Positions 1 to 64,000 of a stretch of 64,000 bases of DNA are shown one piece after another. This stretch comes from Burkholderiales bacterium (GTDB lineage Bacteria; Pseudomonadota; Gammaproteobacteria; Burkholderiales; SG8-39): the NCBI GenBank assembly GCA_035310985.1, contig DATGDH010000133.1, positions 31,251 through 95,250 of the forward strand, written 5' to 3'. The notes beneath the pieces were generated by a model. That model was given only the letters and a program-made list of their open reading frames with translations, searched no databases and was not told the DNA's origin. Made by a program: the position numbers and the translations under genes. Positions within the stretch are counted from its first letter, which is position 1. Every line of letters starts with the position of its first letter.

Positions 1-867
1 CCGCGCGATCGCCTGCTCGACCTCGTCCAGGTGGCGGGCGCTCGGCGAAAGCAGGATCGCCTGTGCGAGCTCGTCGTGCTCGGCCTGCGCAAAGAGGTCC
101 ATCGCCAGCCAGTCGGGCGGCGTGCTGCCGTCGCTGATCACGAGGATCTCCGACGGGCCGGCGATCATGTCGATGCCGACTTGCCCGAATACCTGGCGCT
201 TGGCGGCGGCGACGTAGGCGTTGCCCGGCCCGACGATCTTGTCCACGGCAGGCACGCTCTCGGTACCGTAGGCGAGCGCGGCCACGGCCTGCGCACCGCC
301 CAGCGCGAACACGCGATCGACGCCGGCGAGCGCGGCGGCCGCGAGCACGAGCGCATTCCTCTCGCCGCCCGGCGTCGGGCTCACCATGACGAGCTCGCCC
401 ACGCCCGCCACGCGCGCGGGAATCGCGTTCATCAGCACCGAGGACGGATAGGCCGCCTTGCCGCCTGGCACGTACAGGCCGACGCGCCCGAGCGCGCTCA
501 CGCGCTGGCCGAGGAGCGTCCCGTCGGCCTCGCGGTACTGCCAGGATTCGGCGAGCTGGTGCTCGTGGAAGCGGCGCACGCGCGCGGCCGCCTCCTCCAG
601 GGCCGCGCGCTCGCGCGCCGGCAGCGCCTCGAGCGCGGCGCGCAGCTCGGCGCGCGGGATCGCGAGCTCGGCGACCGAGCGCGCCTCGACGCGGTCGAAC
701 TTGCGCGTGTATTCGAGCAGCGCCGCATCGCCGCGGCTACGTACTTCGGCGACGATGGCGCGCACCGCCGCCTCGACCGCCTCGTCCTGCGCGGCCTCGA
801 AGCGCGTCAGGCGCGCGAGTCCGGCGTCGAACCCGGGCGCGCGCGAATCGAGCCGGCGCAGCTTCAT
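1..867 (-). CDS. hisD: Histidinol dehydrogenase (3' end runs off the window)
   Basis: Manual translation from ATG 867: MKLRRLDS...[18 protein letters not shown]...[11 protein letters not shown]...[10 protein letters not shown]...AQAEHD; ATGA overlap with the hisG stop. Confidence 0.96.
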
Positions 868-1511
868 CGCGTTTCCTGCGCGACGGCAGCGAACGCCTCG
901 ATCAGCCCCTGCAGTGCGGCGCGCTTGGTCTTGAGCGCCGCCTGGTTGACGACGAGCCGAGCGGACACCGGCATGATCTCCTCGACTGCGACCAGCTTGT
1001 TGGCGCGCAGCGTGTTGCCGCTCGAGACCAGGTCGACGATCGCGTCCGCGAGGCCCACGAGCGGCGCCAGCTCCATCGAGCCGTACAGCTTGATCAGGTC
1101 GACGTGCACGCCCTTGGCTGCAAAGTGCTCGCGCGTGGTGCGCAGGTACTTGGTCGCCACGCGCAGCCGTGCGCCGCGCCGCACTGCGCCCTCGTAATCG
1201 AAGCCTTCGGGCACCGCGACCATCATGCGGCAACGCGCGATGCCGAGGTCGACGGGCTGGTACAACCCCTCGCCGCCGTGCTCGACCAGCACGTCCTTGC
1301 CCGCGATGCCGAGGTCCGCGCCGCCGTACTGCACGTAGGTCGGTGTATCGGAGGCGCGCACGATGATCAGCCGCACTCCGGGGCGATTGGTACCGATCAC
1401 CAGCTTGCGCGAAGTCTCGGGATCCTCCTGCGCGCGCAGGCCGACGCGCGCGAGCAGCGGCGCCGTCTCCTGGTAGATGCGCCCCTTGGACAGGGCGATG
1501 CCGATGGTCAT
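864..1511 (-). CDS. hisG: ATP phosphoribosyltransferase, short form (HisZ-dependent)
   Basis: [46 protein letters not shown]; 215 aa, no C-terminal regulatory domain. Confidence 0.96.
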
Positions 1512-1557
1512 GGAAGGGGAACCCGCGTAGCCGAGCGCGGGATTTTACCGCACTGCG

Positions 1558-2808
1558 TCAACGCACCCGTTCGATGCGCGCACCCAGGCGAGCGAGCTTG
1601 TTCTCGAGCGCTTCGTAGCCGCGGTCCAGGTGGTAGATGCGGTCGATGACGGTCTCGCCCTGCGCCGCCAGGCCGGCGATCACCAGGCTCGCCGAGGCCC
1701 GCAAGTCGGTAGCCATCACTTGCGCCCCCGAGAGGTGCTGCACGCCGTTTACCACCGCGACGTTGCCCTTCAGCTCGATGCGCGCCCCCATGCGTGCCAG
1801 CTCCTGTACATGGGTGAAGCGGTCGTGATAGATCGTGTCTTCGACCACACTCGTGCCATCGGCGATTGCGCAGACGGCGATCATCTGCGCCTGCATGTCG
1901 GTAGGGAATCCCGGGAACGGCTGCGTCACCACGTTTACCGCTGCCGGACGCGGGGGGCCGGAGACGGCGACCGTGTCCGCACCGCGCTCGATTACGCAGC
2001 CGGCTTCCTCCAGCTTGTGCAGCGCGGCCTCGAAATGCTCCGGCACGACGCCGAGCAGGCGGATGCGGCCGCCGGTCATCGCCGCCGCTGCCGCAAACGT
2101 CGCCGCTTCGATACGGTCGGGGATGATCGTCGCGTCGATGGGCCGTAGGGCGCTCACGCCGTGAATCGTCACGCGGCGCGAGCCGAGGCCATCGATGCGC
2201 GCCCCGCAGGCGAGCAGCGCCTCGCCCAGCGCGGTGACGTCGGGTTCGATCGCCACGTTCTCCAGCACGGTCGTGCCTTGCGCGAGGACGGCGGCCATCA
2301 TGAGCTGCGCCGTGGCGCCGACCGAAACCACGTCGAAGCTCACCGTCGCGCCCCTCAGCCTCACCTCGCGGCCGACGATGTAGCCGTGCTCGATGTCGAG
2401 CTTCGCGCCCATCGCCTGCAGCCCCGTCAGGTGCAGATTGACCGGCCGCGGCCCCCAGGCGCAACCTCCGGGCAACGACACGCGCGCCTGGCCGAAGCGC
2501 GCCAGCAGCGGCCCGAGCACGTAGATGCTGGCGCGCATGGTCTTCACGAGCTCGTAGGGCGCCTCCACAGATTTGACCGCGTGCGTGTCGATCGTGAGCA
2601 GGCTGCCCTCGAACGACACTCTCGCGCCGAGCAGCTCGAGCACGCGGGCGAATGTTCGCGTGTCGCGCAGTTGCGGTACGTTGCGCAGTCGGTGAACGCC
2701 CGGCGCGAGCAGGGTCGCCGCCATGATCGGCAGCGCCGCATTCTTCGCACCCGAAATCGCGACCTCGCCCTCGAGCGGCAAACCGCCGCTGATGCGCAGC
2801 TTATCCAC
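1558..2808 (-). CDS. murA: UDP-N-acetylglucosamine 1-carboxyvinyltransferase
   Basis: GTG start (MDKLRISGG); GAKNAALP, LPGGCAWGPRP (catalytic Cys), FPTDMQAQ, TDLRAS, HLDRGYE. Confidence 0.96.
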   Translation of the reverse strand: MDKLRISGGLPLEGEVAISGAKNAALPIMAATLLAPGVHRLRNVPQLRDTRTFARVLELLGARVSFEGSLLTIDTHAVKSVEAPYELVKTMRASIYVLGPLLARFGQARVSLPGGCAWGPRPVNLHLTGLQAMGAKLDIEHGYIVGREVRLRGATVSFDVVSVGATAQLMMAAVLAQGTTVLENVAIEPDVTALGEALLACGARIDGLGSRRVTIHGVSALRPIDATIIPDRIEAATFAAAAAMTGGRIRLLGVVPEHFEAALHKLEEAGCVIERGADTVAVSGPPRPAAVNVVTQPFPGFPTDMQAQMIAVCAIADGTSVVEDTIYHDRFTHVQELARMGARIELKGNVAVVNGVQHLSGAQVMATDLRASASLVIAGLAAQGETVIDRIYHLDRGYEALENKLARLGARIERVR

Positions 2809-3040
2809 CGGCGCGCCACTCCGCGGGCGTGAGCGTGCGCATCGACAGCGCGTGGATCTCCTCGCGCATGCGCTCGCCGAGCGCGGCGTACACCAGCTGG
2901 TGGCGCTGCACGCGGCTGCGCCCCTCGAATTCGCGCGACACGACGAGCGCCGTGAAATGCTGACCGTCACCGCCCACCTCGAGGTGCTCGCAGGCGAGCC
3001 CGGCTGCAATTCCCTGCCTGACGCTTTCAGCCGTCACCAT
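2801..3040 (-). CDS. BolA/IbaG family protein
   Basis: GDGQHF, RVQRHQLVYAALG, EIHALSMRT; directly upstream of murA. Confidence 0.92.
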   Translation of the reverse strand: MVTAESVRQGIAAGLACEHLEVGGDGQHFTALVVSREFEGRSRVQRHQLVYAALGERMREEIHALSMRTLTPAEWRAGG

Positions 3041-3043
3041 TTC

Positions 3044-3799
3044 CTATCCCCGCATCTTGTAGCCGTTCCCGAGCAGCGCGAGCGTGCCCGCCGTCACCAG
3101 CGCGAAGCTTATACCGACCACGACCAGGCTGACCGCGGGCGAGATGTCCGAGACGCCGAAGAAGCCGTAGCGGAACCCGTCGATCATGTAGAAAAAGGGG
3201 TTCGCGTGCGACAGCTTCTGCCAGAACGGCGGCAGCGAGTGGATCGAATAGAACACGCCCGAGAGGAAGGTGAGCGGCACGATGACGAAGTTCTGGAAGC
3301 CCGCGAGCTGGTCGAAGCGCTCGGCCCAGATGCCGGCGATCAGGCCGAGCGCGCCAAGCAGCGCGCTGCCGAGCAGCGCGAACGCGAGCGCCCAGAGCGG
3401 CGCCGCGAGGCGCAGCTCGACGAACCAGACGGATACGAGCAGCACGCCCGCCGCCACCACCAGCGCGCGCGCCATCGAGGCGAGCACGTAGGCGAGGAAG
3501 AACTCGAGGTACGAAATCGGCGCGAGCAGGATGAACACCACGTTGCCGGTGATCTTGGACTGGATCACGCTCGAAGAGCTGTTGGCGAACGCGTTCTGCA
3601 GCGCGCTCATCATCACCAGCCCCGGCACGAGAAACGCCGTGTAGCGCACGTCCTCGTATATGCGCATCTGGCCCTCGAGCGCGTGCGCGAAGATGAGCAG
3701 GTACAAAAGCGCCGTCAGCACCGGCGCGCCTACCGTCTGGAAGCTCACCTTCCAGAAGCGCAGCAGCTCCTTGCGCAACAGCGCCGCAAAGCCCTGCAT
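3044..3799 (-). CDS. ABC-2 type transporter permease (YadH-like)
   Basis: MQGFAALLRKELLRFWKV..., FLVPGLVMM, PLTFLSGVFY, NPFFYMIDGFRYG; about 6 TM segments. Confidence 0.9.
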   Translation of the reverse strand: MQGFAALLRKELLRFWKVSFQTVGAPVLTALLYLLIFAHALEGQMRIYEDVRYTAFLVPGLVMMSALQNAFANSSSSVIQSKITGNVVFILLAPISYLEFFLAYVLASMARALVVAAGVLLVSVWFVELRLAAPLWALAFALLGSALLGALGLIAGIWAERFDQLAGFQNFVIVPLTFLSGVFYSIHSLPPFWQKLSHANPFFYMIDGFRYGFFGVSDISPAVSLVVVGISFALVTAGTLALLGNGYKMRG

Positions 3800-4698
3800 C
3801 AGTGCCGCCCCATGACGCGCAGGAACACCTCCTCGAGGTCGGGCTGCTCGAGCTCGAACTCCTTGATCGCGACGCCCGCCTGGCGCAGCTGCGCGAGCAC
3901 GTTCTCCAGTTCGGCATAGCCTTCCAGGCGCAGGGTGACGCGCGCGCCGTCGCGCGCCAGCACGCGCGCGGCGAAGGCCTCGGGCAGCTCGCCGCGCTCC
4001 AGGCCGAGCCGCAGCTGCAGGCCGGAGAAGGTGGCGAGCAGGTTGCGCGTCGTGTCGAGCGCCACCAGGCGTCCGGCCTTGAGCATCGCGATGCGCGTGC
4101 ACAGCGACTCGGCCTCCTCGAGGTAGTGCGTGGTGAGCACCACGGTATGGCCGTCGCGGTTCAGGCGCCGCACGAATTGCCACAGCCCCTGGCGCAGCTC
4201 GACGTCCACTCCGGCGGTCGGCTCGTCGAGCACGATCACCGGCGGCTTGTGCACAAGCGCCTGCGCCACCAGCACGCGCCGCTTCATGCCGCCGGAGAGC
4301 GCGCGCATGTTCACGTCCGCCTTCGCTTCGAGGTCGAGGTGGTGCAGCACTTCGTCGATCCAGGGGTCCGCGGCGCGCACGCCGAAGTACCCGGCCTGGA
4401 AGCGCAGCGTCTCGCGCACCGTGAAGAACGGGTCGAACACCAGCTCTTGCGGCACCACGCCCAGCATGCGCCGCGCGCGGCGGTAGTCGGCGGCGACGTC
4501 CGCGCCGAGCACCTTCGCCGAGCCAGCGTCGGGCCGCACCAAGCCCGCCACCACGCTGATGAGGGTCGTCTTGCCCGCGCCGTTCGGTCCGAGCAGGCCG
4601 AAGAACTCGCCCTGGGCGATCGACAGGCTCACGCCGGCGAGCGCCCGCAGCGCGCCGTAGCGTTTCTCGACGCCGCGGATCTCGATCGCCGGGGTCAG
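3799..4698 (-). CDS. ABC transporter ATP-binding protein (YadG-like); start uncertain, probably CTG
   Basis: [23 protein letters not shown]; no in-frame ATG/GTG/TTG near the domain start; CTG overlaps the mlaB TGA. Confidence 0.88.
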   Translation of the reverse strand: MTPAIEIRGVEKRYGALRALAGVSLSIAQGEFFGLLGPNGAGKTTLISVVAGLVRPDAGSAKVLGADVAADYRRARRMLGVVPQELVFDPFFTVRETLRFQAGYFGVRAADPWIDEVLHHLDLEAKADVNMRALSGGMKRRVLVAQALVHKPPVIVLDEPTAGVDVELRQGLWQFVRRLNRDGHTVVLTTHYLEEAESLCTRIAMLKAGRLVALDTTRNLLATFSGLQLRLGLERGELPEAFAARVLARDGARVTLRLEGYAELENVLAQLRQAGVAIKEFELEQPDLEEVFLRVMGRH

Positions 4699-4985
4699 TG
4701 TCGTGCGCCCGATCCGGCGAGCAACCCGTCCACGCCGTACAGGCGGGCGATGGTGACCAGCCCCTCGGGCAGGCGGTCGAAGCCGATCTCGACTCCCGCG
4801 CGCCGCGCTTCGCGCATCCATACGAGCATGGCGGCGAGCAGCGAGGAGTCGATCTCGGTGACCTCGCCCAGGTCGACGGTGCGCGCGCCGTCGCGCAGCT
4901 CGCGCACCCCGTCGGCGAGCACCTGCGCGACGTTGGCGAGCGTCACCGGACCGCTGACCACCAGCCGCGCGCCGTCGCGCCGCAT
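4695..4985 (-). CDS. mlaB: STAS-domain subunit of the Mla phospholipid transporter
   Basis: VDLGEVTEIDSSLLAAM, IARLYGV; last gene of the mla operon. Confidence 0.88.
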   Translation of the reverse strand: MRRDGARLVVSGPVTLANVAQVLADGVRELRDGARTVDLGEVTEIDSSLLAAMLVWMREARRAGVEIGFDRLPEGLVTIARLYGVDGLLAGSGARH

Positions 4986-5626
4986 CACTTCTTGCCCGCG
5001 ATGGGCGCGTGCTCGAGCGACTTGTTCTTCGCTTCGAGCGACTTGAGCAGCCCTTCGACGCCGTTCCTGCGCACCTCGGCGTCGAACTCGGTACGGTAGT
5101 TTGCCACCAGACTCACGCCGGCGACGTACACGTTGTAGCACTTCCAGCCGTCCGGGGTGTTTTCCATGTCGTAGTCGATCCTTACCGCTTCGCGGCCGGG
5201 CTGGATTACGCGCACGTTGACCGTGACGTCGGTCGCGTCCGGCGCCGCCCGCAGCGGCTGGAACTCGAATTTCTCGTCCTGGTAATTGGAGATCGCGCTC
5301 GAGTAGGTGCGCACCAACAGGGTCTTGAACTCGACGACCAGGCGTTTTTTCTGCTCGGGCGACGCCTGCCGCCAGTTGCGCCCCATTGCGATGCGCGTCA
5401 TGGTCTCGAAGTCGAAGTGCGGCAGCACCTTCTCCTCGACCAGCGCGATGATCTTCTTGTGGTCGCCGGCCTGGATGTCGCGGTCGCGCTTGACGATGTC
5501 GAGCACCTCGAGCGTGACCTTCTTGACCAGCACGTCGGGCGCGACCTCTGCCGCGGCCCCGGTCGCCGGCGCCACGAGCAACGCGCCCAAGACGAACAAC
5601 GCTACGCGTTCGATCATGCGCCACAT
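4985..5626 (-). CDS. mlaC: Periplasmic phospholipid-binding protein (Ttg2D)
   Basis: Signal peptide; LPHFDF, MGRNWRQAS, LLVRTYS, GVSLVANYR. Confidence 0.92.
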   Translation of the reverse strand: MWRMIERVALFVLGALLVAPATGAAAEVAPDVLVKKVTLEVLDIVKRDRDIQAGDHKKIIALVEEKVLPHFDFETMTRIAMGRNWRQASPEQKKRLVVEFKTLLVRTYSSAISNYQDEKFEFQPLRAAPDATDVTVNVRVIQPGREAVRIDYDMENTPDGWKCYNVYVAGVSLVANYRTEFDAEVRRNGVEGLLKSLEAKNKSLEHAPIAGKK

Positions 5627-5629
5627 GTC

Positions 5630-6328
5630 TCACTCCTCCGGTAGCCGCTCGCGCGGCGGATTGCCGTCATAGATGAGGCTCCTGCGACGCTGCAGGTAGA
5701 AATCGCGCCGGAACGCGTATTCGTCCAGCGCCGCCTGCTCGACGATCGTGCTCGCCTCGAGCAACTCGGCGCGGTCGTTCACGACGCGCACCGCGGCCAT
5801 GCTGTTACGCACCGGGACGTTGTGGTAGCCGAGCAGCGGCGAGGCGTACAAATCGAAGCCGAGCCCGACGCCGTCGCGCACGTCGCTCGGACCGAAAAAC
5901 GGTAGCACCAGGTAAGGGCCGCTCTTCACGCCCCACACGCCGAAGGTCTGGCCGAAGTCCTCGTTGTGCTTTTCCAGCCCCATCTCGCTCGCCACGTCGT
6001 TTATGCCCGCCAGACCGAACGTGGTGTTCCACAGCACGCGCGACCAGTCGCTGAACCCCTCGCCCGGCTTGCCCTGCAGCACGTTGTTGACGCCGATGAA
6101 GACGTCCGAAATGTTCGAGAAGAAGTTGCGCACCATGACGCGCAGCGGGCTCGGCAGCACGTCGCGGTACGCGGTGGCCACCGGCTTGAGCACGGCCCGG
6201 TCCAGGCCGTCGTTGAAGGAGAACACCGCGCGGTTGACGCTTTCGTAGGGATCGCGCGGGTCGGGATTCTGCACGGTGGCGCAACCCGACGCAAGCAAGA
6301 AGACGAATGCGAGCGCGGGCGACTTCAT
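5630..6328 (-). CDS. mlaA: VacJ/MlaA outer-membrane lipoprotein
   Basis: Lipobox LASGC; DPYESVNRAVFSFN, EDFGQTFGVWG, GPYLVLPFFGPS. Confidence 0.94.
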   Translation of the reverse strand: MKSPALAFVFLLASGCATVQNPDPRDPYESVNRAVFSFNDGLDRAVLKPVATAYRDVLPSPLRVMVRNFFSNISDVFIGVNNVLQGKPGEGFSDWSRVLWNTTFGLAGINDVASEMGLEKHNEDFGQTFGVWGVKSGPYLVLPFFGPSDVRDGVGLGFDLYASPLLGYHNVPVRNSMAAVRVVNDRAELLEASTIVEQAALDEYAFRRDFYLQRRRSLIYDGNPPRERLPEE

Positions 6329-6798
6329 TTCTTGTTATCCCCGCCTTCCGCCGCCTTGTTGAACAGGAACTGGCCGATCAGGTTCTCCAGCACTACCGCC
6401 GACTGCGTCAGCCGAAGCCGGTCGCCGTTCGCAAGCATCTTGCTGTCGCCGCCGGCCTCGAGGCCGATGTACTGCTCGCCGAGCAGTCCCGAAGTGAGGA
6501 TCTTCGCCACAGTGTCGCGCGGAAACTTGTATTGCGAGTCTAGGCTCATGGTGACGATCGCCTCGTAGGCCTGATCGTCGAAGCGGATGTCGCTCACCCG
6601 TCCGACGACCACCCCCGCGCTCTTGATCGGTGCGCGCACCTTGAGCCCGCCAATGTTAGCAAAGTTGGCCGATACGCGATAAACCTCGTTGGTGGTGAAA
6701 GACGCGAGATTGCCCACTTTCAGCGCGAGAAAAAGCAGTGCGCCGAGTCCCGCCGCGACGAATAGTCCGACCCAGAGATCGATCGTGGAGCGGTTCAT
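6325..6798 (-). CDS. mlaD: MCE-domain protein
   Basis: [41 protein letters not shown]. Confidence 0.95.
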
Positions 6799-7601
6799 CT
6801 TACGTTACCTCCGGTGAACATAAGCGCGGTCAAAATAAAATCGAGCGCGAGAATCGCGAGCGACGAAGTGACCACGGTACGCGTGGTCGCGCCCGACACG
6901 CCTTCGGCCGTTGGCGGTGCGTCGTAGCCCTCGAACACCGCGATCCACGACACCGCGATGCCGAATACGAAGCTCTTGATCACGCCGTTCAGGATGTCCT
7001 CGCGCAAGTCTACCGCCGCCTGCATCTGCGACCAGAACGCCCCTTCGTCGACGCCGATCAGCCGCACTCCGATGAGGTAGCCGCCGAAGATGCCCATCGC
7101 GGAAAACAAGGCGGCAAGCAGCGGCATGGAGATGACGCCGCCCCAGAAGCGCGGCGCGACGACGCGCGCGATCGGGTCGACCGCCATCATTTCCATGGCA
7201 GAGATCTGCTCGGTCGCCTTCATCAGGCCGATCTCGGCGGTGATGGCCGAGCCGGCGCGGCTGGCGAACAGCAGCCCCGCGACAACCGGGCCGAGCTCGC
7301 GCACCAGCGAGAGCGCCACCAGCACGCCGAGCGCCTCGGACGAGCCATAGCGCTCGAGGGTGTTGTAGCCCTGCAGACCGAGCACCATTCCGACGAACAG
7401 CCCTGAGACGAGGATGATGACGAGCGACAGCACCCCGGAGAAGTAGATCTCGCGGATGGTGAGCGGAAAGCGCCGCAGCGCGGTGCCCGAGTGCAGCAGC
7501 ATGTAGCCGAGGAAGCGGCTCGCGTAGCCTAGCCGCCAGATGCGCGCCGTCACCCAGCTTCCGAGGCGCTCGAAGAATGCGCGCAGCGCGCCGCCCGGCA
7601 T
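6795..7601 (-). CDS. mlaE: Mla ABC permease
   Basis: [40 protein letters not shown]. Confidence 0.95.
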
Positions 7602-7602
7602 C

Positions 7603-8412
7603 TCAGCTTCCCGTCAGCTCGAGGTCGGCGTCGTAGCTCGGCGCCGGATAGTTGAACGGCACCGGACCGTCCGGCTTGCCGTGCACGAACTGATCGACGA
7701 ACGGCTCGCGCGAGGCGCGCACGGACTGCGGATCGCCCTCGGAGACGACGCGGCCATCGGCCATGAAATAGAGGTGATCGACCAGGTCGAGGCATTCCTG
7801 CACGTCGTGGCTGACGATGATCGATGTCGCGCCAAGCGAATCGTTCAGCTCGCGGATGAGGCGCGCGATGGCTCCGAGCGAGATGGGATCAAGCCCGGTG
7901 AAAGGCTCGTCGTAGAGCATGAGCTGCGGGTCGAGCGCTACGGCGCGCGCGAGCGCGACGCGCCGCGCCATGCCCCCTGAGAGCTCCGAAGGCATCAGCT
8001 GCGACGCGCCGCGCAGTCCGACAGCCTGCAGCTTCATCATCACGAGGTCGTGGATCAGCTCTTCGGGCAGATCCGTGTGCTCGCGCATCTGGAACGCCAC
8101 ATTGTCGTACACCGACATATCGGTGAACAAGGCGCCGAACTGGAACAGCATGCCCATCCTGCGGCGCATCGCGTACAGCCCGTCGCGATCGAGATCGCGC
8201 GTCAACTTGCCGAACACACGCGCGCTGCCGCGCGAGGGCAGCAGCGCGCCGCCGATGATGCGCAACAGCGTGGTCTTACCGCAGCCCGACTGGCCCATAA
8301 TGCCGACGACCCGGCCGCGCGGAATGGAGATGCTCACGTCGCGCAGCACCGGCCGCGCGGTATCGTAGCCGAACCAGGTGTTTTCCACTGCGACGATGCT
8401 CGATGCGGACAA
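7603..8412 (-). CDS. mlaF: Mla ABC ATP-binding subunit
   Basis: [45 protein letters not shown] start. Confidence 0.94.
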
Positions 8413-8456
8413 GGGAAAAGACGCCGCGCAAAAACGCGGATTCTACCCGCATGTGC

Positions 8457-8471
8457 ATATATATATATCAT
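8457..8471 (+). promoter_or_regulatory. (AT)6 tract running into a -10-like TATCAT (8466-8471), 7 nt before ATG 8479
   Basis: atatatatatatcat in the divergent mlaF / pilus-cluster spacer of a very GC-rich sequence. Confidence 0.5.
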
Positions 8472-8478
8472 TGGCGGC

Positions 8479-9237
8479 ATGCCAGTTCGGGAAAGCACGG
8501 CCGTGCTGCGCATCACGCGGCTCGAGAAGCGCTACGGCAAGCGGCTGGTGCTCGCCGGGGTCGACCTCGATCTCGCGGCCGGCGAGTCGCTCGGCTTGGT
8601 CGGACTGAATGGCGCGGGCAAGACCACCCTCATCAAGTGCCTGCTCGATCTGTGCGGCCACGATTCGGGCGCGATCGAACTGTTCGGCCTGCGCAACGAC
8701 GAGCCGCGCGCGCGGCAACGGCTTGCCTATGTGCCGGAGCGCTTCATGCCGCCGCATTATCTGCTGTGCCGGGAGTTTCTCGGCCTGATGCTTTCGCTTT
8801 CGGGTGGCCGCTACGAGCGCGAGCGCGCACGCGTTGCACTCGTCGAGCTCGAGCTCGACGCGGAAGTGCTCGACCGCCCGGTGCGCCAGCTCTCCAAGGG
8901 AATGACGCAGAAGCTCGGGCTCGCGGCCTGCTTTCTGCTGGAGCGCGACTTGTACGTGCTTGACGAGCCCATGAGCGGCCTTGACCCCGCCAGCCGGGTC
9001 GCGGTCAAATCGGTGTTGCACCGCCTCAAGAACGAGGGCCGGGCGTTGCTCATCACCTCGCACGTGCTCTCGGACGTGGAGGAATTATGCTCATCAGTGG
9101 CGGTGCTCGATCGCGGAATGATCAGATTTCGCGGCACGCCGGCGGCGCTGTGCGACCGTTATGCCGAGCCGCAACTTGAGCGGGCATTTCTGAGGTGCAT
9201 TCGCGACAATGGCGAGCAACTTGCAGGACGCGCGTGA
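8479..9237 (+). CDS. ABC transporter ATP-binding protein, PilH-like (Myxococcus type)
   Basis: GLNGAGKTT, signature LSKGMTQK, YVLDEPMSGLDP, TSH; first gene of the pilus block. Confidence 0.85.
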   Translation: MPVRESTAVLRITRLEKRYGKRLVLAGVDLDLAAGESLGLVGLNGAGKTTLIKCLLDLCGHDSGAIELFGLRNDEPRARQRLAYVPERFMPPHYLLCREFLGLMLSLSGGRYERERARVALVELELDAEVLDRPVRQLSKGMTQKLGLAACFLLERDLYVLDEPMSGLDPASRVAVKSVLHRLKNEGRALLITSHVLSDVEELCSSVAVLDRGMIRFRGTPAALCDRYAEPQLERAFLRCIRDNGEQLAGRA

Positions 9238-10687
9238 GGGCAAGCCCTCGCTGCTGATCGTCGACGACGATGCGCTGATCACCGATTCGCTGGCGTTCGC
9301 GCTCGGCGCCGATTTCGAGGTTTACACGAGCGACGCGCGTCAGGCCACGATCGATCTTCTGCGTCAGCTGCCGCAGGCGCCGCAGTTGGCGCTCGTCGAC
9401 CTCGGGCTGCCGCCGACTCCGCACGCGCCTGACGAGGGATTCCAGCTGATCGGCGATCTCCTCGCGCACTCGCGCAGCATGAAGATCTTCGTGCTCTCCG
9501 GCCAGAACGACGCCGCGAACGCGCGCCACGCGCGCACGCTGGGCGCAATCGAGTTCATCGCCAAGCCCTGCGATCCCGCCACGCTGAAGCGCAGCTTGCT
9601 GCGCGCCCTTGAAATGCGCGCCGCGGAGATCGTCGCGCCCCCGGAGGATGCCGCGGTGCTGATCGGCGAGAGCCCGGCACTCGCCAAGCTCAAGAGCCAG
9701 GTCGCCCAGTTCGCCGACTCGCCGTTCCCCGTGCTGATCGAGGGAGAGTCGGGCAGCGGCAAGGACCTGGTGGCCCAGAGCCTGCACCGCCGCTCGGTGC
9801 GCGCGACCAGGCCGTATCTCGCTCTCAATTGCGCGGCGATATCGCCGACCCTCGTCGAGCCGACGCTGTTCGGCTACGCGAAGGGCGCGTTCACCGGCGC
9901 CACGGCGAACAAGTCGGGCTACTTCGAGGATGCGCAGGACGGCACGCTGTTCCTCGATGAAGTGGGCGAGCTGCCGCTCGAGATGCAGGCCAAGCTTCTG
10001 CGTGTGCTCGAAAACGGCGAGTTCCAGCGCGTTGGCGAGACGCAGCGGCGCGTCTCGCGCGCACGCGTAGTCGCAGCGACCAACCGCGATCTGCGCCAGG
10101 AGGTCAAGCGCGGGACGTTCCGCGCCGACCTGTATCACCGTCTGTCGGTGCTCACCCTGTCGGTGCCGCCGCTGCGCGAGCTTGCCCAGGACAAGCTCCT
10201 GTTGCTTGAGCAGTTCCGCCGCCTGTATGCACAGATGTCCGGCACGCAGCCGTTTTCGCTCGATGCGGAGGCCGAGCGTCGCTGGCTCGGCTATCTATTC
10301 CCGGGAAACGTGCGCGAGCTGCGCAACATCGTCATCCGGCTTACGACCAAGCACGCCGGACAGCGCCTGTCGGTCGCCGAGCTCGAGCAAGAATTCGATC
10401 TCGAGGCGCGTCCGCCTGGTCCGGCGCATACGGCCGAGGGCGCCGACCTCGTCGAGCAGGCGCGACGGCACCTCGAGCAGGCGCGCAATTTCAGCTTGGA
10501 CGAGACGCTAAGGAGCTGGGAGCGCGGCTATATCGAGGCCGCGCTCAAACTTAGCGGCGGCAACGTCAGCCAAGCGGCCAGGATACTCGGCGTCAACCGC
10601 ACCACGCTCTATAGCCGCATGTCCAGCGACGCCGGGGAGATTCAGGGCGCTGCCGACGCAGCGCTGGCCCAGCAAACACCGAAGTAG
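9209..10687 (+). CDS. Sigma54-dependent response regulator (REC-AAA+-Fis HTH), PrsR-like
   Basis: [57 protein letters not shown]. Confidence 0.92.
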
Positions 10688-10698
10688 CGCGCGGCGCT

Positions 10699-12207
10699 AT
10701 GTACCTCGAACACTTCGGACTCGACGAGCCCCCGTTTCGCATCACGCCGCATACCGACTTCTTCTTCGACGGTGCCGATCGCGGCGCCACGCTCGAAGCG
10801 CTCGTGTACTCGATCCTGCATGACGAGGGCATCGTCAAGGTGAGCGGCGAGGTCGGCAGCGGCAAGACCATGCTGTGCCGCGTGCTGATGGAACGCCTAC
10901 CCGAGAACGTGGACACTATCTATCTCAGCACTCCGTCGCTCGGGCGCGACGAGATTCTGTACGCGATCGCGGACGAGCTGAAGTTCCGCTTCACGCAGAG
11001 TCGCGTCTCGGTCGCACTGCGCGAGCTGCAGGAGCACCTGATCGGCCTGTACGCGGCGGGCCGCCGCGTGGTGATCCTGATCGACGAGGCGCACGCTATG
11101 CCGGAAGAGACGCTCGAGCAGGTACGGCTGCTGTCCAACCTCGAGTCGAGTCGCCACAAGCTCCTGCAGATCGTGCTCTTCGGTCAGCCCGAGCTCGACG
11201 AGGCATTGAGCAGGCCATCGCTGCGCCAGCTCAAGGACCGCATCACGCAAAGCTTCCGCATGCGCCCGCTGACGGATGACGAGGTCGCAAGCTACCTTGC
11301 CTTCCGCATGCGCGCTGCCGGCTATCGTGGGCCTGACGTGTTTACCCGGCAGGCGGTCTCGCTGATCGCGCACGCGTCCGGGGGCCTCACGCGACGCATC
11401 AATATCCTCGCAGACAAGTCGCTGCTTTCCGCGTTCACCGTCGACACCCATGCGGTCACCGCGCGGCACGCGCGCGCAGCAATCGCGGATTCTGATTTCG
11501 CCCCTTTAAAGCGACCATGGCGCCGTCCCGCGGCTTATGCGGCTGCCATACTGATTGCAGGTATCGCGATAGGAGTGACTGCTCACTGGGTGCTTTCCTC
11601 GTCCCCTCCAACCGTCGTTCCCAGTAGGCGGGCGCCGGTACAAGCCGCCCCCCCGGTCTCGGCTAAGCCCGCGCCGAAACCTGACTCTGCGCCGAATCCT
11701 GACGCTGCGCCGAGACCCGACGCCGCGCAGAAACCCGGGCTAGCACCCGGGCCCAAGCGAGTCCCGGCCATGCCTCCGGCCGTGCCGCCGCCTGCGCCGC
11801 CCGCCTCTCCGGCGCCGGAGGCTGCGCGGCTGTCGCAGGCGCAGCTGCAGCGCATCGAGGCGCGCTACGAGGCGCGCGGCCAGCCCCTGCTCGACGAGCG
11901 CCTTGCGGCGACGCGCGCGCTGCTCGCACGGGCGCCAGACGATGCCTACACGCTTGAGATGTACGTCACGGAGAACATCGATCAGGCGCGAGTCGAGCGC
12001 TTTCTCGTGCGCGCGAACGGCATGGCGGTCCTATCCCGGGTCTACGTGGTTCCGCTCGGCGGCGCGGCGACGCGGCTCTGGGTACTGTTCGGCGACTTCG
12101 CCGACCGCCAGGAGGCGCTCGCAGCGCGGAAGGGCCTGCCGGCGGAATACCAGCGCGAATTCAAGAGCGTGCCGCGCAGCTTATCCGAAATACGGCATGC
12201 ACTTTGA
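10699..12207 (+). CDS. ExeA/MshM-like AAA ATPase with TM segment, Pro-rich linker and SPOR-like C-terminal domain
   Basis: MYLEHFGLDEPPF, GEVGSGKT, LIDEAH, LFGQPEL, SGGLTRRINILADK; C-terminal VLFGDFADRQEA. Confidence 0.88.
   Translation: MYLEHFGLDEPPFRITPHTDFFFDGADRGATLEALVYSILHDEGIVKVSGEVGSGKTMLCRVLMERLPENVDTIYLSTPSLGRDEILYAIADELKFRFTQSRVSVALRELQEHLIGLYAAGRRVVILIDEAHAMPEETLEQVRLLSNLESSRHKLLQIVLFGQPELDEALSRPSLRQLKDRITQSFRMRPLTDDEVASYLAFRMRAAGYRGPDVFTRQAVSLIAHASGGLTRRINILADKSLLSAFTVDTHAVTARHARAAIADSDFAPLKRPWRRPAAYAAAILIAGIAIGVTAHWVLSSSPPTVVPSRRAPVQAAPPVSAKPAPKPDSAPNPDAAPRPDAAQKPGLAPGPKRVPAMPPAVPPPAPPASPAPEAARLSQAQLQRIEARYEARGQPLLDERLAATRALLARAPDDAYTLEMYVTENIDQARVERFLVRANGMAVLSRVYVVPLGGAATRLWVLFGDFADRQEALAARKGLPAEYQREFKSVPRSLSEIRHAL
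11671..11742 (+). repeat. Four imperfect 18-nt tandem repeats encoding APKPDS/APNPDA/APRPDA/AQKPGL
   Basis: GCGCCGAAACCTGACTCT, GCGCCGAATCCTGACGCT, GCGCCGAGACCCGACGCC, GCGCAGAAACCCGGGCTA. Confidence 0.8.
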
Positions 12208-12322
12208 CGATTATTGACAACCCATGATGGCGAAAAACCTCCGCATGACAGAAGGTTAGCGTGGTTTTCTCAGGATTGGCATGATATGCTTTTCGCGGCA
12301 AAGGGGGGAAGGCGCGCCCGTC

Positions 12323-14128
12323 ATGAACCGAAGCAAGAAGATAGTCGCCATGGGTCTCGCCGCGCTGCTCGCGGGCTGCGGTGAGGCGCCACTCAAGCCC
12401 GCAGAGACCCATCTCCGGGCCGAAACAGCTTCCCGCACCGGGGTTATTCCACCTCCCGTGCAAGCTGCGCCCGTCCTGCCGAAGCCAGTGCCTCGTACGC
12501 CGCCCGAAACCTACAGCGTGGTCGTCAACAACGTGCCTGTGCACGACCTGCTGTTTGCACTGGCACGCAACGCGCACGTGAACGTGGACATCGACCCCGG
12601 GGTCACCGGCATGGTGACGCTGAACGCCATCGACCAGACGCTGCCGCAGTTGCTGACACGCATCGCCCGCCAGGTGGACATGCGCTACGAAACGCGCGGT
12701 AACGATCTGGTCGTGATGCGCGACACGCCTTACCTGCATCTGTACAAGATCGATTACGTCAACATGGCGCGCAACGCGACCATGAACGTGTCGGTCTCCA
12801 GTCAGCTTGCGGGAGGGACGACCATGAGTGGGGGCGGGGGCGGCAGCGCCGGCGCCGCAAGCGGCACGACCAATTCCTCGTCCTCGCTCGTCATGACCTC
12901 GAACAACAAGTTCTGGGACGCGCTGGTCGCTAACGTCAAAGACATCCTGCGCGAGACGGATAAGGTGCTGCCGGCGAACGCCGCCGTCGAGGGCGGACAG
13001 GCTGCCGCGCCCGCAGCCGCCCAAACTGCGACAGGTGCGCAGCAGGGCGGGCAACAGCAGGTCGCCCCAAGTGCGCCGGCGGTTCAGCCGGTCGCCTACC
13101 GCGAAGCCGCTTCGGTCATCGCCAACCCCGAGACCGGCATCCTCACGATCCGCGCCACCGCGCGCCAGCACGCCAAGATCCAGGAGTTCCTCGACCATGT
13201 CATGGCGAGCGCCAAGCGCCAGGTGCTGATCGAGGCGACCATCGCCGAAGTCCGACTGAACAACGATTATCAGCGCGGCATCGACTGGTCGCGAGCGCTC
13301 ACCGGTAGCGCCGGCTGGACTTTCAATCAGTCCTCCGCGGGCACGCCGGCGAACATCACGACGAACGCGTTTACCATCGGTTACTCCGCCCTCAACATGA
13401 AGTTCACCTCTGCGCTGAAGATGCTAGAGTCCTTTGGCCAAGTACGGGTGCTTTCCAGCCCGACGCTCACGGTGCTAAACAACCAGGCCGCGGTGATGCG
13501 GGTGACGAATGACCTGGTGTACTTCACCTTGCAGCCGGGCACCACGACCGTGTCGTCCACTGGCACGGGAGTGGTAAACGCGCCGCCTACCTTCACTACG
13601 ACGCCGAACGTCTCGCCGGTCGGCCTGATCATGAGCGTCGTGCCGCAGATCAGTGATTCGGACGTCGTGCTGCTCGACGTTCGACCGACGATCCGCAGGC
13701 AGATCGACAGCGTGCCGGACCCGAACCCGGCGCTCGCCAACCCCTGCGGCGCCGGCGGCGGGCTCGGGGCAAGCTGCGCCCCGATCCAGAGCTTGATCCC
13801 GGTGATCCAGACGCGAGAGATGGAGTCGCTCCTGCGCGTGCAGAGCGGCCAGATTGCGGTGCTCGGCGGACTGATGGAGGACACGCGCTCGTCCACGGAG
13901 GACACGATTCCCGGTGTCAACAGGGTTCCATTCCTCGGCGACCTGTTCCAGCAGCGCCGCGACCAGAACCAGAAGACGGAGCTCGTAATCTTCCTGCGTG
14001 CCACGGTCGTGCGCGACGCCAGTCTCGAGGGGGAATTCGCCGCCTTCCGCGATCAGCTGCCAGACAAGGATTTCCTCTCCAAGCCGAACCCCGCCCGTAA
14101 CGCGCCTGTGGTCGTGCCGGGAAATTGA
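12323..14128 (+). CDS. Lipoprotein secretin, MshL-like
   Basis: Lipobox LAGC; QVLIEATIAEV, GIDW, VLSSP, QIAVLGGLM, VPFLGDLF, TELVIFL. Confidence 0.92.
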   Translation: MNRSKKIVAMGLAALLAGCGEAPLKPAETHLRAETASRTGVIPPPVQAAPVLPKPVPRTPPETYSVVVNNVPVHDLLFALARNAHVNVDIDPGVTGMVTLNAIDQTLPQLLTRIARQVDMRYETRGNDLVVMRDTPYLHLYKIDYVNMARNATMNVSVSSQLAGGTTMSGGGGGSAGAASGTTNSSSSLVMTSNNKFWDALVANVKDILRETDKVLPANAAVEGGQAAAPAAAQTATGAQQGGQQQVAPSAPAVQPVAYREAASVIANPETGILTIRATARQHAKIQEFLDHVMASAKRQVLIEATIAEVRLNNDYQRGIDWSRALTGSAGWTFNQSSAGTPANITTNAFTIGYSALNMKFTSALKMLESFGQVRVLSSPTLTVLNNQAAVMRVTNDLVYFTLQPGTTTVSSTGTGVVNAPPTFTTTPNVSPVGLIMSVVPQISDSDVVLLDVRPTIRRQIDSVPDPNPALANPCGAGGGLGASCAPIQSLIPVIQTREMESLLRVQSGQIAVLGGLMEDTRSSTEDTIPGVNRVPFLGDLFQQRRDQNQKTELVIFLRATVVRDASLEGEFAAFRDQLPDKDFLSKPNPARNAPVVVPGN

Positions 14129-14129
14129 G

Positions 14130-15551
14130 ATGAGCCTGCTCCTCGACGCGCTGAAGAAAGCGGAAAAGGCGAAGGAAGAGGCGCAGCGTCGTGCCGAGGC
14201 GGACGAGACGGCGGCGCCGAGCGCACCCAGCACGCCGCCGGATCTGCGGCTTTCCGAAGAGGCGCGCGCGAGCGGCACGCCGCACGTGCGTACGCGCGAC
14301 GAGCTACCCGATATCTCGCAGTCGCTTGAGATCGCGACCGAGGATCTGTCACCCGTGAGTCGTCCGCGCGAAGCGCCCCGTGAGCTCACGCTCGAGAGCC
14401 TCGAAGCGTCTCCGCAGACTGCTTCTCCGGTGCGCCAGCGACCGACCACAGCGCAGAGTGATGCAGCGCGCGGACAGAGCGCCGAACGCGCCGCCGCGAA
14501 GATGGTTTTCGAGGCCAAGATGAGGGAGCCCAATCCGCGCTTGCCGTTTTTCATCGCGCTCGGCGTGCTAGGCGCCGTGGCGCTCGGCACGGTGGTCTAT
14601 TTCTGGTATCAGTTGCGGCCGCCGCCGTCCCTTGTGAACGCGAATCCGGTCCCGACCCAGGTCGAGCAACTCCCCTCGGTGGCCGGGAGCGGCGGCACCG
14701 CGGCTCCCATGGCGCCCTCGTCCGGCGCTGGGATTACTGGCGGCGAGGTACCCGGCCTGCCGGGACTTCCGGCGGCCCCCCCGGCACCGCCGCCGCAGCA
14801 GGCCGCGCAGGCGCCGTCCGAACCGCCCGCGCAAGCGCGCACGTCCGCGGCGAGGCCCGAGCAACGCGTCGCTACGCGCGCGGCGGTCGGGCTGCGTGCT
14901 GCACCCCAGTCGCCCGCTCCGCGCGTCGAGCTGAAAAGGCCATCGAGCGATGATGCGCTGACGGTTGCACGGCCGGCGCCGCGTCTCGACCCGGATGTCG
15001 CCGCCGGTTATGCGGCCTACCAGGAGGGCGATTTGGCGGCCGCGCGGACCCACTACGAGCAAGCGCTGCAGAAGGACGCCGGCAACCGCGATGCTCTGCT
15101 TGGCCTCGCAGCGCTCGACATGCGCGCGCAGCGCTACGACGCCGCTGCCACCCACTACCGGCGGCTGCTGCAGGCGAATCCGCGCGACCCGTATGCGCTT
15201 GCGGGGCTGCTGGCGCTGCGCGGCGGCCAGGTCGATCCGCTGTTCGCGGAGAGCCGCGTGAAGACCCTGCTCGCATCCGATACGGGTACCGATGTGCTGA
15301 ACTTCACGCTCGGTAACGAGTACGCCCGGCAGGGACGCTGGGGCGAGGCGCAGCAGGCCTACTTCAAGGCGTTCGCCGCCGACCCGAGCAATCCCGACTT
15401 TGCCTACAATCTCGCCGTGAGCCTCGAACACATTGGCAAACCGGAGCTCGCACTCGAGCAGTACCGGCAAGCGCTCGCGCTCGCTCAGCAGCGAGCCGCG
15501 AGCTTCGACCCGGCAGCGGTGCGCAAGCGCGTCGAGGAGCTGAGCAACTGA
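14130..15551 (+). CDS. Membrane-anchored TPR protein (GspB/MshN-like)
   Basis: N-terminal MSLLLDALKKAE, one TM segment, Pro-rich linker, C-terminal TPRs (AYNLAVSLE, ALEQYRQAL). Confidence 0.8.
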   Translation: MSLLLDALKKAEKAKEEAQRRAEADETAAPSAPSTPPDLRLSEEARASGTPHVRTRDELPDISQSLEIATEDLSPVSRPREAPRELTLESLEASPQTASPVRQRPTTAQSDAARGQSAERAAAKMVFEAKMREPNPRLPFFIALGVLGAVALGTVVYFWYQLRPPPSLVNANPVPTQVEQLPSVAGSGGTAAPMAPSSGAGITGGEVPGLPGLPAAPPAPPPQQAAQAPSEPPAQARTSAARPEQRVATRAAVGLRAAPQSPAPRVELKRPSSDDALTVARPAPRLDPDVAAGYAAYQEGDLAAARTHYEQALQKDAGNRDALLGLAALDMRAQRYDAAATHYRRLLQANPRDPYALAGLLALRGGQVDPLFAESRVKTLLASDTGTDVLNFTLGNEYARQGRWGEAQQAYFKAFAADPSNPDFAYNLAVSLEHIGKPELALEQYRQALALAQQRAASFDPAAVRKRVEELSN

Positions 15552-15598
15552 GGAATAGATAGGTTCGCCCGGCACGCGCCGGACACCATTATTTACGG

Positions 15599-17308
15599 AT
15601 GAACTCGCCCACCAATCCGCAGGCCAGGCGCCACATCGGGCAGATCCTGATCGACCAGGGCATCCTCACCGAGGATCAGCTCAGGATCGCGCTGCTCGAG
15701 CAGATGAAGTCGCACCTGCCGGTGGGCCGGCTGCTGGTGCAACTCGGCTTCGTGTCGGAAGCCACGCTGCGCGACGCGCTGTCGCAGAAGCTCGGCCTGC
15801 AATCGGTAGATCTGGCGCACATCATCGTCGACCCGGCTGCACTCAAGGCGCTACCCAGGGAGCTTGCGCGGCGCTACCGCATCTTTCCCATCGCGCTCGA
15901 CCGCCAGGCGAACAGGTTCATCGTGGCGCTCGCGGACACGAACAACATCGTGGCGGTCGACCAGTTGCGCACGCATCTCAAGGGCGACTTCGAGATCGAG
16001 CTTAGGCTCGCCGGCGACTCCGAGATCGAGCGAGCGATCGAGCATTACTACGGGCACGAATTCTCGATCGACGGCATCCTGCAGGAGATCGAGACCGGCG
16101 AGGTCGACTACAGCTCGCTGACCGAGGAGGACGAGTACAGCCAGCCGGTGGTGCGGCTCATCTCGGCCTTGCTCGCCGATGCGGTCGAACACGGCGCCTC
16201 CGACATCCACTTTGAGCCCGAGCAGAGCTTTCTGCGCATTCGCTACCGCATAGATGGCGTCTTGCGCCAGATCCGCTCGCTGCACAAGACCTACTGGCCG
16301 GCCATGGCGGTGCGCCTGAAGGTCATGTCCAAGATGAATATTGCCGAGACGCGCGCTCCGCAGGACGGTCGCATATCGGCGACCATGTCCGGCAGGGTCA
16401 TCGATTTCCGCGTCTCCAGCCTGCCGACCACGCACGGCGAGAACCTGGTGCTGCGCATCCTGGACCGCCAGAAAGGGATCGTGCCGCTGGACAAACTCGG
16501 CCTCGAGGACTCTCAGCTCGAGCTGCTGAAGCGCATGATCGCCCGACCGGAGGGCATCATTCTCGTTACCGGTCCTACCGGAAGCGGCAAGACGACAACG
16601 CTCTATTCGATCCTCAATCACGTCAACTCGGACGCGGTCAACATCATGACGCTCGAGGATCCCGTCGAATACCCGCTGACGCTCATCCGTCAGACCTCGG
16701 TGTCGGAGGCGGCGAAGCTCGATTTCGCCAACGGCGTACGCGCCATGATGCGCCAAGATCCGGACAAGATTCTCGTGGGTGAGGTGCGCGACGCCGATAC
16801 GGCCGAAATGGCGTTCCGCGCCGCGATGACCGGTCACCAGGTGTTTTCCACGCTGCATACCAATTCGGCAATCGGCGCCATTCCGCGACTGCTGGACATC
16901 GGAATCGTGCCGGACGTCATGACCGGGAACATCATAGGCGTCATCGCGCAGCGTCTGGTGCGCAGGCTGTGCCGGACTTGTCGCCAGGCGTACGCCCCAG
17001 ACGCGGGCGAGATGCGCATGCTGGGCATGAAGGCGAGCGAGACCGCGACGCTGTACCGCGCCGTCGGCTGCGAGCAGTGCGACTACCAGGGATACCGGGG
17101 ACGCACAGCGATCATCGAAATCCTGAAAATTGACGCGACACTCGACGAACTTATCGCGCGGCGGGCCACCACGCGCGAGATCTTCGATGCGGCGCGCGCC
17201 AAGGGCTTCAGGACCCTGGCAGATGACGGCGTGCGTCTGGTGCGCGCCGGCGCGACAAGCCTCGAAGAGCTGATGCGCGTGGTGGACCTGACCGATCGGA
17301 TGGGTTGA
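15599..17308 (+). CDS. GspE/PilB/MshE-family assembly ATPase
   Basis: ASDIHFEP, PQDGR, GPTGSGKTT, TLEDPVE, RQDPD..VGEVRD, tetra-Cys LCRTC/GCEQC. Confidence 0.95.
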   Translation: MNSPTNPQARRHIGQILIDQGILTEDQLRIALLEQMKSHLPVGRLLVQLGFVSEATLRDALSQKLGLQSVDLAHIIVDPAALKALPRELARRYRIFPIALDRQANRFIVALADTNNIVAVDQLRTHLKGDFEIELRLAGDSEIERAIEHYYGHEFSIDGILQEIETGEVDYSSLTEEDEYSQPVVRLISALLADAVEHGASDIHFEPEQSFLRIRYRIDGVLRQIRSLHKTYWPAMAVRLKVMSKMNIAETRAPQDGRISATMSGRVIDFRVSSLPTTHGENLVLRILDRQKGIVPLDKLGLEDSQLELLKRMIARPEGIILVTGPTGSGKTTTLYSILNHVNSDAVNIMTLEDPVEYPLTLIRQTSVSEAAKLDFANGVRAMMRQDPDKILVGEVRDADTAEMAFRAAMTGHQVFSTLHTNSAIGAIPRLLDIGIVPDVMTGNIIGVIAQRLVRRLCRTCRQAYAPDAGEMRMLGMKASETATLYRAVGCEQCDYQGYRGRTAIIEILKIDATLDELIARRATTREIFDAARAKGFRTLADDGVRLVRAGATSLEELMRVVDLTDRMG

Positions 17309-17335
17309 GCGCGGCCGTGGCGCCGCGCAGCGAGC

Positions 17336-18541
17336 ATGCCCCTCTACACGTACAAGGCGATCGACGGCGACGGCAAGAGCGTGCTCGGGCGGATCGAGGC
17401 AGTGAACGTGTTCGACCTCGAGCAGCGTCTGGCGCGCATGGGCCTGGACCTGGTGAACGGCGCTCCGACGAGCGGCCGCTCGCGGTTGATCGGTGGCATG
17501 CGCGTCAGCCGCCCGGACTTGATAAATTTCTGCTTTCACCTCGAGCAGCTCACATCCGCTGGTGTACCGGTCGTCGAAGGCCTCGTGGATCTGCGCGAGA
17601 GCATGGACAATGCGCGCTTTCGCGAGGTGGTGTCGGGTCTTGTCGAGGCGATCGAGGGAGGTCGCAGCCTGTCCCAGGCGCTTGCCGAGTATCCCGAGGT
17701 TTTCGGCAAGGTATTCGTTAGCCTGGTGCGCTCGGGTGAGCAGACGGGCAAGCTCCCCGCTGTGCTCAAGAGCCTGACCGAATCGCTCAAGTGGGAGGAC
17801 GAACTCGCCGCGCAGACCAAGAAGCTGCTCATGTACCCGGCGTTCGTCGGCACGATCGTCTTGCTTGTGACCTTCTTCCTCATGATCTACCTGGTGCCGC
17901 AGATGACCGGGTTCATCCGCAACATGGGGCAGCAGATTCCGCTGCAGACGCGCATCCTGATCGAAGTGTCGAATTTCTTCGTCAACTTCTGGTGGGCGAT
18001 CGTCGCGGCGCCGTTCGTCACCTGGTTCGGACTGAAGCTCGCCGCAAGATCGTACCCGGCGGTCGAATACGCCATCGATCGCTACAAGATCTCGCTGCCG
18101 CTGGTCGGCCCGATCCTGCGCAAGATCATCCTGTCGCGCTTCGCCTCCAGCTTCGCAATGATGTATGCGTCCGGGATCACAGTACTCGACGCGATCCGCA
18201 GCTCAGAGGAAATCGTGGGCAACAAGCCTCTAGAAAATGCGCTGCACACTGCGGGTCAGCAGATCTCCGAAGGCAAGAACCTGACCGCAGCATTCCAGGA
18301 AGCGGAGCTGTTCCCACCGCTGGTTATCCGCATGCTCAAGATCGGCGAGAATACCGGCGGGCTCGACACGGCGCTGCTGAACGTGAGCTATTTCTACAAC
18401 CGCGAGGTAAAGGAAGGCATTGGGAAGCTGCAGGCGATGATCGAGCCCGCGCTCACGCTCGTCCTCGGCCTGATCCTCGGCTGGGTGATGCTGGCCGTGC
18501 TCGGGCCGGTGTACGACACCATCTCGAAAATGAAGTTCTGA
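17336..18541 (+). CDS. GspF/PilC/MshG inner-membrane platform protein
   Basis: YTYKAID, LVRSGEQTGKL, LMYPAFV, MLKIGENTGGL, MIEP. Confidence 0.94.
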   Translation: MPLYTYKAIDGDGKSVLGRIEAVNVFDLEQRLARMGLDLVNGAPTSGRSRLIGGMRVSRPDLINFCFHLEQLTSAGVPVVEGLVDLRESMDNARFREVVSGLVEAIEGGRSLSQALAEYPEVFGKVFVSLVRSGEQTGKLPAVLKSLTESLKWEDELAAQTKKLLMYPAFVGTIVLLVTFFLMIYLVPQMTGFIRNMGQQIPLQTRILIEVSNFFVNFWWAIVAAPFVTWFGLKLAARSYPAVEYAIDRYKISLPLVGPILRKIILSRFASSFAMMYASGITVLDAIRSSEEIVGNKPLENALHTAGQQISEGKNLTAAFQEAELFPPLVIRMLKIGENTGGLDTALLNVSYFYNREVKEGIGKLQAMIEPALTLVLGLILGWVMLAVLGPVYDTISKMKF

Positions 18542-18557
18542 AAGGGCTGCAAGGGCG

Positions 18558-20105
18558 ATGTCGGCCAAGCGCATTCTGTACTTCACCTCGAGCGAGCACC
18601 TCGTTTATCGTTGGTCGCGGCGTGCGCTCGACCTCGACGCGCGCTTCGAGGCCGACGAGGAGGGCTTGAACGCTTTCCGCGAATTCATGCGCCACCAGAA
18701 GGGGGCACTGTTCTATGTGGTCGCCGACCTCGCGGGCGAGGACTTCCACGAGGACCAGATACCCTATTTGCGCGGCGGCGACCGTCAAGCCGTGGTGCAG
18801 CGGCGTCTGGCACAGCGCTACCGCGACACGCGCCTCGCGACCGCTTTGCCGCTCGGCTACGTCACCGGCGAGAGGCGGAACGAGCGCCTGTTGCTCGCCT
18901 CTTTCACCAATACCCAGCAGTTCACTCCTTGGCTCGACGCGCTGGTCGACTCCGAGGCCAAGCTTGCCGGCGTGTATTCCGCGCCACTGATCGCGCCTGC
19001 GCTGGCAGCACGCCTCGGGGCGCGCAAGGGGCGGGCATTCGTGGTCACCCAGAATAGCGCCGGCTTGCGTCAGTGCTACGTGGACGACGGGCGGCTGCGA
19101 TTCTCGCGCCTAGAGCGCACCGGCAACATGGCGCCCGCCTCGCTCGCCGCACTCGTGCGCTCCGAGATGGTGCGTCTGGCGCAGTACCTTGGCGGCCTGC
19201 GCGCGTTGCCGCGCGAGGGACCTCCGATACAGGTACTGGTGGTCGCCCCGCCGGGCCAGCGCGCGGCGTTCGAACACGCGCTCGTTTCGGATGCGCGGCT
19301 TTCGTTCCGCACGTTCGATGCGGACGAGGCGGCGCGCTCGGTCGGCGTTCGGCGCGCGGGCGATTCGCTCGCCGAGCGGCTGTATCTGCACCTGGTAGTC
19401 TCCAAGCCGCCGAAAGAGCAATTCGCGCGCAGAGAGGAGCGTCGGGGCTACCGCATCTGGCAACTGCAGCGCGGCATCGCGGCAGCGGGCGTGCTCGGCT
19501 TCGCCGCATGCGCGCTCTACGCCGGGGCGAACTGGTGGGACGCGCTTTCGGTGCGCAGTAGCATCGAGTTCCAGCAACGCCAGGCACGCGCCGCATCCGA
19601 GCAATATGAGCGCATCACGGCAGCGTTTCCGGTCACCCAGACCAGCAGTGACAACCTCAAGGCGACCGTGGTGGAGTTCCGCAAGATCGCCGCCAGCAGC
19701 GGCAGTCCCGAGGCCTCGCTGGTGCACCTGTCGAAGGTGCTCGACCATTTTCCGCAAATCGAGCTCGATCGGCTGGTGTGGCGCATGGGCGTGCCGACCG
19801 AGGACGGCCGCGAGGCACCGCCCGCGGCGGCGGCACCACCCACGAACGCCGCGTCTGCGCGCGACGTCCAGGTGCTCGAGATCGCGGGCCGCGTGAACGC
19901 CACTCAGCGCTCGGACTATCGCGGCATTACCGCCCAAGTGCAGCAGTTCGCCGACGCACTCAGTGCGGGCGGCGTGTACCGCGTGCTGCGCACTCAGCTG
20001 CCGTTCGACATCACGTCGCAGGGTACGCTTACCGGGGACATCGGCGCCTCCGAGGCGAGCGAGGCGCCGCGCTTCACTGTCGTGCTTGCCAGGGGTCCGA
20101 AATGA
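18558..20105 (+). CDS. Putative alignment-complex protein (PilM/PilN- or GspL-like fusion)
   Basis: Large N-terminal soluble part, single TM (IAAAGVLGFAACALY), coiled coil and periplasmic domain; follows the platform gene. Confidence 0.6.
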   Translation: MSAKRILYFTSSEHLVYRWSRRALDLDARFEADEEGLNAFREFMRHQKGALFYVVADLAGEDFHEDQIPYLRGGDRQAVVQRRLAQRYRDTRLATALPLGYVTGERRNERLLLASFTNTQQFTPWLDALVDSEAKLAGVYSAPLIAPALAARLGARKGRAFVVTQNSAGLRQCYVDDGRLRFSRLERTGNMAPASLAALVRSEMVRLAQYLGGLRALPREGPPIQVLVVAPPGQRAAFEHALVSDARLSFRTFDADEAARSVGVRRAGDSLAERLYLHLVVSKPPKEQFARREERRGYRIWQLQRGIAAAGVLGFAACALYAGANWWDALSVRSSIEFQQRQARAASEQYERITAAFPVTQTSSDNLKATVVEFRKIAASSGSPEASLVHLSKVLDHFPQIELDRLVWRMGVPTEDGREAPPAAAAPPTNAASARDVQVLEIAGRVNATQRSDYRGITAQVQQFADALSAGGVYRVLRTQLPFDITSQGTLTGDIGASEASEAPRFTVVLARGPK

Positions 20106-20710
20106 ATTTCACGGCCGCCGAGGCGCGCAAGCTGGCCCTGCCCCTACTCCTGTGTCTACTGCTTCTTGGCGGGGGCGCAGCGCTCATTGCGCAGGTGCAG
20201 TCGGTGCTTGCGCGCGACCACCGTGAGCTCGCCGAAGCTCAGCGCCAGCGCGCCGAAGCGAATCAGCGGCTAGCGCGCATCGCCGAAGAAGAGCGGGAGG
20301 TAAACGAAAAGCTCGCGCTTTACCGGCGCCTCAAGGCGCTGCACATCATTGGTCCGGAGCGCCGCCTGGAATGGGCCGACACGATGGCGCACATTCGCAC
20401 CAGCCGTGAGCTGCCCGACCTGCGCTACCAGGTCGAGCGCCAGCAACTGCTCGTATCGGTGCCGGGAAAGCCCGCGAACGTCGATTTCTACTCGAGCACG
20501 ATGAAAGTCGACCTCGCGTTGCTGCATGAAGGTGACTTGCTCGGCTTCCTCAAGGACCTGCGCGACTCGGGCAACGCCTACTACTCGATTCGAAGCTGCG
20601 ACATTTCGCGCACCGGACAGACTCCGACGGGAACCTCGATCGTGCCGCGGCTGCACGCGAGGTGTGACATCGATCTCATCACCATACTCGACCGGGCGGC
20701 GAAGACATGA
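20102..20710 (+). CDS. Putative PilO/GspM-like bitopic protein
   Basis: ATGA overlap; N-terminal TM, coiled coil, LLHEGDLLGFL; operon position. Confidence 0.6.
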   Translation: MNFTAAEARKLALPLLLCLLLLGGGAALIAQVQSVLARDHRELAEAQRQRAEANQRLARIAEEEREVNEKLALYRRLKALHIIGPERRLEWADTMAHIRTSRELPDLRYQVERQQLLVSVPGKPANVDFYSSTMKVDLALLHEGDLLGFLKDLRDSGNAYYSIRSCDISRTGQTPTGTSIVPRLHARCDIDLITILDRAAKT

Positions 20711-21153
20711 CGCGCGGCGCCGGGCCACTGATCGCCATCGCGCTCGCGGCGTGCGCCACGGTCGCGCAGGCACAGGAACTCGGACGCCTGTTCTTCACGC
20801 CCGAGCAGCGTGCGCAACTCGACGAGCGGCGCAAGGCACACGTGCCGGACAAACCCGCCGCCGTGCTGGTCGAGTCGCCGAGTACTCGCCTCGACGGTTA
20901 CGTTAAGCGCTCGCGCGGCGAGTCGACCCTATTCGTCAATGGCGAGGCGATCCCAGAGGGCGTTCAGACCGAGGGTATGCAGGTCGTTCCCGACCGCGCC
21001 AGCGCGGACCGCGCGACGATCGTCACAGGGGAGGGCGGGAAGCGCGTTCGGCTGAAGGTCGGTGAATCCCTCGATCGCGGCACCGGGACGGTGCGCGACG
21101 TCGTCGACGGCGAGGTGCGTGTCGCGCGTCCGAGAGCTAGCGCCGGTCGCTGA
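20707..21153 (+). CDS. Secreted pilus-associated protein (PilP/MshK-like position)
   Basis: Signal peptide ending AQA; ELGRLFFTPEQRAQLD; LKVGE. Confidence 0.55.
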   Translation: MTRGAGPLIAIALAACATVAQAQELGRLFFTPEQRAQLDERRKAHVPDKPAAVLVESPSTRLDGYVKRSRGESTLFVNGEAIPEGVQTEGMQVVPDRASADRATIVTGEGGKRVRLKVGESLDRGTGTVRDVVDGEVRVARPRASAGR

Positions 21154-21172
21154 GCCAGACAGCACTCCGTCG

Positions 21173-22834
21173 ATGCAGCGGCGCGTCGGTCGAGTAGGTT
21201 CGCAACAGGGCGCGGCGTTACTCGCCCTACTCGCACTCGCCGTGCTCGCGGTCTCCTGGTTCCTACTCGCGGCGCTGCGAGACACAGGCAACTACACGGC
21301 ACGGGCGCGGACGCGCAATGCAGCGGTGATGCAACGCGCCAAGCAGGCGCTCGTCGGTTACATCGTGCGCCAGGCAGCACTGCAGGAAGAAGACAATCCG
21401 GGTCGACTGCCATGCCCAGAGGCGCGCGGCTACATCGGTACCGCGAGCGAGGGCATCGCCGCGGGCAGCTGCACGCTGCCGGCCCTAGGGCGGTTGCCGT
21501 GGCGCACGCTGGGTCTGGATCGGACGCTAGACGCCTTCGGCGAACCGCTGTGGTACGCAGTCTCACCCGGTTGGGCGCTGCCCAAGCCGGGCGCCGAGCT
21601 GTCGATCAACTCCGACACCGAGGGCGGCCTCTCGGTCGATGGGCGAGAAAACGCGGCGGTGGCGCTGATCATCGCCCCTGGACCGGCGCTTGCGGTCGCG
21701 CCCGTCGCGGGATGCGTGGCGCGCACGCAGTCGCGCGGCATCACGCCTCCCGACGTACGCGACTACCTGGAGTGCGCCAACGCCGACGTTCCCACCGACG
21801 CGCGCTTCGCGAGCGCCGGCCCGCTCGGGGCGTTCAACGACCAGGTACTAGCGGTGACCGCGGCCGATCTGCTGCCCGGCCTTGAGGCGGCCATCAAGGT
21901 GCGCATCGAGCGCGACATCGTGCCCGCGCTCAGGCAGGTCTACGCCGGTCCGGAATGGGGGCTACCTGCCGGTCACGTCGCTTTCCCCTATGCTGCACCG
22001 TTCATGGATCCGGGCGCGTCGGATTTTCGTGGAGCGGTGGGTGCCACCCAAGGGCTGCTGCCCTTCAGTGCCGCGCTGGGCTGCGCTGTGCGCAACGACG
22101 CGCGCTGCATCCCCTCGCTCACCGGCTGGGATGCGCGGCGTGCGCCGGACGTCGTGCAAATCGGCGGCAGTGGGCGACTGCGCAACGCGCAATGCGGATT
22201 CGCGGCGGACGCAAGCGCCTGGTGCCGCGGAACTTACTCGGGCGCGCCGCGGCTGCGCCTGAGCGCGACCCAGCATGGCGTCGCGCTGGCCCTGCGCAAA
22301 TTCGACCCGCAAAACGCGACGGTCTATTACTATTCGGCGACGGGCCGCGTGCCGGTGGCCGGAACGCTGAGCGGGCGCCTCGCGGCGGATGCTTCCGCTC
22401 GCGTCGAGCTGTCCAGCAGCCTGCCGGACCTGGGCAGCGAAACCGACTTCTATATGACTATGGGTCAAGACGTGCTCGCCGACCATCCGCTGCTCGACCG
22501 CAACAATCCGACGAGCGGATGGTTCGTACGCAATGAATGGTTTCGCCTCGTGTACTACGCCTTTGCGCCGCGGCTCGCGCCTGGCGGCGCGGGGCAGTGC
22601 AGCGCCTCTGAACCAGTGACCTGCCTGCAGGTCGAGAATCTCGAGCCGCGTGCTGCGCAGCGTGCGATTCTGGTGCTGGCGGGCCGTAGTCTGCGCGGCG
22701 CAGCGCGTCCGAACGACTCGCTCGCGGACTATCTCGAGGACGAGGAAAACCGCGACGGCGATGGCCGCTTCGTGCAACGAATTGCGGGCGCGACGTTCAA
22801 CGATCGATTCATCGCATTGGACGTGGAGCCGTGA
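21173..22834 (+). CDS. Large PilX/GspK-like minor pilin (no E5), Cys-rich
   Basis: SQQG|AALLALLALAVLAVSWFL class III-like leader; GRLPCP, GRLPWRTLGL, WYAVS, FND motifs. Confidence 0.7.
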   Translation: MQRRVGRVGSQQGAALLALLALAVLAVSWFLLAALRDTGNYTARARTRNAAVMQRAKQALVGYIVRQAALQEEDNPGRLPCPEARGYIGTASEGIAAGSCTLPALGRLPWRTLGLDRTLDAFGEPLWYAVSPGWALPKPGAELSINSDTEGGLSVDGRENAAVALIIAPGPALAVAPVAGCVARTQSRGITPPDVRDYLECANADVPTDARFASAGPLGAFNDQVLAVTAADLLPGLEAAIKVRIERDIVPALRQVYAGPEWGLPAGHVAFPYAAPFMDPGASDFRGAVGATQGLLPFSAALGCAVRNDARCIPSLTGWDARRAPDVVQIGGSGRLRNAQCGFAADASAWCRGTYSGAPRLRLSATQHGVALALRKFDPQNATVYYYSATGRVPVAGTLSGRLAADASARVELSSSLPDLGSETDFYMTMGQDVLADHPLLDRNNPTSGWFVRNEWFRLVYYAFAPRLAPGGAGQCSASEPVTCLQVENLEPRAAQRAILVLAGRSLRGAARPNDSLADYLEDEENRDGDGRFVQRIAGATFNDRFIALDVEP

Positions 22835-23622
22835 ATATGCACGGCGTCGCGTCGGCACGCATCCAGAGCGGCTTCTCGCTGGTTGAAGTCGCGGTCGTGC
22901 TTGCTATCGTCGGTCTGCTTCTCGGCAGCGCGATGTATACGCTTTCCGCCCAGCTCGAGCAGCGCGACGAGACGCGCACCACGCGCTTCCTGGACGAGGC
23001 GCGCGAGCTGCTGCTCGCATTCGCCATCGTCAACGGCCGTCTGCCCTGCCCGGCGCGCGACACGAGCGGCGGCGACGAGCTGCGCGACGATGCGGGCGTG
23101 TGCAGGGATGCGGCAGGAAACGACGAGTACTACCGCGGACTGTTGCCGGCGCGCGCGCTCGGTCTGCAGGAAGTCGACGCCCAGGGTTTCGCGCGTGACG
23201 CCTGGGGCAACCGAATCCGCTATGCCGTGGCGAAATCGGTGATCGGCTGCGCGCGCGCGCCGAAGCTGCCGCACTTCACTTCGGCAACCAACCTCAAGGG
23301 CAACGGCATTACCTGCCAGCCCGCTGACCTGCTGATCTGCAGATCGGCCGCGGGGATCAATCCGGCGAGCTGCGGCCGTGCGGGCAACTCGCTCACCAAT
23401 CAAAACCTGGTGGTCGCGGTGCTGCTCTCGCCGGGCAAGAGCGCGGCGCTTGGACGCAGCGGCGGCCCCGACGACGCGGCAAACGCGGATGGCGACGCGG
23501 TATTCGTGGCGCACGCGCCGGCGCCCGCCGGCGCCGTCGGCGGCGAGTTCGACGACCGCCTGACCTGGATCACCGTCGGCGAGCTTTACGGGCGCATGGT
23601 GGCCGCGGGGCTGCTGCCGTGA
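22831..23622 (+). CDS. Minor pilin/pseudopilin with N-methyl-Phe leader
   Basis: QSG|FSLVEVAVVLAIVGLLLG; GRLPCPA, DAWGNRIRYAV, FDDRLTWI. Confidence 0.88.
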   Translation: MNMHGVASARIQSGFSLVEVAVVLAIVGLLLGSAMYTLSAQLEQRDETRTTRFLDEARELLLAFAIVNGRLPCPARDTSGGDELRDDAGVCRDAAGNDEYYRGLLPARALGLQEVDAQGFARDAWGNRIRYAVAKSVIGCARAPKLPHFTSATNLKGNGITCQPADLLICRSAAGINPASCGRAGNSLTNQNLVVAVLLSPGKSAALGRSGGPDDAANADGDAVFVAHAPAPAGAVGGEFDDRLTWITVGELYGRMVAAGLLP

Positions 23623-24914
23623 CCGCTCGCGTGACGCCTTCGGTTCTGCTGCGCCGGCTCGGCACCGCCGGGGTACTGCCGACCGACTCGGAGGAAATCC
23701 AGCTCAAGAAGCACGTGCTGCTCTTCTCCTGCGGCCTGATGATCGGCGGCTCGGCGATCTGGCTCGGACTTTACCATCTGCTCGGACTGCCCCTCTCGGC
23801 CACATTGCCGTTCAGCGTCGAAGTGATCTCGCTCTGCACGCTGTTCGTTTACTTGTGGACTCTGAACTTCAAGTTCTTCCGTGTCGCCCAGCTTTCGCTC
23901 TGGCTCTTCGTGCCTTTCGTAGTGCAGTGGGCGATGGGGGATTTCGTATCGGCGAGCGGCATGATCCTCTGGGGCCTGCTTGCTCCGGTCGGCGCCGCGC
24001 TTCTGCTGTCGGCGCGCGAGTCGCTGCCTTGGATGGTCGCATACGTCGTGCTGACAGTCGCCACCGGCTACGTGGACCACGAGCTGGCGGGCGCGTCGGG
24101 CTCGCGGCTGCAGGTGCCGGTGAGGACTATCGTCGTGTTCTTTGCCCTGAATTTCGCCACCGTGTGCGCGATGGTGTACTGGCTGCTGAGCTTCGCCTTT
24201 ACTGAGCGCGAGCGGTCGCGCGCACGACTGCAGGACGCGCACGCGCGCCTGCAGGAGGAGCAGGAGCGCTCCGAGCGCCTGCTGCTCAACATACTGCCCG
24301 CGCCGATCGCCGAGCGGCTCAAGAAATCGGAAGCGGCGATCGCCGACGGCTACGCGGACGTGACCGTGATGTTTGCCGACATCGTCAATTTCACGCGCCT
24401 GGCCGAAGACATGACACCTCGCCAGGTGTTTGCCCTGCTGAACCGCATGTTCTCCGAGTTCGACGCGCTCGCCGGGCGCTTCGGCCTGGAGAAGATCAAG
24501 ACAATCGGCGACGCGTACATGGTCGCCGGTGGACTCAATCAGGGCAATGCCGAATACAGCGGGGCCATCGCGGAGCTCGCGCTCGAGATCCGCGACCTCG
24601 TGGCGCGCGAGTTCCACGTCGACGGCGTGCCGCTCGCGTTGCGCATCGGAATCGGTACCGGGCCGGTGGTGGCCGGCGTGGTCGGCAAGAAGAAGTTCAT
24701 CTACGACCTGTGGGGAGATACCGTCAACATCGCCAGTCGCATAACGACCGAAGGCGTGCCAGGCATGATCCAGGTCGACCAGGCCACCTACAGGCGGTTG
24801 CGCGACAAATTCGAGTTTCTCGAGCCGCAGACCATCTATCTCAAGGGCAAGGGCGACACGACCGTCTACCGCATGATCGGGCGGCGTGCGGACAAGCAGC
24901 GCGAAGCAGTCTAG
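23619..24914 (+). CDS. Membrane-bound class III adenylate cyclase
   Basis: About 6 TM segments, coiled coil, LLNILP, FADIVNFT, EKIKTIGDAYM, YDLWGDTVNIASR; the K and D residues indicate ATP specificity. Confidence 0.9.
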   Translation: MTARVTPSVLLRRLGTAGVLPTDSEEIQLKKHVLLFSCGLMIGGSAIWLGLYHLLGLPLSATLPFSVEVISLCTLFVYLWTLNFKFFRVAQLSLWLFVPFVVQWAMGDFVSASGMILWGLLAPVGAALLLSARESLPWMVAYVVLTVATGYVDHELAGASGSRLQVPVRTIVVFFALNFATVCAMVYWLLSFAFTERERSRARLQDAHARLQEEQERSERLLLNILPAPIAERLKKSEAAIADGYADVTVMFADIVNFTRLAEDMTPRQVFALLNRMFSEFDALAGRFGLEKIKTIGDAYMVAGGLNQGNAEYSGAIAELALEIRDLVAREFHVDGVPLALRIGIGTGPVVAGVVGKKKFIYDLWGDTVNIASRITTEGVPGMIQVDQATYRRLRDKFEFLEPQTIYLKGKGDTTVYRMIGRRADKQREAV

Positions 24915-26629
24915 GACGCTGCCGCAGGGCCGGCGAGCGCGAAGCAAACCTCACCGTCCCGATTGCTGCGCAGCGCGAGCTCGAAACCCGCCGCCTCCGC
25001 CTGGCGTGCGGCCTGGTAGAGACCGATCCCGAGCCCCGCGCGCGAATCGACCGGCGCCTGCAGCAGCTTGGGCGCAACCTCGGGCGGCACCGCGTGCCCG
25101 CTGTCGCACACCCTGAGCTCGATGCGGTCCGCGCCGCATTCTAGCGCCACGCGCACGCGCACCGTGCCGTCTTCGCGGCGCTTGGCCAGCGCGTTTTGCA
25201 GCAGATTGTCGGCCACGCTGCCGAACAGCGTGCGTGGCACCTGCAGGCCCGCGCGCAGCCCGCGCACCGCGAATTCGACCCCGTGGTCGCGGTACTGGCG
25301 CGAGAGCGCGTCCCACCAGGCCTCCACCTCGGCCGGCTTCTCGCTGTCGGCCTGCGGCCGCTCGAGTTTCTCGAGCGTCTCGCCCAGGCGCTGGGCAACC
25401 GCGGGCAGCTGGCGGCGCACCAGCGCCTGCAGCTCCGGAGAATTCTCGTCCTGCTCGCGCGCGGCCACGGCGCACAGGACGTTCAGCGACTGAAGCAGGT
25501 TCTTCACGTCGTGCGTCATGCGTGCGCCGGTCTCGTGCACCGCCTTGAGGTAGCTCTGCTCCTGGAGTTTCTGCTCGCGCAGCTTTCCCACGTAGAACTC
25601 GGCAAGCAGCTGACCCAGCACGTGCAGGTGCCAGTGCAGGGCCGGCCCCGTGCGGTAGCGGGAGTAGATCGTGAGCGACAGTTCGCGGTTGGCGAATTCG
25701 ACTGCGTACGGACTCTTCGCACCCGCTTCTCCGCTGCCGTGCGCGCCGCGCCAGGTGGCGCCCGCTACCCATTGAAGACGCGCCAGCCCGGCGACTGCCT
25801 CGGCGAGGAAGCGCTCGGGACGGGTTTCGATCTGGGACAGCTCGGCAAGGAAGTACAGCCATTTCTCGATCGGCAGGCCGATCGAAAACAGATAGCGGGA
25901 GACGAACACGCTCAGTCCGGTGAAGCCGGTGCGCGGATCCCAGGCGAGTCCGATCACGAACACCATCGCGGCGATCAGGAAGACCGTGTAGGTGAGCGCC
26001 GGGAGGTAGGCCATGCGGCCGAGCGTCATGAAGGTGAAGCTGCCAAGCGTGACGATGCTCAGCACGAGCATGACGAACAGGCTGTAGAAAAAGTCGATCA
26101 CCTGAGGCGAGTCGACTGGATCGGGCTCGGTCGGGAACAGCAGCGCCGCAAACAACAGCACCGGCAGTCCGTACTCGAACATTGCGCGCACTTCGGCGGT
26201 AACCTCCCGCCGCGGCGCGATCTCCGGCAGGATGATCACCGCGAGCAGCGCGATCAGGTACACCAGCACCACCAGGTAAAACCGGCGTTGCCAGCGCGCG
26301 TGCTGCTGATACACCTTGCCCGCGACGAATCCCGCCAGCATCACCACCCAGAACGCGAGCAGCCACCAGCCTAGCCAAAGCATTACCGCGACCGCCGCAC
26401 CTGCGATCAGCGCCGCCTGCGTCAGGGTCACGCGCTCCTGACCTCGCAGGAACGGCTGCCACAGCAGCAAGAGGCCGAGGTGCGCGAGCAATAGCGCGCG
26501 CGCCCAGTCGTCGGCCACGCCGCGCACCGCCGCCACGTGCAACAGCAGCAGCATCGCGATCACCACAATGCGCCAGTTGCGCCGGCTGAAGCGCGCGACG
26601 GCGTCCGCGATCTGCGCGAACGCCGGCAC
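24911..26629 (-). CDS. Polytopic membrane histidine kinase, PrsK-like H-box
   Basis: Multi-TM N-terminus; H-box MTHDVKNLL, N-box DNLLQNA, DSG, GLGIGL; GTG start 5 nt after GGAG (alternative start 26635). Confidence 0.85.
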   Translation of the reverse strand: MPAFAQIADAVARFSRRNWRIVVIAMLLLLHVAAVRGVADDWARALLLAHLGLLLLWQPFLRGQERVTLTQAALIAGAAVAVMLWLGWWLLAFWVVMLAGFVAGKVYQQHARWQRRFYLVVLVYLIALLAVIILPEIAPRREVTAEVRAMFEYGLPVLLFAALLFPTEPDPVDSPQVIDFFYSLFVMLVLSIVTLGSFTFMTLGRMAYLPALTYTVFLIAAMVFVIGLAWDPRTGFTGLSVFVSRYLFSIGLPIEKWLYFLAELSQIETRPERFLAEAVAGLARLQWVAGATWRGAHGSGEAGAKSPYAVEFANRELSLTIYSRYRTGPALHWHLHVLGQLLAEFYVGKLREQKLQEQSYLKAVHETGARMTHDVKNLLQSLNVLCAVAAREQDENSPELQALVRRQLPAVAQRLGETLEKLERPQADSEKPAEVEAWWDALSRQYRDHGVEFAVRGLRAGLQVPRTLFGSVADNLLQNALAKRREDGTVRVRVALECGADRIELRVCDSGHAVPPEVAPKLLQAPVDSRAGLGIGLYQAARQAEAAGFELALRSNRDGEVCFALAGPAAAS

Positions 26630-26706
26630 GCTCACTCCGTCAGCTTGCACGGCCCGCCCCCGCCCGCTAGCCTTCGTTGTCGAATGTCCACAGCTCGATT
26701 CTAGCC

Positions 26707-27471
26707 ATGCCGGCGGTCGCCATCCTCGCACGCTTCGTACTTCTTGAAGCACGCCGCAGCGGCCTTCCCTGGCTGGTCGCGGCAAGCCTGGCGGCCGCGC
26801 TTGGCTTGGCGGCGTTCGTCTCGCAGGTCGCGCTCACCGAGAGCATTGCACTGCAGGCAGCCTTCTCCGCAGCGCTGCTGCGCGCCTGTGCGGTAGTTCT
26901 CGTCGCGTTACATGTCGCGGCCAGCACGGTGCGCGAAGCGAATGACAAGGGGCTGGAGCTGATGCTGACGCTGCCGATATCGCGCAGCGCCCAGTACGCC
27001 GGGCGCCTGGCCGGCTACGTCGCCCTGGGCGTGGTGATCTCGGCGTGCTTCGCACTGCCGTTGTTGCTCTGGAGCCCGCCAGCCCCGGTCGAGCTGTGGG
27101 CCGCGTCCCTGGCGCTGGAAACAGCAATGGTCGCGGCCGCGGCGCTGTTCTTCTCCATGGCACTGGTTCAGCCGGTGCCCGCCTTCGCTGCGACTGCAGG
27201 GCTCTACCTCCTCGCCCGGGCCATCGGCGCGGTTCAGTCGATCGCGGCGAGTCCGCTCGCGGAACCGACGCTCGCGCACCGCCTGGCGCGGTGGAGCATC
27301 GATGTGGTGGCGCTGCTGCTGCCGCGGCTAGATGCCGCCACGCGCACCGACTGGCTGATCTACGGCGCTCCGACGGCAAGCGCGTACATAACGGCACTCG
27401 CCGGGCTGGCGCTCTATTCGCTCCTGCTGGTAGCCGCCGGGCTGTTCGACTTTCACCGTCGCAACCTGTGA
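26707..27471 (+). CDS. ABC transporter permease, PilI-like
   Basis: LARFVLLEARR, ELMLTLPISRSAQYAGRLAG, about 6 TM segments, ends FDFHRRNL. Confidence 0.8.
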   Translation: MPAVAILARFVLLEARRSGLPWLVAASLAAALGLAAFVSQVALTESIALQAAFSAALLRACAVVLVALHVAASTVREANDKGLELMLTLPISRSAQYAGRLAGYVALGVVISACFALPLLLWSPPAPVELWAASLALETAMVAAAALFFSMALVQPVPAFAATAGLYLLARAIGAVQSIAASPLAEPTLAHRLARWSIDVVALLLPRLDAATRTDWLIYGAPTASAYITALAGLALYSLLLVAAGLFDFHRRNL

Positions 27472-28211
27472 GCCGCGACGAGCGCCCCCTGACCGCGGTG
27501 CCAGGCTGGATCTGGCTGGCACTCGCCGCCTGCCTGGCACTCCAACTGGCGTGGGCCGGCATGCGGCCGGGAATGCTCCATCGCGCCGAGGACCTTCCGC
27601 CCGCCCCAAGGCTCGTGGCGCTGCGGTTAGCGAGCCTAGGCGAGCCCGAGGCCTTGGCGCGCCTGGCAATGCTCTACCTCCAAGCGTACGACCTGCGCGG
27701 CGCGAACGACGTTCCATATCAGGACCTGGACTACCAGCGGCTCGTCGCGTGGCTAGGCGTGGTTCTCGCGCTGGACCCCAAGAGCGAGTACCCGCTTTTC
27801 TCAGCCGCACGCGTATACGCAGAGGTCCCTGATCCTGCAAAAGCCGGAGTCGTGCTCGACTTTATTTACCGGGAGTACCTGAAGGACCCCAATCATCGTT
27901 GGCAGTGGCTCGCGCAAGCCGCCCTCGTCGCCAAGCACCGCCTACACGATCTTCCGCTCGCCCTGCGATATGCGGACGCCATCGACCGGTACACGACTGC
28001 ATCCGACGTGCCGCTTTGGGCAAAGCAAATGCGCATCTTCATCCTCGAAGACATGAACGAGCTGCAGGCCGCGAAGGTGATTCTCGGTGGCTTGCTTGCG
28101 AGCGGCGCCATCAGAGACCCGGCCGAGCGGCGCTTCCTCGAGCGCCACCTGGAGGGCCTGGAAGCGCGGCAGGTAGGGCAGGCGAACGGAGGAAAAATGT
28201 CACGCCCGTGA
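27468..28211 (+). CDS. PilG/XapA-like membrane-anchored helical protein
   Basis: GTGA overlap; N-terminal TM, LYLQAYD, LALDPKSEYP, TPR-like helices; lies between the permease and the pilin. Confidence 0.55.
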   Translation: MSRDERPLTAVPGWIWLALAACLALQLAWAGMRPGMLHRAEDLPPAPRLVALRLASLGEPEALARLAMLYLQAYDLRGANDVPYQDLDYQRLVAWLGVVLALDPKSEYPLFSAARVYAEVPDPAKAGVVLDFIYREYLKDPNHRWQWLAQAALVAKHRLHDLPLALRYADAIDRYTTASDVPLWAKQMRIFILEDMNELQAAKVILGGLLASGAIRDPAERRFLERHLEGLEARQVGQANGGKMSRP

Positions 28212-28233
28212 CGAACCTGTCGAAAGCTCGACG
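28198..28233 (+). promoter_or_regulatory. Two palindromic enhancer (UAS) sites TGTC-N8-GACG, 20 bp apart
   Basis: TGTCACGCCCGTGACG (28198-28213) and TGTCGAAAGCTCGACG (28218-28233); each has perfect 5-bp arms and a 4-nt spacer. Confidence 0.7.
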
Positions 28234-28256
28234 TTTCACTTGCATGCTTTCGTCCG

Positions 28257-28269
28257 TAACTCATTGAAA
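28257..28269 (-). promoter_or_regulatory. IHF-like binding site
   Basis: TTTCAATGAGTTA versus WATCAANNNNTTR, one mismatch; located between the UAS and the sigma54 promoter. Confidence 0.55.
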
Positions 28270-28286
28270 ATACAACTACATCTAGC

Positions 28287-28302
28287 GGGCACGGGCTTTG
28301 CA
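28287..28302 (+). promoter_or_regulatory. Sigma54 (-24/-12) promoter of the major pilin
   Basis: GG-CAC-GGGCT-TT-GC-A matches GGCAC-N5-TTGC; about 40 nt upstream of the pilin ATG. Confidence 0.88.
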
Positions 28303-28341
28303 TAACACTGAATACCCAGTTCCAATTTAGGGGGTAGAACC

Positions 28342-28998
28342 ATGAAAGCAATGCAGAAAGGCTTCACGCTTGTCGAGATCGCGATCGTTCTGGTCATCAT
28401 CGGCCTGTTGCTCGGCGGCATCCTCAAGGGTCAGGAGATGATCACGCAGGCGAAGATCAAAAACGTGATCGCCGACTTCTCCGGGATCTCGGCCGCGTAT
28501 CACGGCTACCAGGACCGCTATCGCGCGATTCCCGGGGACGACAAGGGCGCGTCACGCTGGACCGGCATTAGCGCCTTGGGCGACGGCGATGGCCATGTAA
28601 TGGGCCTCTACAACAGCGCGACCGCTACCGACGAGTCGCGTCTATGGTGGGAGGACCTGCGGCGCGCAGGCTTCATTACCGGGACGGGCAACGGCCAGCC
28701 CCTGAACGCGGTAAGCGGCATGATCGGCGTGCAGACCGGCGACGGTGCCGCAGCGCCCGGTCGGGTGCTAAACGGTGCTACGGCCGACGGATTCGCGGGA
28801 CTCATCATCTGCTCGGCGAATCTGCCGGACAAGATTGCGATTGCGATCGACGCGCAGATGGACGACGGCGTGCCGAACGCGGGCACGGTTCGCGCGCAGC
28901 TGCAAGCTGCCCTCAACCCGGCGATCGGCACGACGGCGGATACGGCCTACGCGGAAACCGGGAACAACAGCTACACGGTCTGCCGCTCGCTCAACTAA
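28342..28998 (+). CDS. Type IV prepilin, probable major pilin
   Basis: MKAMQKG|FTLVEIAIVLVIIGLLLGGILKGQEMI; E5 present; two Cys in the C-terminal half; has its own promoter and terminator. Confidence 0.92.
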   Translation: MKAMQKGFTLVEIAIVLVIIGLLLGGILKGQEMITQAKIKNVIADFSGISAAYHGYQDRYRAIPGDDKGASRWTGISALGDGDGHVMGLYNSATATDESRLWWEDLRRAGFITGTGNGQPLNAVSGMIGVQTGDGAAAPGRVLNGATADGFAGLIICSANLPDKIAIAIDAQMDDGVPNAGTVRAQLQAALNPAIGTTADTAYAETGNNSYTVCRSLN

Positions 28999-29021
28999 GC
29001 GGCACTCGCCAAAGGAAGGTC

Positions 29022-29051
29022 AAGGCCGGCGCGAGCCGGCCTTTTCTTTTT
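29022..29051 (+). terminator. Rho-independent terminator
   Basis: AAGGCCGGC-GCGA-GCCGGCCTT stem-loop followed by TTCTTTTT. Confidence 0.9.
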
Positions 29052-29061
29052 AGACGGCGCT

Positions 29062-31041
29062 TCAGCCCTGCAGCAACCGAGCCTCGGCGAGCGCGATCAT
29101 CTCGGGCACACCGAGCAGCACGACGACGTCACCCGCCTCGAGGCGCCCGGCATCCTGCGGCGCGAGCCTGCCGCCGGTTCCCGGACGGCGCACCGCCTTC
29201 ACTTCCACACCCGCGTCTTCGAGCTTGAGCTCTTCGAGCGTGCGGCCCACACCGTAGGCGTCGGCACCGAGCGTGACGGCGTGCAGCCGCGGCGCGCGTT
29301 CTTCGCCGAGCTCGGCCTCGTCGCTCGGGCCGCGAAACAGGCCGCGCAGCAAGCCATACTGCTGGTCGCGCACCTGGCGCATGCGCCGCACGACGCGCGT
29401 CAGCGGCACCCCGATCCAGATGAGAGTGTGCGAGGCGAGCATCAGCCCGGACTCGAATGCCTCGGGAACGACCTCGGAAGCGCCCGCGGCGGTGAGCCGC
29501 TCGATGTCGCGCTCCTCGTGCGCGCGCACGATGACCGGCACCGCCGGGTTGAGTTCATGGATGTTGGCGAGCACCCGCGCGGCGGCCGCCGCGTCAGCGA
29601 AGGTCACCACGACGGCGGCTGCGCGCGAGATGCCGGCAGCGACCAGCGCCTCGCGCCGCGCGCAGTCGGCGAATACCACCGTATCCCCGGCGAGCACCGC
29701 CTCGCGCACGCGCTCGGGATCGAGATCGAGCGCGACGTAGCGCACCTTCTCCGCGTCGAGCATGCGCGCGAGATGCTGTCCGTTCCTGCCATAGCCGAGG
29801 ATGATCACGTGGCGTTCGGACTCGATCGCCTGCACCGCGATGCGGTGCAGCTCGAGCGAGCGCATCATCCATTCCGAGCGCGCCAGGCGCAGCACGATGC
29901 GGTTGCTCGCCGCGATTACGAACGGCGTCGCCAGCATCGACAGGATCATCGCCGCGAGCAGCGCATGCAGGACCGGCTCGGGCGCTACCGCATCGCGGCG
30001 CGCGAGCGCGATCAGCACGAAGCCGAACTCGCCGCCCTGCGCAAGCCCGAGCGCCACGCGCAGGGCGGTTCCGGGCGGGCTGCCGAACGCCCGCGAAAGA
30101 AGAGCAATCAAGCCGAACTTCGCGCCCACAAGCAGCGCCAGCAGCAACAGTACAAGCACCGGCTCTCCGAGCACCATGCGTACGTCGAGAAGCATGCCAA
30201 CGGTGATGAAGAACAGCCCGAGCAGCACGTCGCGAAACGGCTTGATATCCTCCTCGACCTGGTAGCGGTACTCGGTCTCCGAGATGAGCATGCCCGCGAG
30301 GAAGGCACCGAGCGCGAGCGAAAGCCCCGCCAGCCCGGTGACGAACGCCAGCGCCAGCGTGACGAGGAGCACGTTCAGCACGAACAGCTCGCTCGAGCGG
30401 CGGCGCGCCACCAGGCCGAGCCAGGTGCGCATCGCGCGCGGACCCACCAGCACCAACACGCCGAGCGCGAGCGCCGCCTTGGCAAGCGCCAGCGCGATCG
30501 CCGCGCCGATTTCGCCCGCGGGTTGCCCCAGCGCGGGGACGAGGATCAGGAGGGGCACGACCGCCAAGTCCTGGAACAGCAGCACGCCGATGATCTCGCG
30601 GCCGTGCGGCGTGTCTAGCTCCATGCGCTCGGCGAGCAGCCTGGAGACGATCGCGGTCGAGGACATCGCCGCCGCGCCGCCGAGCGCAATTCCGGTCTGC
30701 CATGACCCGCCGAAAGCGACCGCGGCGGCGACGCACAGGGACACCGTGGCGAGCACCTGCGCGAATCCCAGACCGAACACCACGCGCCGCATCGCCATCA
30801 GCTTTGGCATGCTGAATTCCAGCCCGATCGAGAACATCAGGAACACCACCCCGAACTCGGCGAGCCGCCGCGTCTGCTCGGTGTCCTCGATCAGTCCGAG
30901 CGCGTGAGGACCGAGCGCCAGCCCGGTAGCCAGGTAGCCGATGATCGGCGGTAGCGACAGCCGCCGGCACAGCGCCACCGCGAGGACGCTGCCGGCGAGC
31001 AGGACCAGAACCGGCAGCAGCGAAGTACCTACTTCCTGCAT
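29062..31041 (-). CDS. CPA2/Kef-type cation:proton antiporter with TrkA-N and TrkA-C domains
   Basis: AEFGVVFLMFSIGLEFS, SSTAIV, LLFQDLAVV, QGGEF, ILGYGRNG. Confidence 0.92.
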   Translation of the reverse strand: MQEVGTSLLPVLVLLAGSVLAVALCRRLSLPPIIGYLATGLALGPHALGLIEDTEQTRRLAEFGVVFLMFSIGLEFSMPKLMAMRRVVFGLGFAQVLATVSLCVAAAVAFGGSWQTGIALGGAAAMSSTAIVSRLLAERMELDTPHGREIIGVLLFQDLAVVPLLILVPALGQPAGEIGAAIALALAKAALALGVLVLVGPRAMRTWLGLVARRRSSELFVLNVLLVTLALAFVTGLAGLSLALGAFLAGMLISETEYRYQVEEDIKPFRDVLLGLFFITVGMLLDVRMVLGEPVLVLLLLALLVGAKFGLIALLSRAFGSPPGTALRVALGLAQGGEFGFVLIALARRDAVAPEPVLHALLAAMILSMLATPFVIAASNRIVLRLARSEWMMRSLELHRIAVQAIESERHVIILGYGRNGQHLARMLDAEKVRYVALDLDPERVREAVLAGDTVVFADCARREALVAAGISRAAAVVVTFADAAAAARVLANIHELNPAVPVIVRAHEERDIERLTAAGASEVVPEAFESGLMLASHTLIWIGVPLTRVVRRMRQVRDQQYGLLRGLFRGPSDEAELGEERAPRLHAVTLGADAYGVGRTLEELKLEDAGVEVKAVRRPGTGGRLAPQDAGRLEAGDVVVLLGVPEMIALAEARLLQG

Positions 31042-31088
31042 CGTGGAGAGGGCGGTCGAAGAGTGGGCTTGGGCTATACTTCTTGTCT

Positions 31089-32126
31089 ATGATAAGCGCA
31101 GCGTCAGCGCCGGGACAGGGCGCCCCCGCGGCCCAGCCTGCGTCGCCTCGCGGCGCAGTGACTCCCGCCGCGCTGGAGCTGGCGCGCAGGGTGCTCGCGA
31201 TCGAGGCGGACGCGGTGCGAGCGCTTATCGCGCGCATCGACGACAATTTTCTCGCCGCGGTGTCCCTGATCCTCGAACGGCGCGGACGCGTGGTGGTGAG
31301 CGGCATCGGCAAGTCCGGCCACATCGCGCGCAAGGTGGCCTCCACGCTCGCCAGCACGGGCACACCGGCGTACTTCGTGCACCCGGCCGAGGCGAGCCAC
31401 GGCGACCTGGGCATGGTCCAGGCGGAGGACGTGTTCATCGGAATCTCCCATTCCGGCGAGAGCGAAGAGCTGCTCGCCATCGTCCCGCTCATCAAGCGCC
31501 AGGGCGCCAAGCTAATCGCCCTCACCGGCAGCGCGCGATCCACGCTCGCGCGCGAAGCGGACGTGCATCTCGATGCGGGCGTGGCGCAGGAAGCCTGCCC
31601 GCTCAACCTCGCGCCCACCGCCAGCACGACCGCGGCACTCGCGCTCGGAGATGCGCTCGCCGTGGCGCTGCTCGATGCGCGCGGCTTCTCGGCCGACGAC
31701 TTCGCGCGCTCGCACCCGGGCGGCGCGCTCGGCAGGCGACTGCTCACGCACGTCGCCGACGTCATGCGACGCGGCGCGGACGTGCCGCGCGTGCCCGACA
31801 CGGCCAGCCTGCGCCAGGCGGTGCTCGAAATGTCGCGCGGGCGCATGGGCATGACCGCCGTCGTCGATACCGACGGGCGGCTGTGCGGCATCTTCACCGA
31901 CGGGGACCTGCGCCGTGCGCTGGACCGGGTGAGCGACTTCGGCTCGGCGATGGTGAGCGACCTGATGACAGCCGCGCCGCGCACGATCCGGCAGGAAGCG
32001 CTGGCCGTGGAGGCCGTGCAGCTGATGGAGCGCCACAAGATCAACCAGTTGCTGGTCGTCGACGAGCGGCAGCGGGTCATCGGCGCGCTCAACATGCACG
32101 ACCTGTTCCGCGCCAAAGTCATCTGA
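31089..32126 (+). CDS. kdsD: Arabinose-5-phosphate isomerase (SIS + CBS)
   Basis: GIGKSGHIARK, HPAEASHGDLG, EACPLNLAPTASTT, HPGGALG. Confidence 0.95.
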   Translation: MISAASAPGQGAPAAQPASPRGAVTPAALELARRVLAIEADAVRALIARIDDNFLAAVSLILERRGRVVVSGIGKSGHIARKVASTLASTGTPAYFVHPAEASHGDLGMVQAEDVFIGISHSGESEELLAIVPLIKRQGAKLIALTGSARSTLAREADVHLDAGVAQEACPLNLAPTASTTAALALGDALAVALLDARGFSADDFARSHPGGALGRRLLTHVADVMRRGADVPRVPDTASLRQAVLEMSRGRMGMTAVVDTDGRLCGIFTDGDLRRALDRVSDFGSAMVSDLMTAAPRTIRQEALAVEAVQLMERHKINQLLVVDERQRVIGALNMHDLFRAKVI

Positions 32127-32130
32127 ACCG

Positions 32131-32667
32131 ATGACCGCGATTTCGGGTGACGCGCTGGAGCGCGCTCGACGCGTGCGCCTGATGGTCTTCGACGTGGACG
32201 GCGTGATGACCGACGGGCGCCTGTGGTACGGCCCGGAGGGCGAGACGCTCAAGCAGTTTCACTCGCACGACGGGCACGGGCTGAAGCTGCTCGCCGCGGG
32301 CGGCGTGGCGAGCGCGATCCTGAGCGGGCGAAGATCGGCCGCGGTCGAGCGGCGCGCGGCCGAGCTCGGCATCGCGCACGTGCTGCAGGGTATCGAGGAC
32401 AAGCGCGCCGCGTGGGAGGCGCTCATCGCCCGCCTCGGCTTGCCGGCCGAAGCGACGGGCTACGCCGGTGACGACGTCGTCGACCTGCCCGTGCTGAGCC
32501 GCTGCGGTTTCGCCTGCGCAACCCGTGAGGCGCCGCGCGCGGTGCGCGAGCGGGTGCACTACGTGTGCGAGGCCCCGGCGGGCGGCGGCGCAGTGCGCGA
32601 GTTGTGCGAGCTGCTGCTGCGCGCACAGGGCACGCTCGATGCGGCGCTGGCAAGATACCTGGCGTGA
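32131..32667 (+). CDS. kdsC: KDO 8-phosphate phosphatase
   Basis: FDVDGVMTDG, DGHG, GDDVVD, GGGAVRE. Confidence 0.94.
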   Translation: MTAISGDALERARRVRLMVFDVDGVMTDGRLWYGPEGETLKQFHSHDGHGLKLLAAGGVASAILSGRRSAAVERRAAELGIAHVLQGIEDKRAAWEALIARLGLPAEATGYAGDDVVDLPVLSRCGFACATREAPRAVRERVHYVCEAPAGGGAVRELCELLLRAQGTLDAALARYLA

Positions 32668-33242
32668 GACTCTCGGCGACCGGGCTCTTTCCGCTCCTGC
32701 TGATGGTCTCGCTCGCCCTGCTCACCTATTGGCTCGAGCGCGCCGCGCGCGAAGAGCAGCCGGTGAGCACCATCAGGCGGCACGACCCCGATTACATCGT
32801 CGACAACTTCGTGATCACGACCTTCGACGCCAAGGGTGTGGCCGAATCTACGCTCTCGGCCGCGAAGATGCTACATTACCCGGACGACGACTCGACCGAC
32901 CTGGTCGCGCCGCGCGTCATACAGACCAAGCCTGGCGAGCCGCGCATGACGCTCACCGCCGACCGGGGAACGCTTTCCCACAGCGGCGACGAGGTGTTCC
33001 TGTTCGGCAACGTCACGCTGGTACGGGACGCTGACGCGAAGGAACCGCAGATGCGCTTGAATACGAGCTTCCTTCATGTCGTCACGGCCAAGTCGCTGGC
33101 GCTCACGGATCGAGAGGTTACCGTCGTAGACGATCACCGCAGCCTGAGCGGGCGCGGCATGGAATACAACAACGAGCTGGGCGTGCTTCGCCTGCAGCAC
33201 GATGTGCGCGCGAGCATCGAGTCCGCGAAGGCAGGCCGGTGA
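32664..33242 (+). CDS. lptC: LPS export protein LptC
   Basis: N-terminal TM; HDPDYIVDNF, HYPDDDST; between kdsC and lptA. Confidence 0.88.
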   Translation: MRLSATGLFPLLLMVSLALLTYWLERAAREEQPVSTIRRHDPDYIVDNFVITTFDAKGVAESTLSAAKMLHYPDDDSTDLVAPRVIQTKPGEPRMTLTADRGTLSHSGDEVFLFGNVTLVRDADAKEPQMRLNTSFLHVVTAKSLALTDREVTVVDDHRSLSGRGMEYNNELGVLRLQHDVRASIESAKAGR

Positions 33243-33823
33243 GCGACATGCGCATGCGCCGCACCGCGCTGATGGCCGCCGCCTGCGCGGCGCTCGCCCT
33301 GCCTTGGTACGCGCCGCAGGCGCGCGCAGAAAAAGCCGATCGCGACAAGCCCACGCAGATCGAGTCCGACCACATGACCTCCGACGAGGTACGGCGCATG
33401 GCGATCTTCGAAGGCAACGTCGTGGTGACGCAGGGCACAATGACGGTGCGGGCCGATCGCATCGTCGTGCGCCAGGACGTGGATCAGTTGCGCCACATCA
33501 CCGCCACCGGCAATCCCGTACGCTTCCGTGAGAGGGCCGATGCCGCCGGCGGCAGGCCCGGCGCATGGATCGAAGGCCAGGCGCAGCGCGTCGAGATCGA
33601 CGAACGCGACGAAAAGGTCGACCTGTTCGACAACGCGCGCGTGACGCGCGAGGGCGACGAAGTGCGCGGCGAGCATATCGCGCTCGATCAGCGCGCCGAA
33701 TCGTTCTCGGTGAGCGGCGGCGCGCAGGCGCCCGAAGGAAGGGTGCGCGCGGTGATTCAGCCAAAGACGCAGGCTCCCGCGAGTCCCATGAAACCCGCCG
33801 AAGCCCCTGCCCCCTCGAAATGA
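33239..33823 (+). CDS. lptA: LPS periplasmic transport protein LptA
   Basis: [36 protein letters not shown]. Confidence 0.92.
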
Positions 33824-34542
33824 GCCTGCTGCACGCCGAAAGCCTGCGCAAACGCTACAAGTCGCGCACCGTCGTCCACGACGTCTCGCTGGAGGTGTCG
33901 AGCGGCGAGGTGGTCGGGCTGCTCGGCCCGAACGGCGCGGGCAAGACGACCTGCTTCTACATGATCGTCGGGCTCGCGGCGGCGGACGAGGGCCGCATCG
34001 AGCTCGATGGCCGCGACCTTACGCACCTTCCCATCCATCGCCGCGCGCGCCTGGGGATTTCATACTTGCCGCAGGAAAACTCCGTCTTTCGAAAGCTCAC
34101 GGTCGAGGAAAACGTGCAGGCGATCCTCGAGCTGCAGGGCCTCGCGATGGGCGAGCTCGAGCCGCGCCTGACCAACCTGCTCAAGGACCTGAACATCGCG
34201 CACTTGCGCAAGCACACCGCCCTGTCTCTCTCGGGCGGCGAGCGACGTCGCCTGGAGATCGCGCGCGCGCTCAGCACGCAGCCGTCGTTCATCCTTCTCG
34301 ACGAGCCCTTCGCGGGCGTGGATCCCATCGCCGTGCTCGACATCCAGCGCATCATCCGTTTCCTCAAGGAACGCGACATCGGGGTGCTGATTACCGACCA
34401 CAACGTGCGCGAGACGCTCGGCATCTGCGATCGCGCCTACATCATCAACGAGGGCAAGGTGCTCGCCTCCGGTCATCCCGAAGAAATTGTCTATAATGAC
34501 AGCGTGCGCCGGGTCTACCTCGGCGAGAACTTCCGCATGTAG
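33820..34542 (+). CDS. lptB: LPS export ABC ATPase
   Basis: [48 protein letters not shown]. Confidence 0.96.
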
Positions 34543-34571
34543 CGCGCGAACCGCCGCGCTCCGCTCCAGAC

Positions 34572-35981
34572 ATGAAGCCGACTCTGCAGTTCCGGCTGTC
34601 ACAGCACCTGACGCTCACGCCCCAGCTGCAGCAGTCCATCAAGCTGTTGCAGCTGTCCACGGTCGAGCTCAATCAGGAGATCGAGCGCCTGCTGATGGAG
34701 AATCCAATCCTCGAGCGCGAGGACGCGGAAGGGGAGGCGCCCGACGCGCCGCCCGTCGCGCGTGGGTCGGTCGACGAAGCGCCCGCCGCCGCTTCGGCCA
34801 CCGACGCGCAGCCCGAGCCGCGCGAGGAATGGGGCGCTGAGCTCGCGTACTCGTCGCGGCAGGACGCGGAAGACGACGGCGACCGCAGCTTTTCCGCACC
34901 AGACACTCCGAGCCTGCGCGACCATCTGGTGGAGCAGCTGTCCCTCACCAACCTGGACAAGCGCGACCGCGCGCTGGTCGCAGTGCTTATCGACGCTCTG
35001 GACGACGACGGCTATCTCACGCAGAGCCTCGAGGACATCGCAGCGCTGCTTCCTCCCGAGGTCCAGGCCGGGGTCGAGGAGCTCGGCATCGCGCTGCGGC
35101 ACCTGCAGAACTTCGACCCGGTCGGCGTCGGCGCGCGCTCGCCCGCCGAATGCCTCGCGCTGCAGATCCGCGCGGGCGGCACGGACGACCCGGTGCGCCG
35201 GCTCGCGCTCGAAATCTGCGAGCGACACCTCGAGCTGCTCGCGAGCCGCGATTATGTGCGCCTGAAAGCGGCGACCGGCGCGAGCGACGAAGCGCTGCGC
35301 GCTGCCCATCGCCTCATCCTCGCGCTCAACCCGCGCCCGGGCGCGGCATTCGCCGAGGTCGAGGCGCGCTACGTCGTGCCCGACGTGATCGTGCGCAAGC
35401 TACGTAACGTATGGCGCGCGAGCCTCAATCAGGAAGCGATGCCGCGCCTGCGCATCAATCGGCTGTATGCCGAGCTCGCCGGGCGGCGCAACGCCGGCAG
35501 CGCGCTGTCCTCGCAGATTCAGGAAGCGCGCTGGCTGATCAAGAACGTGCGGCAGCGCTTCGAGACCATCCTGCGCGTGTCGCAGGCGATCGTCGACCGG
35601 CAGCGCAACTTTTTCGAGCACGGCGAGATCGCGATGCGGCCGCTGGTGCTGCGCGAAATCGCCGAGACCCTCGGACTTCACGAGAGCACGATCTCGCGCG
35701 TGACGACCCAGAAGTACATGGCCACGCCGCGCGGCACTTTCGAACTGAAGTATTTTTTCGGCAGCCACGTCGCCACCGAGGCGGGTGGCGCGGCCTCGTC
35801 CACGGCGATCCGCGCCGCGATCAAGCAGCTGGTCGCCGGCGAGAACGCGAAAGCCCCGCTTTCGGACGCGCAAATCTCGCATATTCTCCGGCAACAGGGT
35901 ATCGTCGTAGCGCGACGCACGATCGCGAAATACCGGGAATTACTGCAGATCCCTCCAGTCAATCAGAGAAAGTCCCTCTAG
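34572..35981 (+). CDS. rpoN: RNA polymerase sigma-54 factor
   Basis: [22 protein letters not shown], RpoN box [10 protein letters not shown]. Confidence 0.97.
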
Positions 35982-35992
35982 GAGAAGAGAGA

Positions 35993-36316
35993 ATGAATCT
36001 CAACGTGAGTGGCCACCACGTAGAAGTGACCCCCGCGATACGTGACTACGTGCAGAGCAAGCTCGAGCGCATCAAACGGCACTTCGACCACGTCATCGAC
36101 GCGCACGTAATCCTATCGGTCGGCAAGCTGCGCCAGAAGGCCGAGATCACCCTGCATGTGCGCGGCAAGGACCTGCACTGCGAGTGCGAGGACGGCGACC
36201 TGTACGCCGCGATCGACCTGCTGGTCGACAAGCTCGACCGCCAGGTGCTAAAGCACAAGGGCAAGGCCTATGACAAACCTCATGACGCCCTCAAGCACCA
36301 CGAGGTGCGCTCCTAG
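35993..36316 (+). CDS. hpf: Ribosome hibernation promoting factor (short HPF)
   Basis: MNLNVSGHHVEVTPA, DLYAAIDLLVDKLDRQ. Confidence 0.92.
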   Translation: MNLNVSGHHVEVTPAIRDYVQSKLERIKRHFDHVIDAHVILSVGKLRQKAEITLHVRGKDLHCECEDGDLYAAIDLLVDKLDRQVLKHKGKAYDKPHDALKHHEVRS

Positions 36317-36366
36317 GTTCGCGTAAGCTATAATCCGCGCCCTCTGAAGCCCCCACCCCGCGAGGC

Positions 36367-36852
36367 ATGAGCCTAGTCGCGAAACTTCTGCCGACCGCGA
36401 ACGTCGTGCTCGAGCTGTCCGTATCGAGCAAGAAGCGACTGTTCGAGCAGGTCGGCCTGCTATTCGAGAACAACCACGGCATCGCGCGCAACCTGATATT
36501 CGACAGCCTGTTCGCGCGCGAGCGGCTCGGCTCGACGGCGCTCGGCCAGGGTGTCGCCATCCCGCACGGCCGCATCAAGGGGCTCAAGGAGGCGATCGGC
36601 GCATTCGTTAGGCTCGCCCAGCCGGTGCCGTTCGACGCACCCGACGGCAAGCCGGTCAACCTGGTGTTCGTCCTGCTGGTTCCCGAGCAGGCGACCGAGA
36701 AGCACCTGCAGATCCTGTCCGAGCTCGCCCAGATGTTCAGTGACAGGTCGTTGCGCGAATCGATGTCAGCGGCGCCCGATGCGGCCGCCCTGCACCAGAT
36801 CGTCGCCGCCTGGGAGCCGGATGTTCCAGGTCAACGTCGCGCGGTTGCATGA
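36367..36852 (+). CDS. ptsN: PTS IIA(Ntr)
   Basis: SKKRLFE, RERLGSTALGQGVAIPHGR, HLQILSELA. Confidence 0.94.
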   Translation: MSLVAKLLPTANVVLELSVSSKKRLFEQVGLLFENNHGIARNLIFDSLFARERLGSTALGQGVAIPHGRIKGLKEAIGAFVRLAQPVPFDAPDGKPVNLVFVLLVPEQATEKHLQILSELAQMFSDRSLRESMSAAPDAAALHQIVAAWEPDVPGQRRAVA

Positions 36853-37753
36853 AGACAACCGCGAGGCGCTTTCCCTCGCGTGGATCGCGGGACGCGACGG
36901 AAGCGCAGCGCTGAGGCGCGACGCCGCGGCGGCGGCCGCGCTGATCGGCCACCTAAACCTCACCCACCCGAACAGCATCCAGGTGCTCGGCGCTTACGAG
37001 GCGTCGATGCTCGCTGGCGGCGATCATGCCGCGCGTGCGCGCTTCGCGGCGCAACTGTGCGACAGCGTGCCGGCTGCGCTCATTCTCGCCGACGGCGTAG
37101 GCGCCACCGAGGAGCTGCTCGAGAAGGCGGAAGCTGCGCACGTCCCGCTGTTCACCACACCGCTTCCCGCACCGAGGGTCATCGAGAAGCTCGCGCGCTA
37201 CCTCGGCAAGGCGCTCGCGGATACGACCGAGCGGCACGGCGTAATGATGGACGTGCTCGGGCTGGGCGTGCTGATCACGGGCGATTCGGGTGTCGGCAAG
37301 AGCGAGCTGGGGCTGGAGCTCATCAGCCGCGGGCACGGCCTCGTTGCCGACGACGTCGTCGAGATCTCGCGCATCGCCGCCAACACCCTGGAGGGACGCT
37401 GTCCGCCCGTATTGCGCGATTTCATCGAGGTGCGCGGCCTCGGCCTGCTCGACGTGCGCACCATCTTCGGCGAGACCGCGGTGCGCCCGAAGATGAAGCT
37501 GAAGCTGATCGTGCACCTGGAGAAGCCCGCGCCGCGAGGCCGCGACACCGCGGAGCGCCTGCCGCTCGCCGAGCTGTCCGAGGACATCCTCGGCGTCACG
37601 GTGCGCAAGGTCGTGATTCCCGTCGCCGCGGGGCGCAACCTTGCGGTGCTGCTCGAGGCGGCGGTGCGCAACTACATTCTGCAGCTGCGCGGCATCGACT
37701 CGATGGCGCAGTTCATGAAGCGCCAGAAGAAGGAAATCGACGGCGCGCCTTGA
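36821..37753 (+). CDS. hprK: HPr kinase/phosphorylase
   Basis: HGVMMDV, GDSGVGKSE, LVADD, EVRGLG, GRNLA. Confidence 0.94.
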   Translation: MFQVNVARLHEDNREALSLAWIAGRDGSAALRRDAAAAAALIGHLNLTHPNSIQVLGAYEASMLAGGDHAARARFAAQLCDSVPAALILADGVGATEELLEKAEAAHVPLFTTPLPAPRVIEKLARYLGKALADTTERHGVMMDVLGLGVLITGDSGVGKSELGLELISRGHGLVADDVVEISRIAANTLEGRCPPVLRDFIEVRGLGLLDVRTIFGETAVRPKMKLKLIVHLEKPAPRGRDTAERLPLAELSEDILGVTVRKVVIPVAAGRNLAVLLEAAVRNYILQLRGIDSMAQFMKRQKKEIDGAP

Positions 37754-37774
37754 GCGCGGACCGCGCCCCGCGCC

Positions 37775-38632
37775 ATGCAACTCGTCCTGGTCAGCGGACT
37801 CTCCGGCTCGGGCAAGAGCATCGCCCTGAACGTGCTCGAGGACGTCGGCTACTACTGCGTGGACAATCTGCCGGCGACGCTGCTGCTCGACGTCGCCGAC
37901 TTCTTCGCGGAGGCCGGCCATGAGCGCGTCGCGGTAAGCGTCGATGCGCGCAGCGCGGCGCTGCCGGCGTTGCCCGAGAACGTCGCCCAGCTCAAGGCGC
38001 GCGGCGTCGATTGCCGCGTGCTGTTCCTCGAGGCCACGCCGCAGACGCTGCTCAGGCGCTTTTCCGAGACCCGCCGGCGGCATCCGCTCACGCTCGGCGG
38101 GCTCACGCTCGCCGAGGCGATCGAGCGCGAGCGCACGCTGCTCGCCGGGGTCGCCGAGCTCGGCCACCGGGTGGACACCAGCGACATGCTGCCCCGGGTG
38201 CTGCAGAACTGGATCAAGGACCTCCTCGGCCTGGGCGGCGGCGCGCTCGCGCTACTTTTCGAATCGTTCGCATATCGCGACGGCATTCCCCTGGACGCGG
38301 ACTGGGTGATCGACGCGCGCATGCTGCCCAACCCGCACTACGTCCCGGCGCTGCGCCCGCTCACCGGGCGCGATGCGCCGGTGGTGGCCTACCTCGAAGG
38401 CGACGAGGCCGTGCAGCGCCTGCTGGGCGACTTGCGCGCGTTCCTCGAGCGCTGGCTGCCCGACATCGCGCGCGAGAACCGCAGCTACGTCACCGTGGCG
38501 ATCGGCTGCACCGGCGGGCGACACCGCTCGGTGTACCTCGCCGAGCGGCTCGCCGCCGCGTTCAGGACGCGCTGGAGCGTGCTGGTGCGCCATCGCGGGC
38601 TGGCGCGCGGCGACGCGGGGGAGACGCCCTGA
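37775..38632 (+). CDS. rapZ: RNase adapter RapZ (P-loop)
   Basis: GLSGSGKS, VDNLP, ETRRRHPL, LPNPHY, IGCTGGRHRSV. Confidence 0.94.
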   Translation: MQLVLVSGLSGSGKSIALNVLEDVGYYCVDNLPATLLLDVADFFAEAGHERVAVSVDARSAALPALPENVAQLKARGVDCRVLFLEATPQTLLRRFSETRRRHPLTLGGLTLAEAIERERTLLAGVAELGHRVDTSDMLPRVLQNWIKDLLGLGGGALALLFESFAYRDGIPLDADWVIDARMLPNPHYVPALRPLTGRDAPVVAYLEGDEAVQRLLGDLRAFLERWLPDIARENRSYVTVAIGCTGGRHRSVYLAERLAAAFRTRWSVLVRHRGLARGDAGETP

Positions 38633-39234
38633 AAGAGGCGGACCCGCGCGAAGTCGCGCTCTTCCCGCTGCGGGCCGTGCTCTTTCCGGGCGGCCTGCTC
38701 CCGCTGCGCATCTTCGAGCAGCGCTACATGGAGATGGCGAAAGACTGCCTGCGCGCGCAACTGCCCTTCGGCGTCTGCCTGATCCGCTCGGGCGAGGAGG
38801 TGGGCGCGCCGGCCACCCCCGAGGACATCGGCTGCCTGGCGCACATCGTGCAGTGGGACATGCAGCAGCTGGGCCTGCTGCAGGTCACCGTGCGCGGCGG
38901 GCAGCGCTTCCGCATTCTGGAGCGCTCCGTGGTGCAAAGCGACCTCGCCCGCGCGCGCATCGAGCTGCTGCCGGAGGAGCGCGACGCACCGCTGCCCGAC
39001 GAGTTCCTCGGCTGCGCGCGGCTGCTGCGCCTGGTGATCGAAGAGCACGGCGCGCGCACCATCGAGGCGCCCTTCCGCTTCGATTCCAGCTGCTGGGTCG
39101 GTGCCCGCCTGTGCGAGCTGCTGCCCGTGCCGCTCGCCGCCAAGCAACGGCTCATGGAGCTATCGGACTGCCGCGAGCGGCTCGCCATCCTACAGAAGTT
39201 CCTCGAGCAGCACGGGCTGGTCACTCGCGCCTAG
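38629..39234 (+). CDS. Stand-alone Lon N-terminal substrate-binding domain protein; probable CTG start
   Basis: LFPL..VLFPGG..PLRIFEQRY, FGVCLI, GGQRF; GGAG 5 nt before the CTG that overlaps the rapZ stop. Confidence 0.85.
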   Translation: MKEADPREVALFPLRAVLFPGGLLPLRIFEQRYMEMAKDCLRAQLPFGVCLIRSGEEVGAPATPEDIGCLAHIVQWDMQQLGLLQVTVRGGQRFRILERSVVQSDLARARIELLPEERDAPLPDEFLGCARLLRLVIEEHGARTIEAPFRFDSSCWVGARLCELLPVPLAAKQRLMELSDCRERLAILQKFLEQHGLVTRA

Positions 39235-40264
39235 CGGCGATCTGCGCGAGCAGTTTCTTGACCGGCGCCGGCGCCGCGGCGCCCTGCGCTTCGGCGAGCT
39301 CCAGCCACAGGCGCCCGGACTGCTCGGCATGCGGCGCGCGCTCGCGCAGAGCATAGACTAGCGGCCGGGCGCGCAGGCGAAAGTGGGTGAAGGCATGCTC
39401 GAGCGGCGCGAGCCGCTCGATGAGCCGCGCCTCGCAGCCGAGCGCCCGGCGACAATGTGCTTCCGCGCGCCTCCCGGAAACCTCCGGAAACGCCCATAGC
39501 CCGCCCCACAGTCCGGGGGCGGGGCGCCGCTCGAGCAGCACCCGCCCGGCGTCGAGCAATACGAGCCAGGTGACGTCCTTGAGCGGCAGCGTGCGGCGCG
39601 GGCGCGCCCCAGGCAGCTCCGCGACACGCCCCTCGCGGCGCGCGACGCAGCGCGCCGCGACGGGGCAGGCCTCGCAGCGCGGCCGCGCGCGCGTGCACAC
39701 CGTCGCGCCGAGGTCCATCAGCGCTTGGGTGTAGCGCTCGATGCCGCGCGCGGGCAGCTGAGCTTCGGCGAGGCGCCACAGGCGCGCCTCCACCGCGCGC
39801 TGGCCAGGGAAGCCCTCGATCCCAAAGGCGCGCGCGAGCACTCGCTTCACGTTGCCATCCAGGATCGCGGCGCGCCGCCCGAACGCAAAGGCGGCGATCG
39901 CCGCGGCGGTCGAGCGCCCTACGCCGGGCAGCGCGCGCAGCCCCTCGACGTTGTCGGGGAAGCGCCCGCCGCGCTCCATGGCCACCAGGCGCGCGGCGCC
40001 ATGCAGATTGCGCGCACGCGCGTAGTAGCCAAGTCCGCTCCACAGGCGCAGCACCTCCTCCTCGGGAGCACGTGCCAGCGCCCCGACGTCGGGAAAGCGC
40101 TCGAGGAAGCGCTCGTAGTAGGGAACGACCGTCTCCACCTGCGTCTGCTGCAGCATGACCTCGGACAGCCAGACGCGGTACGGATCGCGCGTTCCCTGCC
40201 ACGGAAGGTCGTGGCGCCCGTGGGCGCGCTGCCAGGCGACGAGCGAAGTAGCGAATGGCGGCAC
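39221..40264 (-). CDS. mutY: A/G-specific adenine glycosylase
   Basis: WLSEVMLQQT, GLGYYARARN, HhH LPGVGRST, DGNV, 4Fe-4S CTRARPRCEACPVAARC. Confidence 0.96.
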   Translation of the reverse strand: MPPFATSLVAWQRAHGRHDLPWQGTRDPYRVWLSEVMLQQTQVETVVPYYERFLERFPDVGALARAPEEEVLRLWSGLGYYARARNLHGAARLVAMERGGRFPDNVEGLRALPGVGRSTAAAIAAFAFGRRAAILDGNVKRVLARAFGIEGFPGQRAVEARLWRLAEAQLPARGIERYTQALMDLGATVCTRARPRCEACPVAARCVARREGRVAELPGARPRRTLPLKDVTWLVLLDAGRVLLERRPAPGLWGGLWAFPEVSGRRAEAHCRRALGCEARLIERLAPLEHAFTHFRLRARPLVYALRERAPHAEQSGRLWLELAEAQGAAAPAPVKKLLAQIAARRE

Positions 40265-40369
40265 GGGGCGATTCTAATCGGCGCGGAGCTTGCGTCGGTT
40301 TGACGCCGCCGGGCGAACGGGGCACCATTCGGCGGCCCCTCTTCCCGGGGCGCCTCCCCGCCAATACGC

Positions 40370-41353
40370 ATGCTCGCGTTCGTGCTTCGCCGCCTCGGAC
40401 AGGCCCTGCTGGTGATGCTGGCGGTGGGGTTGATCGCTTTCGCGCTGTTCCGCTTCGTCGGCGATCCCGTGGTGTTCGTGCTCGGGCAGGACGCGACGCC
40501 CGCGCAGCGCGCGCAGATGAAGCATGCACTCGGCCTCGACCAGCCGTTCTACGTGCAGTACGCTCGCTTCATCGGACGCGCGGCGCAGGGCGAGTTCGGC
40601 CTGTCGCTGCGGCAGCTGAGGCCGGTTTCGACACTGTTCCTCGAGAGGCTGCCGGCGACCCTCGAGCTGTCGCTGGTCGCGGCCGTGTTCGCGCTCGCGG
40701 CCGGCATCCCGATGGGCGTGTACAGCGCGCTCAGGCGCGACTCCTGGCTCGCGCACGTCTTCCAGGCGGTGTCGCTGATCGGCGTGTCGCTGCCGACCTT
40801 CCTGATCGGCATCCTGCTGATCCTGCTGTTCGCGGTGGTGCTCGGCTGGCTGCCCTCGTTCGGGCGCGGCGACACGGTGAGAATCGGCTGGTGGACGACC
40901 GGGCTGCTCACCGCCTCGGGACTCAAGGCGCTCGTGCTGCCCGCGATCACCCTCGGCCTGTACCAGATGACGCTCATCCAGCGGCTTGTGCGCGCCGAGA
41001 TGCTCGAGGTGCTGCGCACCGACTACATCAAGTTCGCGCGTGCGCGCGGCCTGAGCGAGCGCGCGGTGCATTTCGGGCACGCGCTCAAGAACACCCTGGT
41101 GCCGGTGATCACCGTCACGGGCTTGCAGCTCGGCGCGATCATCGCCTTCGCCGTCATCACCGAGACCGTCTTCCAGTGGCCGGGCATGGGACTGCTCTTC
41201 ATCCAGTCGGTCGCGTTCGCCGACGTTCCGGTGATGGCCGCCTACCTCTGCCTGATCGCCCTGTTCTTCGTCGTCATCAACCTGGTGGTGGACCTGCTCT
41301 ACTATGCGGTCGATCCGCGCCTGCGGATCGAGCGCACCGCCGCTGCGCACTGA
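40370..41353 (+). CDS. Dpp/Opp-type ABC permease (B subunit)
   Basis: RLPATLEL, DYIKFARARGL, HALKN, TETVFQWPGMG, VDPR. Confidence 0.92.
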   Translation: MLAFVLRRLGQALLVMLAVGLIAFALFRFVGDPVVFVLGQDATPAQRAQMKHALGLDQPFYVQYARFIGRAAQGEFGLSLRQLRPVSTLFLERLPATLELSLVAAVFALAAGIPMGVYSALRRDSWLAHVFQAVSLIGVSLPTFLIGILLILLFAVVLGWLPSFGRGDTVRIGWWTTGLLTASGLKALVLPAITLGLYQMTLIQRLVRAEMLEVLRTDYIKFARARGLSERAVHFGHALKNTLVPVITVTGLQLGAIIAFAVITETVFQWPGMGLLFIQSVAFADVPVMAAYLCLIALFFVVINLVVDLLYYAVDPRLRIERTAAAH

Positions 41354-41361
41354 GAGTGGCA

Positions 41362-42546
41362 ATGAGCACACCCGTAGAAACCATTCGCAAATACCACGCC
41401 GAGCTGCGCGAGATCCGGCACGATATCCATGCGCACCCGGAGCTCGGCTACGAGGAACGGCGCACCGCCGAAGTGGTCGCCGGCAAGCTCGCCGCCTGGG
41501 GCATCGAAGTACACCAGGGCATCGCCGGAACGGGCGTTGTCGGCGTGGTGCGCGGCAGGAAGACCGGCAGCGGCCGCGCGATCGGCCTGCGCGCCGACAT
41601 GGATTGCCTGCCCCTGCAGGAGCTCGGCGACGTGCCCTACCGCTCGCGCCACGACGGCCGCATGCATGCCTGCGGCCACGACGGCCATACCACCATGCTG
41701 CTCGGCACGGGGCGCTACCTCGCCGAGACGCGCCACTTCGACGGGACCGCCTATCTCATCTTCCAGCCCGCCGAGGAAGGCGGCGCCGGCGGCCAGCGCA
41801 TGGTCGAGGAGGGTCTGTTCGAGCGCTTCCCGGCCAACGAGGTGTACGCGCTGCACAACTGGCCGGGGCTGCCGCCGGGCAAGATGGCGGTACGCGCGGG
41901 CGCCATGATGGCGGCCACCGACGAGATACAGATCACCGTGCGCGGCCGCGGCGGCCACGCCGCGATGCCGCACCTCACGGTCGATCCAGTGCCGATCGCG
42001 GCGCAGCTGATTACGGCGCTGCAGACGATTACCAGCCGCAATCTGAATCCCCTCGACGCGCTGGTCGTAAGCCTGTGCTCGATGCAGACCAGCCAGGTGG
42101 GCGCGTTCAACATCATCCCGGAGTCGGTCAAGCTGATCGGCACGGTGCGCAGCTTCAGGCCCGAGACGCGCGACCTCGCCGAGAGGCGCATCAAGGCGAT
42201 CGTCACCGGCGTGGCGGCCTCACTCGGCGGCAGCGCCGAGATCGACTACCGGCGCGGCTATCCGGCCACCGTCAACACGCCGCGCGAGGCCGAGTTCGCG
42301 GCGAGCGTCGGCGACCGGATCTTCGGCAAGGAAAACGTGGTGCGCGACGCAGAGCCGACCATGGGCGGAGAGGACTTCTCCTACATGCTGCTCGCGCGCC
42401 CGGGCGCCTACGTTTGGCTCGGCCAGGGCGGCGGCCCGAGCGGTTGCTTCCTACACAACCCCGCTTACGACTTCAACGACGACGTGATCCCCCTCGGCGC
42501 GGGCTTCCTCGCTGCGCTGGTCGAGCACGCGTTGCCACTCAAATAA
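41362..42546 (+). CDS. M20 family amidohydrolase (hippuricase-like)
   Basis: HAHPEL, LRADMD, MHACGHDGH, FQPAEE, HNWP, GGHAA, EDF, LHNP. Confidence 0.92.
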   Translation: MSTPVETIRKYHAELREIRHDIHAHPELGYEERRTAEVVAGKLAAWGIEVHQGIAGTGVVGVVRGRKTGSGRAIGLRADMDCLPLQELGDVPYRSRHDGRMHACGHDGHTTMLLGTGRYLAETRHFDGTAYLIFQPAEEGGAGGQRMVEEGLFERFPANEVYALHNWPGLPPGKMAVRAGAMMAATDEIQITVRGRGGHAAMPHLTVDPVPIAAQLITALQTITSRNLNPLDALVVSLCSMQTSQVGAFNIIPESVKLIGTVRSFRPETRDLAERRIKAIVTGVAASLGGSAEIDYRRGYPATVNTPREAEFAASVGDRIFGKENVVRDAEPTMGGEDFSYMLLARPGAYVWLGQGGGPSGCFLHNPAYDFNDDVIPLGAGFLAALVEHALPLK

Positions 42547-42565
42547 CGCACGGGAGGAGAACACC

Positions 42566-44137
42566 ATGCGCATCACCCGTATCTTCACCGCCGCCGCGCT
42601 CGCGCTTGCGCTCGCGGCGGGCGCGCAGGCGAAGACCTTCAGGTACGCGGACCAGGGCGACTCGCTTTCCATGGACCCGTACATGCTGAACGAGTCGCTG
42701 CTGCTCAACTTCACCGGCAACTTGTACGAGCCGCTGGTCGACCGCGGCAAGAAGCTCGAGTTGGTGCCGGGCCTCGCCACGAGTTGGAAGCAGACCTCGC
42801 CCACGGTGTGGCGCTTCGAGCTGCGCCGCGGCGTCAAGTTCCACGACGGCACGCCTTTTACCGCCGACGACGTCGTGTTCTCCTACCAGCGCGCCAAGGG
42901 CGAAGGCTCGGACATCCAGTCCTACGTCGGATCGTTCAAGGAAGTGCGCAAAGTCGACGACCATACGGTCGAGATCGAGACCAGCGCGCCTTTCCCGATC
43001 CTGCCCGACGTCATCAGCCAGTGGCGCATGATGTCCAAGGCCTGGTGCGAGAAGCACAACGCGCTGCGCCCGGTGGACGTCAGGAAGGGCACCGAGAACT
43101 ACGCCTCGAACCACGCCAACGGCACCGGGCCGTTCATGCTCAAGGAGCGCCAGCCGGGCGTGAAGACGGTTCTGGTGCCGAACCCGAACTGGTGGGGCAA
43201 GCCCGAGCACAACCTCACCGAGGCGGTGTTCACCCCGATCGCCAACGCCGCGACGCGCGTCGCGGCGCTGATCTCCGGCGAGATCGACATGATGGAGCCG
43301 GTGCCGCTGCAGGACATCGCGCGCATCTCCGCCGATCCCGCGCTGAAGGTGATGCAGGGCCCGGAGCTGCGCACCATCTTCCTCGGCATGGACCAGGAGC
43401 GCAATGAGCTGCTCTTCTCCAACGTCAAGGGCAAGAACCCGTTCAAGGACCTGCGCGTCAGAAAAGCCTTCTACCAGGCGATTGACGAAGAGGCGATCAA
43501 GTCGCGGGTGATGCGCGGCGCGGCGACGCCCACCGCGCTCATGGTCGCGCCCGGCATCAAGGGCTTCGACCCCGCGCTTAACAAGCGCTACCCATACGAC
43601 CCGGCGGCCGCGAAGAAGCTGCTCGCCGAAGCGGGCTATCCGGACGGCTTCCAGGTGGGAATGAACTGTCCGAACGACCGCTACGTGAACGACGCCGAGA
43701 TCTGCCAGGCCGTCGCGGCGATGCTCGCCAAGGTGGGTGTGCGCGTCGACCTGATGGTCGAGCCCAAGGCGACCTATTTTCCCAAGATCCTGCGGCGCGA
43801 CACCTCGTTCTACATGCTCGGCTGGACGCCCGCCACCTACGACTCGCACAACCCGCTCTACGCGCTGATGGCCACGCCGGGCGAGGGCGGCCAGGGCCAG
43901 TTCAACCTCGGCTGGTATTCCAACAAGCGCATAGACGAGCTCACCGCGGCGATCGCCTCCGAGACCGATCCGAAGAAGCGCCAGGCCATGATTTCGGAGG
44001 CGTTCCGAATACACAAGGAGGACTTCGGCCACATCCCGCTGCACCAGCAGGCGCTCGCCTGGGGCATGAAGAGGACGGTCGAGCTGGTGCAGTTGCCCGA
44101 CAACTTCAACTACCTGCGCTGGGTCAGGATCAAGTAG
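42566..44137 (+). CDS. Peptide ABC transporter substrate-binding protein (family 5)
   Basis: Signal peptide; PGLATSW, GVKFHDGTPFTADDV, GTGPF, CPNDRYVND. Confidence 0.92.
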   Translation: MRITRIFTAAALALALAAGAQAKTFRYADQGDSLSMDPYMLNESLLLNFTGNLYEPLVDRGKKLELVPGLATSWKQTSPTVWRFELRRGVKFHDGTPFTADDVVFSYQRAKGEGSDIQSYVGSFKEVRKVDDHTVEIETSAPFPILPDVISQWRMMSKAWCEKHNALRPVDVRKGTENYASNHANGTGPFMLKERQPGVKTVLVPNPNWWGKPEHNLTEAVFTPIANAATRVAALISGEIDMMEPVPLQDIARISADPALKVMQGPELRTIFLGMDQERNELLFSNVKGKNPFKDLRVRKAFYQAIDEEAIKSRVMRGAATPTALMVAPGIKGFDPALNKRYPYDPAAAKKLLAEAGYPDGFQVGMNCPNDRYVNDAEICQAVAAMLAKVGVRVDLMVEPKATYFPKILRRDTSFYMLGWTPATYDSHNPLYALMATPGEGGQGQFNLGWYSNKRIDELTAAIASETDPKKRQAMISEAFRIHKEDFGHIPLHQQALAWGMKRTVELVQLPDNFNYLRWVRIK

Positions 44138-44143
44138 CGCTCG

Positions 44144-45058
44144 ATGCGCGCAGCGCTCGCTCGCGCCTGGGACTCGGACCTCGCATACAGTTTCCGCAGG
44201 TCGCCCGTCACGGTCGCCGCCGCGCTCGTGGCGCTCGCTTGCGCCACGGGCGCGCTCGGCGCGCCCTGGCTCGCGCCGCACAATCCCTTCGACCTCGCCT
44301 CGCTCAATCTGCTAGACGCGTTCACGCCGCCGGCGTGGACGGCAAAGGGCAGCAGCACGTTCCTGCTCGGCACCGACGACCAGGGGCGCGACGTGCTCTC
44401 GACGATAATGTACGGCGCGCGCATTTCCCTCGCGGTGGGCTTGGCGTCGGTGCTGCTGTCGATGCTGGTCGGAGTCGCCCTCGGCCTGATCGCGGGCTAC
44501 TTCGGCGGCACGCTCGATGCGTTCATCATGCGCGTCGCCGACGTGCAGCTTTCGTTTCCGGCGATCCTGATCGCACTCCTGATCGACGGCGTGGCGCGCG
44601 TGATGCTTCCGCACGAGGCGCAGGACGTCATCGCGATCCCGGTGCTCGTGCTGGCGATCGGCGCGTCGGGCTGGGTGCAGTACGCGCGCACCGTGCGCGG
44701 CTCGACTCTGGTGGAGAAGAACAAGGAGTACGTGCAGGCCGCGCGCGTCATCGGCCGGCGGCCAGCATCGATCATGCTCGCGCACGTGCTGCCGAACGTC
44801 ACGGGCCCGGTGCTGGTGATCGGCACCATCCACATCGCGACGGCGATTATCACGGAGGCGACGCTTTCGTTTCTCGGCGTCGGCGTACCGCCGACGCGTC
44901 CTTCGCTCGGCACGCTGATCCGTGTCGGCAACGACTTTCTGTTCTCTGGCGAGTGGTGGATCACCGTGTTCCCGGGCATCGCGCTCGTAGCTCTGGCACT
45001 GTCGGTCAACCTGCTGGGCGACTGGCTGCGCGACGCGCTGAATCCCAAGCTGCGATGA
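44144..45058 (+). CDS. Dpp/Opp-type ABC permease (C subunit)
   Basis: LGTDDQGRD, EYVQAA, HVLPN, EATLSFLGVG, LRDALNP. Confidence 0.92.
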   Translation: MRAALARAWDSDLAYSFRRSPVTVAAALVALACATGALGAPWLAPHNPFDLASLNLLDAFTPPAWTAKGSSTFLLGTDDQGRDVLSTIMYGARISLAVGLASVLLSMLVGVALGLIAGYFGGTLDAFIMRVADVQLSFPAILIALLIDGVARVMLPHEAQDVIAIPVLVLAIGASGWVQYARTVRGSTLVEKNKEYVQAARVIGRRPASIMLAHVLPNVTGPVLVIGTIHIATAIITEATLSFLGVGVPPTRPSLGTLIRVGNDFLFSGEWWITVFPGIALVALALSVNLLGDWLRDALNPKLR

Positions 45059-46024
45059 GCGGCCGGCTGCTCGAGGTGCGCGGCCTGCAAGTCGAGTTCC
45101 CAACGCGGCGCGGCAGGCTGGTGGCGGTCGACGGCGTTTCGTTCTCGATCGCACCAGGCGAGGTGCTCGGCGTGGTCGGGGAGTCGGGCGCCGGCAAGTC
45201 GCTCACCGGCATGGCGATCATCGGCCTGCTCGAGCCGCCGGGGCGCATCGCCGCGGGTGAAATCCTGCTCGAGGGAGAGCGCATCGACCGGCTGCCGCCC
45301 GAGCGCATGCGCCGCATCCGCGGCCGGCGCATCGGCGCGATCTTCCAGGATCCGTTCACCTCGCTCAATCCCCTCTACACGATCGGCGAGCAGCTGGTCG
45401 AGACGATCCGCACCCACCTGGATGTCGACCGCGCCGGTGCGCGCCGGCGCGCGCTCGCGCTGCTCGCGGAGGTCGGGATTTCCGCCCCGGAATCGCGCTT
45501 CTCCCACTATCCGCACCAGTTCTCCGGCGGCATGCGTCAGCGCGTAGTGATCGCGCTCGCGCTCGCCGCCGAGCCGCGCCTGGTGATCGCCGACGAACCG
45601 ACCACGGCGCTCGACGTCTCGATCCAGGCGCAGATCATCACACTGCTCAAGCGCCTGGCGCGGGATCACGGCACCGCGGTGATGCTGATCACCCACGACA
45701 TGGGCGTGATCGCGGAGACTGCGGACCGCGTGGCGGTGATGTACGCGGGGCGTATCGCCGAGATCGGGCCGGTCGGCGAAGTGATCCACGCCGCGCGGCA
45801 CCCTTACACCGCAGGCCTGATGGGGTCGATACCGCGCGTGGTCGCCGCCGGCGGCGCGCAGCATCGCGGGCGCCTGCAGCAGATCGAGGGCTCGATGCCG
45901 CGCCTCACCGCGATTCCGGGCGGCTGCGCCTTCCACCCGCGCTGCCCGCGCAGGCTGGCGCGCTGCTCGCTCGATCGCCCCGAGCCGGTCCCGGTCGCTG
46001 GCAACCAGGTCGCCTGCTGGCTGT

Positions 46025-46041
<17 letters not shown>
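45055..46041 (+). CDS. Peptide ABC ATPase (DppD/OppD-like)
   Basis: GESGAGKS, YPHQFSGGMRQR, ADEPTTALD, HPYT, GCAFHPRC. Confidence 0.92.
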
Positions 46042-47033
<992 letters not shown>

Positions 47034-47044
<11 letters not shown>

Positions 47045-48899
47045 ACAGGCCGCGCAGCTTTTCCTCGACGCCGCCTTTGCCGCCGAGCTGCTCCTCGAGC
47101 TTCTTGGTAGTTTGGGACTTGAGCGCCTCGGTCGCGACCGCACGGTAGTCGACCTCGTATTTCAGCGCGTCGAACGGCCCGACCACGCGCACCGGCACCG
47201 TGATGCCGCGCAGCTCGGCGCGCTCCCTGCCGCCCTGCCCCTTGGCGGTGCCGACCAGCGACGCCTTGGCCAGGTAATCGATGCGCGAATTGCCGATGTC
47301 GATGTCGCCCGCCCCGCCCACGCGCAACAGCGGCGACTTGAGATTCAGGTCGTCGTTGTGCGCCACACCGTTGCGGATCACGAAGCTCGCGCTCAGCTCG
47401 CTGAAATCGGTCTTCTGCGACCGATCGGCGGACTGCGTCTGCGCGCTCTTCGAGCCGACCAGCGACTCCGCCTTGCGCAGGGCCTCGCCCACGTTGAATC
47501 CCTTGATCGCGCCGTCGCGCAGCGCGAGCTGCGCGTTGCCGGCGAGCGATTTCTTCATCACATTTACGCTGGCGCCCACGGCCTGCACGTCGAGCGTCAC
47601 GTTGCCGCGCCCCTCGATGACGTCGCGCTGCGCAAGGTCCCTGACGAGCGGTCCGATCGCGATGTCCGTCAGCTTGTCCTTGAGAACGACGCGGTTCGCG
47701 TTGCCGTCGAGCGCAAGCGCGCCGGCGAGCATTCCCTGGTACAGGCTCGCCGAATGCGGCGCGAGGTCGGCGCGTCCGTTCGCGGCACGCACGTCGCTCT
47801 TCACCTCCGCGAGCTTGAGGCCCTCCAGCTGCAGCTGGCCGATACGCAGCCGCCCGCGCGCGGTGAGGCCCTTGAGCCAGGAAAGATCGACCGGCGTATC
47901 GGCCCCAGCGGCGCCGCCGGCGCGCGTTCCCTTGCCGCCCTCCGCGGCCGCCTTGCCCTCCGGCTTGGAATTCAGATAGCGGTCGACGTCCAGCCGATCG
48001 ACGTCGACGTCGAAGTTGTACGCCGCTGGCGCGAAGCTCTCGACGCCGAGCTTGGCGCGGATGTTCGAGCCGTCCAGCTTCATGGCGAGATCGGCATGCG
48101 CGGTGCCCTTGCCGAAATCGGCCTGCGCGGAGCCGGTGATCGGCACCGTAAGAGTCCCCTGCGGCAGCGTCGGGCTCGACACGCTGATGCGCGCGTCCAG
48201 CCCGCTCAGTTCCGCCGTCTCGCGCTCGGTGTCGAAGCGGTAGCCCGTCGCGAGCTTGAACTTCGCGTCGAGCTCGGGTTTCGTGCCCTTGATCGCGGCG
48301 GAGATGTCGAGCTTGCCGGGCACGCCGCTCGCAATGCGGCCGGTGCGCAACTCGAGGTCACTCACCGCGATTTGCTGCCCGCCTTTCAGGTCGCGGTACG
48401 AGACGTTGGCACGTTCGATGCGGACGCCGGATATGTCGAACTGCACTTTCGACCCCTTCGCAGCCGGTGCAGCAGCGGGCGCCTTTCCCGCCCGGGCGGC
48501 CGGCGCCCCGAGCAGGTCGTCGAAGTTGAACTTCCCGTCGGCACGCTTGACGAGGTTCACCTTGAGGCCGGACAGCTGCACCTTGTCGACCAGCGTCTGC
48601 CCGCGGAACAGCGGCAGGAGGGCGACCGCCACGTGCGCGGAATCGATCGACGCGAAGGTGGCTTCGCTCGCGCGCTCCGACAGGCTCGCGCGCCCCATCG
48701 ACGCACCGATGCTAGGCCAGAAGGCGAGATGCAGGTTGCCTTCCAGCTTCAGCGTGCGGCCGGTGTCCTGCTTGACCACGCGCTCGATCTCGCCCTTCAG
48801 CTTGTTCGCGTCGAACAGCAGCGCAAACGCGATCGCGCCGATCACGACCATGGCGACGAGCGCGCCCACCGCGTACAACAGGTACTTGAGCGCTTTCAC
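47034..48899 (-). CDS. asmA: AsmA family protein
   Basis: N-terminal TM, FDANKLK, DGKFNFDDL, LRDGAIKG, TDFSELSASF, NGVAHNDDL. Confidence 0.85.
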
Positions 48900-49813
48900 G
48901 ACACCTTCCGCTCGATGTTGGCGACGCCGAACGGCACGTGCCCCGCGGCCACGTGGCGCTTGGCCGACTCTACGTGCGCACGCTGGTCGTCGAAGAAGAA
49001 ATCCGGCTCGAAGGCGCGCAGGAATTCGCCCTTGTCCAGCCCACCCAGGAACATCGCCTCGTCGACGCCGATGTTCCACTGCATCAGCGTGCGCACGGCG
49101 CGCTCGTGCGCGGGGGCGCTGCGCGCCGTGACGAGCGCTGTGCGCAGGCGCATCCGCACGTCCGTGCCGGCGGCCTGCTGCAGGCGGTGCAGTGCCTCGA
49201 GCAGCGGCTTGAACGGCCCTGGCGGCAGCGGCCGCCGCGCGTGCTCGGTCTCGTGGCGCGTGAACGCGTCCAGCCCGTCGGCCTGGAACACGCGCTCGGC
49301 CTCGTCGGAGAACAGCACCGCGTCGCCGTCGAATGCAATGCGCACCTCGTCGGCGTGGCGCTCGGCGGCACGCGCGGAATCGGGATACACGCGCGCCGCG
49401 GGCACCTTCGCTTCGAGCGCGCTCATCACGTCGGCCTCGTTCGCCGACAGGAACAGGTTCGCCCTCAAGGCATCCAGGTAGCGATACGGCGTGCGGCCGC
49501 GCGTGAACACGCCGCGCTCCAGGCGCAGCCCCTCGCGCGCCGCCGAGCGGAACACCCGCAGGCCGCTCACCGGGTCGTTCTTGGAAAGGATCACCACCTC
49601 GACGCGCTGCGCGCCGGGCGTGTTGAAGGCGAGCAGCTTCTTGACCAGCGCGAACGCGACGCCCTCCTTCGCCGGGACGTCGACGCGCGAGAGCTGCAGC
49701 TCTACGTACTCGCGCTCGCCGCGGCGCTCGAACACCGCGTTCTCCTCCTCGAAGTCGAACAGCGCCCGCGAGGAGATCGCCACCACCAGCTTGCCTTCGA
49801 ACGAAACGGGCAT
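48896..49813 (-). CDS. 5'-nucleotidase (cN-I type)
   Basis: LVVAISSRALFD, RIAFDGDAVLFSDE, VTAR, FFDDQ, GHVP. Confidence 0.92.
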   Translation of the reverse strand: MPVSFEGKLVVAISSRALFDFEEENAVFERRGEREYVELQLSRVDVPAKEGVAFALVKKLLAFNTPGAQRVEVVILSKNDPVSGLRVFRSAAREGLRLERGVFTRGRTPYRYLDALRANLFLSANEADVMSALEAKVPAARVYPDSARAAERHADEVRIAFDGDAVLFSDEAERVFQADGLDAFTRHETEHARRPLPPGPFKPLLEALHRLQQAAGTDVRMRLRTALVTARSAPAHERAVRTLMQWNIGVDEAMFLGGLDKGEFLRAFEPDFFFDDQRAHVESAKRHVAAGHVPFGVANIERKVS

Positions 49814-49891
49814 CGGATTCTCATTTTAGGCGAGCCCCGGGGCGGCGGCAACGCGCTTGGCTGTCCCGTCGCGCCGTGGGAGACTCGCCGC

Positions 49892-50743
49892 ATGATCAGA
49901 GTTTGCGCCGGCGTCATCGTCGCGCTCGACCTGGCGCTTGGCCTGCTGCCCGCTGCGCTCCCGGCCGAGCACCATCGCGTCGCCGTCGCCTATCTCGCGC
50001 CGAGCGACCCGGCGCAGCGCAAGATCTACGAGACCCTGAAGCGAGAACGCGTTCTCGATAATCTCGCCGAGCTTCTCAGCCCCTTCGAGCTGCCGCACAC
50101 GCTTATGCTCAAACTCAGGGGCTGCGAAGGCGTCGAGAACGCCTGGTACGACGACGAGCAGCATTCGGTGACGGTGTGCTACGAATACCTCGCACGCGTG
50201 CTGCGCGACGCGCCGCGCGAGACGACGGTGGCGGGCGTGACGCCGGAGGACGCGGTGGTCGGCCCGACCGCAGAGGTGTTCCTGCACGAGTTCGCGCACG
50301 CGCTGTTCGACCTGCTCAAGATCCCGGTGCTCGGGCGCGAGGAGGACGCCGCCGACATGGTCGCGGCCTACACGCTGCTGCAGCTCGGCCCGAAGATCGC
50401 GCGGGGTGCGATCGGCGGCGTGGCCTACATGTACGCGCGCCAGGCGAACGACAAGCCGCTAAACGCCGAGACCGCGGCGGAGGTACACCCTTTCACCCAG
50501 CAGCGCTTCTACAACCTGCTCTGCCTCGCCTACGGCGCCGATCCCAAGACCTTCGGCGACGTCGTCGACAAGGGCTACCTGCCCAAGGAGAGGGCCGAGA
50601 ATTGCGTCTACGAATACCGGCAGGTGGACTACGCGGTGCGTACGCTCCTGTGGCCGCACATGGACCCGATGCGGCGCGAGGCGGTGCGCGCCCGCTTCGC
50701 CGGGAAGTTCGCGACGCCGGACAAGCATCCGGCCAAGAACTGA
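49892..50743 (+). CDS. Secreted putative metallopeptidase (DUF4344-like)
   Basis: Signal-like N-terminus; NAWYD..VCYE, HEFAH, GREEDAAD, QRFYNLLCLAYG. Confidence 0.75.
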   Translation: MIRVCAGVIVALDLALGLLPAALPAEHHRVAVAYLAPSDPAQRKIYETLKRERVLDNLAELLSPFELPHTLMLKLRGCEGVENAWYDDEQHSVTVCYEYLARVLRDAPRETTVAGVTPEDAVVGPTAEVFLHEFAHALFDLLKIPVLGREEDAADMVAAYTLLQLGPKIARGAIGGVAYMYARQANDKPLNAETAAEVHPFTQQRFYNLLCLAYGADPKTFGDVVDKGYLPKERAENCVYEYRQVDYAVRTLLWPHMDPMRREAVRARFAGKFATPDKHPAKN

Positions 50744-50748
50744 GTGAC

Positions 50749-50822
50749 TGGAGCGGGTGAAGGGAATCGAACCCTCGTATGCAGCTTGGGAAGCTGCCGT
50801 TCTGCCATTGAACTACACCCGC
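50749..50822 (-). tRNA. tRNA-Gly (CCC)
   Basis: GCGGGTGTAGTTCAATGGCAGAACGGCAGCTTCCCAAGCTGCATACGAGGGTTCGATTCCCTTCACCCGCTCCA; cloverleaf with encoded CCA. Confidence 0.97.
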
Positions 50823-51078
50823 CCAGGGTGCGGATTCTAAGAGGGAAAGGCGCCCCGCAGCAATTTGCGACCCCCGGAGGTCACGACTTTGACGATGGCG
50901 GTCCGGGACCTCATGGCAGGACACCCGTCGTGTGGATGTCGCGGCACGTTATCCGCGGGTCCGATAATTGTTTCAGGAACCTTCCGCAGGCTATCGCAGC
51001 GCACCGACCCGACGTAGTCTATGCCGACATTTCACCGTCGACGATTCCGGGCTCGTGACGATGCGGCCGACGCATTGA

Positions 51079-51366
51079 ATGAAGGCGCGACTGATTCTGA
51101 TAGTTAGCGCGGCGCTCGCTGCGGGCAATGTCCTTGCGCAAGCCGCCGTAACGGTGAGCGTCGCCGCGCACGTCCTCGCCTCGTGCACCACGACGACGGC
51201 GCATCCGCAGTCGACCTGCAGCCAGCAAACCGTCGCCCAGCAGAGCAACGTCGTCGGCGCTTCGGCGAGAATCTCGACGACCACGAACGACGTAGGGGTC
51301 ACGCAGAATGGCGGGCCGTCTCCGAAGATCGAGCTGAGCGGCAACCAGGCTACGGTCACCTTCTAG
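51079..51366 (+). CDS. Small secreted beta-rich protein with a Csu/spore-coat-U-like N-terminus
   Basis: Signal peptide; VSVAAHVLASC; second Cys; ends TVTF. Confidence 0.6.
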   Translation: MKARLILIVSAALAAGNVLAQAAVTVSVAAHVLASCTTTTAHPQSTCSQQTVAQQSNVVGASARISTTTNDVGVTQNGGPSPKIELSGNQATVTF

Positions 51367-51430
51367 CCGCAGGCTTGAACGGCGCCCGGGCGGCCCCATC
51401 TTCTTCGGCGGATACCGGCCGGAGGAACCC

Positions 51431-51820
51431 ATGAGCAAGTACGCATTCGGCAAGACCGTCGCCCTCGACCCCACCGCCGCGGTGCAGAAGGTGACCGAGG
51501 CGCTCGCCAAGGAAGGATTCGGCGTGCTCACCGAGATCGACGTCGCGGCGACCATGAAGAAGAAGCTCGGCCTCGAGCTGCCGCCGTACAAGATCCTCGG
51601 CGCCTGCAACCCGCAGCTCGCCAGCAAGGCGATCGCCGTAGAGCCCGAAATCGGCGCCCTCCTGCCGTGCAACGTGGTGGTGCGCCAGGACGCGACGGGC
51701 AAGACGCGCGTGGAGTTCATGGATCCGAGCGCTGTCCTGACGCTCGTGGATCGGCCGGAGATGGGGACGCTCGCGGCCGAAGTGCGCGGCCGGCTCGAGC
51801 GGGTCATGGCCGCTCTGTGA
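51431..51820 (+). CDS. DUF302 protein
   Basis: [25 protein letters not shown]; strong SD GGAGG. Confidence 0.88.
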
Positions 51821-51858
51821 GCGCCGCGGGCGGCGCGCGCCCGAGGTAGAATTCGCGC

Positions 51859-52062
51859 ATGATCCAGGTGACAGTGAACGGCGCCCCGCACCGCTTCGAG
51901 CGGCCGCTCGACGTGGCGGCGCTGCTCGCGCGCCTCGAGCTCGCGGGCAAGAAGATCGCGGTGGAGCGAAACGGCGAGATCGTGCCAAAGAGCGCGCACG
52001 CCGCGACCCAGCTCGCCGACGGCGACGCGCTCGAGATCGTGGTCGCGGTGGGCGGAGGCTGA
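51859..52062 (+). CDS. thiS: Sulfur carrier protein ThiS
   Basis: [11 protein letters not shown]-terminal VGGG. Confidence 0.94.
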
Positions 52063-52064
52063 GC

Positions 52065-52874
52065 ATGGCGGCGCAGGACGAGCTTCTCGTCGCGGGTCGC
52101 GCATACTCCTCGCGCCTGCTGGTTGGCACCGGCAAGTACAAGGACTTCGCCGAAACGCGCGCGGCGATCGAAGCCTCCGGCGCCCAGATCGTGACGGTGG
52201 CGATCCGGCGCACCAACATCGGCCAGAACCGCGGCGAGCCTTCGCTGCTCGAGTTCCTGCCGCCGTCGAAGTTCACCTACCTGCCGAATACCGCCGGCTG
52301 CTACAACGCGCAGGACGCGGTGCGCACGCTGCGCCTTGCGCGCGAGCTGCTCGACGGCCACAGGCTGGTCAAGCTCGAGGTGCTCGGCGACCCGCAATCG
52401 CTCTACCCGAACATGCCCGAGACGCTCGAGGCGGCGAAGACGCTGGTAAAAGAGGGCTTCGAGGTGATGGTGTACTGCTCGGACGACCCCATCCAGGCGA
52501 AGATGCTCGAGGACATGGGCTGCGTGGCGGTGATGCCGCTCGCCTCGCTGATCGGCTCGGGAATGGGAATCCTCAATCCCTGGAACCTGCAGCTCGTGAT
52601 CGAGCGCGTCGGCGTGCCGGTACTCGTCGACGCGGGCGTGGGCACCGCATCGGACGCCGCGATCGCGATGGAGCTCGGCTGCGACGGCGTGCTCATGAAC
52701 ACGGCGATCGCCGCTGCGAAGAATCCGGTCCTCATGGCGCAGGCGATGAGAAAGGCGGTGGAAGCGGGCAGGCAGGCGTTCCTCGCCGGACGCATGCCGA
52801 AGAAGCTCTATTCGGCGACGCCCTCCTCGCCGAGCGCGGGAACCATCGCAGCGTCGCAGCCCAAGGCTGCGTGA
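52065..52874 (+). CDS. thiG: Thiazole synthase
   Basis: [37 protein letters not shown]. Confidence 0.96.
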
Positions 52875-53542
52875 CGCGCCAGATCCGCAGCTACGTGCTG
52901 CGCCAGGGCAGAACGACGCCCGCGCAGCAGCGCGCGCTCGACGAGCTCTTCGCCCGCTACGGCATCCCCTTTCGCGACGCGCCGCTCGATGCAACCGAGG
53001 TTTTCGGCCGCCGTGCGCCGCTCGTGCTCGAGATCGGCTCCGGCATGGGCGAGACCACCGCGGCGATCGCGCAGGCCGAACCCGAGACCGATTTCATCGC
53101 GGTCGAAGTGCATGCGCCGGGAGTCGGAAGCCTATTGCGGAAGATACAGGCACTGGATTTGCGCAACCTGCGGGTCGTACGCCACGACGCGGTCGAAGTG
53201 CTCGCGGGCATGATCCCGGACGGCGCGCTCGCCGGTATTCATCTCTTCTTCCCCGACCCCTGGCCGAAGAAGCGCCATCACAAGAGGCGCCTGGTGCAGC
53301 CGGCGTTCGCGGCGCTCGCCGCGCGCAAGCTCGCTCCCGGCGGGACCCTGCACGCCGCCACCGACTGGCCCGAGTACGCCGAGCAGATGCTCGCGGTACT
53401 CGGCGCCGAGCCGCTCTTAGAGAACACCGTCGCCGGCTACGCGGCGCGCCCCGCGCGGCGCCCGCACACCAAGTTCGAGCAGCGCGGCCTCGCGCGCGGC
53501 CACCCGGTGCGCAACCTGGTATTCCGGCGCCGCGCGCCCTAG
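52871..53542 (+). CDS. trmB: tRNA (guanine-N7)-methyltransferase
   Basis: [30 protein letters not shown]. Confidence 0.96.
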
Positions 53543-54708
53543 GGCAGGAACAGCGCGAGCGCCTCGTTCAGGAAGCGCTGCCCGCGCGCCGTGGGACGCA
53601 CGCGCTGCCAGTCGCGCTCGACGAAGCCCTGCTCGTCGGCGCGCGCGAGCGCGGGCTCGAGCGCGGCGAGCGGCAGGCCGGTCCGCTCGCGAAACAGCGC
53701 GAGCGGGAAGCCCGCGGTGAGCCGCAGCGCGTTGAGCATGAACTCGAAGGCCAGCTCGCCGGCGGCAACATCCTTCTCGAGCGCGATCGTCTTGCCCTCG
53801 GCGCGCAGGTAGTCGCGCGGCTGCTTGACGCGCTCGTGGCGCGTGATGCGCTCGGCGAAGCTGATCTTGCCGTGCGCGCCGGCGCCGAGGCCGAGGTAAT
53901 CGCCGAACTGCCAGTAGTTCAGGTTGTGGCGCGAGCGCCGCCCTGGCAGCGCGAAGGCCGAGGTCTCGTAGTGCTCGAAGCCGCGGGCGGCGAGCGCCTC
54001 CTCCACGGCGAGCTGCATGTCGGCGCAGGCATCGTGCGCCGGCAGCACGGGCGGACGGCGCCAGAAAGCCGTGTTCGGCTCGATCATGAGCTGGTAGGCC
54101 GAGACGTGCTGCACGCCAAAGGCCGCGGCCTGCTCGATTTCAGCGCGCGCTGCCTCCGGTGTTTGCCCAGGCAGGCCGTACATCAGGTCGACGTTCACGT
54201 TGTCGAAGCTCGCGAGCGCGAGCTCGACCGCGCGCCGCGCCTCGTCGGCGGAGTGGATGCGGCCGAGCGCCGCGAGCATACGATCGTCCAGGCTCTGCAC
54301 GCCGAGCGACAGGCGATTGACGCCCGCGGCGCGATAGCCGCGAAAGCGCGCGGCCTCCACGGTGCCGGGATTCGCCTCGAGCGTCACCTCCGCGCCGGGC
54401 TCGAGCGGCAGGCGCGCGCGCAATTCGGACAGCAGCCGCTCGATCGCCGCGGCCGAGAACAGGCTCGGCGTGCCCCCGCCGATGAACACGCTCGCAGCGC
54501 GCCGGCCCCACACCGAAGGCAGCAGCGCTTCGAGGTCGGCCACCAGCGCGTCGACGTACTCGCGCTCGGGCAGCTCGCCCGTTCGCTCATGCGAGTTGAA
54601 ATCGCAGTACGGGCACTTGCGCACGCACCAGGGGATGTGCACGTATACGGCGAGCGGCGGCAGCGCCTCGAGCCGCACCCGGTCGGCGCGCTCAAGCTCG
54701 ATCTTCAT
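53539..54708 (-). CDS. hemW: Radical SAM heme chaperone HemW
   Basis: [33 protein letters not shown]. Confidence 0.92.
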
Positions 54709-55300
54709 TTCTCAGGCGCGCGGCGAGCGCCGCGAGCGCCCGCCCTCGGTGGCTGACGCGGTTCTTCTCCTCGGCCGCGAGCTCGGCCGCGGTGCGGCCG
54801 GTCCCGGGCACGAGGAAGAGGGGATCGTAGCCAAAGCCCCCGCCGCCGCGCGCTGCGTGCGCGATTTCTCCGTGCCAAGCGCCCTCGGCGACGATCGGCC
54901 GCGGGTCCCCGGCGCTGTGCAGCAGTACGAGCACGCAGTAGTAGTGCGCGCGCCGGTCGGCCACGTTTTGCAGCGCCTCGAGGAGCCTGGCGTTGTTGCG
55001 GGCGTCGCGCGCCTCGCGCCCGCCTTCCCGGCCGGCGTAGTACGCGGAATGCACGCCCGGCTCTCCGCCGAGCGCGTCGACGCAGATGCCCGAATCGTCG
55101 GCGAGCGCAGGCAGCCCGGCCGCCGCGCTCGCGTGGCGCGCTTTGGCGAGCGCGTTCTCGAGGAAGGTGCGATGCGGCTCCTCGGCCTCGCCGATGCCGA
55201 GCTCGGCCTGCGTCACCACCTCGATCGCGAGCGGCGCGAGCAGGGCCCGGATCTCTTTCAGCTTGCCCGGATTGTTGGAGGCGAGGACGAGCTTGTTCAC
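54705..55300 (-). CDS. rdgB: dITP/XTP pyrophosphatase
   Basis: [35 protein letters not shown]. Confidence 0.95.
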
Positions 55301-56013
55301 GGCGCGAGCGCGGCGCGCTGGCGCGCCACCAGCTCGCCGATGCCACGCTCGGCGAGCGCGAGCAGCGCGTCCATTTCGGCGCGCGAGTAGGGCGCACCTT
55401 CGGCGGTGCCCTGCACCTCGACGAAGCCTCCCGAGCCGGTCATCACCACGTTCATGTCGCTGTCGCAGGCCGAGTCCTCGGCGTAGTCCAGGTCGAGCAG
55501 CACGACGCCGCGGTATATCCCGACGGAAACACCCGCCACGAAGTCCTTCACAGGCAGCGCGACAAGCAATCCGCGCGTTTTCATCCATGCGAGCGCGTCG
55601 TGCACCGCGACGAAAGCGCCGGTGATCGCCGCGGTGCGCGTGCCGCCGTCGGCCTGCAGCACGTCGCAGTCGACCTGGATCGTGCGCTCGCCGAGCGCAT
55701 CGAGATCGATCGCTGCGCGCAACGCCCGGCCGATCAGCCGCTGGATCTCGAGCGTGCGCCCGGACTGCCGGCCGCGCGCCGCCTCGCGCTCGGTGCGCGT
55801 GTTGGTGGCGCGCGGCAGCATGCCGTACTCCGCGGTCAGCCAGCCGCGCCCCTTCCCCTGCAGGAAGGGCGGGACGCGCTGCTCGACGCTCGCCGTGCAC
55901 AGCACGCGCGTATCGCCGAACTCCGCGAGCACCGATCCTTCGGCGTGTCGCGTCCAGCCGCGCGTCAAGCGCACGGCGCGCAACTCTTCGGGCCTCCTGC
56001 CGCTCGGCCTCAT
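55297..56013 (-). CDS. rph: Ribonuclease PH
   Basis: [40 protein letters not shown]. Confidence 0.96.
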
Positions 56014-56918
56014 CCCGGGCCCGTGTGCTTGCGCAAGGCCCTGCGGATATCGGCGATCGCGCGCTCGATGTCCTCGTCGGTCATTTCCAGGAAATCCGGT
56101 TCGATTGCGGCTAGGTCCTGCACGTCGGTCGGCAGCTCGTGGAACGGCAGCGTATGCGGCTCGTCCGCCGGCGCGATTTCGTTTTCGCCCCAGCACATCG
56201 CCACCGCGGACACATTATCGCACTCCCGTCCGCCGCGGGTCTCGGCGAGCGCGACCAGCTCGGCGACCGCTGGTTCGAGCTCCCTGGCGATCAGCGAGTG
56301 CAGCAGCTGGCGCTGCGTGAGCGGGCCCCACAGGCCGTCCGAGCAGAGCAGCACGATGTCGTCCTCGAGCAGGCGCGCGCTCGAGGCGGGCGCGAGCCGC
56401 GGCGGCCTGTCGCCGCCCAGGCACTGCAGCACCTTGTTGCGGTCCGGGTGCGTGGCGAGCGCCTCCTCGCGCAGCAGGCCGTGGTCGAGCAGCAGCTGCA
56501 CCCGGGTATGGTCGCGAGTGCGCGATAGCACGCGCCCCTTGCGTACGAGGTAGAGGCGCGAATCGCCGACGTGCGACCAGTAGGCGTAGCCGTTCTGCAC
56601 GACGCAGGCGACGATGACGGTGCGCGGGGTCTCCTCCAACCCGAGCTTGCGCGCCTCCTGGTGCAGCATGGCGTGCACCCGCCCGATGCTGCGGAACAGA
56701 AAGATGTCGGGATTGGCGAGGCTGGGCTTCGCGTCGCGCTTGAACGCCTCGATCATCTGCGCGAGCGCGAGTTGCGCCGCGACGTCCCCGTGCCGGTGGC
56801 CGCCCATGCCGTCGGCGACCACCATGATTAGCGCGTCGCTCGTGGCCCAGTGGCCAACGCGGTCCTGGTTGTACGGCCGCGCGCCTGGGCGGCTAAGCTG
56901 GGCGATCGTGTACTTCAT
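56010..56918 (-). CDS. PP2C-family Ser/Thr phosphatase
   Basis: [29 protein letters not shown]. Confidence 0.92.
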
Positions 56919-56930
56919 CTCCCGCGCACA

Positions 56931-57887
56931 TCACAGTACCCGGCGCTTCGTGATCTTGACGAGCGCGTCGCGCATCTGGTCGAGCACCGGCACCCCCCTG
57001 CGCGGCACGGGCTCTCCCTTGCCGAGCAACGCCTTTTGCAGCGCGAACACGCTCTGCGGCCGCTCGAGGTGATCCAGGCGCAGACACCAGTCGACAATAT
57101 CGAGCAGCTCGTTCGAGTACTTGCCGGCCCAGCTCTTGCGCGCGGAGACGAGCCGGTCCTTCTGCTGGCGCTGCTCTGCGGGCTGCGGCGCGTTCGCGCC
57201 GAGGCAGGCGTAAATGCTCGCGCCGACGGAGTAGATGTCGCTCCAGGGCCCGAGGTGCTCGCGCGCGCCGTGATGCTCGGGCGAGGAGAAACCCGGCGTG
57301 TACATCGGCGGCAGCTTGGTGCCTTCCTCCGAGAGCGTCTGCCGCGCGGCGCCGAAGTCGAGCAGCAGCGGCGTGCCGTCGTTGCGAACGTAGATGTTGC
57401 CCGGCTTGATGTCCAGGTGCAGCAGCTTGTTGGAATGGACCTCGCGCAGGCCGTTCAGCAGCTGCGCGAAGGTGCGTCGCACCCAGGACTCGCGCAGCGC
57501 CCCGCGGTGCGCGTGAATGTGCTCCTGCAGCGTGCGCCCGCGCTCGTAGCGCATCACCATGTACACGGTCTCGTTGGCGCGGAAGAAGTTGAGCACGCGC
57601 ACCACGTTCGGATGATTGAGCTTCGCGAGCGCCTTGCCCTCATCGAAGAAGCAGCGCAGGCCGTAGCGGAAGGCGGCGAGATTGGATTCGGATACGTCGG
57701 GCGCCGGGTCCGTGCCGACGCGCAGGGCGAGCGTCGAGGGCAGGAACTCCTTGATCGCCACCGGCGCCTCGTTCTCGTCGTGCGCGAGGTACACGAACGA
57801 GAATCCTCCCGAGGCCAGCACTCTGAGCAAGCGGTAATTCAGCAGCTGATAACCTTCCGGCAGCGGCTGGTTGGCTTGGGATGGCAT
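56931..57887 (-). CDS. Hanks-type Ser/Thr protein kinase (non-RD, cytoplasmic)
   Basis: SGGFSFVY, AIKE, HLDIKPGN, DFG, SPE, SDIYS. Confidence 0.92.
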   Translation of the reverse strand: MPSQANQPLPEGYQLLNYRLLRVLASGGFSFVYLAHDENEAPVAIKEFLPSTLALRVGTDPAPDVSESNLAAFRYGLRCFFDEGKALAKLNHPNVVRVLNFFRANETVYMVMRYERGRTLQEHIHAHRGALRESWVRRTFAQLLNGLREVHSNKLLHLDIKPGNIYVRNDGTPLLLDFGAARQTLSEEGTKLPPMYTPGFSSPEHHGAREHLGPWSDIYSVGASIYACLGANAPQPAEQRQQKDRLVSARKSWAGKYSNELLDIVDWCLRLDHLERPQSVFALQKALLGKGEPVPRRGVPVLDQMRDALVKITKRRVL

Positions 57888-57910
57888 CGACCTTATGATA
57901 CGCGTTCCCC

Positions 57911-58777
57911 ATGATTCAAAGCATGACCGGTTACGCAGTCGCGACCGCCGACACGCCGCGCGGTGTGCTCAGCCTCGAGTTGCGAGCGGTCAACTCGCGC
58001 TACCTGGATCTGCAGTTTCGCGTCGCGGACGAGCTGCGCGCGCTCGAGCCGCTGCTGCGCGAATTGCTCGCTGCGCGCGTCGCGCGCGGCAAGGTCGATT
58101 GCCGTCTGTACTTCGCCGCCGGCGGCGCGCGGCCGCAGGCGCAGACCCTGAACGCAGCCGCGCTCGAGGACCTGCGCCGGCTCGCCGCGCAGGCTGACGC
58201 GGCTTTTCCCGGCGCTGCGCCGCTCGCGCTCGCGGACGTGCTGCGCTGGCCGGGCGTACTCGCCGAGCCATCGCTCGACGAGGAGCGCACGCGCGCCACG
58301 GTCGAAGAGCTGTGCCGCAGGGCACTGGAGGAGTTCGTCGCGACGCGTGCGCGCGAGGGCGCGAAGCTGGCGGCGAGCGTCGCCGAGCGCGTCGCGCGCA
58401 TGCGCAGCAGGCTCGAAGAGGTGCGCCCGCTCATTCCCGCAGCGCTCGCCGCATTCCAGGACAAGCTCGCCGCGCGCCTGCGCGAGGCGCTCGGCGCGGC
58501 GGACGAGGAGCGCGTCCGGGCCGAGCTCGCCGTGTTCGCCATGAAGACCGACGTCGACGAAGAGCTCACCCGGCTGTCCGCGCACCTGGACGAGACCGAG
58601 CGCACGCTCGCGAAGGGCGGCGCGGTCGGCAAGCGGCTCGATTTCCTCGCCCAGGAGCTGAATCGCGAGGCCAATACGCTCGCCTCCAAGTCCGCGACGC
58701 AGAAGGTCTCCGACTGCGCGCTCGAAATCAAGCTGCTCGTCGAGCAGATGCGCGAGCAGGTGCAGAACATGGAGTAG
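57911..58777 (+). CDS. yicC: YicC family endoribonuclease
   Basis: SMTGY, VNSRY, RGKV, EELTRL, QELNREANT, EQVQN. Confidence 0.93.
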   Translation: MIQSMTGYAVATADTPRGVLSLELRAVNSRYLDLQFRVADELRALEPLLRELLAARVARGKVDCRLYFAAGGARPQAQTLNAAALEDLRRLAAQADAAFPGAAPLALADVLRWPGVLAEPSLDEERTRATVEELCRRALEEFVATRAREGAKLAASVAERVARMRSRLEEVRPLIPAALAAFQDKLAARLREALGAADEERVRAELAVFAMKTDVDEELTRLSAHLDETERTLAKGGAVGKRLDFLAQELNREANTLASKSATQKVSDCALEIKLLVEQMREQVQNME

Positions 58778-58785
58778 CCAGGCAG

Positions 58786-59382
58786 GTGAGCGGCCTTCTA
58801 TTCGTGATCACGGCGCCCTCCGGCGCGGGCAAGAGCTCGCTCATCAGGGCCGCGCTCGCCGAGGAGAGCGGCGTCAGGCTTTCGATCTCCTACACGACGC
58901 GCACCCCGCGCCCCGGCGAGCAGAACGGCCGCGAGTACCACTTCGTCGACGACGCGACCTTCCTCGCGATGCTCGGGCGCGGCGAGTTCCTGGAGAGCGC
59001 CCTGGTGCACGGCAATCGCTACGGCACCTCGCACAAGGCGATCGCCGGGGCGCTCGAGAGCGGCAACGACCTCGTGCTGGAGATCGACTGGCAGGGCGCG
59101 CAACAGGTGCGCCGGCTGCTGCCCGAGTGCGTTTCTATCTTCGTGCTGCCGCCCTCGCTCGAGGAGCTCGAGCGGCGCATGCGCGCACGCGCGCAGGACA
59201 GCGAGCAAGTCATCGCGCGTCGCATGGCCGGAGCGCGCGAGGAGCTGTCGCACGCCCCGGAGTCGGATTATGTTATTATTAACAAAGACTTCGATACCGC
59301 CAAGCGCGACCTGCTGGCGATCATGCGCGCCGCGCGCCTGGTCACGCGGCGGCAGCTCGGCCGCCACCCTGAACTCTTTTGA
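58786..59382 (+). CDS. gmk: Guanylate kinase
   Basis: APSGAGKS, TTRTPRPGE, YHFV, YGT, EIDWQGA. Confidence 0.95.
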   Translation: MSGLLFVITAPSGAGKSSLIRAALAEESGVRLSISYTTRTPRPGEQNGREYHFVDDATFLAMLGRGEFLESALVHGNRYGTSHKAIAGALESGNDLVLEIDWQGAQQVRRLLPECVSIFVLPPSLEELERRMRARAQDSEQVIARRMAGAREELSHAPESDYVIINKDFDTAKRDLLAIMRAARLVTRRQLGRHPELF

Positions 59383-59397
59383 ACGGAAACCCCCGAC

Positions 59398-59625
59398 ATG
59401 GCTCGCATCACTGTTGACGACTGCCTGAAGAGAATTCCAAACCGCTTCCAGCTCACGCTCGCCGCGACGTACCGCGCACGCCAGCTCACCGCAGGCGCCT
59501 CGCCGCTGCTCGAGCCGCAGAAGGACAAGCCGACCGTCATCGCCTTGCGCGAGATCGCGGTTGGCAAGGTCGGAATCGAGGTGCTCAGGCGCAATCCCAG
59601 CCCGCCCGTACCGGGTAGCGTCTGA
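59398..59625 (+). CDS. rpoZ: RNA polymerase omega subunit
   Basis: [24 protein letters not shown]. Confidence 0.96.
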
Positions 59626-59665
59626 CCCGGTACGCAATGCGCGGCCATTCGGGTAGGCTCCCCGA

Positions 59666-61804
59666 ATGGCCGCCGTCACGACGCTCGACGAGACCCGCTT
59701 CGCCTACCTGAAGCCGGCGGACGTCGCCCGCCTGGCCGACGCCTACCGCTTCTCGGAGGCGGCGCATGCGGGGCAGAAGCGCCAGTCGGGCGACCCCTAC
59801 ATCTCGCATCCGCTCGCGGTCGCCGACATCCTCGCGAGCTGGCGCCTGGACGGCCAGACGCTGATGGCCGCCCTGCTGCACGACACGCTGGAAGACGCCT
59901 CGGTCACCAAGACCGAGATCGCCGAGACTTTCGGCAAGCCGGTCGCCGAGCTGGTCGACGGCGTGTCCAAGCTAGACAAGATCGAGTTCCAGACCGCGCA
60001 GGACGCGCAGGCTGAGAACTTTCGCAAGATGCTGCTGGCGATGGCGCGCGACGTGCGCGTCATCCTGATCAAGCTCGCCGACCGGCTGCACAACATGCGC
60101 ACGCTCGACGCCGTTCCGCCCGCCAAGCGCCGGCGCATCGCGCGCGAGACGATGGAAATCTACGCGCCGATCGCCAACCGCCTCGGGCTGAACGCGCTCT
60201 ACCACGAGCTGCAGGAGCTCGCCTTCGCCCACCTGTACCCGCTGCGCTACAAGGTGCTCGCGCGCGCCACCCGCGCCGCGCGCGGGAACCGGCGCGAGGT
60301 GATCGGCAAGACTGAAGCCGCGCTCAAAGCGAGGCTCGCCGAAGCGGGCATCCGCGCGGCCGTCACCGGACGTGAGAAGCACCTTTATTCGGTCTACAAG
60401 AAGATGGTCGAGAAGCACCTCTCGTTCTCGGAGGTGCACGACATCTACGGCTTTCGCGTGATCGTCGGCGAGGTGCGCGACTGCTACCTCGCGCTCGGCG
60501 CGCTGCACGGCCTGTACAAACCGGTGCCGGGCAAGTTCAAGGACTACGTCGCCATCCCCAAGGCGAACGGCTACCAGGCGCTGCACACCACGCTGATCGA
60601 TCCCTACGGTCTGCCGGTCGAGGTCCAGATCCGCACCGAGCACATGCATCACGTGGCCGAATCCGGGGTCGCCTCGCACTGGATGTACAAGGACGAAGAG
60701 AGCCAGCTGTCCGACCTGCAGCGCCAGACCCACCTGTGGCTGCAGTCGCTCCTGGAGATTCAGAACCAGTCGGGCGATTCGGCCGAGTTCCTGGAGAACG
60801 TAAAGGTCGACCTGTTCCCCGACCAGGTATACGTGTTCACCCCGAAGGGCAAGATCATGTCGCTGCCGCGCGGCGCGACGGCAGTGGACTTCGCCTACGC
60901 GGTGCACACCGACATCGGCAACCGCTGCGTGGCGGCGAAAGTGAACGGCGAGCTGGTGCCGCTGCGCAGCGAGCTGAAGAACGGCGACCGCGTCGAGATC
61001 ATCACCGCGAGCCACGCCAAGCCAAATCCCGCGTGGCTGCAGTACGTGCGCACCGGCAAGGCGCGCTCCAACATCCGGCACTTTCTCAAGACCATGCGCT
61101 ACGAAGAGTCGGCGAGCCTCGGCGAGCGGCTGCTCGAGCAGTCGCTCAAGGCGCTCGGAACCGACCTCGCAGAGATCGACGAGGCGAGCTGGGAGCGCGT
61201 GATCCGCGACACCGTCGGCAACACCCGGCAGGAGCTGCTCGCAGACATCGGCCTGGGCAAGCAGCTGCCGGCGGTGATCGCGCGGCGACTGCTGCTGCAC
61301 GCCGGCTCGGTGCGCGAGGACGCCAAAGCCGCCGCAATGTCCGGTGCGGTCATGATCCGCGGCACCGAGGGCATGGCGGTGCAGCTCGCCTCGTGCTGCC
61401 GCCCGATTCCTGGCGACGCCATCGTGGGCTCGATCAAGAAGGGCCAGGGGCTGATCGTGCACGCGGCCGACTGTGCACTGATCGCGCGCTCGCGCCGCAA
61501 CGAGCCGGAGCAGTGGATCGACGTCGAGTGGGACCCCGCGGCGACGCGGCTGTTCCTCACCACGATCAAAGTCATGGTCGCCAATCAGCGCGGCGTGCTA
61601 GCCAAGGTCGCCTCCGAGATCGCCGACGCGGGCTCGAACATCGATTCGATAAGCATGGAGGAGGAACGCTCGGTGTACGCCAACATGCTTTTCGTGCTCG
61701 AGGTCGCGAACCGCCAGCACTTGGCGCGGCTGATGCGTGCGCTCAGGCGGCTTCCAGACGTGAAGAAGATCTCGCGCGTGCGCGAGGAGCGCGGTGCCGC
61801 CTAG
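59666..61804 (+). CDS. spoT: Bifunctional (p)ppGpp synthetase/hydrolase
   Basis: HD motif LHDTLED, KLADRLHN, EVQIRT, TGS FTPKG, CCRPIPGD, ACT domain. Confidence 0.95.
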   Translation: MAAVTTLDETRFAYLKPADVARLADAYRFSEAAHAGQKRQSGDPYISHPLAVADILASWRLDGQTLMAALLHDTLEDASVTKTEIAETFGKPVAELVDGVSKLDKIEFQTAQDAQAENFRKMLLAMARDVRVILIKLADRLHNMRTLDAVPPAKRRRIARETMEIYAPIANRLGLNALYHELQELAFAHLYPLRYKVLARATRAARGNRREVIGKTEAALKARLAEAGIRAAVTGREKHLYSVYKKMVEKHLSFSEVHDIYGFRVIVGEVRDCYLALGALHGLYKPVPGKFKDYVAIPKANGYQALHTTLIDPYGLPVEVQIRTEHMHHVAESGVASHWMYKDEESQLSDLQRQTHLWLQSLLEIQNQSGDSAEFLENVKVDLFPDQVYVFTPKGKIMSLPRGATAVDFAYAVHTDIGNRCVAAKVNGELVPLRSELKNGDRVEIITASHAKPNPAWLQYVRTGKARSNIRHFLKTMRYEESASLGERLLEQSLKALGTDLAEIDEASWERVIRDTVGNTRQELLADIGLGKQLPAVIARRLLLHAGSVREDAKAAAMSGAVMIRGTEGMAVQLASCCRPIPGDAIVGSIKKGQGLIVHAADCALIARSRRNEPEQWIDVEWDPAATRLFLTTIKVMVANQRGVLAKVASEIADAGSNIDSISMEEERSVYANMLFVLEVANRQHLARLMRALRRLPDVKKISRVREERGAA

Positions 61805-63273
61805 ATGCGCCTCGCCACGCTGCGGAAATGATGTCCGAGGATCGATAGCTCGATCGCCGCGCGGAACTTGCGCGGCCGGGCGAGCAGGGTCGACCAGAAC
61901 AGGCCCCAGAACTGCAGCCGGCCCGCATTGCGCATCCCCAGTACCCAAAGCGATTTCAGGAACGCACTCAGATCCGAAGGTGAAAGGCGCGACCCGGGTC
62001 CGCGCGGCTGGTAGGTGGACAGGAAGGTGCGGATGCGCCGGTAGTAGTTCGCCGGCTCGTAGAGCCGCCGCATCAGCTCGCGGTAGCCCGAGATGAGGAA
62101 CTCGCGGTCCAGCCGCGTGACGAAGTTGATCGCCGCGCCGGTGTTGTTGCCGCGGCTCTCGGCGAGAATGCGCCCCTCGCGCGCCAGGCGCTTGTAGAGC
62201 GCGGTCTCGGGCAGCGCGCTCAGCAGGCCGACCATCGCGGTCACGACGCCGGTCTGCTGGATGAACTCGAACTGGCGGCGGAAGATGTCGCTCGGGTCGT
62301 TGTCGAAGCCGATGATGAATCCGCCCATCACCTCCATGCCCGCGCCCTGGATCGTCCGCACCGCGGCGGCGAGGTCGCGCTTGCGGTTCTGCCGCTTGCC
62401 GCACTCCTCCAGGCTTTCGGCCGCCGGCGTCTCGATGCCGAGGAACACCTTCTTGAAGCCCGCCTGCACCATCAGCTCGCACAGCTCAGCGTCGTCGGCC
62501 AGGTTGACCGAGGCCTCGGTGAGGAACCCCATGCACGGGAAGCTGCGCGCGCGCCACTCGACCATCGCGCGCAGCAGCTCGCGCGTGCGCTTACGGTTGC
62601 CGATGAAGTTGTCGTCGACAATGAACACCATATCGCGCCAGCCCGCGCGGCGCAGCGCTTCCAGCTCGCCGATCAGCTGCTCCGGCGTCTTGGTGCGCGG
62701 CACCCGGCCGTTCATCACCACGATGTCGCAGAACTCACAGTCGAACGGGCAGCCGCGCGAGAACTGCACCGGCATCGTGACGTAGTCGCGCAAGCGCACC
62801 AGGTCCCAGCGCGGCACGGGCGTCGCGCGCACGTCCGGCCATTGCGCCGCGCGGTACACCGCGCGCACGCTGCCCGAGCGCATGTCGCGCACGAGCTCTT
62901 CGATCAGGCCCTCGGCCTCGCCCAGCACGAAGTGCGGGATTTCAGGGAATTCGCGATGCCCGGTTGTGAACAGCGGCCCGCCCGCAATGACCGGCTTGCC
63001 GAGCGCCGCGGCGCGCGCGGCGACTTCGTGCGCGGAATCCTTGTGCACGATCATGCCGCTCAACATTACATAGTCGGCCCAGCGCAGGTCAGCGTCCGTG
63101 AGCACACGCACGTTCTGGTCCACCAGGCGCTGGTTCCAGTCGCGCGGCAGCATTGCCGCGACCGTGAGCAACCCGAGCGGCGGGAAAGCCGAGCGCCGCG
63201 CGACGAACCGCAGCACGTGCTGGAAGCTCCAGAACGTTTCGGGGTTGCGCGGATAGACGAGCAGGATGTTCAT
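61801..63273 (-). CDS. B12-binding radical SAM protein (DUF4070-type)
   Basis: FPPLGLLTVA, SRGCPFDCEFC, VDDNFIGN, TEAS, GGFIIGFD. Confidence 0.88.
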   Translation of the reverse strand: MNILLVYPRNPETFWSFQHVLRFVARRSAFPPLGLLTVAAMLPRDWNQRLVDQNVRVLTDADLRWADYVMLSGMIVHKDSAHEVAARAAALGKPVIAGGPLFTTGHREFPEIPHFVLGEAEGLIEELVRDMRSGSVRAVYRAAQWPDVRATPVPRWDLVRLRDYVTMPVQFSRGCPFDCEFCDIVVMNGRVPRTKTPEQLIGELEALRRAGWRDMVFIVDDNFIGNRKRTRELLRAMVEWRARSFPCMGFLTEASVNLADDAELCELMVQAGFKKVFLGIETPAAESLEECGKRQNRKRDLAAAVRTIQGAGMEVMGGFIIGFDNDPSDIFRRQFEFIQQTGVVTAMVGLLSALPETALYKRLAREGRILAESRGNNTGAAINFVTRLDREFLISGYRELMRRLYEPANYYRRIRTFLSTYQPRGPGSRLSPSDLSAFLKSLWVLGMRNAGRLQFWGLFWSTLLARPRKFRAAIELSILGHHFRSVARRI

Positions 63274-63357
63274 CGCCAGCCGGAGCAACTTGCCGCAGGC
63301 GCAGCCCGCCCGCAACAGCGGGGTGGCGTAAACTTAATCGTGGTCAAATCCGCGTGC

Positions 63358-64000
63358 TCAGCGGATCTGGATGGTCAGCAGGAAATCCCCGCGCACGACG
63401 TTAAGCGACAGCTGTCCGGACTTGCGCAGCGCATGCGCGAGCTCGGCCACCGAGCGGACGCGCTTGCGGTTGACGCCGAGCACGACGTCGCCCGCTCGCA
63501 GTCCGTATTCGAATGCCCGCGACTCCGCGCGTACGGCGGTCACCAGCACGCCCTTCTCGCCCTCGACTTCCACGACGACGAAGGTCGCGCCGGCGAGCTC
63601 AGCGATCGTCTCGCCGCCGGTCTCGCGCTTGGCCTGCGGCTCGCCGACGCGCACGCGCAGCGTGCGTTCCCCGGCGCCGTGCAGCACGCGCAGCTCGACT
63701 GTCTCGCCTGGCGGGGTAACCCCGAGCACCGCGCGCAGCTCGGCTGCGCCGCGCATCGGGCGGCCGTTGAGCGCTACGATCACGTCGCCTTCGCGCAGTC
63801 CGGCCTTGGCCGCCGGCGAGCCCGGTTGCACCTCGACCACCGCAACGCCCTCTGGCACCGCGACGCCGAGCCCTTTCGCCAGCTCCGGCGTCAAGTCCTG
63901 CATCTTGATCCCCAGCCTGCCGCGGCGCACCTCGCCGAAGCGGATCAGCTGCTGCATTACCGCGCGCGCCATGTTCGCCGGCACCGCGAAGCCGATGCCG
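63358..64000 (-). CDS. DegP/DegQ (HtrA) serine protease, C-terminal part with two PDZ domains
   Basis: GIGFAVP, RGRLGI, GSPAAKAGL, GLRAGDVV; 5' end lies outside the window. Confidence 0.9.
   Translation of the reverse strand, partial: GIGFAVPANMARAVMQQLIRFGEVRRGRLGIKMQDLTPELAKGLGVAVPEGVAVVEVQPGSPAAKAGLREGDVIVALNGRPMRGAAELRAVLGVTPPGETVELRVLHGAGERTLRVRVGEPQAKRETGGETIAELAGATFVVVEVEGEKGVLVTAVRAESRAFEYGLRAGDVVLGVNRKRVRSVAELAHALRKSGQLSLNVVRGDFLLTIQIR

Follow-up and report, generated by a model that had tools for sequence, protein, structure and literature searches.

A conserved sigma-54 promoter of a likely major pilin gene in a Burkholderiales bacterium and its probable activator

Introduction

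Which activator switches on a pilin gene whose genome encodes several candidates? We addressed this question for a type IV pilin gene of a Burkholderiales bacterium (assembly GCA_035310985.1, contig DATGDH010000133.1), analysed in a window of 64,000 nucleotides, the whole stretch of DNA under study. The pilin gene is the last gene of a 20-kb block and is preceded by paired palindromes and a sigma-54 promoter element, and the initial annotation had assigned the palindromes to the activator encoded in the same block at 9209 (Table 1). The genome encodes six sigma-54 activators, including a PilR ortholog (contig C131) and a GlrR-like protein (contig C72), so this assignment faced real rivals.

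Table 1 Features of the pilin promoter and the surrounding pilus cluster (positions in the window).
Feature	Coordinates	Strand	Remarks
Activator with receiver, sigma-54 AAA (GAFTGA) and Fis-type HTH	9209..10687	+	predicted binder of the palindromes
MSHA-like assembly genes	10699..23622	+	MshM/ExeA-like AAA, MshL-like secretin, TPR protein, MshEN-ATPase, platform protein, unnamed assembly genes, minor pilin
Membrane histidine kinase	24911..26785 (ORF limits)	-	best NCBIfam match PrsK, below cut-off
ABC-2-permease-like gene and conserved unnamed gene	26677..28211	+	permease a weak Pfam hit; unnamed gene (27468-28211) adjoins the enhancer
UAS1, distal palindrome TGTC-N8-GACG	28198..28213	no strand	predicted activator-dimer site, inner GTCAC-N4-GTGAC
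UAS2, proximal palindrome TGTC-N8-GACG	28218..28233	no strand	inner GTCGA-N4-TCGAC, better motif match than UAS1
IHF-like site	28257..28269	-	1 mismatch to consensus; predicted to bend the enhancer-promoter spacer
Sigma-54 -24/-12 element GGCAC-N5-TTGC	28288..28301	+	exact, conserved
Type IV prepilin, likely major subunit	28342..28998	+	218 aa; 7-aa leader, G/FTLVE cleavage, 211-aa mature
Intrinsic terminator, hairpin and T tail	29022..29051	+	stem 29022-29043, 9 pairs, GCGA loop, z = -2.8

Results

A sigma-54 promoter unit precedes the pilin gene

The elements listed in the initial annotation are present in the sequence: the tandem palindromes with the inner sequences claimed for them, the IHF-like site, the exact GGCAC-N5-TTGC, the pilin ORF and the terminator with its GNRA loop. 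The two palindromes start 20 bp apart. From the position of the -24/-12 element, +1 is expected near 28313, which puts the palindrome centres at about -107.5 (UAS1) and -87.5 (UAS2), in keeping with the 90-110 bp upstream given earlier. The pilin promoter thus has the marks of one that depends on sigma-54 and a bacterial enhancer-binding protein (bEBP), namely a GG-N10-GC element, palindromes roughly 80-150 bp above +1 and an IHF site between them. A sigma-70 scan of 26000-32000 gave no candidate at the pilin promoter, and weak terminator-like calls on the UAS palindromes were set aside as by-products of their palindromy.

By pattern count, the 3.83-Mb genome contains 57 single TGTC-N8-GACG matches and one exact tandem. 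The genome-wide scan named beforehand as a check, which pairs GTC-N8-GAC with the -24/-12 element, singled out the same locus: among 29 genomic GGCAC-N5-TTGC sites, the one at the pilin is alone in having GTC-N8-GAC within 100 bp upstream.

Another check named in advance, a motif search above orthologous pilins, found the tandem conserved. In the home family, which served as the motif training set, both the tandem and the -24/-12 element are found in 19 of 20 genomes with a syntenic upstream gene, and the remaining genome has lost both. The 20-bp spacing recurs in 51 of 61 good loci. The consensus, YGTCR-N6-YGACR with an A/T-rich centre, is preferable to the notation TGTC-N8-GACG. IHF-like sites with at most one mismatch were found in 23 of 61 orthologous spacers, against 4.6 expected. 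The enhancer-promoter distances show helical phasing at 10.5 bp (R = 0.50, compared to 0.16-0.29 at 9, 10, 12 and 13 bp), a signal that is merely suggestive since 21 of the 61 distances fall at 59-62 bp, largely from kin.

The tandem follows the 9209 regulator

We sampled 251 genomes of the order, of which 149 have the pilin, 108 a 9209 ortholog, 108 the kinase, 168 PilR and 116 a GlrR-like protein. Pilin regions were taken for part of the 149, comprising the top matches and 20 picked for an absent regulator. We left out any pilin that follows another pilin, a single minor pilin, and upstream segments shorter than 300 bp, and kept the best-scoring pilin per genome. This gave a test set of 95 genomes outside the home family, for a motif whose training set was the home family alone, with the tandem called at a score of at least 10 (the top of 285 shuffles scored 9.7).

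Of the 66 genomes that have a strict 9209 ortholog, 43 had the tandem; of the 29 others, 2 did. At the cluster head of each of these two lies a partial 9209-type gene, with 59% and 51% identity (G226, frameshifted, and G150, receiver-degenerate), while three control genomes have nothing above 44% identity to 9209. Once the two are reclassified, a step taken after the result was seen, the tandem is present in 45 of the 68 genomes that have a 9209-type regulator and in none of the 27 that lack one; on the same division, the sigma-54 site is present in 61 and in none, respectively. The tandem is associated neither with PilR (41 of 83 PilR-positive and 4 of 12 PilR-negative genomes) nor with GlrR (29 of 58 and 16 of 37). 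In each of seven families that contain both states, the members without the regulator score below 0. A whole-genome pattern scan, independent of the choice of pilin, found matches in 28 of 110 genomes with the 9209 type and in 4 of 141 without, as against 9 of 110 and 15 of 141 for the reversed control. The tested genomes are kin and not independent observations, and p-values would overstate these differences.

The 68 regulator-positive genomes include 23 that score below 10 within 450 bp: two of these have a tandem inside the kinase gene, many have weak matches spaced by 20 bp, and some have none. In relatives without the regulator, the pilin gene begins 58-91 bp after the upstream gene and has no sigma-54 site. 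Three such clusters were seen whole (G074, G161 and G198), and in all of them regulator, kinase, MshM-like gene and promoter are lost together; the co-occurrence is therefore also compatible with another factor lost along with them. The proposed assignment of the palindromes to the 9209 regulator passed this comparison with PilR and GlrR, which points to 9209 as the probable binder.

The regulator and its likely partner kinase

The 9209 regulator is encoded by a gene separate from the PilR ortholog and has a different recognition helix, which contains RTTLY in 80 of 80 close orthologs. Close orthologs of the regulator stem mostly from metagenome-assembled genomes labelled Burkholderiales or Betaproteobacteria. 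Its receiver keeps the Asp. The PilR on contig C131 belongs to a cluster with members named PilR by JGI; a plasmid search for a named PilR returned generic names only. The gene rpoN lies at 34572, 5.6 kb downstream of the pilin.

The kinase gene at 24911, whose true start is probably nearer 26650, likely encodes the partner of 9209, judging from gene content: kinase and regulator, each present in 108 genomes, occur together in 106, and no kinase match was found in G068, where the regulator is without a receiver part, or in G150. PrsK is the best NCBIfam match of the kinase (335 of 502.6 bits) and PrsR the second best of the regulator (77.5 of 300), and both proteins stay below the curated cut-offs of TIGR02916/TIGR02915 (PrsK/PrsR). 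The regulators with a degenerate (G150, L214:1413-2774) or missing receiver (G068:C8:14230-15246) are possibly kinase-independent activators; G150 retains the strongest tandem.

The pilin and its cluster

The structure model of the pilin (pLDDT 94) is closest in fold to CofA (Z 9.1, rmsd 3.7, 163 aligned), followed by C. difficile PilA1 (Z 8.1, rmsd 3.4, 123 aligned) and TcpA (Z 8.0, rmsd 3.9, 152 aligned), while EpsG and PulG are poorer matches (Z 5). No MshA structure is among the fold matches listed, which excludes nothing. The mature pilin (28363-28995) has a short leader of the T4a type, yet its model is closest to type IVb CofA and TcpA and to C. difficile PilA1. Its 211 residues place it in the 'large major pilin' size class, which in the consulted part of PMC11046646 begins at 166 aa. 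The best NCBIfam match is a weak one to GspG. The pilin is likely the major subunit, as had been proposed; the support is indirect, from a promoter and terminator of its own and from closest folds that are major pilins.

The proposal that the gene is monocistronic stood at its 3' end and is less certain on its 5' side. The terminator faces a convergent gene for a Kef-type K+ antiporter, and a hairpin with T run follows the pilin in 19 of 20 orthologs examined. On the 5' side, no strong terminator follows the upstream operon, and an RNA-library contig (28191-28970) spans the junction, enhancer included; it may represent read-through or DNA carry-over. Another contig starts at 28326. Of 11 RNA runs listed, none contained half of the sequence words; the four examined consist of contigs only, with thin cover of most of the 20-kb cluster, so that expression level, strand, start and operon status cannot be read from them. 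A paralogous stand-alone pilin gene (G000:C120:425-1084, L215), 70-72% identical, has neither a sigma-54 site nor a UAS.

The cluster resembles mannose-sensitive haemagglutinin (MSH) loci. Homologs of the mshE, mshG, mshL and mshM type are all present at one locus, MshL being the best model of the secretin at 224 of 250 bits, below its cut-off. Neither PilT nor a prepilin peptidase is among the Pfam hits of the locus ORFs, in line with the MSH model (Denise 2019), which has no prepilin peptidase in the locus. The cluster ATPase also has the MshEN c-di-GMP motif. A class III adenylate/guanylate cyclase gene lies in the cluster (23619-24914); it is also found in G015, G180, G149 and G048, but not in most relatives. 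The gene pair at 26677-28211 has no adjoining ATP-binding gene and is missing in some relatives; there the kinase and pilin genes are immediate divergent neighbours.

Alternative explanations

The palindromes could be chance occurrences or by-products of protein coding, given that the upstream ORF stops at 28211, so that UAS1 overlaps its last codons (as had been noted), and that a looser single GTC-N8-GAC has 1906 matches in the same genome of 68% GC. We regard this explanation as refuted: the overlap occurs in 8 of 18 home-family loci and is thus incidental, UAS1 is kept in the 10 of 18 where it is non-coding, the spacing is fixed and the tandem tracks the regulator. Could the sites instead be bound by the canonical PilR, with the pilin co-regulated with T4a pilA? 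A PilR ortholog is encoded in the genome, and the P. aeruginosa PilR footprint, which reportedly has TGTC half-sites, was counted in favour of this explanation. PilR with sigma-54 is also a known pilin switch (PMC7170775, in the part consulted). However, of 21 genomes that have PilR and no 9209 type, none has the tandem, and it is found in 4 of 6 with 9209 and no PilR match. The motif does not track PilR, and T4a pilA-like promoters, which have sigma-54 sites as well, carry a different one, of the TGAC-N7-GKCA type (18 of 27 segments versus 0 of 81 MSH-like promoters), which is presumably that of PilR. Control by PilR is accordingly very improbable. Slimmer still are the chances of the GlrR-like activator, which is likewise encoded in the genome and whose enterobacterial counterpart, as described in the cited excerpt (PMC3045617), shares the half-site TGTC in its site TGTC-N10-GACA. 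The spacing here is N8 and not N10, and the tandem occurs in none of 12 genomes with GlrR and without 9209, but in 16 of 22 without GlrR and with 9209.

It is also conceivable, and we think unlikely, that the promoter is real and only boosts a gene whose transcription comes mainly from the upstream operon, or that the gene encodes a secretion-system pseudopilin rather than the major subunit of a surface pilus. Booster status would fit the lack of a strong terminator ahead of the promoter, the RNA-library contig that crosses into the pilin, and the regulator-less relatives in which the pilin closely follows the upstream gene; a pseudopilin would fit the missing PilT and prepilin peptidase and the weak GspG match. 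Against these stand the conserved dedicated promoter and terminator, a fold that matches fibre-forming major pilins (Z 8-9) better than EpsG or PulG, and a secretin whose best model is MshL. We conclude, on comparative sequence grounds and with good confidence, that a conserved sigma-54 promoter serves this gene, which likely encodes the major pilin of an MSHA-like filament, and that the palindromes most likely form the enhancer used by the cluster's own activator, 9209.

Discussion

From what is known of bEBPs, we infer binding, looping, phosphotransfer, start site and major-subunit status for activation by 9209 as follows. The kinase would phosphorylate the 9209 receiver; two HTH dimers, on sites two helical turns apart, would then seed an AAA+ ring; IHF would bend the spacer; the ring would remodel sigma-54 polymerase at -24/-12; and the pilin message would end at the hairpin.

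Promoter layout and mechanism are ordinary textbook matter, with a PilR-like logic and a FleQ-like box geometry. PilS-PilR and T4a pilA of Pseudomonas and Xanthomonas, as presented in the excerpts of PMC7170775, likewise combine a two-component bEBP and sigma-54 with a pilin that has its own promoter, but 9209 is not a PilR ortholog, has another recognition helix and has an enhancer unlike the motif at the home genome's pilA. Two tandem T4a pilA-like genes (G000:C82:62341-63519; L212, L217) each have their own sigma-54 site, and the second has the conserved TGAC-N7-GKCA motif, a candidate PilR site. The PrsK-PrsR system of PEP-CTERM, in the sections of PMC1569441 drawn on here, also pairs a membrane kinase with an NtrC-type activator, has its enhancer about 60 nt above -24/-12 and was assigned by the same phylogenetic-profile logic. 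The PrsR motif, however, is given there as 17 nt ending in TTTACA before PEP-CTERM genes, whereas here YGTCR-N6-YGACR precedes a pilin. The FleQ box GTCAAT-NN-ATTGAC (PMC10723142, consulted in part) shares the 14-bp core GTC-N8-GAC, which is A/T-rich in the middle and of a size suited to one Fis-type HTH dimer; here G prevails at position 4, with Y and R at the flanks, and 9209 differs in a receiver that keeps its Asp and in having a partner kinase. By our reading, no FleQ-like protein is among the six bEBPs of the home genome.

MSH filaments, known from Vibrio MSHA, share with this cluster a single locus with an MshM-like AAA protein, MshL-like secretin, TPR protein, MshEN-ATPase and platform protein and no prepilin peptidase in the locus (PMC6668835, for the portion seen), and homologous MSH clusters are noted in Sideroxydans and Gallionella in the available part of PMC3770913. 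The present cluster departs from the class in its embedded sigma-54 two-component pair, in a 211-aa pilin modelled nearest to CofA, TcpA and C. difficile PilA1, and in an MshL model match below cut-off. In a literature search whose coverage stopped short of subscription papers and supplements, we found no study of a 9209-type regulator, its motif or its promoter. With the architecture being textbook, the gain is a predicted binding site, and with it a new regulator-motif pair of a known kind, and not a new mechanism.

Other candidate targets were sought with a home-genome scan model partly trained on the pilin site itself. Two loci in the home genome combine a tandem with a strong sigma-54 site: the pilin, and a gene for a single-domain CheY-like receiver on contig C72 (G000:C72:44324-44897; L211, L247), which has a tandem UAS, an IHF-like spacer and -24/-12. 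The latter layout is also found in G015 and G014 of the same genus, which makes 3 of 28 genomes with a homolog, so it is not family-wide. In two genomes of family f30 (L294, L295), the tandem lies 140-164 bp above the sigma-54 sites of MHYT-domain genes. In three genomes of family f20 (L290, L291, L292) it is separated by 3 bp from the -24 element of genes that, by our reading of the sequence, are subtilase-like, an arrangement that raises the question of repression or of a divergent target. The tandems inside kinase coding sequence (L090:1557-1592 in G050 and L084:1565-1600 in G103) score 29.1 and 33.6, compared to at most 6.6 at that place in the other 38 kinases. The strong sigma-54 site some 1.4 kb downstream of them has no enhancer nearby, a possible case of enhancer relocation in one genus.

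Taken further than the comparisons reach, and as a speculation that we hold as possible and rather doubtful, the unnamed PrsK/PrsR-like pair, found in about 40% of sampled genomes of the order, may run a small surface-attachment regulon via the YGTCR-N6-YGACR tandem. The pilin would be its constant member, joined according to lineage by a CheY-like receiver, by an MHYT sensor or by a secreted subtilase. The enhancer would be mobile and would, in one lineage, have shifted 1.4 kb upstream into the coding sequence of the kinase. MSHA-type machinery would assemble the filament from a large pilin whose fold is type IVb-like.

The analysis supplies a DNA site, a partner kinase and first targets, all predicted, for an uncharacterised sigma-54 activator present in 108 of the 251 sampled genomes. 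The bacteria of the sample likely control two pilus systems, each through its own sigma-54 enhancer.
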